64,000 nucleotides of DNA from Spirochaetales bacterium. GTDB taxonomy: Bacteria; Spirochaetota; Spirochaetia; JABEVK01. Shown here in pieces: positions 1 through 64,000 of the stretch. The stretch lies in assembly GCA_947478845.1 (NCBI GenBank), contig CANJXC010000005.1:80246-144245 (forward strand), in the 5' to 3' direction. The notes beneath the pieces are model-generated. The model had not been told where the DNA came from, made no database searches, and saw only the letters and a list, made by a program, of their open reading frames with translations. The translations under genes and the position numbers were made by a program. Each line of letters starts with the position of its first letter. Within the stretch, counting starts at the first letter, position 1.

Positions 1-105
1 GCCAATTCGGTACCGGTCCGCGTCGTTGGGGGCGCGGTGACCACGGTGATTATTGCGCTCAACCTCTGGCTGCTGGTTCAGCTGCTGTTTCCTGGGGCAA
101 CCTAA
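1..105 (+). CDS. 3' end (partial) of an upstream gene encoding a hydrophobic C-terminal tail; stop TAA at 103-105
   Basis: Frame 1 is open from the window edge to the TAA. The tail ...TTVIIALNLWLLVQLLFPGAT looks like a TM segment. It overlaps the convergent kinase gene by 47 nt. Confidence 0.25.
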   Translation, partial: ANSVPVRVVGGAVTTVIIALNLWLLVQLLFPGAT

Positions 106-1522
106 TCACAAACTCGGTACCAGATTCCTCGGTGCTTGTGACGCCCACGCTGCCCGAGTGCATTTCAACCAGAGCTTTTACGATGGACAAGCCCAGTCCG
201 TAACCTTTTTCCCTCATGGTAGAACGGCTCCGCCAAAAGCGGTCGAAAACCTGCGGAAGTTCTTCCTTTGGAATCACTGAGCCACGGTCGTGCACCCGCA
301 GAACAATCTGGTTGTCGTCGCACTGGCCCGTCAAGGTGACGAGGGTTTGGGGAAGTGCATATTTGATGGCGTTGTCGAGCAGGTTGAGCAGTGCCTGCTC
401 GAGTTTAAAACGGTCTGCCGTGAGTTCCAAGTCGGCCGGGCACGAAAGATCCAAAACGACATGGCGGGAATCAGCAAGCTTTTCCACTTGGTCGAGCAAA
501 GTTTTGAGACAATCATGCAGACCGAAACGAGCCGGTTCGAAGTGCATTTCCTGCGCATCAAACCGTGCCAGCTTGAGAAGGTTCTCGACAATCGAGGCCA
601 TGCGTTCCACTTCCTCGAGAGAACTGGCAAGTATGTACTGATAGTCCTTCGTGGTGCGGCTCTTTTTGAGGGAAACTTCCAGCTCGCCGCGCATCACCGC
701 AAGGGGCGTTTTCATCTGATGACTGAGGTCTTCAAACACCCGGCGCTGCTGGTCGAAGTTCACCTCTATACGCGTCATGAGGGCGTTGAAAGCCAACGAA
801 AGGTCACGTGTCTCGGTTTCATGGAACTCATTCGGGTCGAAGGGTTCCCGCAGGGTGCCGGCTGTGTCGCGCAGACCTTCCATAAACCGGCCTACTCCGC
901 GCAGCGAGCGCTTGATCAGGCCAAACTCCAGCAAGGCACCAGCCACCAGAAACAGCGGAAGCAGAATCCAAATCACCGTGGTCAGGGCAGAAAGTGGTTC
1001 CTCGATTTTCCGGTTTTCAAGCGCTGTCTGGATAATGTAGTCCTGACGCCGGGTCGAGACGTAACTCATCAGGCTTTCAACCCACACGTCAAAGCCCACA
1101 AAGTTCTGAATGGTCGTGTTTTGGATAATCGTGCGGTCCTTCTGCAATTGAGTCAGAAACTCCTTGCTGATGCGAACCTCTTCCAAATCCTTGCGGTTGG
1201 TGGCGATGAGGGTACCATCGGCCTTGTAGACCCGCACGATGAGACCCACCAGAAGGTTTGAGTTTGTACTGGAATTGATCCAGTCCTTGGCAGCCTGAGT
1301 GAAGTTCTGTTCAGTTTCCACCGTGCGCTTATAAAACAGCCAATACACGTTGATAGAGTCTTCCAAGCCCTGGGTCTTGGCACGCAAAAGGTTGTCGGTA
1401 TCGAGGTATAGCACTCCCTGAAACCGGTTGATAACAAAGCCTGAAAACACAGTCATCACGATGAGAAGCACCAGGGTCAGTTGCCAGGTCAGGGTGAAGC
1501 GGATGCTCCTATTCTTGGCCAA
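59..1522 (-). CDS. two-component sensor histidine kinase (N-terminal TM, periplasmic domain, HAMP, HisKA, HATPase_c)
   Basis: 487-aa ORF. The H-box is MKTPLAVMRGELEV. The ATPase motifs are DNAIKY, DRGSVIP and GYGLGLSIV. An N-terminal TM is present. Confidence 0.9.
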   Translation of the reverse strand: MAKNRSIRFTLTWQLTLVLLIVMTVFSGFVINRFQGVLYLDTDNLLRAKTQGLEDSINVYWLFYKRTVETEQNFTQAAKDWINSSTNSNLLVGLIVRVYKADGTLIATNRKDLEEVRISKEFLTQLQKDRTIIQNTTIQNFVGFDVWVESLMSYVSTRRQDYIIQTALENRKIEEPLSALTTVIWILLPLFLVAGALLEFGLIKRSLRGVGRFMEGLRDTAGTLREPFDPNEFHETETRDLSLAFNALMTRIEVNFDQQRRVFEDLSHQMKTPLAVMRGELEVSLKKSRTTKDYQYILASSLEEVERMASIVENLLKLARFDAQEMHFEPARFGLHDCLKTLLDQVEKLADSRHVVLDLSCPADLELTADRFKLEQALLNLLDNAIKYALPQTLVTLTGQCDDNQIVLRVHDRGSVIPKEELPQVFDRFWRSRSTMREKGYGLGLSIVKALVEMHSGSVGVTSTEESGTEFVIRLPQETAAEPAARG

Positions 1523-2249
1523 GCGTATACCCGCTGCCCCTTACCGTCTGGATAAGCTTGAGATCAAACCCGTGGTCGATTTTTTTTCGCAGGCGATTAA
1601 TGTGAACGTCGATCACGTTGGTGGTGGTGTCAAAATGGATGTCCCAAACCTTCTCGCTGATCTCCATGCGGCTGAGCACCTTTCCGGAGTTTTCCATTAG
1701 GAACTGCAGGAGGGCAAACTCTTTGGTCGAAAGGTCGATCACTTGGCCTGCTCGCTCTACCCGCCGCTGTTTGGTATCGAGAATAAGGTCGCTCAGGCGC
1801 AAGCTGGTGTCCGCGCGTTGCTCGGCCTTACGAATAAGCGACCGGCACCGCGCCAAAAACTCTTCAAACGCAAAGGGCTTGGTTAGGTAATCATCGGCCC
1901 CCAAATCGAGGCCCAAAACCTTATCGTTCACGCCATCACGGGCTGTGAGGAAAATAATGGGCACCTGCCTGCCCTTGGCTCTCAGCTGCCGGCAGACATC
2001 CAGACCATCGAGGTCAGGGAGCATGATATCGAGCACGATGAGGTCCCAGGGACGGCCGGCAGCCGTTCCTGTGAGGGCCATTTCGAGGCCAGCTCTGCCG
2101 TCCTGGGCCCAGTCAACATGATAGCCTTCCTCAGAGAGGCCTTTCTGCACAAAACTGGCAATCTTGGCCTCGTCTTCGACAACAAGGATATTGTGAGTCA
2201 TAGGGTCAGTTTGGGCGCCACCAAAGCGCTTGTCAACGTGGGGAGACAC
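1509..2249 (-). CDS. OmpR/PhoB-family response regulator; probable true start at internal Met (MTHNILVVEDE, about 2201)
   Basis: The receiver domain has DLIVLDIMLPDLDG. The winged-helix C-terminus has TKEFALLQFL..RGSGY. It overlaps the kinase gene by 14 nt, which fits an operon. Confidence 0.9.
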   Translation of the reverse strand: MSPHVDKRFGGAQTDPMTHNILVVEDEAKIASFVQKGLSEEGYHVDWAQDGRAGLEMALTGTAAGRPWDLIVLDIMLPDLDGLDVCRQLRAKGRQVPIIFLTARDGVNDKVLGLDLGADDYLTKPFAFEEFLARCRSLIRKAEQRADTSLRLSDLILDTKQRRVERAGQVIDLSTKEFALLQFLMENSGKVLSRMEISEKVWDIHFDTTTNVIDVHINRLRKKIDHGFDLKLIQTVRGSGYTLGQE

Positions 2250-2310
2250 AAGGGTTTAGCGTTTACAACCAATTGCGTGGATTCGCGAGAACAATTATGG
2301 TGTTAGCCCG

Positions 2311-3321
2311 ATGATCTATCGCGCCATTGTACTTCTCTTATGCTTTGCCGCCGGGCTAGCTGGTCTACCTGCGCCGGTTTCTGTGAACCTCAACGAGGTC
2401 TGGGGTTACCTCGATTCTGGCGACCGAGGGGCCTTGAACCCTGACCTGCCCCTCACCGATGTGGCGGTGTTTGCGGCTTCGATCAACAGCAAGGGCCAAC
2501 TTGTGGCGGTTCCAGCTCCGTTCTCGGCCGAGAGTTCCTCGGCCAGGGCTCACCTCGTTGTTGCCGAACTTGGCAACATGGCGCTCACCCACTTTGTCCT
2601 CGATCCCGTTTATCCGCTTCGGGATCGACTGGTTACCGATATCGCCGCGGCTTCCAAGCCTTTTGACGGTGTGCAGATCGACTTCGAAGCTGTTGCAAGG
2701 TACGACAAGGAAAACTACCTGGAGTTCCTTACGCGCCTGAAACACGCCTTAGGCTCCAAAATGCTCAGTGTGGCGGTTCCCGCCCGCTGGAAGGCCGTCG
2801 ACGATGCCCAAGACTACACCAGCCTTGCCCGCATTGCCGACAGGTTGGTAATCATGGCCTACGACGAGCACTGGAGCACCAGCGCTCCTGGAGCCATTGC
2901 GTCTGTGACCTGGGGTTCCAAGGTCGCGGCCTATGCGCTGGCCACTCTTGGCCGCACCAGGACCGTTTTAGGACTGCCCTTTTATGGCAGGGCCTGGGGC
3001 GATGCCAACCCGGCGGGAGGTTATCGGTTTTCAGGCGTAGAGCGCGTGCGGGGGGAAACCGAAGCTCAAATAGAACGCGATGCAGGGGGAGTTCCCTCGT
3101 TCCGGTTCACCCGGAACATTGCCTACACCATGTGGTACGAAGATTCCGTTTCGCTTGAGGTCAAGGCCAGCCTTTATCTGGGCATGGGAATCACCAAACT
3201 GGCGTTCTGGAGGCTGGGCCAGGAAGACAAGACCGTCTGGAGCGTCGTGAAAAAAAAACTGGCAGGCCCTTCCCTCGTAGACCTGCCCCGCTATCTGCTC
3301 CGGTTAACACCTGCGGAGTAA
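2311..3321 (+). CDS. exported glycoside hydrolase family 18-like protein with a variant catalytic motif
   Basis: A signal peptide is present. The motif FDGVQIDFE sits where GH18 has DGxDxDWE. The fold-level resemblance is to YaaH/chitinase-like proteins. Confidence 0.55.
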   Translation: MIYRAIVLLLCFAAGLAGLPAPVSVNLNEVWGYLDSGDRGALNPDLPLTDVAVFAASINSKGQLVAVPAPFSAESSSARAHLVVAELGNMALTHFVLDPVYPLRDRLVTDIAAASKPFDGVQIDFEAVARYDKENYLEFLTRLKHALGSKMLSVAVPARWKAVDDAQDYTSLARIADRLVIMAYDEHWSTSAPGAIASVTWGSKVAAYALATLGRTRTVLGLPFYGRAWGDANPAGGYRFSGVERVRGETEAQIERDAGGVPSFRFTRNIAYTMWYEDSVSLEVKASLYLGMGITKLAFWRLGQEDKTVWSVVKKKLAGPSLVDLPRYLLRLTPAE

Positions 3322-3326
3322 GGCAA

Positions 3327-4511
3327 CTATCGTTTCACGCGGCGAGTGGCCACATCGAAAATGACCGCGAGAGCCAGAACTCCTCCGCGGATAATGTACT
3401 GGAGCGACTCATCGACGCCCATCAGGTTCATACCGTTGCGCAGCGACATATAGACGATGGCGCCCACGACGGAACCGGTGACCTTACCGACGCCGCCGGC
3501 GGCAGAAACGCCACCAATGTAGGCGGCTGCGATGGCGTCGAGTTCGAGCATGGCTCCCGCCGAGGGCCCAGCCGACTGGAGGCGCGAAGCGAGGAGAATG
3601 CCCGAAACCGCAGTGAGAAGACCCATCGAACCAAAAACCAACATGGTTACCTTGCTGACGCTGATACCCGAGAGCTCTGCCGCCTCAGGGTTACCGCCAA
3701 TGGCGTAAATGTGGCGACCAATCACGGTCTGCCGGGTAATCCAGTCGTAAACACCAACCACAGCGAGCATGATCACGATGGTCCAGCCCATGCCGTTGTT
3801 GGCGGCTAGGGTCCAAGTGACATACCCAATCGCGATCGAGATGAGGGCCAGCTTGATGATCTGCATGTCGAGAGGAATCACCTCGAAGTTGTACGACTTT
3901 TTTATCTTGCGGGCCCGGATGTCTGCCCAGATGAACCAGAGAATAGCCGCAACGCCAATCGTTAGCGTGAGGATGTGCAATCCCGGAAGCAGAGCGTCTT
4001 TGGGAAGGAAGTCAGGAATCTTGCCGTTGCTGAGCGCCACAAAAGTCTCGTCCTTGATGTTGAGCGTACCGGTAGACGTTGTCGAGCGCAGCAAAAGCCC
4101 CCGGTAGATGAGCCAACCGGCGAGCGAGGCCACAAACGACGGAATACCGAGCTTGGCCACAGGTAAGGCCGTCAGAAGGCCGGCTAACACGCCAATGACC
4201 AAGACAGCTGGAATGACCAGCCAAACCGGAAGGTGCAAAGTTGTCAGTCCGATAGCAGCAATGGCACCCAAAAAGCCGGCCAAGAAGCCAACCGAAAGGT
4301 CGATGTGCCTAATGACGATCACGAGGGTCATTCCCACAGCCAAGACCGCGATGTAGCCGGTCTGGTTCATCAGGTTGGCGATGTTGCCGGGTTGTAGGAA
4401 CAACCCACCGGTGGTGATTTCGAAAATCAGCATGATCACAGCCAGCGCGATATACATGCCGTACTCGCGGATGTTCTGATTCAGGGCTTTTTGTAGGTCG
4501 TGGACGGTCAT
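3327..4511 (-). CDS. sugar ABC transporter permease (XylH/GguB-like, monosaccharide family)
   Basis: 394-aa polytopic membrane protein. It resembles the xylose/ribose-type permease family. Confidence 0.85.
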   Translation of the reverse strand: MTVHDLQKALNQNIREYGMYIALAVIMLIFEITTGGLFLQPGNIANLMNQTGYIAVLAVGMTLVIVIRHIDLSVGFLAGFLGAIAAIGLTTLHLPVWLVIPAVLVIGVLAGLLTALPVAKLGIPSFVASLAGWLIYRGLLLRSTTSTGTLNIKDETFVALSNGKIPDFLPKDALLPGLHILTLTIGVAAILWFIWADIRARKIKKSYNFEVIPLDMQIIKLALISIAIGYVTWTLAANNGMGWTIVIMLAVVGVYDWITRQTVIGRHIYAIGGNPEAAELSGISVSKVTMLVFGSMGLLTAVSGILLASRLQSAGPSAGAMLELDAIAAAYIGGVSAAGGVGKVTGSVVGAIVYMSLRNGMNLMGVDESLQYIIRGGVLALAVIFDVATRRVKR

Positions 4512-4539
4512 TTTGGGGTTTACTCCTAGAGATCTGCGG

Positions 4540-6060
4540 TTATTGTGTGGCCATGTGCATGATTTTTTCTTGGGTGGCCTCAGAGCGGGACAACTCTCCT
4601 GCGATGCGCCCGGCAGAGACGACGTAGATGCGGTCGCTCATGCCCAGCACTTCGGGAAGCTCTGAAGAGATCATGATGATGCTCATACCTTGTTCTACAA
4701 GGCGATTCATGATGGTGTAGATCTCAAACTTGGCACCAACATCGATGCCACGGGACGGCTCATCGAGGATGAGCACTTCAGGTTCGACGAACAACCACTT
4801 GGCGATGGAAACCTTTTGCTGATTCCCACCCGAAAGGTTGCTGACCCTCTGCTCCACACTAGGGGTCTTAATGTTGAGACTGGTTTTGAACTCGTTGGCA
4901 AACTTGACCTCAAGGTTCTGATCGGTGACCCCGCGACTGGAAATCCTCTCGAGTTTGGCCAAGCTGATATTGGATTTGATATCCTGGATCAGGATAAGAC
5001 CGTTTCCTTTGCGGTCCTCAGATGCATAGGCAAGCTTGGCGGCGATGGCGTCTCGGGGACTCTTGAACTCAACCTTTTTGCCCTTAATGAGCAACTCCCC
5101 CTGAAGGTGGTAGCGGTCGGGGTTGCCAAAAATGCTCTTGGCCAATTCGGTCCGTCCGGAGCCCATCAGCCCGGCGATTCCGATTATCTCTCCTTTGTGC
5201 AGTTTCAGGTTCATTTCCTTGAGCACGGTCCGGCCGAGTTTGGGGTCGTAGCCGTTCCAGTTCTTGATCTCGAGGACCACGACAGGTTCTACCGCGTGGC
5301 TGCGTGGAGGATAAATATTGTTGATCTCCCGACCGACCATGTTCTTGATCAGATTGGCCTCAGACACATCACCACTTTTGGAGTCCAGAGTGCAAATCGT
5401 CTGCCCGTCGCGTAGAACCGTAACGGTGTCGGCGATGTGAATCACCTCTTTGAGGCGGTGAGAAATCAGCACCGAGGTGATTCCTTTCTTCTTCAGTTCA
5501 AGAATGAGCGAGAGCAGGTTCTCGGCGTCGTCCTCGTTCAGGGCGGCGGTGGGCTCGTCGAGAATCAGCAGTTTGACGTCTTTGCACAGCGCCTTGGCAA
5601 TTTCCACCAACTGCTGCTGGCCAATGCCGAGGTCTTTGATCTTCATCTCGGGGTTCACCTTGAGGCGGACGGTCGCCAGCATCTCGGTGGCCTTGCGGAT
5701 GGTTTCGTTCCAGTCGATGGCCAGGCCTTTGGTGATTTCTTGGCCCATCAGAATGTTCTCGTACACCGTCAACTCGGGGAACAGCGCCAACTCCTGGTAG
5801 ATGATGGCAATGCCCGCGTGTTCGCTGTCGGAAATGTGGCGGAACTTCTGCACTTCACCCTGCAGCAGAATGTCGCCCTCGTAATCGCCGAACGGGTACA
5901 CGCCGCTCAGCACTTTCATCAACGTCGATTTTCCGGCGCCGTTTTCACCGACCAAGCAATGAATCTCGCCTTCTTCCACGCGGAAGCTGACGTTGTTCAG
6001 GGCCCGGACGCCGGGAAAAGTCTTGGAAATTGACTTCATTTCTAGGATGGTTTTGCTCAT
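4540..6060 (-). CDS. sugar ABC transporter ATP-binding protein with duplicated ATPase domains (XylG/MglA-like)
   Basis: Two Walker A motifs (GENGAGKST and GLMGSGRTE) and two LSGG signatures. 506 aa. Confidence 0.9.
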   Translation of the reverse strand: MSKTILEMKSISKTFPGVRALNNVSFRVEEGEIHCLVGENGAGKSTLMKVLSGVYPFGDYEGDILLQGEVQKFRHISDSEHAGIAIIYQELALFPELTVYENILMGQEITKGLAIDWNETIRKATEMLATVRLKVNPEMKIKDLGIGQQQLVEIAKALCKDVKLLILDEPTAALNEDDAENLLSLILELKKKGITSVLISHRLKEVIHIADTVTVLRDGQTICTLDSKSGDVSEANLIKNMVGREINNIYPPRSHAVEPVVVLEIKNWNGYDPKLGRTVLKEMNLKLHKGEIIGIAGLMGSGRTELAKSIFGNPDRYHLQGELLIKGKKVEFKSPRDAIAAKLAYASEDRKGNGLILIQDIKSNISLAKLERISSRGVTDQNLEVKFANEFKTSLNIKTPSVEQRVSNLSGGNQQKVSIAKWLFVEPEVLILDEPSRGIDVGAKFEIYTIMNRLVEQGMSIIMISSELPEVLGMSDRIYVVSAGRIAGELSRSEATQEKIMHMATQ

Positions 6061-6120
6061 AGAACCTCGGTAGGATTTTAATGCACGAAAGCGGTTACGA
6101 CAACAGAGAGTTGGGGGACC

Positions 6121-6531
6121 TCAAGGCTCGAGAGCGACCCTCAAGGCGACCAGCGCCAGCACAATGGCGACGGGAGCGAAAAACCAGTTTTCCAGGCTCA
6201 CACCGCTGGCCAGATTGCCCACCGCGTTGAGCACCAAGAAGCCAAAAACCAGCCACAGCCCCACCGTGGGAATCACCCGGGCCCTGTCGGTGGGCACGAC
6301 GCCTGTTTTCATGAGCACCAGGGTCGCGAACCCCAAGGTGACCACCACGGCCAGCGCCTCGAGCCAATAGAAATTGGCCCGGTCGTTGATCACGATGCCG
6401 CCCCAGACAATGTCGGCCGGCAGAAGCCCCGCCACCACCAGCACGTGAAACACCAGCAAGGCCGCCAGCGCAGCGAGCAGAAGCGCCGAGGCCACCTTGG
6501 CCGGAAACACCTTGTCGAGGAAGGCTTTCAT
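6121..6531 (-). CDS. small hypothetical integral membrane protein (about 136 aa, 4 predicted TM)
   Basis: It starts at MKAFLDKVF. Its ATG overlaps the aspS stop as ATGA. The annotated 279-aa ORF is an upstream over-extension. Confidence 0.5.
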   Translation of the reverse strand: MKAFLDKVFPAKVASALLLAALAALLVFHVLVVAGLLPADIVWGGIVINDRANFYWLEALAVVVTLGFATLVLMKTGVVPTDRARVIPTVGLWLVFGFLVLNAVGNLASGVSLENWFFAPVAIVLALVALRVALEP

Positions 6532-8312
6532 CCCTCGACCACCTTGAGGCCCAGTTCCTTGAGTTGCAGGTCTTCGACCATGGCAGGGCTCTCGTCCATG
6601 GGGCTCGCGCCGAGCGTGTTCTTGGGGAAGGCGATCACTTCGCGGATGTTCTCTTGCCCGCTCATCACCATCACGAGGCGATCGAGTCCGGGGGCGATGC
6701 CACCGTGCGGCGGGGGGCCATACTGAAAGGCCTCGAGCAGAAAACCGAAACGTTCCTTGGCGCGGGCTTCGGGGTACCCCACCGTGTTGAACAGCCTCTG
6801 CTGAATGGCCGGGTCGTGAATACGGATGGAGCCCGACGCCATTTCGAAGCCGTTGCACACCAGGTCGTAGAGGTCGCCCTTCACCGGCCCCGGGTCGGTG
6901 TCGAAGGTGTCGAGGAAGCGGGCCTGGGGCATGGTGAACATGTGGTGCGCCGGTTCCCACGCCTTCAACTCGTCATTGAACTCAAACAGCGGAAAATCGA
7001 CAATCCACGCAAAGGCAAACTCGCCGGCCTTTGCCAGCCCCAGTTCGCGGCCGGCCTTGAGGCGCACAGCCCCCAGACTGGTGTTGGCCACCTTGGGCTG
7101 GTCCGCCACGAGCAGGATCACGTCGCCCACCGCCGCTTCGAGCTCTCGGAGAATGCCCTCGCTCATGGTGGCGAAGAACTTGGCCACGCCGGTGTCGAGC
7201 GTGGGTTGGCCGTCGGCGCCGGCGATGACCTTCATCGAAGCCAAACCCTTGGCACCGTATACCTTGGCGGCGTCTTCCCACTCGGCAATCTTCTTGCGGC
7301 TGGCATATTCGGCGGCACCCTTCACCACCAGCGCCTTCACGAGGCCGCCGGTCTCCAGCACGGACTCGAACGCGCTGAACCCGCTGCCGGGCACAAACAC
7401 GCTGAAGTCCTTCATGGGCATGCCAAAGCGCAGGTCGGGCTTGTCGCTGCCGTACAGCTCCATGGCGGTGTCGTAGGCCAGGCGCGGGAACGGGGTCTTG
7501 AGGTCGTACCCGATGCCGTCGGAGAACACCTTCGCCATCAGGCCTTCCATCATGGAATAGATATCCTCTGCGGTCACAAAACTCATTTCAATATCGATCT
7601 GGGTAAACTCCGGCTGACGGTCTACCCTCGGATCCTCGTCGCGGTAGCAACGAGCAATTTGAAAGTACTTGTCCATGCCGCCCACCATCAGAAGCTGCTT
7701 ATACAGCTGGGGGCTTTGAGGAAGGGCATAAAACTTACCCTGGTTGACCCGACTGGGAACCAAAAAGTCACGCGCGCCTTCGGGGGTACTCTTGATGAGC
7801 GTCGGCGTCTCAATTTCGAGGAAACCTAATCCATGCAGATACTGTCGGGTAGACCAAGTGACTTTATCGCGGAGAATCAAACGGTCCTTCATGCCGGTGG
7901 AACGCAGATCGAGGTAACGGTATTGCAACCGCAGCGTCTCGTTGGCCTTGTTGTCGTCCTCTGTAGGGAAGGGTAGCGTCGGAGCGCTGGAAAGCACCTG
8001 GACCTCACGGGCCACCACCTCCACCTCGCCGGTAGTCATTTTTGGGTTTCGCATGGTTTCGGGGCGGGCCTTCACAGTGCCAGACACCGCGAGGCAGAAC
8101 TCACTCTTGAGGCAGCTCACCTGCTCGAGCAGACCAGCAGGAGAACGTTCGTCGATGACAACCTGCGTGGTTCCGTAGCGGTCGCGCAGCGTAATGAAAG
8201 CCACGCCACCCTGATTGCGGAAACGATGGACCCAGCCATTGAGAACAACTGTTGCCTCCCTGTTGGACAGGGTCAATTCACCGCAGGTGAACGTTCGTTG
8301 GGGGAATACCAT
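6528..8312 (-). CDS. aspS: aspartate--tRNA ligase
   Basis: 594 aa. Class II aaRS motifs are present, including FQYGPPPHGGIAPGLDRLVM, and an N-terminal OB fold. Confidence 0.95.
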   Translation of the reverse strand: MVFPQRTFTCGELTLSNREATVVLNGWVHRFRNQGGVAFITLRDRYGTTQVVIDERSPAGLLEQVSCLKSEFCLAVSGTVKARPETMRNPKMTTGEVEVVAREVQVLSSAPTLPFPTEDDNKANETLRLQYRYLDLRSTGMKDRLILRDKVTWSTRQYLHGLGFLEIETPTLIKSTPEGARDFLVPSRVNQGKFYALPQSPQLYKQLLMVGGMDKYFQIARCYRDEDPRVDRQPEFTQIDIEMSFVTAEDIYSMMEGLMAKVFSDGIGYDLKTPFPRLAYDTAMELYGSDKPDLRFGMPMKDFSVFVPGSGFSAFESVLETGGLVKALVVKGAAEYASRKKIAEWEDAAKVYGAKGLASMKVIAGADGQPTLDTGVAKFFATMSEGILRELEAAVGDVILLVADQPKVANTSLGAVRLKAGRELGLAKAGEFAFAWIVDFPLFEFNDELKAWEPAHHMFTMPQARFLDTFDTDPGPVKGDLYDLVCNGFEMASGSIRIHDPAIQQRLFNTVGYPEARAKERFGFLLEAFQYGPPPHGGIAPGLDRLVMVMSGQENIREVIAFPKNTLGASPMDESPAMVEDLQLKELGLKVVEG

Positions 8313-8480
8313 AGCCCAAAGCTTAGCATGGTTGGCTTTTTGAGAGAAGTCGCCCGAAGTTCAGCCAAGACGAATCGACAGTCGCTGAGTGACGATAATA
8401 CCAGCTTTTGATAGACAATAGAGGTCAATAATAGCCAATATTGGACAACTTTTCATTTCTCATCAAACTTTAACGTTTTT

Positions 8481-8510
8481 ATTGACAAAATTGACAACCC
8501 ATGCATTGAC
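8481..8510 (+). promoter_or_regulatory. three direct ATTGAC(AA) repeats at about 10-12 bp spacing in an AT-rich divergent intergenic region
   Basis: The sequence is tttttATTGACAAaATTGACAAcccatgcATTGACgc. The repeats are helical-turn spaced and also match a -35-like TTGACA. Confidence 0.35.
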
Positions 8511-8560
8511 GCTTCTCGAAGCGCGAACGTACCTTGAGTTTAAACCGAAGGAGGTTTTCC

Positions 8561-8938
8561 TTGAACACACACTTGTTCGACCCCACTGAGTTTGCCGGGG
8601 CCCACACCGAAGACTTGCTTCATCATGTTGAGGAGCACAAATACTGGACCAACCAGTCGATTCCCCATGAAATCACCTTTGAGGAAGCCCTCGACTCATG
8701 GAACCAACTCGTTTACGCCCCGCTTTCCGATGCTATCCGCGACTTCCAATTGGATCTCGCCTTCCCTGAAGCGGGTCACGGTGAACTCTACCTGTGGGTA
8801 AGCCGACATTGGCACTACATGAAGCAAAACCTTAACCGCGAGGTGCTGGCACGCGAAGCCGTGCTCGACTTTGGAACTCGCTTCGGTAGGGATGCGCTTT
8901 CCCGTTTCGGCTTCTTCCTGAAAGGCCTGCGGGCCTAA
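8561..8938 (+). CDS. hypothetical protein (probable TTG start after AGGAGG RBS)
   Basis: AGGAGG at 8549-8554 precedes TTG 8561. The alternative start is 8534. It is the first gene upstream of msrA. Confidence 0.4.
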   Translation: MNTHLFDPTEFAGAHTEDLLHHVEEHKYWTNQSIPHEITFEEALDSWNQLVYAPLSDAIRDFQLDLAFPEAGHGELYLWVSRHWHYMKQNLNREVLAREAVLDFGTRFGRDALSRFGFFLKGLRA

Positions 8939-8993
8939 CTCCCGCTTGACTTCGGCTTCCCGCAACCCTAATTTCCTCATGAAGAGGTGAGGT

Positions 8994-9602
8994 ATGAAGG
9001 TGCGCGTGGGGGCCGTTTTTGGGGCGTTGCTGTTGTTGGCGCCAACGACACAGGTTTGGGCCGCCCAATCCGAAGTGGCTGTATTTTCCGGAGGCTGTTT
9101 TTGGGGTGTTGAGGCCGTTTTTGAACGCCTCAAGGGTGTAGGTGAAGTTTTATCGGGCTACACGGGCGGAACTCTTTCCAGCCCTAGCTACGAAGCAGTG
9201 AGTTCTGGCTCTACGGGCCACGCAGAATCGGTGAAGGTTGTTTACGACCCCGCCGTGGTCAGCTACGAAACACTACTTAAAGTGTTCTTTCTGGTGGCGC
9301 ACGACCCGACGCAACTGAATTATCAGGGACCGGACCACGGCACCCAGTATCGTTCGGCGCTTTGGTACACTACTCCTGCTCAAAAAACCACGGCTGAAGG
9401 GTCCATTCGCCAGCTTGAGAAAGACAAAATCTACCCGGGCAAGGTAGTGACAGAGGTAAAACCTCTGGTGAAGTTCTGGCCCGCCGAGGACTACCACCAA
9501 GACTTCATCGCCAACAACCCCACACAGGGCTACATTGTCAGGTTCGATCTTCCCAAGCTGAGGTACCTGCACAAAAACTTCCCCTCACTGGAGAAATCAT
9601 GA
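8994..9602 (+). CDS. msrA: peptide-methionine (S)-S-oxide reductase MsrA with N-terminal signal peptide
   Basis: GCFWG active-site motif. The signal peptide is [23 protein letters not shown]. Confidence 0.9.
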
Positions 9603-10186
9603 AGAGGAGTGCACTTACTCTTGCCGCTGTTTTTGTGTCGGTTGTTGGCCTTGTAGCGCCCTTGGTTGCCCAGTCAGGACTGTGGAAAGGTCTTCCGGTG
9701 GTGGAGGCTAGTGCCAAGCTAACCTTTCCAATAACCCGAACGGACGCCGAGTGGAAGAAGCAGCTTGGCGATTTCGCCTATTTCGTGCTTCGGGAACAGG
9801 GCACCGAAAGGGCCTTTTCCAACCCGATGCACCACGAAACCCGAAAGGGCACCTTTTATTCCGCAGCTACCGGCCAACCCTTGTTCCGCTCTGAGGCAAA
9901 GTTTGATTCCGGCACCGGCTGGCCGAGTTTCAGCCACCCCATACAGCAGAGCGCCGTGGTACTGCGCATCGATACCAGTTTTGGCGCGCAACGGGTGGAG
10001 GTCAGTGATTCCTCGTCCGGAAGCCACCTAGGTCATGTGTTCGACGACGGGCCGGGCAAGTCGGCAGACTTCCCCGAGGGTACCGGCCTGAGGTACTGCA
10101 TGGACGCGGCGAGCCTGCTGTTTGTTCCCGACGGAGCCGCCTTGCCTTCGTTGGTCAAAGACTATCAGGCCAAGTTCAAGAAATGA
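9599..10186 (+). CDS. msrB: peptide-methionine (R)-S-oxide reductase MsrB with N-terminal signal peptide
   Basis: SelR domain with GTGWPSF...RYCMDAASL. It overlaps the msrA stop by 4 nt. Confidence 0.9.
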
Positions 10187-10848
10187 CCATGAACAGCAGG
10201 AACTTCTTTCCGGTCACCCTGATGCGGAAAGAGCGCGAATACGACCAAGTGTTCAGTTTCTTTTTTCAACCCGAAGAGCCGGTAGAGTTTATTCCTGGCC
10301 AATACGTCCATTTTCTGGCGCCGGCCAGCGGGCCCGGCCGGGAAAACGTGCGCCACCTGTCGATGGCTTCGATTCCCGCAGAAGGAGAGTTGCGCTTCAG
10401 CCTCGACCTGCGATCAACGAGCGATTTCAAGCGCAAACTGGCTGCGCTTCGGCCCGGAGAAAGGGCACACATCTTCCGGGTCAAGGGTGATTTCGTTCTC
10501 GGGTCGCCCCCACCTGCTCAGGTAGTCTTTATTGCAGGGGGCTTGGGAATCACACCGATCCGAGGCCTCATCCGCCAGATTGTTCACGAAAGTCTCCCCG
10601 TCGACTGGCGCCTGCTCCACGCCGCCCGTGAGGCTTGGCTCTACGAAGCTGAACTGAGTGACCTCCGAGGAACCCAACTGCGTGTCAGGCGTGAAGGCGT
10701 ACCCGAAGTTCTCGACTCCTGGACTCAACAATGGCCGGCGGCACGGTACTACCTGTGCGGCTCGTCGAGGTTTGTGACCGGTCTGCGCGAGGCCCTTGCC
10801 TCCCGCCGGGTCAACGCTAACGTGGTGACGGTGGAAGACTTTGAGTAG
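10183..10848 (+). CDS. FNR-like FAD/NAD(P)-binding oxidoreductase (ferredoxin-reductase fold)
   Basis: The flavin-binding region has the RxYS-like motif RHLSMAS. The NAD-binding motif is [12 protein letters not shown]. It overlaps the msrB stop by 4 nt. No signal peptide. Confidence 0.7.
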
Positions 10849-10916
10849 AACTGAGCCTGATACACAGGCGAACCTCCGATGCTGACCCTCGGTGTTCCAT
10901 TGGGAAGCTCCCGGGT

Positions 10917-11771
10917 CTACATTGCTGTGCCGTAGATTCGACTTGGAGTGAAGTATTCGGTCAGCTTCATGCCTACCGTGACGGCGCTCGAAAAGCTACC
11001 TACAGCAAAGTAGTCTACGGGCACATAGGTACCGTTAGGTATCGTGTCTCCCTCATGGGTTTTGTTACCGCTGAGGTGGTAATTCAAGTAACTTGGGGGA
11101 ACCGGAAGTTCAGCCCGGACAAAACAGAGGGCATGCCCCGCGTTTGCCTTGAAAAAACTCGCCACGAACGACCGCCAGCCCCAGAACCGGAAAAACTCAC
11201 AGCTCAACAAGGCAAAATCCTCACAATCGCCGCCCCCTTGAGCAAGAAAGGCGTCGGGCCGCAGTGCGATAGAGTTCGGCTGGTAATGGTAGCGCGAATA
11301 GACGTACTGCTGGAATCTTTCGATCTCACCCCAATTGAGAGACCCGGAGCCGAGGTCGAACATCGTGAAAAGTCGGACAAGCTCTGCGGTAGCCCAGGGT
11401 GTTGCAGCCAGGTATTTTTCGGCCCGTGTGGTCTTTTCGTCCTTGGAATATTGGGGTGGGGGAAGTACCGCCTTGGGTGCGGTCTTCTTGTAGGTTTCCA
11501 CCTGGTCTACTGTAAAGTCATCGTAGGTAATGGAATAGGAAGTCGTGTCTATGGCTGGAATATCGATGGCCGGGATGTAGATCTCGGGCACGTCGATGGC
11601 CGGAATCTCAAAGAGTGCAGTCCTTCGGGCAGGGATGTGTATTGCCGGAAGGTGGACAGCCGGAAGGTGACGCGCGGGAACGTGAAGTTCGGGAATCACG
11701 ATACTCTCCGCGTAAAGGGCCGAAAGACAGCCAAGGGCCACCAAAAGCAGAAGCGCAATAAAAGGCTTCAT
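10917..11771 (-). CDS. secreted transglutaminase-like cysteine protease-fold protein with N-terminal tandem xxPAx pentapeptide repeats
   Basis: Signal peptide present. The repeats are HVPAR-HLPAV-HLPAI-HIPAR...IPAIDVPEIYIPAIDIPAID. The core motif GGGDCEDFALL carries the catalytic Cys. Confidence 0.6.
   Translation of the reverse strand: MKPFIALLLLVALGCLSALYAESIVIPELHVPARHLPAVHLPAIHIPARRTALFEIPAIDVPEIYIPAIDIPAIDTTSYSITYDDFTVDQVETYKKTAPKAVLPPPQYSKDEKTTRAEKYLAATPWATAELVRLFTMFDLGSGSLNWGEIERFQQYVYSRYHYQPNSIALRPDAFLAQGGGDCEDFALLSCEFFRFWGWRSFVASFFKANAGHALCFVRAELPVPPSYLNYHLSGNKTHEGDTIPNGTYVPVDYFAVGSFSSAVTVGMKLTEYFTPSRIYGTAM
11546..11705 (-). repeat. intragenic tandem 15-nt DNA repeat encoding the pentapeptide repeats
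   Basis: gccggaa/gccggga units recur (ggctggaatatcgatggccgggatgtag..cggaaggtggacagccggaaggtgacgc). Confidence 0.6.
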
Positions 11772-12151
11772 CGCAACTGGTTGTGTCGGAGTTTGTGCTC
11801 GGTTGCGAGCGAGTACCCCGCAACTACCGGGTGCTCATGCATAAACTGAGTCGACCAATAAATGCGGTATTTTCCGACGACGCTGAACGCCAGGATGTAC
11901 ACTCCGAGCTCATCGTTTTCCACTTCAGTGAGAATACCCAGCGTTTTCACATTCAGGATTTGCAGCACCTCTTCAAAGGTCATACCGTCATAAATCACAT
12001 TCTCAACCGCGTTATTGGAAATCGCGATTCTTTGCAGGGCATTCTTGATGGCATCAACCTGAGTTTGGGAAACACCAAGCTGCTGGGCTTCGACACCCGG
12101 AACCAAGAACAAGGCGAAAAAAAAGGAAAAAACGAGACAGGTTTGCTTCAT
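11768..12151 (-). CDS. small secreted hypothetical protein co-transcribed with the transglutaminase-like gene
   Basis: Signal peptide MKQTCLVFSFFFALFLVPGVEA. 4-nt overlap with the downstream gene. Confidence 0.45.
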   Translation of the reverse strand: MKQTCLVFSFFFALFLVPGVEAQQLGVSQTQVDAIKNALQRIAISNNAVENVIYDGMTFEEVLQILNVKTLGILTEVENDELGVYILAFSVVGKYRIYWSTQFMHEHPVVAGYSLATEHKLRHNQLR

Positions 12152-12183
12152 GAGGAGCCTCCAAACCGGAGTCTAGGCCAGCA

Positions 12184-12201
12184 TGATGCATCAATGATGC
12201 A
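12184..12201 (+). promoter_or_regulatory. perfect palindrome TGATGCATCA followed by a direct ATGATGCA copy
   Basis: The sequence is ATGATGCATCAATGATGCA. It lies 33 nt upstream of the start of the small secreted-protein gene. Confidence 0.3.
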
Positions 12202-12266
12202 AAGTCTCACACGATTCAGAGGAAGTGAGTTTTTTGGCCTGAAATCGCTAGCTGACCGGCGCCACC

Positions 12267-12887
12267 CTAGGCTTGACGGCCGTTGGGATGCGGCAATTGG
12301 GCGGCCTTGGCCGCCACCAACGCGGAGTTCGCCACGAGCAGGGCCGTGCTGTCCCAGGTGCCATTTACCAGCGCGTTGCGTCGGCTAGGGGGCATAGACA
12401 CTTTGACAACCATTGTTTGGCCAGCCCCGTGACCCGCATGGATTTCCATCTTATCGAGGTTCACCACAAACTCGGTGTCTGGGTGCTCGATGGCGAGTTT
12501 TTGCAACGCACTCACGTCTTCCTTGCTGGCAACAACGGCAGGGGTGCCGAGCATCACGCAGTTTCCGGCAAAAATTTCGGCAAAGCTTTCAGCAACAACG
12601 GCCTTGATTCCCCAGCGCACCAGAGCTTGCGGAGCGTGTTCGCGGCTCGAGCCGCAGCCAAAGTTGACGTTTCCCAACAGAATGGCCGCACCTTGGTATT
12701 CGGCCCGGTTAAAGGGATGATCTTTTTTGGTGCCGTCAGGTGCAAACCGTTCATCGTAGAAAGGGTACTCCCCCATACGACTGAAGGTTATTTCCTTGAG
12801 GTAGCGGGCGGGTATGATGCGGTCGGTATCGATATCGTCGCCCACCACGGGGACGGCTCGACCGGTAATGGTAGTGACTTTGCTCAT
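12267..12887 (-). CDS. leuD: 3-isopropylmalate dehydratase small subunit
   Basis: It starts at [13 protein letters not shown]. The ATGA overlap with the leuC stop is at 12884-12887. The 280-aa ORF is an artefactual extension. Confidence 0.9.
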
Positions 12888-14329
12888 TGGGCGGCTCCCG
12901 TAGTTACAGAAGTGTATTGGCGCACGTCGGTCACGTGGCCGGCGATGGCGGCGGCGGCCACCATGGCCGGGCTCATCAGCAGGGTGCGGCCCGTAGGACT
13001 TCCCTGCCGACCAATAAAATTGCGGTTGGAGCTTGAGGCAGAAATCTGGTCGCCCTTGAGCTGGTCGGGGTTCATAGCCAAGCACATCGAGCACCCTGCC
13101 TCGCGCCACTCAAACCCAGCGGCCAGAAACACTTTGTCGAGGCCCTCTTCCATGGCGGCCTTGCGCACCTGCATGGACCCGGGCACTACAAAGGCCTGTA
13201 CCCGGGGATCGACTTTTTGGCCCAGCTCGGTGGCCGCTCGGGCAATGGAAGCAGCTGCCCGAAGGTCTTCGATACGGCCATTGGTGCAACTGCCAATGAA
13301 GGCCACGTTGATGGCAATGTCGCTCGGCTTTTGGCCCGGTTTGAGCTTCATGTGGCGGTAGGCCAGCAAAACCGATTGCTTCTCGCCCTCGTCGGCGATT
13401 TTTTCGGGGTCGGGCAGCGATTCTAGCACGCCTACACTCTGGCCAGGGGTGACGCCCCAAGTGATCATGGGTTCGATATCGGCTGCGTTGAACCGGATGA
13501 CGTCGTCGTACTGGGCGTCGGCGTCGCTAGCCAAGGCCTTCCAACGACCCACGGCCACTTCCCAGTCGCTGCCCTTGGGCGCGTGCTCACGGCCTTTTAG
13601 GTAGGCAAAGGTGGTCTCGTCGGGGTTGCAGTAGCCTGCGCGCGCTCCCCCTTCGATGGCCATGTTGCACACGGTCATCCGGCCTTCCATCGTCATATCG
13701 CGGAACACGTCGCCCGAATATTCGTAGGCGTACCCGATTCCGCCCTTCACGCCGAGCTTGCCGATAATGTACAGGCTCACGTCCTTGGGGGTAACTCCGG
13801 CATTCAATTTGCCGTTGATTTCGACCTTACGGACCTTCATAGGGTCCATGCACAAGCACTGGCTGGCCAAAACGTCGCGAACCTGACTGGTGCCAATTCC
13901 AAAAGCCAAGGTGCCAAAGGCACCATGGGTGCTGGTGTGACTGTCGCCGCAGGCTATGGTCATTCCCGGTTGGGTAAGGCCCAGTTCGGGCCCTATGATG
14001 TGCACCACTCCCTGCTTCCCGCTGGCAAAGTCAAAAAAATTGACGCCAAAGGCCTTGGTGTTGCGCTCTATGGCCTGCATCATCAGCTCGGCTTCCGAGT
14101 CGGTGAAGGGCCGCTTCTGGCTTTTGGTGGGCACGATGTGGTCCATGGTGGCGAAGGTGCGGTCGGGGTAGGCCACCTTGAGCCCGCGCTCGCGGAGCAT
14201 ATCGAAGGCCTGAGGACTGGTCACTTCGTGCACGAGGTGCAAGCCGATGAATAGCTGGGTCTGGCCGGTGGGAAGCATCGCAACGGCGTGCGCATCCCAG
14301 ATTTTGTTGTACAGGGTGTTCTTTGCCAT
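12884..14329 (-). CDS. leuC: 3-isopropylmalate dehydratase large subunit
   Basis: 481 aa. Aconitase-family Fe-S ligand regions are present (GSCTNGR, CGDSHT). Confidence 0.95.
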
Positions 14330-14383
14330 GACACTACTCTACCGGAAGTCCGATTCTTTGGAAAGGATAGGCAATTAGGTTTT

Positions 14384-15832
14384 CTACGACCCCAGGCGGT
14401 AACCCAGCGGTTCCAGGTGCACCTTTTGCCCTTCGGCCTCGAAGTCCACTCCTTGGAAACGGTCGAAGTTGGCGGCGAAAAGTAGCTTTTGACCGTCATA
14501 TTCGCGAAACCACGCCAGTGCTAAGGGAGAACCGGTGGGAACAATTCGGGTAGAGCCTTTGGCCAGAACCTCGCTACTGGAGGCCAACTGCAGCAGGTCG
14601 CGGTAAAACGAACGCAGACCCAGTTGCTGAGGCAACAAGCCTCCCCCGTCAAACTTGCCGCCGTTGATCCAGCGTTGAAGTTCGGGAACCGTGGCGTAAT
14701 CGAACATCGTGGTGCGCCCGTCGTCACCGGAGAACCCCTGCGCGCCTAGTGCTGGCTCACCGACTTCTTGGCCGAAGTAGACGAGCTCGGCCCCCTGCCC
14801 CAGGCAAGCGCTCACCACCAACGCCGGCCGGCCCACTTCGGGATCACCGGCAAAGAAGCGGGAGGCCAGGCGCTGTTCGTCGTGATTTTCCAAAAAATTG
14901 AGAAGACGGTTTTGCAGCCCTTCCATTTGAAAATGGGTGGCGACGATTTTTCCCACGTCTGCCCTCCCCTGCACCACGTCGCGGATAGAATCGTAAAGGC
15001 CAACTTTGTCGTATAAAAGGTCGAACTTGCCCTCGTCGAGGTAACGCCCGTAGGAGTCGGGGTTGTAGGTTTCCGCGATGAACAGCAGACGGGGGTTGGT
15101 TTTTTTCACGATGGGGATTACCCAGCCCCAGAACTCGACTGGGACCATTTCGGCCATATCACAACGGAAGCCATCAACGCCCATGCGGGTCCAAAACGCC
15201 AATATTTCGGCCATGCGCAGCCAGGTATCGGGAACCGGGAAAAAGTGGGCTGTACGACCGTTTAAGTAGTCAATTCCGTAGTTGAGTTTCACGGTTTCAA
15301 ACCAGTCGCTGAGTCCCGGGGAGGCCGAAAACACATCGTTGCCCGTGGCTTTGGCAGGAAACTCTGTCCAGCGGGGATCGGGCGTGAGCTCGGGGTGATA
15401 GGCCACCGGCGGAACGAAGTAAAGCCCTGGCAGATAATAGAAGTTGTTTTGCGGCGAAAAAGGCACCGAGAGGTCGTCGTTGTCGCCGAAGTTGATGTTG
15501 GTGCGAGCCACATGGTTGGGCACAAAATCGATGAGCACCTTGAGGCCTGCCGCGTGGGTGCGCTCGAGCAGCTTTTTGAACTCCTCATCGGCGCGCTCGG
15601 GGCTGCTTGCCAAGTCGCGGTGCACGCGGTAGTAGTCGGTGATGGCGTAGGGCGAGCCGGCGCGACCCTTCACCACCTGCGGGGGGTCCTTGGCCATAGT
15701 AGCGTGCTCAATGATGCCGGTATACCACACGTGGGTGACCCCGAGGTCTCGGATAGCCCTCAGGGCCGTCGGGGTGAAGTCGTTGAGTCGGCCAAACAGG
15801 CGGGTAAACACCTGATAAATGGTGAGCTTCAT
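14384..15832 (-). CDS. glycoside hydrolase family 13 (alpha-amylase family) enzyme
   Basis: Motif DFVPNHVA and a catalytic-domain-sized TIM barrel. The start MKLTIYQVF overlaps the CYTH gene stop as ATGA. Confidence 0.85.
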   Translation of the reverse strand: MKLTIYQVFTRLFGRLNDFTPTALRAIRDLGVTHVWYTGIIEHATMAKDPPQVVKGRAGSPYAITDYYRVHRDLASSPERADEEFKKLLERTHAAGLKVLIDFVPNHVARTNINFGDNDDLSVPFSPQNNFYYLPGLYFVPPVAYHPELTPDPRWTEFPAKATGNDVFSASPGLSDWFETVKLNYGIDYLNGRTAHFFPVPDTWLRMAEILAFWTRMGVDGFRCDMAEMVPVEFWGWVIPIVKKTNPRLLFIAETYNPDSYGRYLDEGKFDLLYDKVGLYDSIRDVVQGRADVGKIVATHFQMEGLQNRLLNFLENHDEQRLASRFFAGDPEVGRPALVVSACLGQGAELVYFGQEVGEPALGAQGFSGDDGRTTMFDYATVPELQRWINGGKFDGGGLLPQQLGLRSFYRDLLQLASSSEVLAKGSTRIVPTGSPLALAWFREYDGQKLLFAANFDRFQGVDFEAEGQKVHLEPLGYRLGS

Positions 15833-16302
15833 AGAGTCTTCCACAGTTTGTAGGGATATTTTGCCAGTCGCGAATTGAAGTACATCGGGTTGTCGGACAC
15901 CTCGGCCCCTAGCCACAGGGGAGATTGAAACGGCTCGTCAGCACGCTCGAGCTCCAACTCAGCGACCACCAAACCCTCGTTGGCCCCATGGAACTCGTCG
16001 ATTTCCCAACGGTGACCAGCGAAGGTCACCTGATAGCGCGTCTTTTCAATGAGAGCCGGTTCGCAAAGGTTAGCCAGCAACTCGTGAGCATCTTCCAAAG
16101 GAAGCGGGTACTCGTATTCAGACCGCACAATATCTACCAACGGCCCTTTGATAGTGAGCCAGGCCCGTTGCCCCGCTACCCGGACGCGGACGGTGCGCCC
16201 CGGCGAGGTAGAAAGATACCCCTGCCTGTATTCGGTACCTTGGGCTCCCGTGCGCCAGGAGTCGTCGCGAAGAAGAAACTTGCGCTCAATTTCGGTGCCC
16301 AT
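15829..16302 (-). CDS. CYTH-domain protein (CyaB/ThTPase-like triphosphate tunnel metalloenzyme)
   Basis: N-terminal EIERKFLL, which is the ExExK signature. 157 aa. Confidence 0.8.
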   Translation of the reverse strand: MGTEIERKFLLRDDSWRTGAQGTEYRQGYLSTSPGRTVRVRVAGQRAWLTIKGPLVDIVRSEYEYPLPLEDAHELLANLCEPALIEKTRYQVTFAGHRWEIDEFHGANEGLVVAELELERADEPFQSPLWLGAEVSDNPMYFNSRLAKYPYKLWKTL

Positions 16303-16345
16303 GACTGCATTCTAGTCGCAGGGCAAGATTCCCGCAACCGCAGCG

Positions 16346-16357
16346 GGGACAGACCTC
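16346..16357 (+). repeat. dispersed word GGGACAGACCTC, copy 1 (intergenic, tandem with copy 2)
   Basis: exact 12/12. Confidence 0.9.
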
Positions 16358-16363
16358 ACGCTG

Positions 16364-16375
16364 GGGACAGACCTC
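16364..16375 (+). repeat. dispersed word GGGACAGACCTC, copy 2 (intergenic, 18-nt period with copy 1)
   Basis: exact 12/12. Confidence 0.9.
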
Positions 16376-16381
16376 GGAGGG

Positions 16382-17479
16382 CTAAACGCTTAGATGTAAG
16401 CCAAGTTCTATAGTCCACCAAAAGGCTTTGTTGTTGCTAATGGGCAGACCCAGTGAATCGTTGTCGAGCAACGGAAGGCCCGCTGAAACGACGACTGAGG
16501 CCAGTCCCAGAACATCGAGGGACAGACCTCCCCCCACCGAAGCCAAAGGGCCCGAAGAGTCCTGGGTCCCTGATTTCCAGACGCTGGTGGAACTCATGTC
16601 GTTGTAACCGCTGTAGTAGCCATTATCGCTAAACACAAACATCGTAGGCAGCAGGTCGGCCTTGCCCAGTAGCGAGGGCAGGTTGACCCGGAGCTCAGCG
16701 GTGGCGTAGGCGCGTAACCTTGTGTCGAGCCGGAGCGGATAAGCGCGGACGTCGGTCTCCTCTAGCATAAAAATAGGCACTTGGGACCCTTGAATGTACT
16801 TGGTGTTGGCCCTCAGCACGAGATAGGCCGACAGCAGGTTGCTCTCGCCTTCGAGATCGAAAAGCGGCACAAACTCGGTCACTTCTGCCTTCAACCTCCA
16901 GAAGTCGGTTGCCTGCAGCGAGAGGAAACTCGGCCCCCATTCACCTTCGGCTATCACCTGAATGCCGTCGCGAACTTTGTGGTCGGTTTTGGTTGTGTTG
17001 TCGAGTAACAGGCCGCCAGCCAAACTGCCCATTCCGGCGCTGTTACGATCGGGGAAAATCGACGCTACGGAGGTGCCCAAATTAACTTCGGCGCGAAGGT
17101 TGAGCGAGCCCCAAACCGACAACAGGTCCCGGGATTCCTCCAGCGGTATCAAGCCCTGCCGAAAGCCGAGTTCCCACTGCAGGTCGGGCTTGTTGGTCCT
17201 AGGCATTTCCGTCGCCCCAAAAGGCTGGGGATTGCCGGTGACATCGTCGCGGTAGACCCTGAAGTTCTCATAACCGAACCCAAGTTCACTTTCGAGGTCG
17301 GTACGCAGACCTGGAAGCAACTGCCATGGGCCATAACCGAACTTCAGGATAGGCCCGGTGGGAACGACAAACCAATTGACCTTGATGTTGTAGAGCGACC
17401 AACTGAACCCGGCTTCCTGACTCCCGGCGACCTGAGCGGCAAGAAAAAACGCAACGAGCAGAGCGGCGAACCTGCGCAT
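16382..17479 (-). CDS. secreted hypothetical protein (signal peptide; possible outer-membrane or surface protein)
   Basis: Signal peptide MRRFAALLVAFFLAAQVAGS. 365 aa. No recognisable catalytic motifs. Confidence 0.55.
   Translation of the reverse strand: MRRFAALLVAFFLAAQVAGSQEAGFSWSLYNIKVNWFVVPTGPILKFGYGPWQLLPGLRTDLESELGFGYENFRVYRDDVTGNPQPFGATEMPRTNKPDLQWELGFRQGLIPLEESRDLLSVWGSLNLRAEVNLGTSVASIFPDRNSAGMGSLAGGLLLDNTTKTDHKVRDGIQVIAEGEWGPSFLSLQATDFWRLKAEVTEFVPLFDLEGESNLLSAYLVLRANTKYIQGSQVPIFMLEETDVRAYPLRLDTRLRAYATAELRVNLPSLLGKADLLPTMFVFSDNGYYSGYNDMSSTSVWKSGTQDSSGPLASVGGGLSLDVLGLASVVVSAGLPLLDNDSLGLPISNNKAFWWTIELGLHLSV
16519..16530 (+). repeat. dispersed word GGGACAGACCTC, copy 3 (antisense inside secreted-protein gene)
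   Basis: exact 12/12, followed by CCCCC. Confidence 0.9.
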
Positions 17480-17573
17480 GGTAAACCTCCAGCATGAACG
17501 TGCGATCAGTGTGGGGGCGGTAGCTGGATGTTGTCAAGAAAAGGTAGGTTCAAGCCAAGCCGTCGCAAGAGCT

Positions 17574-19262
17574 TCAGCCCCGAGAAAACTCCCTGGCCAC
17601 CAGCTCACGGATTTTGGCCGGCCGGTCCAAATCGACCGGACTGATTCCGTTGGGGGTAAGCTCGCCAAACAACCACTCGACTACGGCCTCCAGCGTGGAT
17701 GGGTCGGGGCTGTAGGCATTGAGCAGGGTGTCTGCCCAAGGCAAGTCGTGAACCAGATAGGGGGTACCGAAGCTCACGTGTACATGCGGGCACAGCGGTT
17801 GTTCATGGCGCACGAACCAGCCGGAGCGCATCCAGGCTCCCGCCGGGCGAATGAAGTTGGTGCCCCAAGTGGGACCCACTACCCAGGCCATAAGAACGGC
17901 CTTGTATTTTGAATAGTCAAGATTCCGCAAATCAAAGGCGCTATCGGCCTCGGTACGCCGGTCAACCACGACTCCCCGTACCTTTAGCAGGTTGTCCAAG
18001 CCATCCACTTGGTACTCGGGGTTGGAGCGCAGGTGGACCACCAGCAACCGGTCGCCGGCTTTCAGCGTAAGGGGCACCCTTCCATCAGAATGCACGAGGG
18101 TCAGCGCCCTGCGGGCTAGTTCGCGGCTGGCTTGGGCAAAACGAGCTCGGTGGGGCGCCAGAACTTTTTCAGGGTCAGCGGCCGGACGGGCACTGGCCGG
18201 GTTGGACGCAAACCCCAAGCGTTCCTTGAGAGCAAGAACCTGCGCACAGGCTTCGTCGATACGCTCACGGGTCACCCTCCCCTCGGCAACGGCGCGCCTC
18301 AAGATCTCGAAATCTCGCTTGGCAATGCTGAACAGAAGCATATCGTTGCCAGCGTTGATCATATTGATGATCGCCTCATCGGGTGTGCGGACCCGGCTCA
18401 TCGAGCCATTCATTTCGATGGCGTCGCTGACCACCAGACCGTCGAAGCCCAGCTCACCACGTAGCAAGTCGGTCGTGATTTTGCGGCTCATGATGGCCGG
18501 CGGAGGCCCAAAGGGGTCGGCAGGGTCGCCCGGATCTACCGAAGGCAACGCAATGTGGCCGATCATTGTCGTCCACGCACCGCCTGAATCCGCTCCACGA
18601 CCAAAAGTTTCGCGGAACGGGAGAGCGCTGGTGCGGTCCCACTCTGGGCGGATCAGCGGGTTGATGCTGGTCAACAGATGCTGATCGCGGTCGTCCCAGC
18701 CGTCGCCGGGAAAGTGTTTCACGGTGGCAGCAAGGCCGTGTTTCTGCAGGCCTTCCACAAGCGCCTTGGCCAAACGGGCCACTTTTGCAGGGTTGTCGCC
18801 CAGGCTCCGGGTATTGGAGATGGGGTTGGCAGGGTTGGCATTCACATCCACGACCGGCCCGAAGGTCCAGTGCACGCCGTAGGCTCTGGCCTCAACCGCG
18901 GTAGCTTCTCCCATCAAACTGGCGAGAGCCTCGCTGTTGGCAGCCCCGGTGCTCATCAGGTCGGGAAAATTGGTGGCTCCCTGAATCATCCGGCCTGCCC
19001 CGCTTTCAAGGTCGGTGCTGATCACCAGAGGTAGCCCAGGTCCATCCTGAAGGAGGTTAGTAATGCGCACGAAGTCTTCTGTGCTTCCTGAAAACAGGAA
19101 CATGCCCCCCACTCTCACCGGGGGAAGGGCATCAAACAACTCCTCGGAGCTCACCTGCGGGCGGACGTTGGGGTGCAGCAACTGGCCGATTTTCTCGTCC
19201 AGGCTCAAGGATGCTAGGGTCTTCACGACCCACGGGCTATGGGGTTTCATGCGAACGAGCAT
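17574..19262 (-). CDS. glycoside hydrolase family 3 (NagZ / beta-glucosidase-like)
   Basis: GH3 N-terminal domain motifs GPVVDVN and KHFPGDG. 562 aa. Confidence 0.85.
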   Translation of the reverse strand: MLVRMKPHSPWVVKTLASLSLDEKIGQLLHPNVRPQVSSEELFDALPPVRVGGMFLFSGSTEDFVRITNLLQDGPGLPLVISTDLESGAGRMIQGATNFPDLMSTGAANSEALASLMGEATAVEARAYGVHWTFGPVVDVNANPANPISNTRSLGDNPAKVARLAKALVEGLQKHGLAATVKHFPGDGWDDRDQHLLTSINPLIRPEWDRTSALPFRETFGRGADSGGAWTTMIGHIALPSVDPGDPADPFGPPPAIMSRKITTDLLRGELGFDGLVVSDAIEMNGSMSRVRTPDEAIINMINAGNDMLLFSIAKRDFEILRRAVAEGRVTRERIDEACAQVLALKERLGFASNPASARPAADPEKVLAPHRARFAQASRELARRALTLVHSDGRVPLTLKAGDRLLVVHLRSNPEYQVDGLDNLLKVRGVVVDRRTEADSAFDLRNLDYSKYKAVLMAWVVGPTWGTNFIRPAGAWMRSGWFVRHEQPLCPHVHVSFGTPYLVHDLPWADTLLNAYSPDPSTLEAVVEWLFGELTPNGISPVDLDRPAKIRELVAREFSRG

Positions 19263-19298
19263 AAGCCCTGAAGCAACACCCGTGCTAGAATACCTTCC

Positions 19299-20624
19299 GT
19301 GAAAGTTCCTAAAATTTCCATCAAGACTTGGCGTGCTTCCCGGAATCCGGTATGGAGAGAACCGGTCAAATGGGGCTGGTTTCCCTGGTTGGTCGATCTC
19401 CTAGGCCCAGTGTACACTCGCTTCGGATTGGGGCTGGGCAGGCTGGAACTCGAGGGTTCCGAGATTCTGGCTCGGGCTCTGCGCGGTGTTGCCGAACAGG
19501 AAGACCGACTACTGCTTGTGTTTCGCCATTGTGGCGACGCCGACCCTCATGGTGTTTACTATGCGCTGAACTCGCTGGCAAAACCGGCTTACCGGCGTGC
19601 CGGCGTGAAACGGCCTCGGTTCTTGTTTCTGGCCAGTGCGGAAATCGCCTTATGGGGTGGTGGGCTGACCAACTTCGCCTTGCGTGCCGGGGGAACCCTG
19701 GCAATGGCTCACGGACCAGGATCGCGAACGGCCCTCCACTACGTGCGCAACCATTTCCGCAATAGCCCCGACCCTGTGGTGATGGCGCCGGAGGGCCAGA
19801 TCTCTTACGAACTGAACGGCCCCCTTGTCCTCGACTCGGGAGCAGGCAACTTTGCCCAGTGGGCGACTGCATCCACCGCGGGAAGCGCCAAAATTATCCC
19901 CATCGGCTTGCGCTACCTGACCCCGGACGAAACTTGGACCCGCTGGAACCGGTTCCTGAATGCCTTGGAAAAAGGCGCAGGGTTGCCGCCCTGGAAAAAG
20001 CTGGTTTCGGTGGAAGCCGATGCTGCGACCCGGCTTCGCCGAGTTTGGGATCATCTTCTCACTCGGGGAGAAAGCTACTACCGTCAGAAACATCTGCGTA
20101 GTTTTTCGCCCCAACCTTCCTTGAATGCCCGCTGCCGTCAATTGACCCGGGTGGCCGTTGAGGCGGGCGCCCGCTCGCGTAACATCGCGGTGGGGGACGA
20201 TCTAAGGCCAAGTATATTCGAACTGCGGTATTCGGCCATGGACCTAGTGTTTCCTCGCCCCCGAGGTCTGTCCCTCCTTGAGCAGGCCATGGACAACCGG
20301 GCTGCCGCCGAGGGATGGTGGAACAACCGGCACCAAGACCTCGCCGACCTGCTCAATTACCTCAACCCTGATTCCTTGCCCGACCACCCGACGCTGGAAC
20401 TCGCGGTGGAAACGGCCCTCAATCTGGCCGATTTCGCTGGCCGGCTCGCAGGGGGCACCCTCAAGCACCGCCCCCGATATTTTCGCAGGTTGTTGCAGCT
20501 CAAGATCGGTGACCCGATTCTCGTACCGAAGGACAACAAACATTCCCGCAAACAGAGGGCGCAAATCCTCACGGGGCAAATCAAGTCCGCCTTCGAGGGG
20601 CTCCGCAAGGAAGGGCTTCCTTGA
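19299..20624 (+). CDS. lysophospholipid/glycerol-phosphate acyltransferase-family protein with long C-terminal extension
   Basis: HX4D motif (FRHCGDADPH) and a PEGQ block. Divergent from the GH3 gene with a 36-nt spacer. Confidence 0.55.
   Translation: MKVPKISIKTWRASRNPVWREPVKWGWFPWLVDLLGPVYTRFGLGLGRLELEGSEILARALRGVAEQEDRLLLVFRHCGDADPHGVYYALNSLAKPAYRRAGVKRPRFLFLASAEIALWGGGLTNFALRAGGTLAMAHGPGSRTALHYVRNHFRNSPDPVVMAPEGQISYELNGPLVLDSGAGNFAQWATASTAGSAKIIPIGLRYLTPDETWTRWNRFLNALEKGAGLPPWKKLVSVEADAATRLRRVWDHLLTRGESYYRQKHLRSFSPQPSLNARCRQLTRVAVEAGARSRNIAVGDDLRPSIFELRYSAMDLVFPRPRGLSLLEQAMDNRAAAEGWWNNRHQDLADLLNYLNPDSLPDHPTLELAVETALNLADFAGRLAGGTLKHRPRYFRRLLQLKIGDPILVPKDNKHSRKQRAQILTGQIKSAFEGLRKEGLP
20263..20274 (-). 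repeat. dispersed word GGGACAGACCTC, copy 4 (minus orientation, antisense in acyltransferase gene)
   Basis: exact 12/12 as GAGGTCTGTCCC, preceded by CCCCC. Confidence 0.9.
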
Positions 20625-20648
20625 CCAAGGTCAGCATAGGGGTTACTT

Positions 20649-21707
20649 TTGGTAACCATGCAATTTGGACTTTTTTCGTTTGGCGATTACGCTCATGAAC
20701 TTTTTGGCGACTCGGGCCTCTCGCAAGCCCAGCGCATGACCAACCTCCTCGAGGAAATGAAGCTTGCCGACGAGGTGGGGCTGGATTTCTTCGGCCTAGG
20801 CGAGCACCACCGACCCGACTTCATCGTGAGCTCACCGGTAACCGTACTGGCCGCCGCGGCCGCTATCACCAAGAAGATCCGCCTGAGCACTGCCGTGTCG
20901 GTGTTGAGCTCGGAAGACCCTGTGCGGGTGTTTCAACAATTTGCCACCCTTGATTTGATTTCTGGTGGGCGCGCCCAAATCATGGCCGGACGAGGGAGCT
21001 TCATCGAAAGTTTCCCTTTGTTTGGTTACGATCTCGACGATTACGAGGAACTATTCAACGAGAAACTGGATCTGCTTCTTGCCCTCACGCAGGGCTCAGA
21101 GCACGTGCATTGGAAGGGCAGTGGCAAGTTCCGCGCGGCACTGACAGGCCAGTCGATTCAGCCCAGGCCTATCCAGAGCCCGCTTCCGGTAACCATTGCC
21201 GTAGGGGGCAGCCCCGACTCGGCGGCTCGAGCTGGACACCTAGGCCTTCCCTTAGCACTGGCCATCATCGGCGGACAACCCGCGCGCTTCAAGCCTTTCG
21301 TGGACTACTACCGCGAAGCCGGAGCACAGGCCGGGCACTCACCCGAAAAACTGAACGTCACCATAAACCAGCACGGCTTTCTTGCCGAAGACAGCCAAGT
21401 TGCGGGCGACTTAGTTTGGCCCTCCTATCAACGGATGGTAGACCGACTCGGACGCGAGCGTGGCTGGCCGCCCCAAGCTCGCCAGCACTTTGACGCCGGC
21501 TGTGGCAAGCACGGACACCTGCTGGTGGGAAGCCCTCAGCAAGCCATCGACAAAATCTTGCTTGAGTATGAAATCTTCCACATGGAAAAGTTTGCCATAC
21601 AGTTCACCGTGGGGGGAAACAACCATCCCGAGGTGCTGCGGTCGATCGAGCTGTTTGGCACGGTAGTGGCCCCCGAAGTCCGCAAGGCGCTCGGCCAGCC
21701 TGCATGA
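20649..21707 (+). CDS. LLM-class flavin-dependent oxidoreductase (luciferase-like monooxygenase)
   Basis: Typical N-terminus FGLFSFGDY...LGEHH. 352 aa. Confidence 0.85.
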   Translation: MVTMQFGLFSFGDYAHELFGDSGLSQAQRMTNLLEEMKLADEVGLDFFGLGEHHRPDFIVSSPVTVLAAAAAITKKIRLSTAVSVLSSEDPVRVFQQFATLDLISGGRAQIMAGRGSFIESFPLFGYDLDDYEELFNEKLDLLLALTQGSEHVHWKGSGKFRAALTGQSIQPRPIQSPLPVTIAVGGSPDSAARAGHLGLPLALAIIGGQPARFKPFVDYYREAGAQAGHSPEKLNVTINQHGFLAEDSQVAGDLVWPSYQRMVDRLGRERGWPPQARQHFDAGCGKHGHLLVGSPQQAIDKILLEYEIFHMEKFAIQFTVGGNNHPEVLRSIELFGTVVAPEVRKALGQPA

Positions 21708-22735
21708 AACTCTTCGAGCCTTACCTGCTAGGAGACCTACAGCTCCCCAACCGCATCGTGATGGCCCCGATGACGCGCAATCGTTCGCCAGGGCAGATCC
21801 AGTCGGACTGGGCAGTGGAGCATTACTCGCTGCGCGCTACTGCGGGCTTGATTCTCAGCGAGTCGACGCAAGTTTCGGCAAGAGCTCAGGGCTCAGCGGA
21901 CACTCCGGGACTGTATAATCAGGCCCAGGCTACGGCGTGGAAAAACGTTGTAGAGGCGGTTCACGACGCCGGTGGTCGCATCGTGGCGCAACTCGGCCAT
22001 GCGGGAAGGCTCTCCCATTCCGACTACCATGGCCAGAAGCCCGCCGCTCCCTCGCCCGTCATCCCTGAGGGGTTTGTTCGCACTCCTTTGGGAACCAAAA
22101 ACTACGAAGACCCTTGGGTGCCAGCCACCGCCGAGGTGGCTGCTTTGGTAGAGGAGTTTGCCCTCGCGGCCAAGTGGGCCCGATGGGCTGGGTTTGACGG
22201 AGTGGAACTACACGGGGCGCATGGCTTCCTTCTCGACCAGTTTCTGCAAAGTGCCACCAATCGGCGCACTGACCGCTATGGGGGCGACGCGGCCGGTCGG
22301 CGTACTTTCGCTCTCGAGGTTTTGCAGGCGGTGATGGCCCATTTTCCAGGCCATCGCATCGGCTACACGGTGTCGCCTGGAGGCAACCACAAAGGAATCG
22401 GCGATAGCGACCCGATTGGCACTTTCACGGGCTTGGCCCGAGCGCTGTCTCAGGCGAGAATCGGCTGGCTCCACGTGGCCGACCTCCCTTTGGGCGAGCT
22501 CAAGCCCAGCGAGTTCCTGCGTGGTGAGTTCCAGGGCACGCTGATAGTGAGCGAGGGCTACACCCGCGATTCCGCCCAAGAGATTCTGGAGCACAACGGT
22601 GCCGACCTGGTGGCCTTCGGTAAGGCCTTCACCGCAAATCCCGACCTTGTAGACCTTCTGCGCCGCGGTGACCGGCTGGAACTTCACGACCCCAAAACTT
22701 TCTATGCGGGTGGAAAGACCGGCTATATCGAGTAG
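21704..22735 (+). CDS. NADH:flavin oxidoreductase, Old Yellow Enzyme family (alkene reductase)
   Basis: Motifs NRIVMAPMTR and HGAHGFLLDQF. Overlaps the LLM gene stop. Confidence 0.9.
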   Translation: MKLFEPYLLGDLQLPNRIVMAPMTRNRSPGQIQSDWAVEHYSLRATAGLILSESTQVSARAQGSADTPGLYNQAQATAWKNVVEAVHDAGGRIVAQLGHAGRLSHSDYHGQKPAAPSPVIPEGFVRTPLGTKNYEDPWVPATAEVAALVEEFALAAKWARWAGFDGVELHGAHGFLLDQFLQSATNRRTDRYGGDAAGRRTFALEVLQAVMAHFPGHRIGYTVSPGGNHKGIGDSDPIGTFTGLARALSQARIGWLHVADLPLGELKPSEFLRGEFQGTLIVSEGYTRDSAQEILEHNGADLVAFGKAFTANPDLVDLLRRGDRLELHDPKTFYAGGKTGYIE

Positions 22736-22773
22736 TCCGTAACCAGTGCTATACTCGAGGTTAGGAGGACACA

Positions 22774-23229
22774 ATGATCCTTGATTCTCTGGAATCCAGT
22801 TCCCGCTACGACGCATTTGGACCACGTTTTGCGCATGCCTTTGCTTGGCTGAAATCGATTGACCCCGCTTCGATGCCCAACGGCAAGGTAGAGATCGATG
22901 GTGAAAACCTCTATGCCCTTGTGATGCGTGATCATGGTAAGCCCCTGGCCGAAGCGAAGTGGGAAGCCCATGAAAAGTACGCCGATATCCAGTATGTGGC
23001 TGCAGGCACCGAGGAGATGCGCTGGTGTGCGCTCAACCTCTCCTTCCCGGGTGAGTACCAGCCCGAAAAAGATTTCGTTCCCATCGAAACCGACGTTTGG
23101 ACCTCCATCGAAGTGATCGAAGGCCAATTCGCCCTGTTCTTCCCCCAAGACGCTCACCGCCCGAGCATACTCGTAGACGGGGCGCCTGCGGTAACCAAAG
23201 TGGTGGTCAAAGTCAGACTGGATGCTTGA
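22774..23229 (+). CDS. YhcH/YjgK/YiaL-family protein (DUF386, beta-galactosidase beta-subunit-like; sugar-catabolism associated)
   Basis: 151 aa. Family-typical regions ...GENLYALVMRD...YADIQYV... A strong AGGAGG RBS is present. Confidence 0.75.
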   Translation: MILDSLESSSRYDAFGPRFAHAFAWLKSIDPASMPNGKVEIDGENLYALVMRDHGKPLAEAKWEAHEKYADIQYVAAGTEEMRWCALNLSFPGEYQPEKDFVPIETDVWTSIEVIEGQFALFFPQDAHRPSILVDGAPAVTKVVVKVRLDA

Positions 23230-23977
23230 GACCCTCTCTACACGCGAGAAGCTCCTGCTGGAAATCCTCACCGAGAGCCCGAACTGCACCGTTACTGAAC
23301 TGGGAAAACGACTTTCGGTTTCAGAAGTGACCATACGGTCTGACCTCAAGGGACTGGCAGGCAAAGGTCTGATTGTGCGCACCCACGGAGGCGCGCGGCC
23401 CGCTTATCACAAGAGCATCGTAGAACGCCAAAGCTTCCGCACCGAGGAAAAAAACCGCATTGCCAAAGCTGCTGCCGACCTGGTGAGCGATGGCGACACC
23501 GTGATGATTGTAGCCGGCACCACCACCGCGCTGGTGGCAAAATATTTGCTGGGCAAGGGCCATGTGCATATTGTCACCGACTCGACCTTGGTGTTGCCTT
23601 ATGTTCGCTCCAACCCTTCGCTTCAGTTGACAATCGTGGGCGGCGAGTTCCGAAGCGCCAATGAATCTTTTGTGGGCCCGCTCGCTCTCGACACGATTCG
23701 CAGGTTCAACGTCAGGCTGGCGTTTCTGGGCACCGACGGCTTCACCCTTGAGAAGGGGCTTACCACTCACTTGGTGGAAGGCGCAGAAATGGTAAAAACC
23801 ATGGCCGAACAGGCCGAAAAACGCGTCTTGGTGGTTGACTCTTCGAAGTTCGGACGCTCGGGCTTTGTGTCCATCATGCCACTCAAAAGGATAGACACCC
23901 TCATCAGCGATACAGACTTTCCCGCCGATCAGGCAGCCCTACTGACCGATTTGGGCATCGACGTCCACCTAGTTTGA
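23222..23977 (+). CDS. DeoR/GlpR-family transcriptional regulator
   Basis: N-terminal HTH (REKLLLEILTESPNCTVTELGKRLSVSEVTIRSDL) and a C-terminal sugar-phosphate-binding domain. Confidence 0.9.
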   Translation: MLETLSTREKLLLEILTESPNCTVTELGKRLSVSEVTIRSDLKGLAGKGLIVRTHGGARPAYHKSIVERQSFRTEEKNRIAKAAADLVSDGDTVMIVAGTTTALVAKYLLGKGHVHIVTDSTLVLPYVRSNPSLQLTIVGGEFRSANESFVGPLALDTIRRFNVRLAFLGTDGFTLEKGLTTHLVEGAEMVKTMAEQAEKRVLVVDSSKFGRSGFVSIMPLKRIDTLISDTDFPADQAALLTDLGIDVHLV

Positions 23978-24053
23978 CACAGTACCGCTGATTTTTCCTT
24001 CCATGGGAAAACTTTCACTTGCGTAACTAGTTTAACAGGTATATCGTAAGTTA

Positions 24054-24070
24054 TTCGAAACGATTTCGAA
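24054..24070 (+). promoter_or_regulatory. inverted repeat TTCGAAA-cga-TTTCGAA upstream of the E2 gene
   Basis: 7-bp perfect arms with a 3-nt spacer. It lies 18 nt before the RBS/ATG of the 2-oxoacid dehydrogenase genes. Confidence 0.35.
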
Positions 24071-24087
24071 AGACAAAGAGGAAGCTC

Positions 24088-25446
24088 ATGGCCGAAACCC
24101 TTGTGATGCCCCGTCAGGGCAATTCCGTTGAGTCATGCGTACTGATCAAATGGCGAGTCAAAGAAGGCGACGAGGTCGAACCAAAGACCGTGGTCGCCGA
24201 CGTTGAAACCGATAAAGCGGCCTTCGAGGTCGAAGCCGGCTTCGCCGGCACGGTGCTCAAGCTCCTGTGTCGCGACGGCGACGACATACCAGTCATGCAG
24301 CCCATCGCCTACGTTGGTAAGGCTGGTGAGGCTCTTCCTGCGCAGGCCGCCTCGAGTGCGCCGGCCCTGGAAGGATCCTCCCGGTCAAGTGAGACTTCCA
24401 TACCCGCGGCCCAACCCGTTGTGGACGTTGCAGCGCCGCACGGAAGGGGAGCTTCTTTCGCCTCTCCAAGAGCGCGCCATCTGGCAACCAGTCAGGGACT
24501 AGACGCCACTTTGCTTGCCGGCACGGGCCCCGAGGGCCGGGTCGTCGAGCGTGATGTGCGAGCTGTCCTCGACGCCAAGGCCCCGGCCACGAAGGCAGCC
24601 CTCGAAGCGGCCCTCGCCGCTGGCGTGAACTTGCCTGCCCGCGGCAGCGGCCTCGGTGGCCGCGTTGTTGCCACCGATGTCACCGGGGTATCGACGACCA
24701 CTGCGACCGTTACCGGCCCAGTTCCTGCTATTGCTCGTTCACAGGGCTCTGGAACCCGAGTCGAAACCAAGATCAAGGGCATCCGCAAGGTGATCGCCGA
24801 CCGCATGGCCGAAAGCCTGTCCACCACAGCCCAGTTCACGCTTAACTCCTCGGCCTCAGCCGTCCGTTTGCAGGAACTTCGCGCCCGGTTCAAAGCCAGC
24901 GAAGCCGATCTTGGGGTGCAGGGCATCACCATCGGCGATCTCATCGTTTACGCCACGGCCCGCACCTTGAAGCGCTTTGGACACATGAACGCACACAAAG
25001 TGGGAGACACCATCATCGAGTTTGGCGACGTGCATATGGGAGTGGCCTGCGATACCCCTCGTGGCCTCATGGTCCCCGTCATCCGCCATGCCGACAGCCT
25101 GAGCCTCAAGCAGATCAGCGACGAGACCAAGCGGCTGGCCGAAGCGTGCCGCAACAGCAGCGTGAAGCCCGATGAGCTTTCAGGGAGCACGTTCAGCATC
25201 AGCAATGTTGGTGCGTTTGGCATAGAAAGCTTTACGCCGGTACTCAACGTGCCCGAAGTGGCCATTTTGGGTGTTTGTGGCATTAACCTCAAGGCCGTCC
25301 AGGGCAAAAGCGGTGTCGAGTTTGTTCCTTTCATAGGTCTGTCGCTCACCATCAACCACATGGTGGTGGACGGAGCCCCGGCAGCAAAGTTTCTGGGGGC
25401 GCTCTGCGATGCCATCGCCGAAGTCGACCTGTTGCTGGCCGTTTAG
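24088..25446 (+). CDS. dihydrolipoamide acyltransferase (E2) of a 2-oxoacid/acetoin dehydrogenase complex
   Basis: Lipoyl domain with ETDKA. Ala/Pro linker and E3-binding domain. The catalytic region has NHMVVDGA. Confidence 0.9.
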   Translation: MAETLVMPRQGNSVESCVLIKWRVKEGDEVEPKTVVADVETDKAAFEVEAGFAGTVLKLLCRDGDDIPVMQPIAYVGKAGEALPAQAASSAPALEGSSRSSETSIPAAQPVVDVAAPHGRGASFASPRARHLATSQGLDATLLAGTGPEGRVVERDVRAVLDAKAPATKAALEAALAAGVNLPARGSGLGGRVVATDVTGVSTTTATVTGPVPAIARSQGSGTRVETKIKGIRKVIADRMAESLSTTAQFTLNSSASAVRLQELRARFKASEADLGVQGITIGDLIVYATARTLKRFGHMNAHKVGDTIIEFGDVHMGVACDTPRGLMVPVIRHADSLSLKQISDETKRLAEACRNSSVKPDELSGSTFSISNVGAFGIESFTPVLNVPEVAILGVCGINLKAVQGKSGVEFVPFIGLSLTINHMVVDGAPAAKFLGALCDAIAEVDLLLAV

Positions 25447-25454
25447 GAGTATCG

Positions 25455-26837
25455 ATGTACGATATCATCATTGTTGGCGGCGGCCCGGGTGGCTATGTTG
25501 CCGCCGAAAGAGCCGGAGCCCGTGGCTTAAAAGTGCTCCTCATTGAGAAAGAGTTCCTGGGCGGCACCTGCCTCAACTGGGGTTGCATTCCCACAAAAAC
25601 GCTGCTGAACTCCGCCAAAACCTACGCCCATGCGTTGCATGGAGAACGCTTTGGCCTCCATGCCGAAAAAGTGATTATGAACTGGGCAGAGGCGCTTGCC
25701 TGGAAAGCTGAGGTGGTCACCAAATTGCGCGGTGGCGTTGCCTTCCTCATGAAGAAGTTTGGGGTAGAAGTGGTCAACGGCACCGCCGAGCTTGTTGACA
25801 GGAATACCGTGCGAACAGTCGAGGGACAGACCTACCAGGGAAGAAACCTCATTATCGCCACCGGGAGCTCGCCCGCCATGCCCCCCCTGCCCGGCACCAA
25901 AGACAACCCCAAAGTGGTCAGCAGCACCAGTTTGCTCGACCTCAAAGAAGTTCCCAACCGCCTTGTGGTCATTGGTGGTGGCGTCATAGGCGTTGAGTTT
26001 GCCAGCCTGTTTGCCACCCTGGGAAGCAAGGTTACGGTGGTCGAGATGATGGACGAGATTATCCCGTTCATGGACAAGGAACAGGCACCCCAGTTTCGTA
26101 AAGCCTTGTCCAGCGTCCCGCACTCTGGCCTGCTGGACGCCAATATCGACTTCCAACTTGGCTGCAAGGTGGAAAAGCTCGAGGGAGGCACAGTTCAGTA
26201 CACCGGGAAAGACGGAGCCAAGAGCGTCACCGGCGACGTGGTGCTGATGGCTGTCGGACGCACCCTGAATGTGAAGGGCTTGGGTCTTGAGGCGCTCGGA
26301 GTGGACTTCGGCCCCAAAGGTATCGTCGTGAACGAGTACCAGCAGACCAACCTTCCGGGTGTGTACGCTGTTGGCGATGTCACGGGCCGCAGCCTCTTGG
26401 CTCACTCGGCCAGCCGCATGGGCGAAGTTGCCGTCAGTGCCATTATCGACGAGCCCCACAAACGCCAGCGGATGCGCTACCACGCCATTCCGTGGGTGGT
26501 GTACAGCAATCCTGAGGCCGCCGGCGTGGGCCTCACCGAAGATGAGGCCAAAAAACAGGGAAAGAACGTGGTGACGGCCACGGTTGCGTTGCGCAACATG
26601 GGTCGATATCTGGCCGAAAATGGCCCCACGGGTCCCGGCGCCACCAAAGTGATCGTCGACAAAGACACAGACCGAATTCTAGGTATCCACATGTACGGCG
26701 CCGGAGTTGGCGAGATGATCTGGGGCGGCGCGGCCCTCATCGAATTGGAGCTGCGGGTTCACGAGGCCCGTGAACTCATTTTCCCTCACCCCACGACCGG
26801 CGAGTCCATCCGAGACGCCCTCTGGGAACTTCACTAA
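25455..26837 (+). CDS. lpdA: dihydrolipoyl dehydrogenase (E3)
   Basis: GGGPGGY FAD motif and redox CLNWGCIPTK. Confidence 0.95.
   Translation: MYDIIIVGGGPGGYVAAERAGARGLKVLLIEKEFLGGTCLNWGCIPTKTLLNSAKTYAHALHGERFGLHAEKVIMNWAEALAWKAEVVTKLRGGVAFLMKKFGVEVVNGTAELVDRNTVRTVEGQTYQGRNLIIATGSSPAMPPLPGTKDNPKVVSSTSLLDLKEVPNRLVVIGGGVIGVEFASLFATLGSKVTVVEMMDEIIPFMDKEQAPQFRKALSSVPHSGLLDANIDFQLGCKVEKLEGGTVQYTGKDGAKSVTGDVVLMAVGRTLNVKGLGLEALGVDFGPKGIVVNEYQQTNLPGVYAVGDVTGRSLLAHSASRMGEVAVSAIIDEPHKRQRMRYHAIPWVVYSNPEAAGVGLTEDEAKKQGKNVVTATVALRNMGRYLAENGPTGPGATKVIVDKDTDRILGIHMYGAGVGEMIWGGAALIELELRVHEARELIFPHPTTGESIRDALWELH
25823..25833 (+). repeat. dispersed word, copy 5 (11/12: GGGACAGACCTa) in lpdA, sense
   Basis: Encodes E-G-Q-T-Y. 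Confidence 0.8.
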
Positions 26838-26860
26838 GCATAGGAAACAGGAGATAGAAG

Positions 26861-29317
26861 ATGCCCAAAGCCCTTACCGTTGACCCCAAAGTTGTCCGCC
26901 AGCCCGGAGTTCTCAAGACGAAGGACATCCCGCTGAACCAGTATAAAGGCGATATCCAAGTCGAGCTGAAAAAGTACGGCAAGGACAAGCTGGTGCGGAT
27001 CTTCCACACCATGGCCACTATTCGCGAGTTCGAGTCGATGCTCAACCTCGTCAAAACCCAGGGAGGATACAAAGGGGTAGACTACAACCACCGCGGCCCG
27101 GCCCACCTTTCCGCCGGGCAGGAGGCCAGCTCCACGGGTCAGTCTTTCGCCCTCGATGTGCAAGACTTCACCTTTGGCAGCCACCGCAGCCACGGCGAGA
27201 TCATCTCGAAGTGCTTTGCCGCGGTATCCCAATTGCCCGACGAAGAGCTTCTCAAGGTGATGAAAGCTTTCTGGGGTGGTGAAACCCTGAAAGTAGCCGA
27301 AAAGGCCGGAGCCAACAGCACCAAGGAACTGGCCGACGACTTCGTGTTGTACGGTGCCCTTGCCGAAATCTTTGCCAAGTCCCCCGGCTTCCACCGTGGT
27401 TTGGGCGGCTCGATGCATGCCTTTTTCGCACCTTTTGGCATGATGCCCAACAATGCACTGGTGGGTGGTTCGGCCGACATCGCCACAGGCGCCGCTCTCT
27501 TCAAGCGCATCAACGGCAAACCCGGCATTGTTGTGAGCAACGTCGGCGATGCCGCCATGGGTTGTGGCCCGGTGTGGGAGGCGATGATGTTCGCTGGAAT
27601 GGAACAGTACCGCACCCTTTGGGGCAAAGACGCTGGCGGTGCGCCGCCCATCCTTTTTAACTTCTTCAACAATTTTTACGGCATGGGGGGACAGACCTCG
27701 GGCGAAACCATGCCCTACCAAATCCTAGCCCGCGTCGGTGCCGGTGTGAACGCTGCGGCCATGCATGCCGAGCGTGTCGACGGCTACAACCCGCTGGCGG
27801 TGCTTGATGCGGTGGAACGCAAAAAAAAGATTCTCTTGGCCGGCGAGGGCCCGGTTCTCTTGGACACCATTACCTACCGCCTCAGCGGCCACTCACCCTC
27901 CGATGCCTCGAGTTACCGCACCAAAGAAGAGATAGAGCTCTGGGAAAATGCTGACTGCGTCAAGAGTTACGGCGAGTACCTAGTCAACGGTGGCGTCTTG
28001 AAAGCCAATGAGGTGGAGACCATCCGCGCGGGCATTGGAGCCAAGATGGACAGCATCTACAAGCTTGCCATCGACATGAACGAGTCTCCGCGCATCCAAG
28101 GCGCCTACATCGAAACGGTGATGTTCAGCAACCAAAAGGTCGACAAGCTCGAAGACCGCAAGCCGGAAACTCTTTTGCTCCGTGGCGAGGATCCCCGCAG
28201 CGTTTCGCTGAAAACCAAGGCACGCTACGCTCTCGACGCCGAGGGAAAGCCACTTCCCAAGGCCAAGATATTCGCCTACCGCGACGGCCTGTTTGAAGCC
28301 ATGCTGCACCGGTTTTATGAGGATCCGACCATGGCAGCCTGGGGCGAAGAAAACCGCGACTGGGGTGGCGCGTTTGCCGTTTACCGCGGCCTCACCGAAG
28401 CACTGCCCTACAAGCGACTGTTCAACAGCCCCATCAGCGAAGGCGCCATCGTGGGCTCGGGTGTAGGCTATGCTCTGGCCGGTGGGCGCGCGGTGGTAGA
28501 ACTGATGTATTGCGACTTCATGGGCCGCGCAGGTGACGAGATTTTCAACCAAATGGCCAAATGGCAGGCGATGTCGGCCGGCCAACTTCGCATGCCGCTG
28601 GTACTTCGCGTCTCGGTGGGAGCCAAGTACGGAGCCCAACACAGCCAGGACTGGAGCGCACTAGTAGCTCACATTCCTGGGCTCAAGGCTTACTTCCCCG
28701 CCACGCCTACCGACGCCAAGGGCATGCTTAACCTCGCTCTGCGGGGTACCGACCCTGTGGTCTTCTTTGAAAGTCAGAGCCTCTACGACGTGGGTGAGCT
28801 CTTCGAAAAAGCCGGTGTACCGGAAGGCTTCTATGAGACTGCCGAAGGTGAACCCGTTGTACGCCAAACTGGCAAAGACCTCACCATCGCCACTCTGGGA
28901 GCTACCCTCTATAAGGCCGTCGACACGGCAAAAGTTCTCAAAGACAAATATGGCCTGGAAGCCGAGATCATCGACCTGCGTTTCATCAGCCCGTTGAAGT
29001 ACGACGTTCTTCTGGATTCAGTGAAGAAAACGGGTAAACTCCTTCTGGCAAGCGACGCGGTCGAACGGGGCAATTTCCTCCACACTGTCGCTTCTACGGT
29101 GACCCAAGTGGCCTTCGATTACCTTGACGCTCCAGTTGCCGTCGTGGGAAGCCGCAACTTCATTACTCCTGCAGCTGAGATGGAGGAAGAGTTTTTCCCG
29201 CAACGAGAATGGCTTCTCGATACCATCCACGAACGGATTCTCCCGTTGAACGGACACACTCCAACTACGGTTCAAACCTCGGGAGAAATTCTTCGCCGCA
29301 ACCGGTTGGGAGTTTAG
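26861..29317 (+). CDS. fused E1 component (alpha+beta subunits in one 818-aa polypeptide) of a thiamine-diphosphate dependent 2-oxoacid/acetoin dehydrogenase
   Basis: The N-terminal half carries the TPP-binding alpha-subunit region (GGSMHAF...). The C-terminal half is a transketolase-like beta subunit. Fused E1 alpha/beta genes are annotated in other bacteria (for example Bacteroidetes). Confidence 0.85.
27688..27699 (+). repeat. dispersed word GGGACAGACCTC, copy 6 in E1 gene, sense
   Basis: Exact 12/12. Encodes G-G-Q-T-S. Confidence 0.9.
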
Positions 29318-29321
29318 CCCT

Positions 29322-30671
29322 GTGAGCCGACGCGACCGCGTCAACGACGCCCAACTAACGCCGGCTGAGCGACTTCAAGCCTTGCGAGAGCTGGTGAAAG
29401 CGGGACAAGTCCGCCGCGAGAGCGCCCTCTCCGGGGGTGAGGTGAACAACCATGTTCATACCATTTATAGCTTTAGTCCCTATACGCCTTCGATGGCCGT
29501 ACTGAAAGCCTTCGAGGCCGGCCTAGACGCCGTCGGATCGGTAGATCATGACTCGGTGGGAGCAGCCCGAGAAACCCTCGAAGCAGGGAAGGTTCTAGGC
29601 ATCGCTACCACAGTAGGTTGTGAAGTCAGGGTTTCCTTTGCCAAGACGCCTTTTGAGCACCGCAAAATCAATTACCCCGAGTGTCTGGGCAAAGCCTATA
29701 TGGTGTTCCACGGCCTTCCTGAGCGTAGTCTGGACGCCGTGGAAGCTTTCCTAAAGCCCTTACGGGAAGTAAGGGTGGAAAGAACCCGGGCGATGACCAT
29801 CAGGCTGTCAGAGGTTTTCGTGTCAGCCGGGCTGCCTTCGGTGCACTTCGAACGCGATGTGGCTTCGATTACCCAGCTTCATCAAGGTGGCGGGGTCACC
29901 GAAAGACACCTCTGCGCCGCTGCTGCCAAGGTTCTCCGGGGCCACGCGGGCAACGGGAAGGGTGTGGTGACCCTACTTCAGGACAACCTCGGCTTTACTG
30001 TAACCCCGGAAGTTGCCAAACGGCTCGGTGATGAAGCCAATCCCCACGCCCTTTACGATTTGGTCGGATTCCTTAAGACCACCTTGCTCGAGCAGGTGTT
30101 TTTGCAGCCTTCCGATCTCGAATGCCCTCCCGTGCGCGAGGTGGTGGCCTTTGCTCGCTCGGTGGGAGCCTTGCCTTCCTACGCCTACCTAGGAGACGTG
30201 GGTGAATCACCTACGGGAGACAAAAAATCCGAGTTCTTCGAGGATGCTTATCTGGCCGATTTATTGGCTGCCCTGGGAGAGCTTGGTTTTCAGGCCGTAA
30301 CTTATATGCCACCACGAAACTCGCTGGCCCAGCTCAAGCGCGTCCAAGAGCTCTGTGCGAGTCACGGACTGATGGAGATTTCCGGGGTCGACATCAACAG
30401 TTCGCGTCAGAGCTTTCATTGTCCGGAGGTGCTGTTACCAGAGTTTCGCCACCTGAACCAAAGCACGTGGGCTCTCATCGCTCACGAGAAATTAACTAAC
30501 CGCGAAGCCAGCTTGGGTCTCTTCGACCCCAGAAACCCGGGCTCGAGACTCCCGCTGACTCAACGTCTCGAGGCCTACGCCCAGGTGGGCAGAGCGATGG
30601 ATGCCCGCCAACCCCAGAATCTCCGCACACCGGAGTTTCCAGACCAACTTGCCAGGAGCCCTCGTGTCTGA
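29322..30671 (+). CDS. PHP-domain metal-dependent phosphoesterase with C-terminal extension
   Basis: NNHVHTIYS...SVDHDS PHP motifs. A GTG start lies 4 nt after the E1 stop, so it is operonic. Confidence 0.7.
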   Translation: MSRRDRVNDAQLTPAERLQALRELVKAGQVRRESALSGGEVNNHVHTIYSFSPYTPSMAVLKAFEAGLDAVGSVDHDSVGAARETLEAGKVLGIATTVGCEVRVSFAKTPFEHRKINYPECLGKAYMVFHGLPERSLDAVEAFLKPLREVRVERTRAMTIRLSEVFVSAGLPSVHFERDVASITQLHQGGGVTERHLCAAAAKVLRGHAGNGKGVVTLLQDNLGFTVTPEVAKRLGDEANPHALYDLVGFLKTTLLEQVFLQPSDLECPPVREVVAFARSVGALPSYAYLGDVGESPTGDKKSEFFEDAYLADLLAALGELGFQAVTYMPPRNSLAQLKRVQELCASHGLMEISGVDINSSRQSFHCPEVLLPEFRHLNQSTWALIAHEKLTNREASLGLFDPRNPGSRLPLTQRLEAYAQVGRAMDARQPQNLRTPEFPDQLARSPRV

Positions 30672-31749
30672 CACCGCTTTCCTTGTGGCACCGCGAATCC
30701 GTGGGCTGGCCTCGTGCTCGGGTCACCGTGTGCGTGTGCGCTTTGAGGACTTGACCATTCGCCCCACCAAAGGAACTGTGCTCAATCTAAAGTCGCCCGA
30801 CGAGCTAGAGTCCACATGGAAACAAGCAGTCACCTCTAGCCAGTTGCCCTCAGCGGTTTTCGTCGATGGTGTGGGCTGTTTTTTTCTCACGGTTTCGGGA
30901 CCTTCAAGGCCCAGCCGCCGCGACGAGGTGATTGCGGGCAAAGTTGCCGTTGTCACCGGCGGTGCTCAAGGCTTCGGTGAGGAAATCGCCCGCGGTTTGG
31001 TGGCCAACGGAGGCTTTGTGGCAGTGGCCGACCTCAACCTTGCGGGGGCGAACAAACTCGTCGAAAGCCTCAATGCCGCCGCTGGCAAACCTGTTGCCAT
31101 GGCCGTGGCCGTGAACATTGCCGACGAGGCCTCCGTGGAGGCCATGGTCAAGGAGGTCACTCTGGCCGTGGGTGGCATAGACCTTTTCGTGGCCAACGCA
31201 GGGGTGCTCAAAGCCAGTCCTGTGGTCGACCAAGACCTCAAGTCCTTCGAGTTTGTTACCGCCGTCAATTACACCGGCTACATGCTTTGCGTCAAACACG
31301 CCGCCAGGGTCATGCGCGAGCAGACCCAGTTCGACCCAAGCAGTTGGACCGATATCATTCAGATCAATTCCAAATCGGGACTAGAGGGCTCCAACAAGAA
31401 TGGCAGCTATGCGGGAAGCAAGTTTGGTGGCATCGGTCTTACACAGAGCTTTGCCCTCGAGCTAGTGGCCTACCACATCAAGGTCAATGCAATCTGCCCG
31501 GGCAATTTCTTCGACGGGCCTTTGTGGTCAGACCCCGAAAAAGGTCTGTTCGCCCAGTACCTGCACACCGGCAAAGTACCCGGCGCCAAGAGCCTGGCCG
31601 ATGTGAAGACCTTCTACGAAGCCAAGGTGCCCATGAACCGGGGTTGTACCGGGGCCGATGTTCTCAAAGCCCTGCTTTACATTTGTGACCAAGCCTATGA
31701 AACCGGCCAAGCAGTCCCTGTTACTGGTGGCCAAACCATGCTGAACTAA
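30664..31749 (+). CDS. SDR-family dehydrogenase, sorbitol-6-phosphate 2-dehydrogenase (SrlD/GutD)-like, with about 100-aa N-terminal extension
   Basis: The C-terminal half aligns closely with E. coli SrlD (IIQINSKSG..SKFGG.GLTQS.ALEL...KVP.KRGC...VTGGQ). Rossmann motif VAVVTGGAQGFG. There is no ATG before the Rossmann fold, so the start is an upstream GTG (30664 or later). Confidence 0.75.
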   Translation: MSDTAFLVAPRIRGLASCSGHRVRVRFEDLTIRPTKGTVLNLKSPDELESTWKQAVTSSQLPSAVFVDGVGCFFLTVSGPSRPSRRDEVIAGKVAVVTGGAQGFGEEIARGLVANGGFVAVADLNLAGANKLVESLNAAAGKPVAMAVAVNIADEASVEAMVKEVTLAVGGIDLFVANAGVLKASPVVDQDLKSFEFVTAVNYTGYMLCVKHAARVMREQTQFDPSSWTDIIQINSKSGLEGSNKNGSYAGSKFGGIGLTQSFALELVAYHIKVNAICPGNFFDGPLWSDPEKGLFAQYLHTGKVPGAKSLADVKTFYEAKVPMNRGCTGADVLKALLYICDQAYETGQAVPVTGGQTMLN

Positions 31750-31778
31750 GAGGCCGATATCGAGCACAAGGAGTTACT

Positions 31779-33041
31779 ATGAAAACTAAGGCGGTGCGCC
31801 TCCATGGTGTCAATGATTTGCGACTCGAGGAGTTTGAACTCCCAGCGATCAAGGAGGATGAGATTCTGGCCAAGGTTGTGTCCGACTCCCTGTGCATGTC
31901 GAGCTACAAGCTGGCCAAACAGGGCGACAAGCACAAGCGGGTCCGCTACGATCTGAAAAAACACCCGATCATCCTCGGACACGAGTTCTGCGGCGAGCTC
32001 ATCGAAGTGGGAAAAAAATGGTCGAAGAAGTTCAAGGTGGGAGACCACTTCAGTATACAGCCTGCGTTGAACAAAGACGGCACTCCGTGGGCGCCTGGAT
32101 ACAGCTATGAGCATATCGGTGGCGATAGCCAATATGTGGTTATTCCCTCCGAAGTGATGGAACTCGACTGCCTTCTTCCGTACCCCAGCGACGTCTTTTT
32201 CATGGGCTCCTTGAGCGAGCCGGTCAGTTGTGTGATCGGCGCCTTTAACGCCAACTACCACAGCAAACCCGGAAGTTACGTGCATGAAATGGGCATTGTC
32301 GAAGGGGGAGCCACCGTCTTGGTGGCCGGCATCGGCCCCATGGGTCTCGGAGCCATTGACTACGCCCTGCACGGCCCCCGACGCCCACGCCGCCTCATCG
32401 TGACGGGAACCAAGGAAGAGCGGCTTAACCGCGCTCGCAGCCTGCTCACGGTGGAGGATGCCCGAGCCCACGGCGTTGACTTGCATTACGTGAATACCAC
32501 AGAACACACCGACCCGGTGGCTGCTCTGAAGGCGCTCAACGAGGGTAAACTCTTCGACGACGTCTTTGTCTTCGCCCCGGCTCGTGACCTTGTCGAGTTC
32601 GGCGCCCAACTTTTGGGCCGTGATGGCTGTTTGAACTTCTTTGCTGGCCCCAGCGATACGGCGTTCAGCGCAACCTTCAACTTTTATGGGGTCCACTATG
32701 AGGGCCATCATGTGGCTGCCAATTCCGGTGGAAACAACGACGACCTGCACCAGGCACTTGAGTTGATGATGCGCGGCCAACTCAACCCGGCCATCATGGT
32801 CACGCACGTGGGCGGCCTCAACGCCGTCGTGCAGACCACCCTCGAGTTAGACAAGATCCCCGGTGGCAAAAAGCTCATGTACGTGCAAAAGAATCTGGAA
32901 CTGGTCGCGATTGCGGAGTTTGCGCAGCACGGCAAGACGAATCAATTCTACGCAAAATTGGCTGAAATCTGCGCGCGGCACAATCAGCTCTGGAACGGCG
33001 AGGCCGAGAAGTATCTGTTGGCACACGCGCCTTTGATTTAG
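31779..33041 (+). CDS. zinc-containing medium-chain dehydrogenase, L-sorbose-1-phosphate reductase (SorE)-like
   Basis: 420 aa. Zn ligand region GHEFCGELIEVG. Good RBS. Confidence 0.8.
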   Translation: MKTKAVRLHGVNDLRLEEFELPAIKEDEILAKVVSDSLCMSSYKLAKQGDKHKRVRYDLKKHPIILGHEFCGELIEVGKKWSKKFKVGDHFSIQPALNKDGTPWAPGYSYEHIGGDSQYVVIPSEVMELDCLLPYPSDVFFMGSLSEPVSCVIGAFNANYHSKPGSYVHEMGIVEGGATVLVAGIGPMGLGAIDYALHGPRRPRRLIVTGTKEERLNRARSLLTVEDARAHGVDLHYVNTTEHTDPVAALKALNEGKLFDDVFVFAPARDLVEFGAQLLGRDGCLNFFAGPSDTAFSATFNFYGVHYEGHHVAANSGGNNDDLHQALELMMRGQLNPAIMVTHVGGLNAVVQTTLELDKIPGGKKLMYVQKNLELVAIAEFAQHGKTNQFYAKLAEICARHNQLWNGEAEKYLLAHAPLI

Positions 33042-33125
33042 CAGAGATGGGGCCTAGCTGAGCGACCTCATTTTCGTGGCCTCGGTAAGGCCGCACTCAA
33101 ACATTTGACGAGAAAGGAGAACCAA

Positions 33126-33794
33126 ATGATCTACATGGCCGACACTGCGAATCTCGAGGAACTACGATCACTTTTCCATCACTTCCCACTCGAGGGCGTG
33201 ACCACCAACCCCACCATCTTGTCGAAAGGTGGACTACAGCTCTCGAAGGCGGTGCCAGCCATTCTCGAAATCGTCGGTAACAAGATGATGCACATGCAGA
33301 TGATCAGTGACAGCGCCGAGGACATATTGGCTGAGGCACAAAGCTACCGCAAGCGCTTTTCACTGGGTGACAACTACTACGTGAAGATACCGGTCACCCG
33401 GGAAGGCTTCCGAGCCATACAGATGGTGAAGCGTGCCGGAATGAAAGTGACCGCTACTGCTATTTTCACCCAACAACAGGCGCTCATCGCCGCCAAAGCC
33501 GGAGCGGATTACGTGGCCCCATATGTGAACCGCCTCGACAACATTGTCAGCCACGGCATCGAAGTGGTGAGCGACATTGTCAACACTTTCGCCCGCTACG
33601 GACTGGCCACCAAAGTCCTCGCCGCCAGCTTCAAAAACGTGGACCAGATTTACCGCGTCAGCATGGTGGGCTGCCATGCCGTCACCGCGTCGGCAGACGT
33701 GCTCAACGCCATGGTCAACCACCCCATGACCGACCTGGCCGTGGAAGATTTCAAGATCGACGGTGCTGCTTGGTACGACGTGGAACGGGTGTAG
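33126..33794 (+). CDS. fructose-6-phosphate aldolase / transaldolase-family (FSA/TalC-like) enzyme
   Basis: The GVTTNPT signature and an active-site Lys region are present. AAGGAGA RBS before ATG 33126. Confidence 0.85.
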   Translation: MIYMADTANLEELRSLFHHFPLEGVTTNPTILSKGGLQLSKAVPAILEIVGNKMMHMQMISDSAEDILAEAQSYRKRFSLGDNYYVKIPVTREGFRAIQMVKRAGMKVTATAIFTQQQALIAAKAGADYVAPYVNRLDNIVSHGIEVVSDIVNTFARYGLATKVLAASFKNVDQIYRVSMVGCHAVTASADVLNAMVNHPMTDLAVEDFKIDGAAWYDVERV

Positions 33795-33828
33795 GATAAG
33801 CTTCCCAGCGCTTCACTAGAAATCACAT

Positions 33829-34257
33829 CTAAAATGGAAACTTGATTTTGAGCCCGGCGAACCTCAGGTAGTCGCGGTCGCCAGTGACCAGCGTTGCATC
33901 GTTTTCAAGGGCCAAGGCAGCCAAGTGGGCGTCGGTAGTCAAGTTACCACCGGTGCCAGCAACCAGCAGCAGGTGGCGCAAAATTCCGGCGTGGCCCGGC
34001 CCGGGGTTGAGCGGCACCACCGAAGGGGCAGACCTAAAATAGTCGAGCCATTCCAATGCCTGATCAACCGTTAAGGGACGCGAAAACACCTTGGGTGAAG
34101 TCGTGAGTCTCAGAAAACCCAAATGAACCACCCAAGGTAAGGCAACTTCTTCACCCGAGTCGTTGACAGCAATCTCGAGCCACTCTTTGGCCGCGTGGTG
34201 CCTCACAGAACTGTCGTCTGCCGCGTAGAGAAGCACATTGAGATCCGGGACAATCAC
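33829..34257 (-). CDS. vapC: PIN-domain toxin VapC
   Basis: 142 aa. N-terminal MIVPDLNVLLYA is the PIN acidic-residue pattern. Overlaps vapB by 4 nt. Confidence 0.85.
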   Translation of the reverse strand: MIVPDLNVLLYAADDSSVRHHAAKEWLEIAVNDSGEEVALPWVVHLGFLRLTTSPKVFSRPLTVDQALEWLDYFRSAPSVVPLNPGPGHAGILRHLLLVAGTGGNLTTDAHLAALALENDATLVTGDRDYLRFAGLKIKFPF

Positions 34258-34511
34258 TTGAGGCGCTCGAAGTTTTCGGCGACCGACCCGGCCTCGAGCG
34301 CATCGATCAACGCCCAGGCTTTTGTGTAATCAAGCCTCTGGCCTCCCAGCGAAAAGGTGGGGCAGACCCAGCGAGGCTGGGTGCCGGCTTTCTTGTGCAA
34401 CCCCAAACTAAGGGCCTCGGCGACTACCGACTTAATTGAACGAGCCTCAAGGGCAGCCCGTTGTGCAACTTCACGCATTAAAACATCTGGTAATACTAAA
34501 GTAGTTCGCAT
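34254..34511 (-). CDS. vapB: antitoxin VapB (ribbon-helix-helix/AbrB-like)
   Basis: 85 aa, starting MRTTLVLPDVLMREV. Immediately upstream of and overlapping vapC. Confidence 0.7.
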   Translation of the reverse strand: MRTTLVLPDVLMREVAQRAALEARSIKSVVAEALSLGLHKKAGTQPRWVCPTFSLGGQRLDYTKAWALIDALEAGSVAENFERLK

Positions 34512-34517
34512 ATTCGC

Positions 34518-34546
34518 ATACTACTCTCGCTGGAGGCGCAAGTCAA
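34518..34546 (-). promoter_or_regulatory. near-consensus sigma70-type promoter TTGACT-17nt-TAGTAT for vapBC, -10 ending 6 nt before the ATG (leaderless-type)
   Basis: Minus-strand sequence cTTGACTtgcgcctccagcgagagTAGTATgcgaatATG. Confidence 0.45.
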
Positions 34547-34558
34547 GTGTGGAGAGCC

Positions 34559-35737
34559 TCAGGGGGTTTTCGTAGGCCAAGTTGCCAACAGCTTGTCGAC
34601 CCTTTGGCGCTTTTCGCCCGGGAAGCTCTCGTGGAACACGCCGCCCATGTGATAGCAAGCCAGACCACCGCAGGTTGAGGCCCAACGGAGAGCTTCCTCT
34701 AGGTCCGAGGTCTGTCCCCGTTCCTTTTGCAAAGCCAAAGAAGTGAGCACTCCCCCTGCAAAGTTATCGCCACAGCCGGTCGTGTCACCTTTCAGGTAAG
34801 GGTTTTCGGCCAAGTCATTTAGCACATGTTGGCAGACGGGGGAGGTCTGTCCCTCGGGTTTAACGAAACGAGGCGACGCCACCCGGAACTCAGTGTCGTG
34901 CACCCCGTCGGTGACTACGGCGGCCCCTACGCCCTGCCCTACAAACCAATCGAGGGCCGCACCGACGGTCGACGCTCCCGACAACCTCAGGGCCTCTTCA
35001 CGGTCGGCCACCAACAAGTCGATGAAACGATAGCTGGCGTCGCTGCTGCCTAAAGGCCAGCGCCCTGCCGGGTTGCGTTTTTCATTGCGGAAGTCGTACA
35101 CGGTGTTCACGAGGGTGAAGGCACCTGCTTGTTTGGCGCGCTGGAGAAGCGTATCGAGGTGGTCGTGCAGGCCGGGCACGAGGCCGGTTCCACCGAAGAC
35201 GACGAAATCTGAGGCAAAGAAGTCTTCACCCAAGTCTTCGGGAGTCAAGTGCCATGCGGTGCCAATGTTATTCACAAACGTCCTTTCGCCCCGGCCGTTC
35301 GCGTATCGGGGATCGGAAAGAACGTAGGTGAACGGGGTGAGTCCGCTTTTTAGTTTCAGACCGCGCGGGGAGAGGGGAGTCCGCGCCAATTGTCTGCCCA
35401 GCTCCGTGCCCAATTCATCGGCGCCGATGGCTCCCACGAAGTTCACTTCGAAGCTTGAGGGCTCCAGTAATTGCGCGGCGTTGATGAGGGCTACGATTCC
35501 GGGCCCCCCGATGTTGGTGGCGTGAGCCTGCCGACCTTGGGTGATTGTCCCCAAAGTCTCAAGGCATGGGCGCCCCGTGAAACGCTCAAAGTCTTCGGTA
35601 AAAACCAGTTTGCCAGGTTCAAGGCCCCCGTCTCCTGGTGTACGTGACCGACTGTTCTCAAATCCGGACGACAAAAAATCGACATCGGCATAGATGACAT
35701 CGACGAGGACGCAACCTGCACCCGAGATTCTGATCAT
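34559..35737 (-). CDS. PfkB-family (ribokinase superfamily) carbohydrate kinase, unusually long (392 aa)
   Basis: GCGDNFAGG anion-hole/catalytic Asp motif and an NXXE region. Lies 4 nt downstream of the isomerase-like gene. Confidence 0.8.
   Translation of the reverse strand: MIRISGAGCVLVDVIYADVDFLSSGFENSRSRTPGDGGLEPGKLVFTEDFERFTGRPCLETLGTITQGRQAHATNIGGPGIVALINAAQLLEPSSFEVNFVGAIGADELGTELGRQLARTPLSPRGLKLKSGLTPFTYVLSDPRYANGRGERTFVNNIGTAWHLTPEDLGEDFFASDFVVFGGTGLVPGLHDHLDTLLQRAKQAGAFTLVNTVYDFRNEKRNPAGRWPLGSSDASYRFIDLLVADREEALRLSGASTVGAALDWFVGQGVGAAVVTDGVHDTEFRVASPRFVKPEGQTSPVCQHVLNDLAENPYLKGDTTGCGDNFAGGVLTSLALQKERGQTSDLEEALRWASTCGGLACYHMGGVFHESFPGEKRQRVDKLLATWPTKTP
34707..34718 (-). repeat. dispersed word GGGACAGACCTC, copy 7 (minus) in PfkB kinase gene
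   Basis: exact 12/12. Confidence 0.9.
34842..34853 (-). repeat. dispersed word GGGACAGACCTC, copy 8 (minus) in PfkB kinase gene, flanked by GGGGG
   Basis: exact 12/12. Confidence 0.9.
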
Positions 35738-35741
35738 GCCT

Positions 35742-36773
35742 CTATCCCCGCAACAAAAGATTCACCACGTACATTTCCAGAGCCTCGTAGTTGCGCTCGG
35801 CTACGCACTTCTTCTGGAACCCGTAGTCGAACTTCAGGGCCTTTTCTTCCAGTAACTTGGCAATGGTCAGGCTGTTGGACAGGTGCTCGTAGCCGGCGCT
35901 GTCCTTGGTGGTGCGCATGGCTTTCACGTCCAAGCCGACGTACTCGCCGTTCTTGCCGTAGTCGTTTTCGACGAGCACCTTGATCTGATTGAACCCTTGG
36001 CGAAGGTTCTCGACGCCGAAGGAGCGGTCTTGGTCGAACTTTAGGCCATTCTGGTCGTTGAGGTGTACCCCCCAGAGCTTGCCCATGGCCAGCCCAAAGG
36101 CGATCTCGTTGGCGGGATCGAGGCCCGCAAGAATGGCGTGGGCCGACTCAAGAAGACCGCCCACGCGGGTGGGGTCAACTGTGGCGGCGCTGACGCCCAT
36201 CACGTGGCCGATGGTTCCACAGTAGCTGCGGTCCACTGGTTCGTTGGGCTTGGGCTCGATGAGAATTTTGATGGTTTTGTCGTAGCTGAGCATAGCGTTT
36301 ACGGCTTCCACCAAGTGCTTGATGGCCACCACCGGGTCTTTGCTCTCGGCGCAACTGGTACCTTCTCGAGCCAACCACAGCACAATCTTGTCGCAACCGA
36401 GCTCTCGGGCGATGTCGATCGACTTTAGCGAGCGGTCGATGGCGTACTTGCGGTCGGCAGCACTGTTGGACGTGTAGGCTCCATCAATGCAGTGCTCGTC
36501 CATCCACAATCGGGGGGCCACGAACTCGGCCGCCATGCCGTGGTTGTCGAGCAGCTTCTTGACTTCTTTAGCCTTCGCCGAAATCTGCGCAGCGGATTTG
36601 CCATTGATTTCAGGCACCGCGTCATCGTCGTGGAACTGCACGGCGTCGAAGCCCAGCCGCTTAAAGGTTTCCACCTTTTTTGCGAAGGCGATCGTGGCTC
36701 GGGTGGCGGGGCCATAAACGTCGGCACCCTCGGCAACATTCCATGGACCTACGGAATAACGGAACTTCGACAT
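35742..36773 (-). CDS. xylA: xylose isomerase (XylA class I)-like sugar isomerase, short form (about 343 aa)
   Basis: Matches class I xylose isomerase (for example Streptomyces) at FHDDD, EPKPNEP and HLNDQNGLKFDQDRSFG. The start MSKFRYSVGPW is at 36773. The 24-codon upstream extension has no RBS. Confidence 0.7.
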   Translation of the reverse strand: MSKFRYSVGPWNVAEGADVYGPATRATIAFAKKVETFKRLGFDAVQFHDDDAVPEINGKSAAQISAKAKEVKKLLDNHGMAAEFVAPRLWMDEHCIDGAYTSNSAADRKYAIDRSLKSIDIARELGCDKIVLWLAREGTSCAESKDPVVAIKHLVEAVNAMLSYDKTIKILIEPKPNEPVDRSYCGTIGHVMGVSAATVDPTRVGGLLESAHAILAGLDPANEIAFGLAMGKLWGVHLNDQNGLKFDQDRSFGVENLRQGFNQIKVLVENDYGKNGEYVGLDVKAMRTTKDSAGYEHLSNSLTIAKLLEEKALKFDYGFQKKCVAERNYEALEMYVVNLLLRG

Positions 36774-36903
36774 GGTCAAACTCTCCTTTCTTCGTGAGCG
36801 CGCACGGGCTACCTTGAGGATTATCCACGACAAGTGTGTGGTCAAGACGTTTTGTGCTGGTCAAGTTCGCAATATCGCGGGACACTGGCAGCAGGAGACT
36901 TGT

Positions 36904-38100
36904 ATGCCCTTGTTTGTTCAGTTTGGCGCCGGGAACATTGGTCGGTCTTTTCTTGGCCGCCAGTTCTCGGAAGCAGGCTTCGAGGTGACGTTTGTCGATG
37001 TTGACCGGCGGCTGGTTGCTCTCCTGAACGAGCGGGGAAGCTATAGAGTTGTTGTCAAAGATCTCGATAAGCCCGATGAAACCAAGACAGTGTCGCCGGT
37101 GAGTGCCCTTTTGGGGACAGACCTCGAAGGAATCATCGATGCGGTTGTCAGGGCCGACTTCGTGGCCACCTCGGTAGGGCTCAGGGCCTTGGACTCTGTG
37201 CTTCCCGTGTTTGCCCGGGGGCTTATCGCGCGGGCAAAGGCAGGCCGACCCGACCTCGATGTGATCATCGCCGAGAATCTGAGATCTGGGGCTCAGCTTT
37301 ACCATGAAAAACTGCGGTCTTTGCTCGGTGACCAAGTTTCTGTGCTTGACCACCTCGGACTAGTGGAAACCAGCATCGGCAAAATGGTGCCCTTGATGCC
37401 GGCCGCCGCACTTGCAGAAGACCCTTTGCAACTGTTTGCGGAACCCTACGACACGCTCATCGTCGACCGCAAAGGCTTTCACCAAGCCCTCCCCCCTCTC
37501 AAAGGGCTCAAAGCCGTTGAAAACGTGACGGCCTACGTCGACCGAAAACTTTTCATGCACAACATGAGCCACGCAGCGGCTGCCTATTTCGGTTATGTCG
37601 CCGAGCCCGCGGCCAAGTACCTCTGGCAGGTGATGGAGAACCAAGCGGTGGTCAGCCGAGTCAGGTTGTGTTTGGATGAGAGCGCTGCGGCCCTTGCCTG
37701 CGTTTACCCCCAGGAGTTCAACGGTGCCGAACTGCAGCAACACGGATACGACCTCTTGGCGCGTTACCGCAATCGGGCGTTGGGCGACACGCTCCACCGG
37801 GTGGGGCGCGACCTAGGGCGCAAACTCGCCCGTGACGATCGGCTCATTGGCGCTTGCCTGCTCGCGGCCGAGGCGGGGCTCCCCTACCACCACCTCGCCG
37901 CCGCCGCCGCCGCGGCCCTAGTATTCCGGGCCCCCGACGAACAGGGGCAAATGCTCCCTGCCGACGCGCAGTTTGTTGCAAGGTTAGGCAGCGAGGGCTC
38001 ACGCGCCCTACTGCTTGCGACCTCAAAGCTCGACCCAACCAAGCCTCACGAGGCCGCCGTGCTTGAGACCATCCTGTTGGGGACAGACATGCTCAGGTGA
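36904..38100 (+). CDS. mtlD: mannitol-1-phosphate 5-dehydrogenase (MtlD)-family dehydrogenase
   Basis: N-terminal FVQFGAGNIGRSF. Regions VIIAENL and YVDRKLFMHNMSHAAAAYFGY align with E. coli MtlD. True start is ATG 36904. Confidence 0.75.
   Translation: MPLFVQFGAGNIGRSFLGRQFSEAGFEVTFVDVDRRLVALLNERGSYRVVVKDLDKPDETKTVSPVSALLGTDLEGIIDAVVRADFVATSVGLRALDSVLPVFARGLIARAKAGRPDLDVIIAENLRSGAQLYHEKLRSLLGDQVSVLDHLGLVETSIGKMVPLMPAAALAEDPLQLFAEPYDTLIVDRKGFHQALPPLKGLKAVENVTAYVDRKLFMHNMSHAAAAYFGYVAEPAAKYLWQVMENQAVVSRVRLCLDESAAALACVYPQEFNGAELQQHGYDLLARYRNRALGDTLHRVGRDLGRKLARDDRLIGACLLAAEAGLPYHHLAAAAAAALVFRAPDEQGQMLPADAQFVARLGSEGSRALLLATSKLDPTKPHEAAVLETILLGTDMLR
37114..37125 (+). repeat. dispersed word GGGACAGACCTC, copy 9 in mtlD-like gene
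   Basis: Exact 12/12. Encodes G-T-D-L. Confidence 0.9.
38079..38088 (+). repeat. dispersed word, partial copy 10 (GGGGACAGACat) at 3' end of mtlD-like gene
   Basis: 10 of 13 nt match. Confidence 0.5.
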
Positions 38101-38314
38101 GAAGACTTGCGGGGTTGAGTTCGCTCGATGTCGCTAGATGGTTGAGACACTTGGCGGCCACTCTCCGGTGGCCCAGGAAGCTGGCTTGGGCTTGGCCTTC
38201 CAGCTCAAGCCGTTCTGAAGAAACTCATTAAATCTCTTTTTTAGCCTCTAGGTTTTTGGGGTGTTTTTTTGGCACCGGATTGACATTTTAGAGGGAAAGC
38301 CCTAAAACAGGACA

Positions 38315-39721
38315 ATGCGTGAACGTACACACCCTGAGTTGGCCTGGGGAGTTGACCACCCTGAGCTCAAGCAGGCTCTCAGGTTCTGCCTCACTGCTGG
38401 GGCGTTCAACATCTTTTGGTTTGTGCTTGCAACGCCGCAACAAATCCTTACTGTACTAGTAAAAACCCACTTAGGGGGTAGTGCGTTTCTGCTCGGGATT
38501 CTTGTAGGCGGCGTCAACCTCGCGGGGGCTCTGAATCTTGCTTCAGTGATTCTTGTGGGAGTCTTCCGTGAGCGTCGGATGCTGTGGTTTTGGACCACGC
38601 TCTTCGCCCGCCTTTGCGCCTTTGCCGTGGCTGGAGCCGCTTTCTGGGTCGCGGCCGGGGGCCCGAAGAACCAGGCCGTACTGATCGTGATTATTGCTTC
38701 GGTGGCGTCTTCCATAGGAAACGCGCTTGGGGCTTCCGCCTGGTGGGCTTGGATGGGCGACCTGATTCCCGAAAACATCCGTGCAGGCTTTTTTGGCAAG
38801 CGGTCGGCGCTGGTGCAGACCATCAACATGGTGTTCTTCTTTCTGGCCACTCTGATGATCGACCGCTTTTTGCCGGTGGTCTTCGTGGTGTACGGATGCC
38901 TCTACCTGATTGCCGGCCTCGGAGGAACGCTGGAAGTTCTTACCCAGATCAGGGCCCCGGACCCTCTGCAGGGTAAGGTACCCAAACTTGACCTATCAAC
39001 CTTCCTGGTTCCCCTTAAGGACAAAACTTTCCGACGCTACTGCCTTACTGTGGGTAGTTTCCTGCTGTCGTTCAATCTGGTGGCACCCTTTCTAGCACCT
39101 TTTATTGTGGACCCTCACGGAGCGGGGGCCTCTCCTCTATGGCTGGGAATTGGGTTCGTGATTAGCCAAGGGACCTGGGTACTCGTGGTTCCTCACTGGG
39201 GGCGTCTGATGGACTCCATAGGTCGCCGCGCCGTGGTTGTGGTGGGCGGATTCTTTGTGGTCGCCTGGGTTGCCTACCTGTTCATGAACTCCACCAATTA
39301 CTGGTATTTGATTCCCCTTGCCTCTTTCATCGTAGGCCTTTTGGCCCCGGCCTATTGGGAAGGCATCACCCAGTTCATGGTCACCCTATCGCATCCTGAC
39401 CACCGCACCGCCTATGCGGGCTGGTTTTGGACTTGGTTTGGCCTGACGGCGGCCGTGGGACCCGTTATCGGCGGGGCCGCCTACGACCTGCTGGAGGCCA
39501 CCCCTATGGTGATTGGCCAGGTTTCTTTCCAGCCGCTTCAAGTGCTCATTGTTGCGGCCATTTTGCTCACTTCCACCGCCCAGCTCACTCTTGCCCGTAT
39601 GCGCTCACCCCAACGTCCCACCGACAGCGTGCGTAGCCTGCTTTCCACGCTCCTGAGCGCCGAGACCCTGCAGACTATCACCGGAAACGTGCTGTTTTGG
39701 CGCCGGCCTCCGCGAGAGTAG
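38315..39721 (+). CDS. MFS-type transporter
   Basis: 468 aa, 12 or more predicted TM. Sugar-transporter-like loop GKRSALVQ. Confidence 0.8.
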   Translation: MRERTHPELAWGVDHPELKQALRFCLTAGAFNIFWFVLATPQQILTVLVKTHLGGSAFLLGILVGGVNLAGALNLASVILVGVFRERRMLWFWTTLFARLCAFAVAGAAFWVAAGGPKNQAVLIVIIASVASSIGNALGASAWWAWMGDLIPENIRAGFFGKRSALVQTINMVFFFLATLMIDRFLPVVFVVYGCLYLIAGLGGTLEVLTQIRAPDPLQGKVPKLDLSTFLVPLKDKTFRRYCLTVGSFLLSFNLVAPFLAPFIVDPHGAGASPLWLGIGFVISQGTWVLVVPHWGRLMDSIGRRAVVVVGGFFVVAWVAYLFMNSTNYWYLIPLASFIVGLLAPAYWEGITQFMVTLSHPDHRTAYAGWFWTWFGLTAAVGPVIGGAAYDLLEATPMVIGQVSFQPLQVLIVAAILLTSTAQLTLARMRSPQRPTDSVRSLLSTLLSAETLQTITGNVLFWRRPPRE

Positions 39722-39726
39722 GGCTC

Positions 39727-39753
39727 AAGTTGACCAACTGAGTTGGTCAACTT
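39727..39753 (+). promoter_or_regulatory. 27-bp perfect palindrome AAGTTGACCAAC-tga-GTTGGTCAACTT overlapping a -35-like TTGACC; probable Phd/YefM autoregulatory operator
   Basis: The 12-bp arms are perfect. It lies 12 nt upstream of the antitoxin ATG. TACACT is a -10-like element 17 nt after TTGACC. Confidence 0.55.
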
Positions 39754-39764
39754 ACACTTGGGGA

Positions 39765-39995
39765 ATGAGTACCGTCACCATTCATCAGGCGAAGGCACGG
39801 CTTTCGGCCCTGATCGAACAGTCCCTGCAAGGCGAGGAAGTCATCATCGCGCGCAGGAACAAGCCGCTGGTCAGGCTTGTCCCTCTCGAGCCAACTCAAC
39901 TCGGCGAGCGCGAGCTTGGTACCGCCGAGGGCATGGTGTGGATGGCTGAGGACTTCGACGAGACACCGGAGGGCTTCGAGGAGTACATACCGTGA
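39765..39995 (+). CDS. yefM: Phd/YefM-family type II antitoxin
   Basis: 76 aa. TIHQAKARLSALIEQSLQGEEVIIARRNKPLVRLVP is the canonical Phd/YefM fold sequence. Confidence 0.85.
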   Translation: MSTVTIHQAKARLSALIEQSLQGEEVIIARRNKPLVRLVPLEPTQLGERELGTAEGMVWMAEDFDETPEGFEEYIP

Positions 39996-40054
39996 ACCTC
40001 CTGATCGACACCCACATCTTCCTGTGGGCTGTCTTCGAGGACCCCTTCGATTGA
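39992..40054 (+). pseudogene. remnant of a vapC (PIN) toxin gene: 20 codons (VNLLIDTHIFLWAVFEDPFD) then stop
   Basis: A GTG overlaps the antitoxin stop, as expected for phd-vapC coupling. The classic PIN N-terminus is truncated at a TGA after 20 codons. Confidence 0.5.
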
Positions 40055-40593
40055 GGTTGCTTGCCGAGAACTGCCAACTGCTGGTGATCGACCTCCAGGA
40101 GCGCCTGCTGCCGGTGATGCACGAACGTGAGGCCCTGCTTGAAAGGATCGATGTTCTCTTGCAAGGGACAGACCTGCTGGGACTGCCGGTGGTAGTCAGC
40201 GAGCAGTACCCTAAGGGTCTCGGTCCCACCTCGCAAGCGGTATTGGCTCGGGTGGACGCGGCGCCGGTCTTCGCTAAAGTCAGTTTCAGCGTCTACGACG
40301 ACCCAAGTTTGAAGGCCGCCCTCGAAGCCAATGGACGCACAACGGTGGTGGTGTGCGGAATCGAGGCCCATGTTTGCGTTCTGCAGTCGGCACTCGACCT
40401 TCTGGCCGCCGGTTACACGGTGGTGGTGGTGGCCGACGCCATTTCGAGTCGTCAAGGTTCCGATGTTTTTCGGTCCTTGGCCCGCATGCAGGCCGAAGGA
40501 GCCGTGATAACCTCAGTGGAGTCGTTGCTCTTCGAGCTGACGCGCACCTCGGGAACGCCGCTGTTCAAGGCGATTTCGGCCCTGGTGAAGTAG
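40051..40593 (+). CDS. isochorismatase-family cysteine hydrolase
   Basis: Motifs LLVIDLQ and VVVCGIEAHVCVLQSALDL. Probable TTG start overlapping the vapC-remnant stop. Confidence 0.8.
   Translation: MRLLAENCQLLVIDLQERLLPVMHEREALLERIDVLLQGTDLLGLPVVVSEQYPKGLGPTSQAVLARVDAAPVFAKVSFSVYDDPSLKAALEANGRTTVVVCGIEAHVCVLQSALDLLAAGYTVVVVADAISSRQGSDVFRSLARMQAEGAVITSVESLLFELTRTSGTPLFKAISALVK
40165..40175 (+). repeat. dispersed word, copy 11 (11/12: GGGACAGACCTg) in isochorismatase gene
   Basis: Encodes G-T-D-L. Confidence 0.8.
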
Positions 40594-40631
40594 GCGTTAG
40601 GAAGCCAGCCCAGTTGCCTACGCGGAAAGGC

Positions 40632-42467
40632 TTAGGTCCGGTCTAGCAAAGCTTTCAGCGTTTCTATGGGTACCTTAGGTTCCCGATCCATCGTGAGCAA
40701 TCCGTTTACCTCTTGAAAAACATCAGTAAGTTGGGTGTAACAGTAGCCACGAATCCAAGGGAGCTGACGGAAGGCCTCCAACACTCCTGAGAGACGCTCG
40801 ACAAACTTTTCTTGATTCTCCACTGGCCCGAAATAGCCCCAGTGGCTGGCCCGGTCGTCCCGGAATCCTATTCCGCCAAACTCCGTGATGAGTATCGGCT
40901 CACCGCGATAGCTGTACCCAGGCGCATAGATCAGTCTATCGGCAAAACAACTCGACAAAGAAGCCGCCAGATCTCGGGTCTTCTCAACAAACCTCGTTCC
41001 ATCTGCTTCGTAATCGTGGATTGCGCAGAAGTCGGATACCGTTTGCTCCCATCCATCGTTGGAACTTACCAACCGGGTCGGGTCGGTCGATTTGACCAAA
41101 TAATAGAGTGCCAAGGAGAACCGCTGTTGCGCCTCTTGGGTTCGAATCAGAGGGGTTCCCCAGGATTCATTTAACGTGACCCAAGTTACGATGGAGGGAT
41201 GGTTGTAATCCCTGTTGATGAACTCGGTCATTTCTCCAACGAGATTTTCCATCGATACCGAGGAAAAATCGTAGTTGCTGGGTAGTTCTCCCCAAACCAG
41301 GAATCCGAGGCGGTCCGCATGATAATAGTAGCGCGGATCCTCGATTTTTTGATGTTTGCGCGCACCGTTGAAGCCCATTGCCCTAGCCAGTTCGATGTCA
41401 CGGATGAGGGCAGCATCGTCGGGGGCCGTCATCAAGCTATCAGGCCAATAGCCTTGATCGAGAATCAACTTTTGTCGCAAGGGTGAACCGTTGAGCAGGA
41501 TAAGGTCGCCTGCGACTTCGATAGACCGCAGGCCGAAATAACTCTTGACCCGGTCGCTTTCGTGTCCTGTTAACAGAAGAATAAACTCCACATCGTAGAG
41601 ATTGGGAGTCCGGGGGCTCCAAAGTTTCACCGAGTCGTAGAACTGACCATGCTTGAGGTCCAACGAAAACTGTGTCACATTAGGGGTCAGAGAAACTGTC
41701 GTTTCACAAACCAAATGGTTCTCAAACCTCACATTCACCTTGAGTTGCAACTCAGGAGAGCCGGCTAAGGCTCCGGCCAACTTTACTTCCAACCGCACAG
41801 CATTCTTCGGTAGGTCTGCCGTAAAGCGGACCCCTTGCAGCCATACTCTACCAACTGCCTCCAGCCAAACGCTCTGCCAGATGCCCGAGGTCGCCCAGTA
41901 CCAACAAGCTTCAGGCTCCTGTTTCCAGATCTGTTTCCCACGGGGCTGAGTGCAGTCAAAGTGGTCTTCTACCCGTACTGTTAGGGTGTTTCCCGTGGTC
42001 TTGAGGGCGTCGGTGACATCGAAGTCAAAGGGAGTACTGCCACCCCGGTGGTTGCCAATTTCCTTGCCATTGACCCAGACCCTCGCCTCGTAGTCGACGG
42101 CACCGAACTTGAGAAGCACACGTTGCTGGAGGTAAGTCTCAGGCAGATCAAAGGACCGGGAATACCAAAGAACCTCATGCATGGAAGTATCGCCGAGCCC
42201 GCTTGCCTTGCTCTGGTAGCAAAACGGGACCGTGATTAGCTTGTTCAGCCCCCCCGACCGAGCTGGATCTTCAAACCAGCGCTGCGTGACACCGACGTTT
42301 TTATCGTCGTAACCGAACTCCCAGGTTCCATTGAGATTCAACCAGTTCGACCGTTCGAAGTCGGGACGTGGTGCTTCGGGCCTTGGGAGGGTTTTTGCCG
42401 GGATTTTAACGTTTGTTGAGCTCAATTCAAACCTCTGGTTGGTGGATGGGGGCGGGCCGGGAATCAT
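40632..42467 (-). CDS. glycoside hydrolase family 2 (beta-galactosidase/beta-glucuronidase/beta-mannosidase type)
   Basis: Sugar-binding, Ig-like and TIM-barrel domains. Motif NHPSIVTWVTLNES. Start uncertain (annotated 42482). Confidence 0.85.
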   Translation of the reverse strand: MIPGPPPSTNQRFELSSTNVKIPAKTLPRPEAPRPDFERSNWLNLNGTWEFGYDDKNVGVTQRWFEDPARSGGLNKLITVPFCYQSKASGLGDTSMHEVLWYSRSFDLPETYLQQRVLLKFGAVDYEARVWVNGKEIGNHRGGSTPFDFDVTDALKTTGNTLTVRVEDHFDCTQPRGKQIWKQEPEACWYWATSGIWQSVWLEAVGRVWLQGVRFTADLPKNAVRLEVKLAGALAGSPELQLKVNVRFENHLVCETTVSLTPNVTQFSLDLKHGQFYDSVKLWSPRTPNLYDVEFILLLTGHESDRVKSYFGLRSIEVAGDLILLNGSPLRQKLILDQGYWPDSLMTAPDDAALIRDIELARAMGFNGARKHQKIEDPRYYYHADRLGFLVWGELPSNYDFSSVSMENLVGEMTEFINRDYNHPSIVTWVTLNESWGTPLIRTQEAQQRFSLALYYLVKSTDPTRLVSSNDGWEQTVSDFCAIHDYEADGTRFVEKTRDLAASLSSCFADRLIYAPGYSYRGEPILITEFGGIGFRDDRASHWGYFGPVENQEKFVERLSGVLEAFRQLPWIRGYCYTQLTDVFQEVNGLLTMDREPKVPIETLKALLDRT

Positions 42468-43455
42468 CACTGACGCCCCCAAACAGGATTTTGCCTGCTG
42501 AAAACTTTATGGGGTCGATATGGACGCTCCGTGCGCCTAGGCGGTCGCCGATATTCGGGGCGGTCCAGGCATGGTAGACCAGCCACATTGCTCCGGAGTC
42601 GTCCGCAACGATGCACTGGTGGCCTGGGCCGGCCACGGAGCGCTCAGAAAATACGAGGGGATTCTCAGGATCTTTCACAAAGGGTCCCGTAGCCGACGAG
42701 GAAGTCGCGTATCCAATTGCATAGGAATCGCTGGCAAAATCTCCGGCGGAGTATAAAAGGTAGTAAATCTTGTCTTCATAGTGCATGGTCGGCGCTTCGA
42801 CGACGCTGCCCTCCCAAAGCTTGGTATTAAACAGTAACTGCGTGGGCTCGCCAAGCAGGTTAAGGCCGTCTTCCGTGAGCTTTTGCACGTAGAGGTTCGT
42901 GTATTGGCCGACGGCATTCCCGTCGTTCTTCCAATACAAATACAGCTGGCCATCGGTATCCCGGAAGGGACTGGCGTCTATGCTACCTCCGGCACTGGTT
43001 TGGTTGACCAAGGGCCCGGTCGAGCGGTCGACGAATGGTCCCTGAGGCGCACTCGAGAAGGCCACGCTGACGCATTGAACATTGGTTGCCTTGTCCCTCA
43101 CGGTATAATAGAGCAGGAACCCGCCCAAAACTGCAATCACCTCAGGGGCCCATGTGAGACCCTTCCTCGCCCAGCTAGGTAAAACAGGTAAGGCATCCTT
43201 GCCCAGTTGCCAGCTCACCAAGTTATGACTGGTCGCGTATTGCACGTTGCCTTGGGTACCGTTGGTGGCGTACAGGTGGTATTCTCCCGCGACTTTCAAC
43301 ACGAAGGGATCAGGGAAGTTTCCCCTTAGTACCGGGTTCAAGTAACTCCCGGTCGAAGCGTTGTTCAACGTTTCCATTTTAACCACCTTGTTACTTGCGC
43401 AAGAAACCAAACAGGCCAATGTCAAAACCACGAGAACGGTAGTTTTGAAGGTCAT
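42427..43455 (-). CDS. glycoside hydrolase family 43 lipoprotein (beta-xylosidase/arabinanase-like)
   Basis: Lipobox LACLVSCAS. GH43 five-bladed propeller motifs (FPDPFV, WAPEV). ATGA overlap with the upstream GH gene. Confidence 0.85.
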   Translation of the reverse strand: MTFKTTVLVVLTLACLVSCASNKVVKMETLNNASTGSYLNPVLRGNFPDPFVLKVAGEYHLYATNGTQGNVQYATSHNLVSWQLGKDALPVLPSWARKGLTWAPEVIAVLGGFLLYYTVRDKATNVQCVSVAFSSAPQGPFVDRSTGPLVNQTSAGGSIDASPFRDTDGQLYLYWKNDGNAVGQYTNLYVQKLTEDGLNLLGEPTQLLFNTKLWEGSVVEAPTMHYEDKIYYLLYSAGDFASDSYAIGYATSSSATGPFVKDPENPLVFSERSVAGPGHQCIVADDSGAMWLVYHAWTAPNIGDRLGARSVHIDPIKFSAGKILFGGVSDDSRPAPIHQPEV

Positions 43456-44723
43456 GGTAGCTCCGGCTCTTTGATAGGCAGTCCGAGTATCTTGACTGGA
43501 AAGGGAACCAGACCGGAAGAAACAGGACGACCGGCTTTCACAACCTTGCGAAAGGAGCCCACAAGCGAACCCGGGTCTCTGTCGGCAGAAGTCGGTTTCC
43601 CATGCCAAAGGCCCGAGGGGGAAACGTGGCCCTGAAGTCGGGTCAAGCCGGAATCCCAGTCCACGTGATCAAACAGTGGCCACCAAGTTAAACCTACTAC
43701 GGGGAGGCCTTCATCAAGGGCTTGAGAGACCTCTGATACACAGTATTCCAGCCAGGCTTCCTGATGGCTCGTCGAGCTGGTTTCGGCGAGGTAGAGCGGC
43801 CTGCGGTATCGCGCGCAATAGGTGCGCAGGATAGTTAGGATTCCAACAGGTTCACCTTGGGGCAGCATGGCAAAATCACTACGTCGCCCCCAGTCCCCAG
43901 GGTCTTTCGGCCCAAGGGGCAGGTAGATCTCGTGCTCGCTGCCGGGGTAGTAGTCGATACCCACAACGTCGATTCTACACGGTTTTTCCACACATTCCTG
44001 CAACCACCCGGCATCAACGCCATGGTGGGTGAGAAATCGCCACGAGGCGGAGTCGGTTGTGGTTTTGCCCAGCAGGATATCGAGGGGAAGGAAACGAAGG
44101 TTCGTCAGCTCGAAGGCAAGCGCTTCAAGGGCCTCCGAGCCAGCCGCGCAACGGAACTCATCAGCCCCATCGTTAAGCCATATCTCAATCTCAGGGCGAA
44201 CCTCGTGCAGCGCGGCAACGGTCGTCCTCACTCCTTCAATCAAAGGAACCAGTTGGCGCACAAACCCTTCAAAACTTAGTTCATAAGGCGGCCAAGTACC
44301 GTTTCCACCTCGAAAATAGGCGCAGATGTAGGGTTCGTTGAATGGGGTAAACCGCTTGAGACTCGGGTATCGCCTCGCAATTTCCCGGGCAAATTGGGCG
44401 ACACATTCAGGATACTGAGGGTTAAGGAAACCGTCGGCTAGCCAGCTCGGGCAGCCAAAATGCACCAGATCCCAAACTGCCGAAATTCCCAACCCATCAA
44501 GGGCGCCCACTGCCTCATCGGCCAAGGCCCACTGGTACTGATAGCGCTCGGGCTCCAGGAGGGCCCAGGGCAGACCATACCGTATGGCTTTAACCCCGGT
44601 TTCCGCAGCCAAGCTTAGGTCTTTGGTGATCTGAGTGTAGTGCCCTGTCATTGCCAACTCGTCTACACCCAGTTCAGGCAACGAACTGTTTTCAATCCCG
44701 GTCAACCATAGAAACTCGCTCAT
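43452..44723 (-). CDS. clan GH-A (GH1/GH5-like) glycoside hydrolase
   Basis: 423 aa. FNEP (acid/base NEP) and LAETS (candidate nucleophile Glu) in a (beta/alpha)8 pattern. Family assignment is uncertain. Confidence 0.5.
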   Translation of the reverse strand: MSEFLWLTGIENSSLPELGVDELAMTGHYTQITKDLSLAAETGVKAIRYGLPWALLEPERYQYQWALADEAVGALDGLGISAVWDLVHFGCPSWLADGFLNPQYPECVAQFAREIARRYPSLKRFTPFNEPYICAYFRGGNGTWPPYELSFEGFVRQLVPLIEGVRTTVAALHEVRPEIEIWLNDGADEFRCAAGSEALEALAFELTNLRFLPLDILLGKTTTDSASWRFLTHHGVDAGWLQECVEKPCRIDVVGIDYYPGSEHEIYLPLGPKDPGDWGRRSDFAMLPQGEPVGILTILRTYCARYRRPLYLAETSSTSHQEAWLEYCVSEVSQALDEGLPVVGLTWWPLFDHVDWDSGLTRLQGHVSPSGLWHGKPTSADRDPGSLVGSFRKVVKAGRPVSSGLVPFPVKILGLPIKEPELP

Positions 44724-45580
44724 TCCTTGCTCCCTGAGAGGCTCATCCCTCTCTCCAAATGCCGTTGGGCCAAAACGTAAGCAATGATTACAGGAATCGC
44801 CGTCAAAGCCGTCGCCGCCATTAGTTTTCCGTAATCGGTGTTGTAGCGACTCGAAAAGGAAGAGATTCCCACGGGAAGAGTTTGCATGTCACCGTGCATC
44901 ACAAACAGCGGCCAAGTGTAGTTGTTCCAGCAGGCCATGAAGGAAAAGACCAACAAAGTCACCAAGGCGGGGACCGACATGGGAACTAAGATTCGCAAGA
45001 AAACCTTCAAGCTACTCGCACCGTCCATTACGGCCGCTTCCTCCAATTCCCGGGGTATGCCCAGGAAAAACTGGCGGAGGAGGAACACCCCGAAAGCATC
45101 GCTGACGCCAGGCCAAATCATAGCGTTATAGGTATCGATCCACTCAAGCCGAATCATCAGGATATACGAGGGTATCAGAGTGACTACACCCGGTATCATC
45201 ATGCTCGACAAAATGAACCAAAACCAGAGTTCACGCCCTCGAAACTTCATTCTAGCGAGAGGGAAGGCAGCGAGCGCGCAGAACAGCAGATGGAAACCAG
45301 CATACATCGTGGCAGTGAAAACCGAGTTCCAAAGCCAGCGTAAGAGGTTCCCATCGGGGGAGGTTAGAACTTCCAGAAAGTTCCCTAGGGTGGGCCGATA
45401 GGGCCACCACTGGACAGGTCGCGCCAAGGTGTCGGACTCGGGCTTAAACGAAGTGTTCAGCATCCAATAGATGGGCAAAAGGAAAACCAAGGCGAAAAAG
45501 ATCAGCACCGAAAAGCGAAGCAACTGCCGGGCGGATTTCTTCACAACCGCACCCGTTTCGCGTCGCGAGCATTGAGCCAA
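44720..45580 (-). CDS. carbohydrate ABC transporter permease (CUT1, MalG-like)
   Basis: EAA loop LEEAAVMDGAS. Six TM. Start may be an internal GTG, since the annotated start overlaps the upstream gene by 40 nt. Confidence 0.9.
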   Translation of the reverse strand: MAQCSRRETGAVVKKSARQLLRFSVLIFFALVFLLPIYWMLNTSFKPESDTLARPVQWWPYRPTLGNFLEVLTSPDGNLLRWLWNSVFTATMYAGFHLLFCALAAFPLARMKFRGRELWFWFILSSMMIPGVVTLIPSYILMIRLEWIDTYNAMIWPGVSDAFGVFLLRQFFLGIPRELEEAAVMDGASSLKVFLRILVPMSVPALVTLLVFSFMACWNNYTWPLFVMHGDMQTLPVGISSFSSRYNTDYGKLMAATALTAIPVIIAYVLAQRHLERGMSLSGSKE

Positions 45581-46473
45581 AACTGAACCGCAGTAAACAC
45601 CAGCATGATCAGGCCAAAGACGAAGGCCATCGCAGCCGCACTAGAATACTGATTGTTTCCAAAAGCCTCTTCGGTGATATACATGATCACTGATTGCGTC
45701 GACCGCGTGGGCCCGCCGCCGGTAATGAGCAACGATTGCCCAAATAGCTGAAAACTTCCCAGGACCGTTGTCACGGTGACGAAGAGCGTCGTCTGGGAGA
45801 GCATGGGTACGGTTATTTTCGTAAATTGGGCCCAAGATCCGGCTCCGTCCATTTCAGCAGCCTCATAAAGCGAGCGGGAAATATTACCAATGGCAGCCAG
45901 ATAGATTGTCATATTAAATCCCACAGACCACCACAGCGTTCCGAGAACGATCGGCACCCAAGCTGCTCCTTCGGTGGTGAGCCATGCGACCGCTGTTCCG
46001 CCCAAGACCTCTGTGAGGACGACATTGATCAAACCGGCTTGGTTGGCAAACATCCAGCGCCAAAGGATGCTGATCACCGAAACAGATAGGACCCCTGGAA
46101 GAAAAAAAACGGCGCGGAAGAAGTTTCGCCCTCGGATCGGTTTGTAGACCAGATTGGCTAGCCCCAGTGCCGAACCCACCAGAAGGGGTACGGAAACTGC
46201 AACAAAACCTAAAGTGTTCGCGAGTGTCTTCCAGAAAAACTCGTTTTGGGGGGTTCCCTTGGAAAAAAGCTCCCAATAATGTTCTGCGCCAACAAAAGGA
46301 ATGGTGTCTCTTAAAGGATCCCAGCGGACCATGCTGATATAGACCCCAAAGAACAGGGGAAAAATTATGAAACCAAGAAAGAAAAGGGCATGGGGCAACA
46401 GGTACAGCCACGGCGTCCATGACCTCTCAAAGTTCACGCCGGCCTTCCTGTTCACCCGTTGCTCCCGCCTCAT
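45541..46473 (-). CDS. carbohydrate ABC transporter permease (CUT1, MalF-like)
   Basis: EAA loop YEAAEMDGAGS. 310 aa. Confidence 0.9.
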   Translation of the reverse strand: MRREQRVNRKAGVNFERSWTPWLYLLPHALFFLGFIIFPLFFGVYISMVRWDPLRDTIPFVGAEHYWELFSKGTPQNEFFWKTLANTLGFVAVSVPLLVGSALGLANLVYKPIRGRNFFRAVFFLPGVLSVSVISILWRWMFANQAGLINVVLTEVLGGTAVAWLTTEGAAWVPIVLGTLWWSVGFNMTIYLAAIGNISRSLYEAAEMDGAGSWAQFTKITVPMLSQTTLFVTVTTVLGSFQLFGQSLLITGGGPTRSTQSVIMYITEEAFGNNQYSSAAAMAFVFGLIMLVFTAVQFWLNARDAKRVRL

Positions 46474-46506
46474 CTACTTTGTTCCTTATCTTCTCCTGTC
46501 ATCCGG

Positions 46507-47799
46507 TCATTGCAGGGCTTTTCTAGCTTGGTCAATCTGTTTGTTGGCTTCCACCACCCCGTCGGTCAAAGCTTGAGTGACGGTTTTCTTGCCAAGCACC
46601 GAGGCTTCAATTGCTGCATCCCAAGCACCGCGGACCTGTCCAACCCAAGGGTATCCACTGGTAGCGTAGACGTTGGGCAAGCCAGAAAATAGGCCCGAGA
46701 CCATGTTCGACTCATAGCTCTTATCGGCGGCAACGGCTGGCTGGGTCGGCAAACCTCCGGCCTGGGTCCAGTACAGGTTGTTTTCAGGTTGAGTCAACCA
46801 GGCCACGAACTTCAGGGCTGCGGCCCTCTTGGCCGCATCATAGCCTGCCTTCTGCTTGGGAAGGGTGAGGTGACTCGAACCGCCCCAGGCCGCATCCATT
46901 TTCGCCCCGAGACGGGGTACCGGGGAGATGCCGAAGGTCAAGCCGTCTTGAGCTTTGTACTGTTCCAGCATCCAGACGCCGTTAAAATTGAAGGCAACTT
47001 TCCCTTGGCGAAAGGCTGCAATTTCAGATTCTTCCGTGCCGTTTGGGGAAGCGACCTTGTACTTGTAGACCAGATCCACCAGAAACTGCACTGCTTCGAT
47101 CGAGGCAGCGTCACCAAAAGCTGCGTTGAGGTTCTTGTCGACGAGGTCTGCGCCATTCTGACGCAAAACACCATAGGCAATTGTGCCTCCCATCCAGCCA
47201 GTGACAACACCAGTTCCCCAAGTCACCACGTTGGTAGAATCGAAGGTCGCGTCGTTGGGGTGTTTTCCGTTCTTGTCGACGGTTGCGGCTGTGGCTGCCT
47301 TGAGAAACTCTTCTCTTGTTCGTGGCGGATTGAGGATTCCGGCTTTTTGGAGCAGATATTTGTTGTAGTACATAGCCAAGGCCACCGAATGCACCGGGAC
47401 ACCGTACGATTTGCCTTGGTAATCCGCAGTTGCCCAGAGGGGACCGTAGAACTTAGCCTTAGCGATGTTGGCGTTCTTGAGGTCGGCAGCGGTCAGTTCT
47501 GTCAAAGCTCCACGGGCTGCAAAGCCGGTAACTTGGTCCTCATTAATCGCCACGATGTCGGGGGCCTTGCCAGAAGCCACCAAAGGAGCTAGTTGTTGCC
47601 AGGTTGTTCCCCAAGGTTGCGACTGTGTCTTGACCACAATACCTGTCTGCGAGGAGTTAAACTTCTCGACAAGACTCTCCATGAATGGGCGGTCTGGGCC
47701 CGTGAACCCGTGTAAATAAGTAATTTCCACCTTGTCAGCAGCAAAGGCGGCCATAGCCGTCAGCATCAGCAAGGCAAGAAAAACAGTTCTCCTCTTCAT
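46507..47799 (-). CDS. extracellular solute-binding protein (family 1, sugar ABC transporter)
   Basis: Signal peptide MKRRTVFLALLMLTAMAAFA. GGAGGAG RBS precedes ATG 47799. The upstream TTG is part of the RBS. Confidence 0.85.
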   Translation of the reverse strand: MKRRTVFLALLMLTAMAAFAADKVEITYLHGFTGPDRPFMESLVEKFNSSQTGIVVKTQSQPWGTTWQQLAPLVASGKAPDIVAINEDQVTGFAARGALTELTAADLKNANIAKAKFYGPLWATADYQGKSYGVPVHSVALAMYYNKYLLQKAGILNPPRTREEFLKAATAATVDKNGKHPNDATFDSTNVVTWGTGVVTGWMGGTIAYGVLRQNGADLVDKNLNAAFGDAASIEAVQFLVDLVYKYKVASPNGTEESEIAAFRQGKVAFNFNGVWMLEQYKAQDGLTFGISPVPRLGAKMDAAWGGSSHLTLPKQKAGYDAAKRAAALKFVAWLTQPENNLYWTQAGGLPTQPAVAADKSYESNMVSGLFSGLPNVYATSGYPWVGQVRGAWDAAIEASVLGKKTVTQALTDGVVEANKQIDQARKALQ

Positions 47800-47963
47800 G
47801 TTCTCCTCCAATTGGCGAACAAATCGAACTCCCGTGGTCGATTACGGGCCACGGCCGAAAGCATATATCACAAATAATGGATATAAGTATTCAGAAATCA
47901 GTGTAAGGGCACATTATCTGTCTGTCAATCAATTATTATTGCTCTAAAGGTCGTTCTTGTCTG

Positions 47964-48029
47964 ACTGTATCACTTATTTGCACTGATGGGAGTGAGATTC
48001 TTGCGTTCATCCGAAAAAAATGATACAGT
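47964..48029 (+). promoter_or_regulatory. pair of 9-bp inverted half-sites ACTGTATCA ... TGATACAGT (48-bp spacer) in the AT-rich divergent promoter region
   Basis: Perfect 9-bp inverted repeat. Located between the sugar ABC operon and the ArsR-like regulator gene. Confidence 0.3.
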
Positions 48030-48050
48030 TCGCAAAGGGTGAACTTAGTT

Positions 48051-48974
48051 ATGCAAAGTCGAGTTTTCATTGCCGAGGAAGCGGATATAGCGAGCATTGC
48101 TCGTGCCCTTGATTCGAAACTTCGCCGCAAAATGCTTGCATTGCTTGCTTCCCGAGAGATGAATGTAGGTACACTGGCCCTAGAAATGGGGATACCGCAG
48201 TCTACCTGCACGGTCAATCTTCAGGTCTTGGAGCGAGCCAAGCTGGTAGAAACCGAGCAAGTCGCCGCCAGCAAAGGCTCTCAAAAGATTTGTCGTTCAG
48301 TTTATGATGAAATCGTGCTTCCATTGTTGGCCAGTCCCACCCTAGAAGTAGACAAATATATCGAAACCGAAATGCCTATTGGCCTATATACGGATTTCAG
48401 TGCCTCGCCGCCTTGCGGACTTGTTTCGCCCACCGCGATCATTGGCTACTATGATCATGCTGACTCGTTTCTCGATCCCCACCGCGCGAGTGCCGCCTTG
48501 ATTTGGATTGCAAGCGGTTACTTGGAGTACCGCTTCCCGCGAAACGCCCATTCTTCAAAGAAAATAGTGAGCGTCTCTCTGATGGCGGAAGTCTGTTCCG
48601 AGTTCCCGGGCTACAAGACGGACTGGCCTTCGGACATTACGGTGTGGATCAACAAGGCTGAAGTGGGCACTTGGACGTCACCCGGCGACATGGGTGGCGA
48701 GAGAGGTCGTCATACCCCTGAATGGTGGGACGTGCGTGACAGCCAGTTCGGTTTTCTCAAAACCTGGAAAGTCGGTTTGGAGGCTTCCTATATCGACGGA
48801 GTTCAGTGTTCAGGAGTACGAGTTTCCGACCTGGACATAGACGGGCACGATAGTTTCAAGGTTCGAATCGGGGTCAAGGAAGGTGCAGACAACTTCGGGG
48901 GTCTCAACTTGTTTGGAAACGGTTTCGGTAACTACCGCCATGGGTTGATCCTAAGAATCGAACTAGCCGACTAG
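48051..48974 (+). CDS. ArsR/SmtB-type HTH regulator fused to an about 200-aa C-terminal domain of unknown function
   Basis: N-terminus IARALDSKLRRKMLALLASREMNVGTLALEMGIPQSTCTVNLQVLERAKLV is ArsR-type wHTH. The C-terminal domain has no motif I recognise. Confidence 0.6.
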   Translation: MQSRVFIAEEADIASIARALDSKLRRKMLALLASREMNVGTLALEMGIPQSTCTVNLQVLERAKLVETEQVAASKGSQKICRSVYDEIVLPLLASPTLEVDKYIETEMPIGLYTDFSASPPCGLVSPTAIIGYYDHADSFLDPHRASAALIWIASGYLEYRFPRNAHSSKKIVSVSLMAEVCSEFPGYKTDWPSDITVWINKAEVGTWTSPGDMGGERGRHTPEWWDVRDSQFGFLKTWKVGLEASYIDGVQCSGVRVSDLDIDGHDSFKVRIGVKEGADNFGGLNLFGNGFGNYRHGLILRIELAD

Positions 48975-49211
48975 TCTGTTATCTGATGGTTGCTCCCGTA
49001 AGTACGTCTGCGGCGGGCAAGGCGAAACGGCGGTGACTGCTCTCGGAGTTCTGGGGGGATTCTCGCCCGGAATTAATCCGATGTATTGTAGTTATCCTTC
49101 ACTTTGATTGTATGCGGTGGCCGTTGGTGCCAAACAGTCGGGGTAGAAGGAAGTGGGTGAAGAACCTGCTAGGTCCCATACTGAGAACCTACGAAAGAAT
49201 GGAGTTTCACC

Positions 49212-50144
49212 ATGAGTTCTCACTTATTGCGCCGGGCCGCCTCGGCTCTGCTGGCCGTTGCCTTGGCCTTCGGGGCCTCGGCGACCGACAAGAGTTTTCC
49301 GCTCACGCTCAAGGACGCCGGAGGCACGCCCGTCACGTTGGCCACGCCCCCCAAGGCCATTATCTCCATCACTCTCCCCAGCGACGAGATTCTGGTGGAG
49401 CTGGTCGACAAAAGCCGCCTCAGAGCCATTGATAGTTTTGCCGCAGATCCCGGCATTTCCAACATCGCCGAATGGGCCAGAACTTTCCCGAACAAAATCG
49501 CCGGCGAAAAAGAAAAAATCATCGCCCTCCAGCCCGACCTGGTGTTTGTGGCCAGTTGGAAGGAACCCGAGTTCGTCGCCGCCCTGCGAGAGGCCAAAGT
49601 TCCGGTCTTTGTGTTCAAAACCCCCGATAATTTCGACGAGCTGGGTGCCCTGATCTTGCAGATGGCCACCCTCACCGGTGAGACGGCCAAGGGCAAGTCC
49701 CTGATGGCCTCGGTGGATAATCGATTAGCCAACGTTGCTGCCAAACTGAAAGGCACGACCAAAAAGCCAACGGTGCTGAGTTACAGCTTTTGGGGCAGCA
49801 CCTTTGCCAAGGGCACCAGTTTCCAAGCCCTCGTCGAGAAGGCGGGTCTAGTCAACGTGGCCACAAAGGCAGGCATGGTAGGCTGGCCGCAGGTGAGCAA
49901 GGAACAAATTCTGGCTCTCAATCCTGACCTGATTGTTCTACCAAGCTGGAGCTATGACGGAAGCTCCGACCCTCAGAAGTTCCTCGCCGAGTTTGTGTCC
50001 GATCCGGTGTTTGCCAGTCTGGGGGCCATCAAGAATAAGCGAGTTATCGTTATGCAAGACAAGCACTTGCAAGCCACTAGCCAATACATGGCCGATGCCG
50101 TGGAAGACCTTGCTAGAGCCGGCTATCCGGAACTTTTCCGGTGA
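49212..50144 (+). CDS. periplasmic binding protein of an iron-siderophore/cobalamin-type ABC importer (FecB/BtuF fold)
   Basis: Signal peptide. 310 aa. Class III SBP pattern. Confidence 0.85.
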   Translation: MSSHLLRRAASALLAVALAFGASATDKSFPLTLKDAGGTPVTLATPPKAIISITLPSDEILVELVDKSRLRAIDSFAADPGISNIAEWARTFPNKIAGEKEKIIALQPDLVFVASWKEPEFVAALREAKVPVFVFKTPDNFDELGALILQMATLTGETAKGKSLMASVDNRLANVAAKLKGTTKKPTVLSYSFWGSTFAKGTSFQALVEKAGLVNVATKAGMVGWPQVSKEQILALNPDLIVLPSWSYDGSSDPQKFLAEFVSDPVFASLGAIKNKRVIVMQDKHLQATSQYMADAVEDLARAGYPELFR

Positions 50145-51193
50145 CACCAGTGATCCCCGACCGCCAAGCTTGGTGGGTGCTGCTACCCTTGGCGGTAGCG
50201 CTCGGCGGGCTGGTCCTCTTAGCCACAGCCGTGGGTTCGGTGTCAGTCCCTCTAGGCGATGCAGTCACCGTGATCTTGGCTCGTTTGGGCGTCCCAGCCA
50301 CCTTTTTGGCCTCGCTTCCCGACCCTAAGTGGGACGCCATCATTTTCTTGGTGCGATTGCCGCGGGTGTTGGGGGCCACGGTCATCGGGGCAGCCCTAGC
50401 CGTGGCCGGTACCGTGATGCAGGGTCTGTTGCGCAATCCTTTGGCCGATCCGGGGCTTATTGGCGTGTCCAGTGGTGCAGGCTTTGGCGCTGTGCTCTCC
50501 ATAGCGCTAGGTTTCGCTGCCACCAGTTCGTGGTCCCTGCCAGTTTTCGCTTCGGTGGGCTCTTTGGTGGCAACGGGCATCATTTTCCTGCTGGCCATCC
50601 GGGCAGGAAAGATGGGTCTGTTCACGCTGATCTTGGCGGGCATGGCCGTGGGCACGTTTTTCGGTGCCAGTACTTCGCTGGTGCTCACCTTTGCCAGCCA
50701 CGACAGCATCGCGCAGTTTCTGTTTTGGTCCATGGGAAACCTTTACAACGTGCGGTGGGAGTCCTTGCAGCTGGTTGCTTTACCCATCGGGGGCGGGATC
50801 TTTCTGCTCCTGTGGTTTGCCCGCGACCTGAACGTGCTGCTGCTCGGAGAGGAGGAAGCCCAAGCCGTGGGGGTAGATGTTTTTCGCACACGGTTAGTCT
50901 TGTTGGTGCTGGTTTCAGCAGTGACAGCCTCTGCGGTGTGTATTAGTGGCCCGATCAGCTTTGTGGGGCTGGTCGTACCCCACATTCTGCGCCTTTTGCT
51001 GGGGCCCAACCACCGGCTTCTGGTACCCGCAGCCGCTTTGGGCGGTGCGGCGTTTCTTGTGGTTTGCGACCTCGTAGCCCGGTTGGCTTTGGGCGCCCAG
51101 GAGATCAACGTGGGAATCGTAACCGCCTTGGTTGGCGCACCTTACTTCGTGTTTCTGCTTCTGCGTAGCGTCAAACGAGGCATAGACCTGTGA
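50141..51193 (+). CDS. FecCD-family ABC permease
   Basis: 350 aa, polytopic. Overlapping stop/start with flanking genes. Confidence 0.9.
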   Translation: MTPVIPDRQAWWVLLPLAVALGGLVLLATAVGSVSVPLGDAVTVILARLGVPATFLASLPDPKWDAIIFLVRLPRVLGATVIGAALAVAGTVMQGLLRNPLADPGLIGVSSGAGFGAVLSIALGFAATSSWSLPVFASVGSLVATGIIFLLAIRAGKMGLFTLILAGMAVGTFFGASTSLVLTFASHDSIAQFLFWSMGNLYNVRWESLQLVALPIGGGIFLLLWFARDLNVLLLGEEEAQAVGVDVFRTRLVLLVLVSAVTASAVCISGPISFVGLVVPHILRLLLGPNHRLLVPAAALGGAAFLVVCDLVARLALGAQEINVGIVTALVGAPYFVFLLLRSVKRGIDL

Positions 51194-52443
51194 GTTCCTT
51201 GATGGTTCGCGGTTTGCGTTGCTCGCTTGGCGGTACTGAAGTACTCCGGGGGCTTGATCTGGAGGTGAACCCGGGGGAAATCGTCGGGCTTCTTGGACCC
51301 AACGGCGCCGGCAAGTCCACCCTGCTGCGCTGCGTGGCAGGACTCCTGCCTTTTTCTGGGCAGATAGAAGTCAGAGGACAACCTGTGTCTTCGTCCGAAA
51401 GGCGTGGGCTAGGCCCGCGCGAGCTCGCCCTGCAGGTGGCACTGATGCCGCAAAGCACAACTCTCACCTCTGCGTTCCCGGCTGCCGACGTGGTGATGAT
51501 GGGCCGCTATCCGCATCAGGGGCGTTTCCAAGCCGAGTCGGCCGAAGACCGCCGGGCCGTAAAAAACGCCATGGCCTTTACCGCCACCGAGGCACTGGCC
51601 CTGCAACCCATAAACCAGATGTCGGGCGGCGAGCGACAGAGAGTACTGTTTGCGAAAGTTCTCGCGCAGGATACGCCTCTTTTGTTGCTCGATGAGCCTA
51701 GTTCCGGCCTTGACCTAGCCCACCAGCAGCTCACCTTCTCGTACGCCCAGACTCTGGCGTCCCAGGGCAGAACCATCGTGGCGGCCGTGCAAGACCTGAG
51801 ACTTGCGTCAACCTTTTGCACCCGAGTCATATTGTTGTCGCAAGGCTTGATACTGGCGCAGGGGACACCACAGGAGGTTTTGACGGGCCAGAATCTGGAA
51901 GCCGCCTACGGTGTAAAGGTGCGGGTGTACGTTAATCTAGCGACGGGCCAGTTTGACTTCCACCTCGATGGCGCCGAGCCCTCAGAAACAGCCCCCTTGG
52001 TGCACGTGATCGGTGGAGGAGGTTCCGCCTCTTCGGTACTCCGCCTGCTCACCCAGGCGGGCTACCGGGTGACCACCGGTGTGCTCAGCCCCGGAGACAG
52101 CGACTTGTACGTGGCCAACGTTTTTGAGCTTCCCAGCATTGTCTCACCGCCTTTTTGGCCCATCGAAGAGGCAGTTCACCGCCAAAATTGCGCTTGGGTG
52201 CGCGAGGCTGACCTGGTGGTACTGTGCAATTTGGTTGTGGGGGCCCAAAACCTGCGCAACCTCGAGGCCGCGACGCACGCCAACGAGCTCGTAGTCCTGG
52301 AAGATCAGCCCATGAGCGAGCGGGACTTCACCGGTGGAGCTGCCTTGGATGCCTACAGCAAGCTCACGGCCAGGGCGAGGGTCATGCGGTCGGCAGAGTT
52401 CCCTCGCTGGCTCAAGACACTGTTTTACCCTATGAAACATTGA
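51190..52443 (+). CDS. ABC ATP-binding protein (FecE/BtuD-like) with about 150-aa C-terminal Rossmann-like extension
   Basis: Walker A GPNGAGKST, LSGGERQR and Walker B LLLDEPSSGLD within the first about 260 aa. The remainder includes HVIGGGGSASSVLRLL...ADLVVLCNLVVG. Confidence 0.85.
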   Translation: MSSLMVRGLRCSLGGTEVLRGLDLEVNPGEIVGLLGPNGAGKSTLLRCVAGLLPFSGQIEVRGQPVSSSERRGLGPRELALQVALMPQSTTLTSAFPAADVVMMGRYPHQGRFQAESAEDRRAVKNAMAFTATEALALQPINQMSGGERQRVLFAKVLAQDTPLLLLDEPSSGLDLAHQQLTFSYAQTLASQGRTIVAAVQDLRLASTFCTRVILLSQGLILAQGTPQEVLTGQNLEAAYGVKVRVYVNLATGQFDFHLDGAEPSETAPLVHVIGGGGSASSVLRLLTQAGYRVTTGVLSPGDSDLYVANVFELPSIVSPPFWPIEEAVHRQNCAWVREADLVVLCNLVVGAQNLRNLEAATHANELVVLEDQPMSERDFTGGAALDAYSKLTARARVMRSAEFPRWLKTLFYPMKH

Positions 52444-52475
52444 CACGGTGAGTGGTCACCGATAGCTTGGTTTGT

Positions 52476-53258
52476 ATGCCTGATCGGAAAAACACCAGCC
52501 CCGTTGTCCAGACTCTCGACCGTGCTCTCAAGATCATTGAGCTTCTTGCTGTTCACGCCGAAGGGTTCGGGGTAACGGAGATCGGGAAACGGGTCGGACT
52601 CCACAAGAGTACCGTTCACCGCCTGTTGGGTCATCTTTTGGCCCAAGGGTACATCGAAAAAGACGAAGAACGGGCCAACTACACCCTAGGACTCAAGTTC
52701 ATTGAACTGGCTAGCCTGCGCATGGGACATGTGGAACTCAAAACTGAAGCGGGACCCTATTTGCGAAAGCTGGCGGCCCAGGTCGACCAACCGGTGCATC
52801 TGGCCATCCTTGACGGTACCGACGCGGTTTACATCGAGAAAATTGAGCCCAGAGCGCACCTGCGCATGTACTCGCAGATCGGCAGGCGTATCCCGTTGTC
52901 GTGCTCGTCGCTCGGAAAGTGCCTGGTTCTTGACCTTCTAACCCCGGAATTAGAGGCGCTGGCCAATAAAATGACCTACCACCCCTTCACCGCCAAGACC
53001 CGCGTCACCGCCCAAGCCTTTTTGGCAGACGTAGAAGCGGCCCGTGGGCGGGGCTGGGCCCTCGACGATGAGGAACACGAGCCTGGGATAAGGTGCATCG
53101 GAGCCCCGATCCGTGATTTCACAGGACGCGTCGTTGCGGCTTTGAGTGCCTCTGGAGACGTGGCCGTGATCCGACCAGACCCGGAAGCCAAGGTCAGTGC
53201 TTTGGTGTGCGAGGCTGCTGAGGCCATTTCCCGCCGTTTGGGGTGGCTGGGACCCTAG
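52476..53258 (+). CDS. IclR-family transcriptional regulator (KdgR-like)
   Basis: HTH region VTEIGKRVGLHKSTVHRLL and a C-terminal IclR effector domain. Alternative start 52452. Confidence 0.85.
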   Translation: MPDRKNTSPVVQTLDRALKIIELLAVHAEGFGVTEIGKRVGLHKSTVHRLLGHLLAQGYIEKDEERANYTLGLKFIELASLRMGHVELKTEAGPYLRKLAAQVDQPVHLAILDGTDAVYIEKIEPRAHLRMYSQIGRRIPLSCSSLGKCLVLDLLTPELEALANKMTYHPFTAKTRVTAQAFLADVEAARGRGWALDDEEHEPGIRCIGAPIRDFTGRVVAALSASGDVAVIRPDPEAKVSALVCEAAEAISRRLGWLGP

Positions 53259-53285
53259 TCAATGAGGCGTTTACCTCAGGTCACT

Positions 53286-54062
53286 CTAGCGGGCTAGCCA
53301 ACCTCCGTCGACGGGTACAAGGGCCCCAGACATGTAATCCGAGGCGGCACTGGCCAAGAAGATGGCCGGCCCCATGAGGTCGGTGGCCTCGCCCCAACGC
53401 CCAGCCGGTATGCGCGCCAAAATGGATCGGCTGCGCTCTGCATCGGCCCGTAACCCAGCGGTGTTGTCGGTGACCATGTAACCTGGGGCAATGGCATTGA
53501 CCTGGATATTGTGCTGGGCCCACTCGTTGGCCATGGCCTTGGTGAGCCCAGCGAGTCCGCTTTTGCTAGCGGTGTAACTTGCCACCCTGATACCCCCCTG
53601 AAAGCTGAGCATCGAGGCAATATGGAGAATTTTTCCACCAGTTTTTTGCTTCAGGAACTGCTTGGCAACGGCTTGACTGAGAAAAAAAACAGTCTTGAGG
53701 TTAAGATCCATCACCTCATCCCAGTCTTTCTCGGTGAAATCGACCATGTCGACCCGCCGGATGGTACCAGCATTGTTCACGAGGATATCGATGCGGCCGA
53801 ATCCCTTCAGAGTAGCTTCAACAATAGCAGGGATGGGTGACGTAGTGGTCAGGTCAGCTTGCACCCAAAGGAATTGTCCTCCTGCGGCTTCCACTTGCTC
53901 CTTGGTTTGGGCCGACGAACTGGAGCTGACTCCCACGACGCTGGCACCAGAGCGGGCGTAGGCCACGCAGATAGCCTGGCCTAGCCCGCGGGAACTTCCC
54001 GTGACGATGGCCACCTTTCCACGGAGGGAAAACAGGTTTGAGCCGGGGTCTCCTTGGCTCAA
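53286..54062 (-). CDS. kduD: 2-dehydro-3-deoxy-D-gluconate 5-dehydrogenase
   Basis: Near-colinear match to E. coli KduD (ASMLSFQGGIRV.SYTASKSG, NAIAPGYM, GPIVFLAS.ASDY). TTG start overlaps the kduI stop. Confidence 0.9.
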   Translation of the reverse strand: MSQGDPGSNLFSLRGKVAIVTGSSRGLGQAICVAYARSGASVVGVSSSSSAQTKEQVEAAGGQFLWVQADLTTTSPIPAIVEATLKGFGRIDILVNNAGTIRRVDMVDFTEKDWDEVMDLNLKTVFFLSQAVAKQFLKQKTGGKILHIASMLSFQGGIRVASYTASKSGLAGLTKAMANEWAQHNIQVNAIAPGYMVTDNTAGLRADAERSRSILARIPAGRWGEATDLMGPAIFLASAASDYMSGALVPVDGGWLAR

Positions 54063-54895
54063 CGAAGATCCCCTGTCGCCACTTGGTCCATATCGTCGAA
54101 GCTCTGGTTTTCGCCTGCCATTGCCCAGATGAAGGTGTAACTCCCGGTGCCGACTCCGGAATGGATGCTCCAAGAAGGGCTGATCACGGCCTGTCGGTCG
54201 GCGACAACCAGATGGCGGGTCTCCTGGGGTTGGCCGTGCATGTGAAAGACCCGGGTATCGGCAGCCATGTCAAAATACAGGTACACCTCCATACGTCGCT
54301 CGTGGGTGTGGCACGGCATGGTGTTCCAGACGCTGCCGGTCTCCAGTAGGGTCATTCCCATCACCAGTTGGCAGCTTTGGCAGACGGCCGGATGCACATA
54401 TTGGTAAATGGTGCGCAAGTTCACCGTTTCGGGGTTCCCGACCTTACGGGGGTTAGCCTTGCTGAACTCGATTTTCACTGAAGGATACTTATGGTGGGCC
54501 GGAGAACTGACCAGGTAGAACTGTGCCGGATTCATCGGGTCTTTGCTGGAGAAAGAGACCCCCTTGGTGCCCATTCCAACATAGAAACCATCCCCCTTAA
54601 CCATCGAATGGCTTGTGCCATCGAAGGCTAGGCTCCCCTCTGCGCCAATGTTGATCACCCCTAATTCGCGTCGTTGTAGGAACTCCTCGCTTCCGAAGTC
54701 CTTGCCTCCAACGAGGGTGAGCGGTTTTTCTTGGGGTGTAGCGCCACCGAAAACCATTCGGTCGACGTGGGTGTAAGTCAGCGCAATTTGGCCGGGTGCA
54801 AAGACCTTCTCAACGAGAAATTGCTCACGGAGTTTGGTGGTGTCGTAGGCTTTCACGTCTTCGGGATGATGCCCGTAGCGGATGTCGAGTTTCAT
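54059..54895 (-). CDS. kduI: 4-deoxy-L-threo-5-hexosulose-uronate ketol-isomerase
   Basis: Match to E. coli KduI (WNTMPCHTHERRMEVY, GQPQETRH, ISPSWSIHSGVGT). Confidence 0.9.
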   Translation of the reverse strand: MKLDIRYGHHPEDVKAYDTTKLREQFLVEKVFAPGQIALTYTHVDRMVFGGATPQEKPLTLVGGKDFGSEEFLQRRELGVINIGAEGSLAFDGTSHSMVKGDGFYVGMGTKGVSFSSKDPMNPAQFYLVSSPAHHKYPSVKIEFSKANPRKVGNPETVNLRTIYQYVHPAVCQSCQLVMGMTLLETGSVWNTMPCHTHERRMEVYLYFDMAADTRVFHMHGQPQETRHLVVADRQAVISPSWSIHSGVGTGSYTFIWAMAGENQSFDDMDQVATGDLR

Positions 54896-54911
54896 GGCTT
54901 CTCCTCAAATC

Positions 54912-55961
54912 TCAGCGTTTGACCCGGCCTGTGGCATCGCCAGCGATAAGGCCTTCCACCTCAGCCTTGGTGGCAAGGTTGAAATCGCCGGGGACGCTAT
55001 GCTTGAGGCAACTCGCCGCCACGGCAAACTCCAGGGCCCTAGCCTCTTCGAGGTCTGTCCCCGAAGTAACGACATCTAGACAATAAATGAGGCCAGCAGA
55101 GAAACTATCTCCACCGCCTACACGGTCGACGATGTCGTCGATTTCATAGCTGCGGCTCTGGTAAAACCCCGTTTTGCCGTCGAGTACGGCCGACCATCCG
55201 TTGCTGTCAGCCGAACGGCTCGACCTGAGGGTGACGGCAACTCGCGTCAGGTTGGGGAAAGCTTTCTTCACTTTGTGGGTGAGGCTCTGGTAGGAGTGCG
55301 CATTGAGGTGCCCAGCCACTACGTCGACGCCATCGGGGTGAATGCCGAGGCACATCTGGATATCTTCCTCGTTGGCGATGAGCGTATCGACGTGCCTCAC
55401 CAGTTCGGTCATCACCTCTGGCGGCTTCTTGCCGTAGTTCCAAAGCTTTTTGCGGTAGTTCAGGTCAAGACTCACGGTAAGGCCGGCTTTACGAGCGGCT
55501 TGCAGGGCTTCGAGAGTCGCATCGGCTGCCGATTGCGAGAGCGCCGGTGTAATGCCTGTCACGTGGAACCAGGAGGCCCCCACGAACAGGGCGTGCCAGT
55601 CAAAATCGCCGGGCTTCACCTGGCTGATGGCTGAACCTTCTCGGTCGTAAACGACCGTGCTCCCTCGCTGATTGGCTCCTGTCTCAAGAAAATAGATTCC
55701 CAATCGCCCGCTCTTGGTGCGACGAATACCATCAACCTCGACACCATAGCCTCGGACCTCGCGCAGGGCTGCATCCGCCAGCGGGTTATCGGGCAGGGCC
55801 GTGACAAAGCTAGCCTGACGGCCGAGCAGCGCAAGCGAAACCGCCACGTTAGCCTCGCCACCACCAAAACTCGCCTCAAGAGCCGACGATTGGAAGAGCC
55901 GCTCGTGACCGGGGCTCTTGAGGCGCAACAGGATCTCTCCGAAAGTGACGACTTTAGGCAT
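54912..55961 (-). CDS. kdgK: 2-dehydro-3-deoxygluconokinase (PfkB family)
   Basis: 349 aa. PfkB motifs GGGEANVAV and GGGDSFSAG. Operon context with kduID and eda. Confidence 0.85.
55050..55061 (-). repeat. dispersed word GGGACAGACCTC, copy 12 (minus) in kdgK
   Basis: exact 12/12. Confidence 0.9.
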
Positions 55962-55970
55962 TCTAGCTCC

Positions 55971-56618
55971 TTAATTCGGGTTCCGGGCCGACCGGACAGC
56001 CTCGATGAAGGCGCGGGCAGTACGGGTAACCTTCTCGTAGTCACCGGAGAGGGCCCCGTTTGTCAACTGGCTACCCACCCCAACCGCCACCGCGCCTGCT
56101 GACAGCCAAGCTTTCACGTTCTCGAGGTTGACTCCCCCGGTTGGCATCATTCGGGCCTGAGGGATGGGGCCTAAAACCCCTTTGATGAATTGCGGACCCG
56201 CCACCTCGCCAGGAAAAACCTTGATGAGGTCTGACCCTGCTTCCATGGCGGCGACCACTTCGCCCACGGTCATTGCTCCCGACATGCACGCCATTCGGTA
56301 CCGATTGCAAAGCCGAACGGTTTCCAAATTGAGGCATGGGGACACAATAAAGTTCGCCCCTTCGAGAATGGCGATGCGAGCTGTTTCGGGGTCAAGCACC
56401 GACCCTGCACCCAAGAGCAGTTCTCTTGAGAGGAATCGGCGCTCGAGGGTAGCGATCACTTCGTGGGCCCTCGGCACGGTGAAGGTTACTTCAATGGCAA
56501 CGACACCGCCTTCCAAGCAAGCTTCTGCAATTCTTAAGGCTTGGTCTGCGGACTCAGCACGAACCACGGCAACGACACCCGACTCACGGATGCGTAGCAA
56601 GACCGATTCTTTGTCCAT
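55971..56618 (-). CDS. eda: KHG/KDPG aldolase
   Basis: Class I aldolase Eda motifs (VVAVVR, EVTF, GAGSV, FPG). GGGAG RBS before ATG 56618. Upstream ATG 56636 has no RBS. Confidence 0.9.
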   Translation of the reverse strand: MDKESVLLRIRESGVVAVVRAESADQALRIAEACLEGGVVAIEVTFTVPRAHEVIATLERRFLSRELLLGAGSVLDPETARIAILEGANFIVSPCLNLETVRLCNRYRMACMSGAMTVGEVVAAMEAGSDLIKVFPGEVAGPQFIKGVLGPIPQARMMPTGGVNLENVKAWLSAGAVAVGVGSQLTNGALSGDYEKVTRTARAFIEAVRSARNPN

Positions 56619-56627
56619 AGGGCTCCC

Positions 56628-56659
56628 GTGTTTCATTTATTAAAACGACGTTTTATAAT
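56628..56659 (-). promoter_or_regulatory. KdgR-type operator: perfect half-site AAATGAAACA plus adjacent palindrome AAAACG-a-CGTTTT, upstream of eda-kdgK-kduI-kduD
   Basis: AAATGAAACA at 56628-56637 on the transcribed strand. ATTAAAACGACGTTTTATAAT at 56639-56659 matches AATRAAAYRNYRTTTYATT at 17 of 19 positions. Confidence 0.5.
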
Positions 56660-56800
56660 ATCTAAGAGTTTGGAACGCTGTCAAGAATATTTGACGGGAA
56701 AGTCAGCACGCGGTACAATTGGCAGAACGATGTTTCACCTAATAAGACGCGAAGGTTTTGTGGTTGCGGTTTCCTCGAACGTCCCGTCGAGGATGCCACT

Positions 56801-57610
56801 TTGACCCGCCGACGCTTCCTCGGGTACGACGAAGGCAAGCAGACTCTGGGACTTTACGATACCTCCGCCTCGGAACCTGCTTGGCTGCTAGGCCTCGCCG
56901 GACTTCCGCTCGCGAGGGATCTCCAAAAACTGGACTCGGATAAGGTCCTAGTTGGATTCAACCGCGGATTCTTTGAAGTTCACGTCAACTCTGGCAAAAT
57001 TCTGACCTTACAGGACCGATGGAACGGGGTCACTTCGGTTCGGCGGGTCGGCGAGCGAACGCTTCTGACAGGTATTGGTCTCGAGGGGCGACTCGGCGTC
57101 ACTGTAGCTACCCTAACGGCGACTGCGGGCCTGGAAAAAATGGCACGGCGGAATGGAAACTATGTCCGCTTAATGCGTCTAACGCCGACCGGTACCTATT
57201 TACTTTGTACCGACGATCACATTCTCGAAACAACCCCCGACCTTGTCGAACTTCGCAAACTGACGGCTCCAGGGTTTAGGCATGCTTGGATGGCGCAAAG
57301 AATGGAAGACGGAAGCACTCTTGTCTCGGCAGGCTATGGCGCCTTCATGGCACGGTTTGACGCCGAGGGCCAACTTTGTCAGAGGTTTGGCGGGACCGGC
57401 GAGGTACCCTCCGAGGTGGCACCTTTTTTCTATGCCGGCTTCCAAGTCATGGAAGATGGCCACATTATTGCCGTAAATTGGCAGGGTCATGGCCCAGAAA
57501 ACGGTCACAAAGGTCGCCAATTGGTGGAGTTCGACGCCTCAGGTAATTACGCTGACAGCTGGTCGAGCCCCGCAAACATATCTTCCCTTCAGGGGTTACT
57601 CATCCTCTGA
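56801..57610 (+). CDS. hypothetical protein
   Basis: 269-aa ORF with a TTG start. No recognisable motifs. Start codon uncertain. Confidence 0.35.
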   Translation: MTRRRFLGYDEGKQTLGLYDTSASEPAWLLGLAGLPLARDLQKLDSDKVLVGFNRGFFEVHVNSGKILTLQDRWNGVTSVRRVGERTLLTGIGLEGRLGVTVATLTATAGLEKMARRNGNYVRLMRLTPTGTYLLCTDDHILETTPDLVELRKLTAPGFRHAWMAQRMEDGSTLVSAGYGAFMARFDAEGQLCQRFGGTGEVPSEVAPFFYAGFQVMEDGHIIAVNWQGHGPENGHKGRQLVEFDASGNYADSWSSPANISSLQGLLIL

Positions 57611-57775
57611 CCGAACAACACCTCACCCAACTGATCTGTGGAAGTCCTTGCAATTGGTGTTTCCGTGCGCTAAGGTAAACTTGTTGTACAATCGGACTGG
57701 ACCGCACCTTCAGCGGGTTTACTCTCAGGTGCCAGTGAGAAAATCCACCCAGGGTCAAATCATAAGGAGTCTTGA

Positions 57776-58300
57776 ATGCGTGATTTTATCGAGGGAAGCG
57801 TAGAGAGACTGATCTTTGCTAGTCGCTGGTTGCTCGCACCCTTCTATCTTGGGCTAGTCGGTGCCGTACTCGTGCTGCTGTTCAAGTTTTGCGAAATGTT
57901 TTTCAATTTCGCTGTGAGAGCATTTGAGTCGGACTCGACCGCTATTTTGCTCGCAGTTCTTAATCTCATTGACTATACCCTGCTAGCCAACCTCATGATT
58001 TTGGTTATTTTCAGCGGGTATGAGAACTTTGTATCAAAGATCACAATCGCCGAAAACTCGCCAGACCGACCGGAATGGATGGGGGAGGTTGATTTTGCGG
58101 GCTTGAAGCTCAAACTAATTGGCTCGATCGTGGCACTTTCTGCCATCAACCTCCTAGGGGCTTTCTTCAATCTTAAAGACTGGACAAGTGAGCAATTGGC
58201 CTGGATGGTTGGCATCCATCTCGCGTTTGTTTTCACTGCAGTAATGTTCGCGCTTTCAGAAAAAATTGGTATCCACGGTGTCGTCCACAAAGGGAAGTAA
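57776..58300 (+). CDS. yqhA: YqhA-family (UPF0114) inner-membrane protein
   Basis: Colinear similarity to E. coli YqhA (ASRWLLAP.Y.GL, FSGYENFVS, WM.G.HL.FV). Confidence 0.85.
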   Translation: MRDFIEGSVERLIFASRWLLAPFYLGLVGAVLVLLFKFCEMFFNFAVRAFESDSTAILLAVLNLIDYTLLANLMILVIFSGYENFVSKITIAENSPDRPEWMGEVDFAGLKLKLIGSIVALSAINLLGAFFNLKDWTSEQLAWMVGIHLAFVFTAVMFALSEKIGIHGVVHKGK

Positions 58301-58321
58301 ACCTAGATAACTTGATAGGAA

Positions 58322-59842
58322 TCATCCTCCATAATTGGCTGACCAGCTGAGAAAGGTTTCGGCAGCTAGTTCATGATTGGAGGGAACATAAAGGTTTACT
58401 TCAAAGGACTTTGCCACGGCTTGTCGTGCTTCTGCTATCGAACTGAAGGTCCCCAGGGCAACAAACTGGCAGGCAATATTTCCCAAAGCGGTGGTTTCAG
58501 CGGGACCGGTGAAAACCGGTCGGCCGCAGATGTCGGCGGTTAATTGGCAAAGCAAAAGGTTTTGCGCCCCTCCCCCGACAAGCCAGAGTTCGCCAAACTG
58601 TTTACCGGTTACCATTTCCATTTTCTCAAGGCTACTGCGGAACTCGCAGGCCAAGCTTTCGAGTACACAGCGGATTATGCCACCACGACCTTGCGGTAAC
58701 GGCATCTTCTTCTTGCGACAATACTCTTCTATTCGCCCCGGCATGTCGCCAGGAGTAGAGAACATCGGGTCTTTGACGTCGATGAGGCTGGCGCCCCAAG
58801 GGGCCCCGGTGGCCCATTCCACTAGGTCGCGGTGCTCCCATTTCTGACCGTCCCGCTCCCACCAGCGCTTGCACTCTTGCACCAGCCACATCCCCATGAT
58901 GTTGCTTAGAAGCAGGTTGGTTCCAAACGCACCGGCCTCGTTGGAGAATCCACCCAGACGAGCTTCCTCGCCCAACACCGGTGCATTTAGTTCCGTAGCC
59001 AGCAGGGCCCAGGTTCCGCAGCTGATGAACGCAAACGGTTTTCCCGAAGTGGAAGGAACCGCCAGTGCGGCGCTTTCAGTATCATGGCTGGGCACAAGCG
59101 CAACTTGGGTATCGGGGGACAGACCTACTTCTCTTGCCACCTCGGGAAGAAGAGGGCCAAGAAGTGTTCCCGGTTCAAGGACATTCTGCATCAAGTGAGG
59201 TGGAACCCCCAGTTTCTCAAGAATATCCTGGTCCCAATCGACCTGACCTGCCCTCAGCATTTGCGAGGTTCCCGCGATGGTTCTTTCCGCGGCTTTTCGC
59301 CCGGTTAGAAAATAATTGAGCAGGTCAGGGGAGAACAGCAACGTTTCGGCGCCTTGCAGAAAGTTTGGATCTGCTTCGAGAGCGCCACTAAGCTGCCCTG
59401 TGGTGTTGAACCAGAACTCCTGGACCCCGGTACGCCGAAAAAGGACTCCTTCGCCAAAACGGGCCGAAAGTTTGGAAACCTGTCCTTCGGTCCGTTTGTC
59501 CCGGTAATGAACGGGATTTCCCAGAAGCCTACCCTTCCGGTCCAACAGACCAAAGTCGACACCCCAGGTGTCGATACCTAGGCATCGGATGGTGTCGCCA
59601 GGGGGAAGGGTGCGAATCGCTTCGCGGATGCCTTTCTGTGTTTCGTGAAACAGGCGAAGGATGTCCCAATGCAAAGTTCCAACGACCTCTACAGGCTCGT
59701 TATCAAACCGATGAACCTCCTGAAGTTCCAGCTTTCCTGCAGCCAAGTTCCACGAACCTCGTATCACCCGACCACCGGAAGCGCCGAGGTCAATCGCGAG
59801 AACGTGGTCCACAGGGTTAGTACCTTCCGTAGAGCGGACCAT
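58322..59842 (-). CDS. rhaB: FGGY-family ketose kinase, rhamnulokinase (RhaB)-like (could act as L-fuculokinase)
   Basis: Motifs shared with E. coli RhaB ([39 protein letters not shown]). Start ATG 59842. Confidence 0.8.
59116..59126 (+). repeat. dispersed word, copy 13 (11/12: GGGACAGACCTa), antisense in kinase gene
   Basis: preceded by CGGGG. Confidence 0.8.
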
Positions 59843-61619
59843 AGGCGGCGCAAGCACGATAGTCGCCACTTTCTGGCTCGGAAGTTCCAAAGGCCGACCA
59901 AGACGCCGGGCGGAACACCTTATCAGGATCGACGTTGTGCATGCACACAGGAATGCGAAGCAGAGCACACAGAGCAATCAGGTCGGCACCGATGTGCCCG
60001 TAGCTAAAGGCACCATGGTTGGCACCCCAGTTGTTCATCACCGTGTACACGTCGCGGAAAGCTCCGTGTCCGGTAACGTTGGGCGCAAACCAAGTGCTTG
60101 GCCAGGTGGGGTTGGTACGGTCTTCCAAAGTCTTCGCCACCACCTTGGGAAGGTTGACGGTGTACCCTTCGGCCAACTGAAGCACAGGACCGACACCGGC
60201 CACGTGGTTCAATCGCACCAGCGTTACGGGCATTTCGCCCTCGGTCGACCAAGTGGAGGAGAAACCGCCGCCGCGGAAATACTCTGTGATGGCCGGTCCC
60301 CAGGTGGTGGCTTTGAGCGAAGCGGTCACATCTTCTTCGGTTATCTCCCAAAAGGGTTTCATCAGGCTGTTGCCTTTTTTGTCTTTCATCCTGCCGGCAC
60401 CATCAAGGGCGGCGGCACCTGAGTTGATCAGGTGGATGATGCCTTTCGCACTATGACCTTCGAGCTTGTGGCCGGTGACCCGCTTCACAGAATCCGGGCT
60501 CCAATAGGTGCGTACATCGGCGAAAACTTGGGCCGTTCCCGTCAGCAGGTGGCTGAAGAGCATGGTCACGCCATTGAGGCTGTCGTTTTCGGTGGCGACC
60601 ACGAAGGCCTCGCGTATCCCGTTCCAATCGAAACTGCTGCACAGGATGGCCTCAAGGAAATCGCCATTGGGCGAGTGGTCGGTCCAAGCCCTTTGACCCT
60701 GAAAACCCGAGGCGATTGCATTTCGGCCCAAAGCCTCCTCACCGAAGCCGAGCTCGGCAAGTCGGGGGTTGCCAATCATCAAATCTCGGGCGATGAGTAC
60801 CATCTTCACAACGTATTCCCACTCTTTGTCGAGCTGGGGTTGCTTCTTCTTGGCTTTAGGCGGGTTGAGGTCTGTCCCTTGCGGACAATTCTTTTTGACC
60901 CAGGTGAGCGCTTTCTTAAACTCTTCGGGGTCAAAAATACCTTCATCGATGCGCCGGGAGAACTCACTCATGTCTACAAACTCATTTCGCATCCCGAGGT
61001 ACTTCTGAAAAAAGTCCTCATTGACAATCGAACCGGCGATGCCCATCGAAACCGAACCTATCGAAAGGTAAGAGCGTCCCTGCATGGTCGCCACGGCAAG
61101 GCCGGCTCTGACAAACCGCAGGATTTTTTCTTGCACGTCTGAAGGGATTTTCGTGTCGCCAGCTTCCTGAACTTCATGGCCATAAATGCCGAAACAAGGA
61201 AGGCCCTTCTGCGCATGGGCAGCAAGGACGGCTGCCAGGTACACGGCGCCGGGGCGCTCTGTGCCGTTAAATCCCCAAACGGCCTTCGGGGTCAGTGGGT
61301 CCATGTCCATAGTCTCGCTTCCATAGCACCAGCAAGGGGTTACCGTTAACGTCAGTCCTACCCCTTGCTCACGGAAATACTCCCGGCATCGGGCAGCTTC
61401 GTTGACTCCCCCTATCGTTGTTTCTGCAATCACGCATTCGACGGGTTCACCGCTGGGGTGGCGGAGGTTCTTGCTGATAAACTTGGCAGCAGCCTTAGCC
61501 AGATTCAATGTCTGCTCCTCAAGCGATTCCCTTACGCCGTTAAGGCGACCGTCGATCGTAGGACGGATTCCCACTTTGGGCAGTGCAGCCTTCCAGATTG
61601 CTGATGTTTTCTTTGCCAT
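59817..61619 (-). CDS. fucI: L-fucose isomerase
   Basis: 600 aa, colinear with E. coli FucI ([48 protein letters not shown]). Confidence 0.95.
60867..60878 (-). repeat. dispersed word GGGACAGACCTC, copy 14 (minus) in fucI
   Basis: exact 12/12. Confidence 0.9.
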
Positions 61620-61642
61620 GTCGTCTCCTTGATTGAAAAGTT

Positions 61643-62584
61643 TTATTGAAGGTCACTAAGACTTGGAATAGAAGGGATTCCCCCCCTCTTAGTGGTCGAG
61701 GCCGAGCCGGACTTCACACCAAACGCTGCCAAGGCGGCGGCTTCAGCGGGGAGAACCTCAGAGGGGGCCTTGCCCAACGCCAGAAGGGAATGCAGGACCC
61801 CAGCCATGAAGCAGTCGCCGGCTCCTGTGGTATCCACGACTTTTACGGGCGCCGGGCTCTGCCGACCCCACTCCCCGCCACATTTCCAAAGACAACCCTG
61901 AGGCCCGAGAGTGACGAAAAACAGAGGAGCCGGAAACTTTTGGTGGAGGCGCTTAGCTTGCGCAAACGGGTCACCTGCCGGCTCGTCCAACGCAAAGGCC
62001 ACTTCCTCTTCGCTGATTTTCACAATGTCTGCGAGGGACAGACCTCCCTGGATGGCCCGCCGGGCTTCTGCCGGATTTTCCCAGAGCCGAGGTCGGTAGT
62101 TGGGGTCGAAACTAATGGTCACGCCGGCTACTTGATGTGATTTCGCTGAAGCCAGGTTGTTGGCAAATCCCACCGACTCGCACATCGAAACTGTACTGAA
62201 ATGAAAAATCTGCGGCAAATGGGAAGCGTCGGCAAGAGCTACCGGAAGGCCCGCACAACTTGTTCCCTGCCACAGGAAATCAAAACTGCGGTCTCCGTGG
62301 GCATCGAGTGAGACGATAGCCATGGTGGTTGGAGGAAAATCGCTCGTCAGGCGAGAGGTATCGACTTTGCCGTCCTCTAGGGTTTTTCTCAGGAGGCTGC
62401 CAAGGGCATCAGCACCTACGCGGCCTGAGAAACTGACGCGGTGGTCCCATCGCCCGAGAGCAACAGCGAGGTTGGCGACACCCCCACCGGGAAGCGCCTC
62501 GTAAGCCGGGAAACCCATGGGTCCGGGACCGTGCTGTGAAAGGTCTATGAGTACCTCACCGTGGGCCAGCACTTCAGGGTTCAT
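61643..62584 (-). CDS. PfkB-family sugar kinase (fructokinase-like)
   Basis: [15 protein letters not shown] and [12 protein letters not shown] motifs. Overlaps the fucU stop. Confidence 0.8.
62045..62056 (+). repeat. dispersed word GGGACAGACCTC, copy 15, antisense in PfkB kinase gene
   Basis: exact 12/12. Confidence 0.9.
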
Positions 62585-63012
62585 ACCGGAATTACCCCTT
62601 TCTTGAGGATGATGTTGCCATATTTAACTGTTTCACCGGTCATCACCACAGCAAACGCTTCTCGGGAGCGGTCATAGAACTTGAAGCGCTCGAGGCGGGT
62701 GAACGCTGGGGCTTTGGGCCAGTGTTTCTCAATGGCGGCTCGGTAGGTCTTCTCCATTCTGGGGTCTAAGTGGTCGCCCTTGACCGGATCCATGATGACC
62801 AGCGAGTCGACCACAAAGTCGTCCAAATTGATCAGCCTAAGGATTCCGTCCAAGAGATCTGGAATACGAAGACCATCAGCGCGAATAACGCGCTTTCCAA
62901 GCGAATCTCCCGTAAAAAAGGCGTCGGCAAGGACGATTTCATCACCATGTCCCATTCGGAAAAGCACGTCCAAAAGCTCGGGCCCTATTACCGGTGAAAT
63001 GCCAATTAACAT
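62581..63012 (-). CDS. fucU: L-fucose mutarotase (RbsD/FucU family)
   Basis: Colinear with E. coli FucU (MGHGDEI, RADGL, KAFA.V.TGE.AKYGNILLKKGV). Confidence 0.9.
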   Translation of the reverse strand: MLIGISPVIGPELLDVLFRMGHGDEIVLADAFFTGDSLGKRVIRADGLRIPDLLDGILRLINLDDFVVDSLVIMDPVKGDHLDPRMEKTYRAAIEKHWPKAPAFTRLERFKFYDRSREAFAVVMTGETVKYGNIILKKGVIPV

Positions 63013-63035
63013 AGCTGAATCTCCTCTTGAGGGAA

Positions 63036-63049
63036 TGTAATCGTTTACA
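63036..63049 (+). promoter_or_regulatory. LacI/CcpA-family operator-like pseudo-palindrome TGTAATCGTTTACA
   Basis: Fits TGnAAnCGnTTnCA. Lies 24 nt upstream of the fucU ATG and downstream of the LacI-family gene. Confidence 0.5.
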
Positions 63050-63079
63050 GAACCACACTAGACCCAGTGGGCAATTCTG

Positions 63080-64000
63080 TCAAGTTTTATTCTGGGAACT
63101 CAGGTACAGAAGGGGTTCGAACAGGACTGTCCGAGGGGAACCAGGTTGTCCCTGGAGCCGTTCAAGGAGGAAACGCGTAGCTTGCGCACCCATCTCGTAG
63201 GCTTGCTGGCGCACGTGGGTGATCGGTGGATCCACTAGGTCTCCCATCTCGTCAAAAACAACTAATTCCAGATCTTGTGGCACTTTGAAACCTAATTCGC
63301 GGAAGGCCTTCAGAGCACCGATTCCCAGCAAATTAGCGGTGGCCAAAACGGCTTCTGGAGCAAGGTTCTCATCAATGAGTTCTCTTGCGAGCCGAAACCC
63401 CGCCTCAATGGTGAACTCGCCCGATCTGACAAGGTGCGGATTGTCTTCTAGATGATATTTTCGTACCAGAACCCGGTATGCCTCGTTTCTCTCTCGGCCA
63501 AGCCTCGAGGTCTCGGGTCCTCCGATCAGTGCGACACGTCGGTTCCCTTTTTCAGCTAAATGACTGAGCAACAGAGAGATACCACCAAAGTTGTCACTCA
63601 AGACAGTATCATGGTCTTCGCCCAGTGAACGGTCGACAACCACTAGAGGAATACGAGCCTCAGCGAGAACTCGGGGAAGCCTCTGGTTGGTTAGCACCGG
63701 AATATATACCAAGCCGTCAATTTGGCGGTCGAGAAGGTCACGCAAGTTCCGGAGCTCTTTCTCGGCATTTTCTTCGGTATCCATAATGAAGAGCGTGTAG
63801 CCCGCCGCCGAAAGTACCGCCTCGGCACCTTTGATTATCTTGAGATGAAAAGGGTTAGAGATATCCGGTACGATGACGGCAACACTTTTGCTTGTCTGCA
63901 CTTTAAGACTGCGTGCGAGTTTGTTCGGAGCGAAACTGGTTTTTCGGATTACCGAGTTAATACGTTCTAGGGTCAATGGAGCGACCGAGGACGGATCATT
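63080..64000 (-). CDS. LacI-family transcriptional regulator (5' end outside window; partial)
   Basis: Periplasmic-binding-protein-like effector domain (VAVIVPDISNPFH, VDGLVYIP). The end of the HTH region is at the window edge. Confidence 0.85.
   Translation of the reverse strand, partial: NDPSSVAPLTLERINSVIRKTSFAPNKLARSLKVQTSKSVAVIVPDISNPFHLKIIKGAEAVLSAAGYTLFIMDTEENAEKELRNLRDLLDRQIDGLVYIPVLTNQRLPRVLAEARIPLVVVDRSLGEDHDTVLSDNFGGISLLLSHLAEKGNRRVALIGGPETSRLGRERNEAYRVLVRKYHLEDNPHLVRSGEFTIEAGFRLARELIDENLAPEAVLATANLLGIGALKAFRELGFKVPQDLELVVFDEMGDLVDPPITHVRQQAYEMGAQATRFLLERLQGQPGSPRTVLFEPLLYLSSQNKT

Follow-up and report, generated by a model that had tools for sequence, protein, structure and literature searches.

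Two independent gene units for probable sugar-phosphate metabolism in a Spirochaetales genome, one of them a conserved operon with a proposed role in 6-deoxy-sugar breakdown

We found that the genes surrounding three dehydrogenases in a Spirochaetales bacterium form two independent gene units and not one pathway. The window, by which we mean the whole stretch of 64,000 nucleotides analysed, contains a conserved operon (unit 1, positions 23222-33041, extended to 33794 by an FSA-type aldolase) and a pair consisting of a long PfkB kinase and an MtlD-like protein (unit 2), which is found here with a xylose-isomerase-like protein and an MFS transporter. Our preferred but tentative reading (probability approximately 0.4) combines these two units with a role for unit 1 in an aldolase-independent route for the 6-deoxy-L-hexoses L-fucose and L-rhamnose.

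Gene content of the region

Positions 30664-38100 contain eight genes: SDR, MDR, FSA, VapC, a VapB-like ORF, PfkB, xylose-isomerase-like and MtlD-like (Table 1). Family calls were judged against curated equivalog cut-offs (NCBIfam/TIGRFAM) and Pfam. A sequence-only reading had identified the three dehydrogenases as homologues of sugar- or hexitol-phosphate enzymes and had seen no PTS. Both observations held, the first with scores under the cut-offs for the SDR and the MtlD-like protein, and the second across approximately 50 ORFs with Pfam annotation in the window, none of which had a PTS domain. Approximate HPr and Crr query sequences gave no tblastn match. That reading had also listed only PfkB-family kinases, which proved incorrect, as an FGGY kinase gene adjoins the L-fucose isomerase gene. 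The VapC gene (125 bits to TIGR00028, cut-off 73.6) and the small ORF are inserted between the two units (33829..34511, minus strand).

Table 1 Features of the window, with coordinates, strand and supporting matches.
Feature	Coordinates	Strand	Support
DeoR-family regulator, module gene 1	23222..23977	+	Pfam HTH_DeoR, DeoRC
E2 dihydrolipoyl acyltransferase	24088..25446	+	Pfam PF00364, PF02817, PF00198 (lipoyl, E3-binding, catalytic domains)
E3 dihydrolipoyl dehydrogenase	25455..26837	+	TIGR01350
Fused E1 alpha-beta thiamine-diphosphate component, 818 aa	26861..29317	+	Pfam E1_dh, Transket_pyr, Transketolase_C
PHP-fold metal-dependent phosphoesterase-like protein, 449 aa	29322..30671	+	Pfam PHP (sub-threshold), AF2, Foldseek
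S6PDH-like SDR, 361 aa, GTG start	30664..31749	+	S6PDH model NF009050 (sub-threshold)
SorE-like medium-chain Zn dehydrogenase (MDR), 420 aa	31779..33041	+	Pfam ADH_N, ADH_zinc_N
FSA/TalC-type aldolase	33126..33794	+	TAL_FSA
VapC (PIN) toxin	33829-34257	-	TIGR00028
Small VapB-like ORF, probable antitoxin, upstream of vapC	34254-34511	-	
Long divergent PfkB kinase, 392 aa	34559..35737	-	Pfam PfkB
Truncated class-I xylose-isomerase-like TIM barrel, 343 aa	35742..36773	-	TIGR02631 (sub-threshold)
MtlD-like (mannitol-1-phosphate 5-dehydrogenase family), 398 aa	36904..38100	+	M1PDH models (sub-threshold)
MFS transporter, downstream of MtlD-like gene	38315..39721	+	Pfam MFS_1
Fucose operon: FGGY kinase	~58322-59800	-	
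Fucose operon: L-fucose isomerase	59817-61619	-	
Fucose operon: fructokinase-like PfkB	61643-62584	-	
Fucose operon: FucU	62590-63033	-	

The conserved seven-gene operon

The genes of unit 1 follow the order DeoR, E2, E3, fused E1αβ, PHP phosphoesterase, SDR and MDR and are closely spaced in the window, with gaps of 4-29 nt and an overlap of 8 nt between the PHP stop codon and the SDR start, within GTGTCTGA. The order of this module recurs in Spirochaetota, Anaeromyxobacter, unclassified MAGs and one MAG each of Lentisphaerales and Atribacteria. Of 87 loci, 42 have the DeoR regulator ahead of E2, and the PHP marker was present in 558 or more species genomes, for the most part from Spirochaetota. 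The operon is widespread and has not previously been described.

E1 was the most conserved protein of the module (58-89% identity across homologous loci). The best NCBIfam matches of E1 and E2 were PDH components; E2 was under the cut-off for every NCBIfam PDH and OGDH E2 model, the alpha part of E1 scored only 73 bits to PDH E1 alpha in the PDB, and E3 exceeded the cut-off of TIGR01350 (483.6 bits vs 408.8). The thiamine-diphosphate E1 alpha-beta, lipoyl E2 and E3 are shared with the acetoin dehydrogenase system (AcoA/AcoB/AcoC/AcoL), which, together with butanediol dehydrogenases, likewise co-encodes an SDR and an MDR that make the alpha-hydroxyketone substrate, and an E1 relative of 52.6% identity was labelled acoB by Prokka. 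However, in the module E1 is a single 818-aa fusion with approximately 165 extra N-terminal residues, the dehydrogenases are S6PDH-like and SorE-like and not butanediol dehydrogenases, and the operon includes a DeoR regulator, a PHP protein and sugar kinases. E1 relatives of approximately 50% identity are located on the alpha-proteobacterial plasmids pRL8, pAt15955 and pSM30-1, beside a free lipoyl protein, an AcoC-like alpha/beta hydrolase, FGGY or PfkB kinases, sugar ABC transporters and FucU or a polyol dehydrogenase. The sugar kinases beside these relatives suggest that the E1 family is tied to the products of sugar kinases and not to pyruvate.

The SDR scored 238 bits to the S6PDH model NF009050 (cut-off 307) and, among solved SDRs, 175 bits to S6PDH and at most 100 bits to any other. 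An N-terminal extension without an ATG start had been pointed out earlier, and we confirmed its approximately 90 residues as a genuine feature. Gene callers start the protein (P0001, 361 aa) at the GTG at 30664, which is preceded by AGGAG at 30654-30658. The extension is retained in the alignment of homologues of 355-435 aa, with R13, G14, L15, P62 and G71 nearly invariant, and AlphaFold2 folded residues 1-80 as helix-strand-strand-helix-strand-strand (pLDDT 80-95). The domain has a weak hhalign match (E 1e-4) to the C-terminal portion of proteins with a RhaE-like aldolase domain and looks like a vestige similar to their tail. There is no curated SorE model against which the MDR could be scored; Cys39, His68 and Glu69 can be read directly from its sequence, its homologues are 65-75% identical and nearly always 420 aa long, and some are named “L-sorbose 1-phosphate reductase” in JGI and UniRef.

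The PHP protein scored 23 bits to Pfam PHP, under the cut-off. Its AF2 model (pLDDT 92.7) matched Bad_1165, Cv1693 and RNase AM in Foldseek with probability 1.0 (TMt 0.69-0.75), and the family alignment contains invariant His, Asp and Glu residues. While the fold is that of TrpH/Cv1693-type phosphoesterases (3',5'-nucleoside bisphosphate phosphatase, RNase AM), the module protein is approximately 160 residues longer, has large helical insertions, is only 17-19% identical and is always found in a sugar operon adjoining E1. Its substrate is probably one of the phosphate esters of the pathway.

To survey the neighbours of the module we searched for 6-deoxy-sugar genes within 10 kb in the 49 loci that span 15 kb or more. 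The recurrent neighbours were of the fucose, rhamnose and FGGY kinase types and not hexitol genes. At least one fucose- or rhamnose-type gene was present in 38 of these and none in 11, with the following numbers: FGGY kinase type A (n = 19), FucI (n = 2), FucU (n = 9), rhamnulokinase-like FGGY type B (n = 11; 457 bits, TIGR02627), RhaA (n = 8; 617 bits) and RhaE-like domain (n = 11). Some loci have the kinase gene inside the operon, between SDR and MDR or right behind MDR; locus L061 contains MDR-FucU-FucI-FGGY_A as an unbroken string, and in Spirochaeta thermophila a single locus combines the module with RhaM, RhaA and an ABC transporter. The window itself has a fuc operon (58322..63033, minus strand; LacI-FucU-PfkB-FucI-FGGY) 26 kb from the module; a class II aldolase gene is absent within 10 kb of that operon, and E. 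coli-type FucA was not found in any module locus surveyed. The isomerase, FGGY kinase and mutarotase families of the canonical FucIKA and RhaABD pathways also flank the module, but the fucose-type module loci have no aldolase gene, lactaldehyde-handling genes are not conserved, and the module occupies the place of fucA/fucO.

The PfkB and MtlD-like pair

The long PfkB kinase scored 68 bits to Pfam PfkB and only 28 bits to its best PDB match. We found 391 relatives in metagenome contigs; an MtlD-like gene was adjacent in 49 of 80 metagenome loci, and module genes were present in none of the 80. Conversely, the pair was found in only 2 of 84 module loci, L061 having it beside the module. The pair, present on hundreds of metagenome contigs, is thus a unit of its own and does not belong to the SDR/MDR route to which it had been joined. 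The MtlD-like protein scored 206 bits to the M1PDH model NF002646 (cut-off 368; next family 25 bits). It has the Mannitol_dh N and C domains of the MtlD which accompanies the mannitol PTS, but it is below every M1PDH cut-off, its partners are a divergent PfkB and an aldose isomerase instead of a PTS, and its loci contain D-lyxose/mannose isomerase and GH92 mannosidases. The xylose-isomerase-like protein (181 bits to TIGR02631, cut-off 447; residues 5-289, 142 bits to Streptomyces/Arthrobacter xylose isomerases) is replaced in other genomes by a cupin D-lyxose/mannose isomerase. We infer a non-PTS route, of the kind that the sequence-only reading had suspected but separate from unit 1, in a mannose or mannoside setting: isomerisation of an aldose would give a ketose, the PfkB kinase would phosphorylate it, and the MtlD-like enzyme would interconvert the ketose phosphate and the polyol phosphate.

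A candidate route for unit 1 and its alternatives

In the known L-sorbose pathway, SorE and S6PDH jointly shift the carbonyl of a ketose-1-phosphate from C2 to C5. The sorbose operon has this pair of enzyme families, SorE and SorF/SrlD (sorbitol-6-P dehydrogenase), side by side as in the module. Unlike that operon, the module has no sorbose PTS, its SDR has an extra N-terminal domain and a sub-cut-off S6PDH score, and the pair lies within an E1-E2-E3/PHP operon associated with fucose and rhamnose genes. With substrates assigned by family resemblance, at scores under the curated equivalog cut-offs, the isomerase and FGGY kinase would give L-fuculose-1-P or L-rhamnulose-1-P, the SorE-like enzyme would reduce C2 to give a 6-deoxyhexitol-1-P, and the S6PDH-like enzyme would oxidise C5, a carbon that, seen from the phosphate, matches its counterpart in sorbitol-6-P in both position and configuration. 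By stereochemical reasoning, the C5 configuration is common to L-sorbose, L-fuculose and L-rhamnulose. The predicted product, a 1-deoxy-ketohexose-6-P, is a methyl alpha-hydroxyketone (methyl acyloin) chemically equivalent to acetoin, which the acetoin-dehydrogenase-like E1-E2-E3 would cleave to acetyl-CoA, NADH and a tetrose-4-phosphate. The transketolase encoded in 4 module loci and the FSA in 2 fit an aldose-phosphate product. Several points count against this scheme. It does not require the PHP protein, whose gene is the best marker of the module, and the tetrose-4-P would be D-threose-4-P or L-erythrose-4-P, which is not a central metabolite. FSA needs ketoses of D-threo configuration and would leave uncleaved the 1-deoxy-tagatose or 1-deoxy-sorbose compounds that L-fucose or L-rhamnose should yield, and 11 of the 49 long loci have no 6-deoxy-sugar gene nearby. 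The PHP substrate may be the tetrose-4-P, whose configuration would be threo.

In 9 of 9 loci with RhaA, a protein with a RhaE-like class II aldolase domain is encoded next to it. This domain is encoded upstream of PHP in three loci (L031, L045, L086) and is completely fused to the SDR in three lineages (L056, L059, L068), so that the canonical aldolase route may operate with the module downstream of it. A RhaE-like or FucA-type aldolase would then split the ketose-1-P into DHAP and L-lactaldehyde, a RhaW-type SDR would oxidise lactaldehyde to lactate or act via methylglyoxal, and E1-E2-E3 would be a dedicated pyruvate dehydrogenase giving acetyl-CoA. The vestige-like SDR extension and the PDH components as top matches of E1 and E2 agree with this, as does RhaEW (YuxG; PMC3870299), a protein of rhamnose loci in which a class II aldolase-like domain is joined with an SDR and which yields lactate from rhamnulose-1-P in vitro. 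However, the module fusions scored only 222 bits to RhaEW models (cut-off 568), the aldolase domain is separate or absent in spirochaetes, and the SDR is nearer S6PDH than the RhaW half of TIGR02632 (141 bits). We consider this reading unlikely, as it leaves the SorE-like MDR and the PHP protein without a role, and the aldolase gene is absent from the fucose-type loci (L061, L044 and the window). The E1 alpha part is also remote from PDH E1 alpha, and the alpha-proteobacterial E1 relatives occur with sugar kinases and without aldolases. Anaerobic spirochaetes, moreover, normally use pyruvate:ferredoxin oxidoreductase and reduce lactaldehyde.

It is rather improbable that the substrates are ordinary ketose or polyol phosphates from which the complex would cut off glycolaldehyde as a two-carbon unit, giving glycolyl-CoA (or glycolate) and an aldose phosphate, as an oxidative counterpart of transketolase or phosphoketolase. 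The xylulokinase, mannitol-dehydrogenase-family polyol dehydrogenase and polyol-type ABC transporters of the alpha-proteobacterial relatives would suit such a reaction, as would the loci with transketolase and the long loci lacking a nearby 6-deoxy-sugar gene, but RhaA, FucI, FucU and rhamnulokinase-type genes dominate the observed associations, a normal hexitol-6-P would give F6P via the S6PDH-like enzyme with no special cleavage needed, and to our knowledge glycolyl-CoA is uncommon as a catabolic intermediate. Very unlikely, finally, is the original proposal of a single PTS-independent hexitol or sorbose route in which the SrlD-like, SorE-like and MtlD-like proteins act together with the long PfkB, as hexitol or ketose kinase, to give F6P, which FSA would then split into dihydroxyacetone and glyceraldehyde-3-P. 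The family resemblances, the lack of PTS genes in the window, the pair adjoining the module in L061 and the FSA itself, with the Gln and Tyr of true F6P aldolases at the positions diagnostic against transaldolase (alignments to 9v4b and 1vpx), speak for it. The two pairs are nevertheless conserved separately, and the proposal leaves aside E1-E2-E3 and PHP, whose genes share the operon with SDR/MDR and are conserved beside them far more strongly than FSA. FSA (203 bits to TIGR00875, cut-off 246; TAL_FSA 172 bits) is encoded with the module in just 2 of 84 loci, behind MDR in the window organism and in one relative (L008), and is a lineage-specific addition. What stands of the non-PTS route is that cytoplasmic kinases are the likely source of phosphate; the single hexitol or ketose route to F6P gives way to two separate units.

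The SDR and MDR genes, earlier taken for hexitol genes, form the tail of an E1-E2-E3/PHP operon beside fucose, rhamnose and FGGY genes. This joining of the two dehydrogenases with a cleavage complex, next to fucose and rhamnose genes, suggests that unit 1 is probably a new pathway of 6-deoxy-sugar breakdown rather than a hexitol pathway.

Gene content of the region and family assignments

We mapped the genes of the region, which originates from a freshwater Spirochaetales MAG, using an ORF listing, Pfam, NCBIfam and the gene calls on near-identical metagenome contigs. The genes from DeoR to MDR (the module) lie on one strand with 111 nt after DeoR and 4–29 nt between successive non-overlapping genes, and judging from this spacing and from synteny they probably form an operon. 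An Rfam search of 22–40 kb gave no match, and promoter and terminator scans of the region stayed at chance level.

Features of the window, with positions and strand
Feature	Position	Strand
Alpha-amylase-family protein	14384-15916	
GH3	17574-19262	
441-aa ORF	19299-20624	
Luciferase-like monooxygenase, Old Yellow Enzyme, DUF386 protein	20649-23222	
DeoR regulator	23222-23977	+
E2	24088-25446	+
E3	25455-26837	+
Fused E1 alpha-beta, 818 aa	26861-29317	+
PHP protein, 449 aa, weak PHP match	29322-30671	+
SDR	30664-31749	+
MDR Zn-dehydrogenase	31779-33041	+
FSA-type aldolase	33126-33794	+
VapC	33829-34257	-
Small ORF	34254-34511	-
PfkB kinase, 392 aa (long PfkB)	34559-35737	-
Xylose-isomerase-like (XI-like) TIM barrel	35742-36773	-
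MtlD-like dehydrogenase	36904-38100	+
MFS transporter	38315-39721	+
Antisense ORFs	31746-32807, 36661-37353, 37360-37797, 38302-38850	-
GH2, GH43, GH1/GH42-like, CUT1 ABC transporter	40632-47811	-
Hexuronate/pectin-type cluster	52452-56636	-
Fucose operon LacI-FucU-PfkB-FucI-FGGY	58322-63033	

The families named in an earlier sequence-only reading of the region were right as resemblances, with the S6PDH, M1PDH, FSA and xylose isomerase assignments all scoring below the curated equivalog thresholds. The XI-like protein reached 181 bits against a xylose isomerase cut-off of 447. The MtlD-like protein has the Mannitol_dh Rossmann and C-terminal domains (PF01232, 99 bits; PF08125, 77 bits) and fell below the cut-off of all nine M1PDH models scored (NF002645-NF002653), the best being 205.9 bits vs 368 (NF002646). 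That reading had also remarked on the absence of a PTS, and indeed no PTS Pfam family was present among the approximately 50 ORFs of the window, nor among the 25 commonest families of 121 neighbour ORFs at module loci elsewhere.

The FSA-type protein scored 202.9 bits against TIGR00875 (cut-off 246) and 198.5 bits against NF009299 (cut-off 214). Fructose-6-phosphate aldolases carry a Schiff-base Lys and have Gln and Tyr at the acid-base positions, where transaldolases have Glu and Phe; alignment to FSA 9v4b and transaldolase 1vpx placed MQMIS (Gln), VKIP (Lys) and APYVNR (Tyr) at these positions. This aldolase signature led us to reject a role as a transaldolase taking up erythrose-4-phosphate. 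Only two related organisms, that of the window and that of locus L008, have the gene after MDR, adjoined each time by a PIN toxin gene. FSA requires the D-threo configuration, which is at odds with what L-fucose or L-rhamnose should yield. We treat the gene as a lineage-specific accessory.

Toxin-antitoxin genes (VapC/PIN, PhdYeFM) border the sugar operon in the window, in L008 (13925-14356) and in the sister contig L001 (19101-19714). They lie between FSA and PfkB in the window, between MDR and FSA in L008 and between the MFS and isochorismatase genes in L001, a position at which L002 has the antitoxin alone; these junctions look like insertion hot spots which vary between strains. The four antisense ORFs, which overlap the MDR, MtlD-like and MFS genes, are shadow ORFs typical of GC-rich DNA, and none was called as a gene on the sister contigs. 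The monooxygenase block directly upstream of DeoR is kept in sister contigs (L001 1-2554) and absent from other module loci; its luciferase-like member belongs to the Atu2307/SP_0267 family (463.6 bits, just at the cut-off). Between it and GH3, the 441-aa ORF has no Pfam or NCBIfam match. The CUT1 transporter of the glycoside hydrolase block comprises two permeases and a solute-binding protein. The hexuronate cluster contains a KduD-like SDR, KduI, a KdgK-like PfkB and KDPG aldolase, with an IclR regulator adjoining; its PfkB is one of the kinases noted in the sequence-only reading.

Conservation of the module and its components

We scanned one genome per species with the PHP protein as query and found at least 558 carriers, mostly Spirochaetota; the others include MAGs assigned to Lentisphaerae, Verrucomicrobiota, Planctomycetota, Atribacteria (one MAG) and Anaeromyxobacter (one MAG). 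Spirochaeta thermophila, Gracilinema caldarium, Marispirochaeta aestuarii and Treponema sp. HNW are carriers that are in culture and have complete genomes. The order DeoR-E2-E3-E1-PHP-SDR-MDR was repeated in distant genomes. By tblastn, SDR was present in 71 of 87 loci, E1 in 54, MDR in 52, E3 in 49 and E2 in 46, many of the contigs being truncated, while PfkB, XI-like, MtlD-like and MFS fell outside the module.

For the neighbour survey ORFs were clustered, representatives annotated and the counts then repeated by tblastn; the tblastn counts are the ones given here, because in GC-rich loci crude ORF calling had returned shadow ORFs. Of the 49 module loci of ≥ 15 kb, 38 have one or more genes of 6-deoxyhexose type: FGGY kinase type A (n = 19, usually between SDR and MDR), FGGY kinase type B (n = 11; 457 bits to the rhamnulokinase model), RhaE-like aldolase-domain protein (n = 11), FucU/RbsD mutarotase (n = 9), L-rhamnose isomerase RhaA (n = 8; 617 bits) and L-fucose isomerase FucI (n = 2). 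Further recurrent neighbours were lipoate-protein ligase, HAD hydrolases, Rbs-type ABC transporters, RhaS-like AraC regulators and transketolase. An Alkalispirochaeta locus (L061) has the single string MDR-FucU-FucI-FGGY_A beside the module, and in S. thermophila the order is DeoR-E2-E1-PHP-SDR-FGGY_A-MDR, after which come genes for a sensor/regulator pair, an ABC transporter, RhaM, an aldolase-domain protein and RhaA. The fucose operon of the window lies 26 kb from the module; it contains no fucA, and no class II aldolase gene was found within 10 kb of it. Here and at L171 7554-13298, which has the same gene order and likewise no fucA, a fructokinase-like PfkB (137 bits to fructokinase 5ey7) is encoded between the mutarotase and isomerase genes as a second kinase. 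A "second SDR" near RhaA was considered as a paralogue of the module SDR and rejected: it is a stand-alone aldolase-domain protein which had been linked to the SDR cluster through fusion proteins.

The complex contains the expected domains (TPP-binding and transketolase-like in E1; lipoyl, subunit-binding and acyltransferase in E2; and E3). E3 passes TIGR01350 (483.6 bits vs a cut-off of 408.8), whereas E1 and E2 fell below the cut-off of all curated models for pyruvate, 2-oxoglutarate, branched-chain and acetoin complexes, with, for example, 231.7 vs 321 bits for PDH E1 beta and 249.7 vs 445 bits for PDH E2. The E1 alpha half scored only 73 bits against PDH E1 alpha in the PDB. Searching plasmids by tblastn, we found fused E1 proteins approximately 50% identical over 97% of the length in Rhizobium pRL8 (L172), Pleomorphomonas pSM30-1 (L173) and Agrobacterium pAt15955 (L174). 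Instead of a full E2, these are followed by a free-standing 78-aa lipoyl protein, an AcoC-like alpha/beta hydrolase and a SorC-type sugar regulator, and the genes around them encode sugar ABC transporters, kinases of the FGGY or PfkB type, FucU, LipA and a sugar-phosphate isomerase or mannitol-dehydrogenase-family polyol dehydrogenase. These alpha-proteobacterial clusters are apparently an uncharacterised sister system, and the position of E1 relatives among sugar genes argues that the family acts on the products of sugar kinases and not on pyruvate. In S. thermophila (L168 2197-5941) E2 is followed directly by E1; as the module there has no E3 gene, this subunit must be encoded elsewhere or shared.

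The PHP protein is named only "PHP domain-containing protein" or "hypothetical" in the sources. Its Pfam PHP score is below threshold (23.1 vs 26.4 bits) and a PDB sequence search gave marginal matches only; it was the fold search that placed it. The AlphaFold2 model (pLDDT 92.7) matched TrpH-type phosphoesterases in Foldseek, namely Bad_1165, the pAp phosphatase Cv1693 and RNase AM (3o0f, 2yb1 and 9etk; probability 1.0, TMt 0.69-0.75). The metal-binding-type residues H44, H46, D75, H76, E101, H196, D357 and H388 are invariant in 42 sequences.

The SDR scored 238.1 bits against the SrlD model NF009050 (cut-off 307) and 175 bits against the solved S6PDH 5o3z, compared to ≤ 100 bits for any other SDR, so that despite its sub-threshold score its sequence is clearly S6PDH-like. 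The classical SDR motifs (TGxxxGxG; Ser ... YxxxK) are present, including TGGAQGFG and Y249/K253, invariant in 22 homologues. Whereas SrlD consists of one domain of approximately 260 aa and its gene accompanies a glucitol or sorbose PTS, the SDR of the window has 361 aa and a conserved N-terminal domain, and no PTS gene was seen in the window or, within the scope given above, in 84 homologous loci. The sequence-only reading had found this extension unexplained and lacking an ATG; it is real, starting at GTG 30664, 5 nt after AGGAG and with an 8-nt overlap with the upstream stop codon (GTGTCTGA), where gene call P0001 also begins. Homologues of 355-435 aa retain the region, with a few near-invariant residues (APxIRGL, Pro, GVGxF) and a variable middle, and AlphaFold2 confidently folded residues 1-80 as a compact helix-strand-strand-helix-strand-strand domain (pLDDT 80-95). 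In three non-spirochaete lineages (L056, L059, L068) a full RhaE-like class II aldolase domain precedes the same SDR; the approximately 90 residues ahead of the SDR domain in the window do not amount to such a domain. With hhalign, residues 45-82 of the extension profile gave a weak match (E 1e-4, probability 56%) to the C-terminal part of RhaE-like proteins. This match came from profile-profile comparison only: BLASTP of the extension against a RhaE-SDR fusion and a Treponema homologue aligned in the SDR domain alone, and the profile found only fragments of its own family and repetitive giants among 1.8 billion representative proteins. We read the extension as a possible vestige of a RhaE-like domain, which is suggestive and not proven. 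MDR carries Pfam ADH_N and ADH_zinc_N, with Cys39, His68 and Glu69 read from the sequence; only some sources name its homologues "L-sorbose 1-phosphate reductase".

The long PfkB kinase and the MtlD-like dehydrogenase

Scanning metagenomes with an alignment of the long PfkB we found 391 relatives. The MtlD-like gene directly follows the kinase on the same strand in 49 of 80 loci, and in 39 the kinase is immediately preceded by a gene for a cupin D-lyxose/mannose isomerase (207 bits to 3kmh), for which the XI-like gene substitutes only in the close relatives of the window (L088, L089). GH92 alpha-mannosidases were found in 12 of the loci. The pair thus belongs to a separate isomerase-kinase-dehydrogenase unit connected with the use of mannose or mannosides, and it lies side by side with the module only in the window and in the Alkalispirochaeta locus. 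The sequence-only reading had joined the three dehydrogenases in one PTS-independent hexitol or ketose route; its observation was confirmed and its interpretation partly supported. This unit is probably a PTS-independent route, as that reading guessed, and it is not linked to SDR and MDR (PHP, SDR and E1 were absent from all 80 loci). The findings further caution against a mannitol-pathway annotation for the pair. The triad of isomerase, long PfkB and MtlD-like gene, often flanked by GH92, recurs among L088-L167 (e.g. L134 9288-12400, L120 and L136), and six loci have a class II ketose-bisphosphate-aldolase-like gene, identified only by reading the sequence.

A possible route for 6-deoxyhexoses

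The best-supported reading, to which we give a probability of roughly 40%, is that the module represents a new form of 6-deoxyhexose breakdown. L-sorbose catabolism is known to run through reduction of L-sorbose-1-phosphate at C2 by SorE and oxidation of the penultimate carbon at the opposite end by S6PDH, the net effect being that the carbonyl is moved from C2 to C5, and the C5 configuration is common to L-fuculose-1-phosphate, L-rhamnulose-1-phosphate and L-sorbose-1-phosphate. If each conserved enzyme performs the reaction type of its closest characterised relative, the SorE-like and S6PDH-like steps would convert a 6-deoxy-ketose-1-phosphate to a 1-deoxy-ketohexose-6-phosphate, a methyl alpha-hydroxyketone which would be barred from glycolysis and is a chemical analogue of acetoin. 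The acetoin-dehydrogenase-like E1-E2-E3 complex would then cleave it to acetyl-CoA and a tetrose-4-phosphate, the same one from fucose and rhamnose since C4, the sole position at which the two sugars differ, would turn into the aldehyde carbon. This scheme accounts for the presence of kinase genes within the operon, the DeoR regulator, the absence of an aldolase in fucose-type loci and the occasional transketolase, but not for the PHP protein. Were the stereochemistry of MDR SorE-like, the product would be the unusual D-threose-4-phosphate, which the PHP enzyme could handle. Somewhat more tentative is the full proposal that the module is an undescribed aldolase-free L-fucose/L-rhamnose pathway of hundreds of spirochaete species and several other phyla, in which the thiamine/lipoyl complex splits the 1-deoxy-ketohexose-6-phosphate and the PHP protein is a new tetrose-phosphate-processing enzyme.

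The main rival is canonical cleavage to DHAP and L-lactaldehyde, after which the module may oxidise lactaldehyde, via lactate or methylglyoxal and pyruvate, to acetyl-CoA. Such cleavage may occur, since a RhaE-like aldolase-domain gene always accompanies RhaA (9/9) and three lineages have the RhaE-like domain in one protein with the SDR. However, this route offers no role for the SorE-like MDR or the PHP protein, the aldolase it needs is missing from fucose-type loci, the SDR is nearer to S6PDH than to the lactaldehyde dehydrogenase RhaW, and around the E1 relatives there are sugar kinases but no aldolases. Under the 6-deoxyhexose reading one may speculate that the RhaE-like protein adapts rhamnulose-1-phosphate to the module, e.g. 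as a 4-epimerase.

Each part of the module comes from a known family, and the novelty would lie in their combination, with a lipoyl/thiamine complex that serves a sugar-phosphate pathway, the first of its type to act on a sugar phosphate. Full-text searches of the literature turned up no account of the module, of the PHP family or of the triad of long PfkB, MtlD-like protein and lyxose isomerase, and a comparative genomics study of rhamnose utilisation (PMC3870299) mentions neither spirochaetes nor a dehydrogenase complex. If the proposal is true, functions would be provided for four mis-named or unnamed families ("PHP domain protein", "sorbitol-6-P dehydrogenase", "sorbose-1-P reductase" and "2-oxoisovalerate dehydrogenase E1").

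Mucins, pectins, algal polysaccharides and bacterial surfaces have fucose and rhamnose among their major sugars. The known bacterial breakdown of the two sugars proceeds via lactaldehyde, often to 1,2-propanediol, which shapes cross-feeding in the gut. The proposed pathway would bypass lactaldehyde and propanediol and gain an extra ATP via acetyl-CoA. It would be at work in spirochaetes of termite guts, the rumen, sediments and lakes, and the conversion of the methyl end to acetyl-CoA would change the predicted fermentation products and ATP yield of many spirochaetes.
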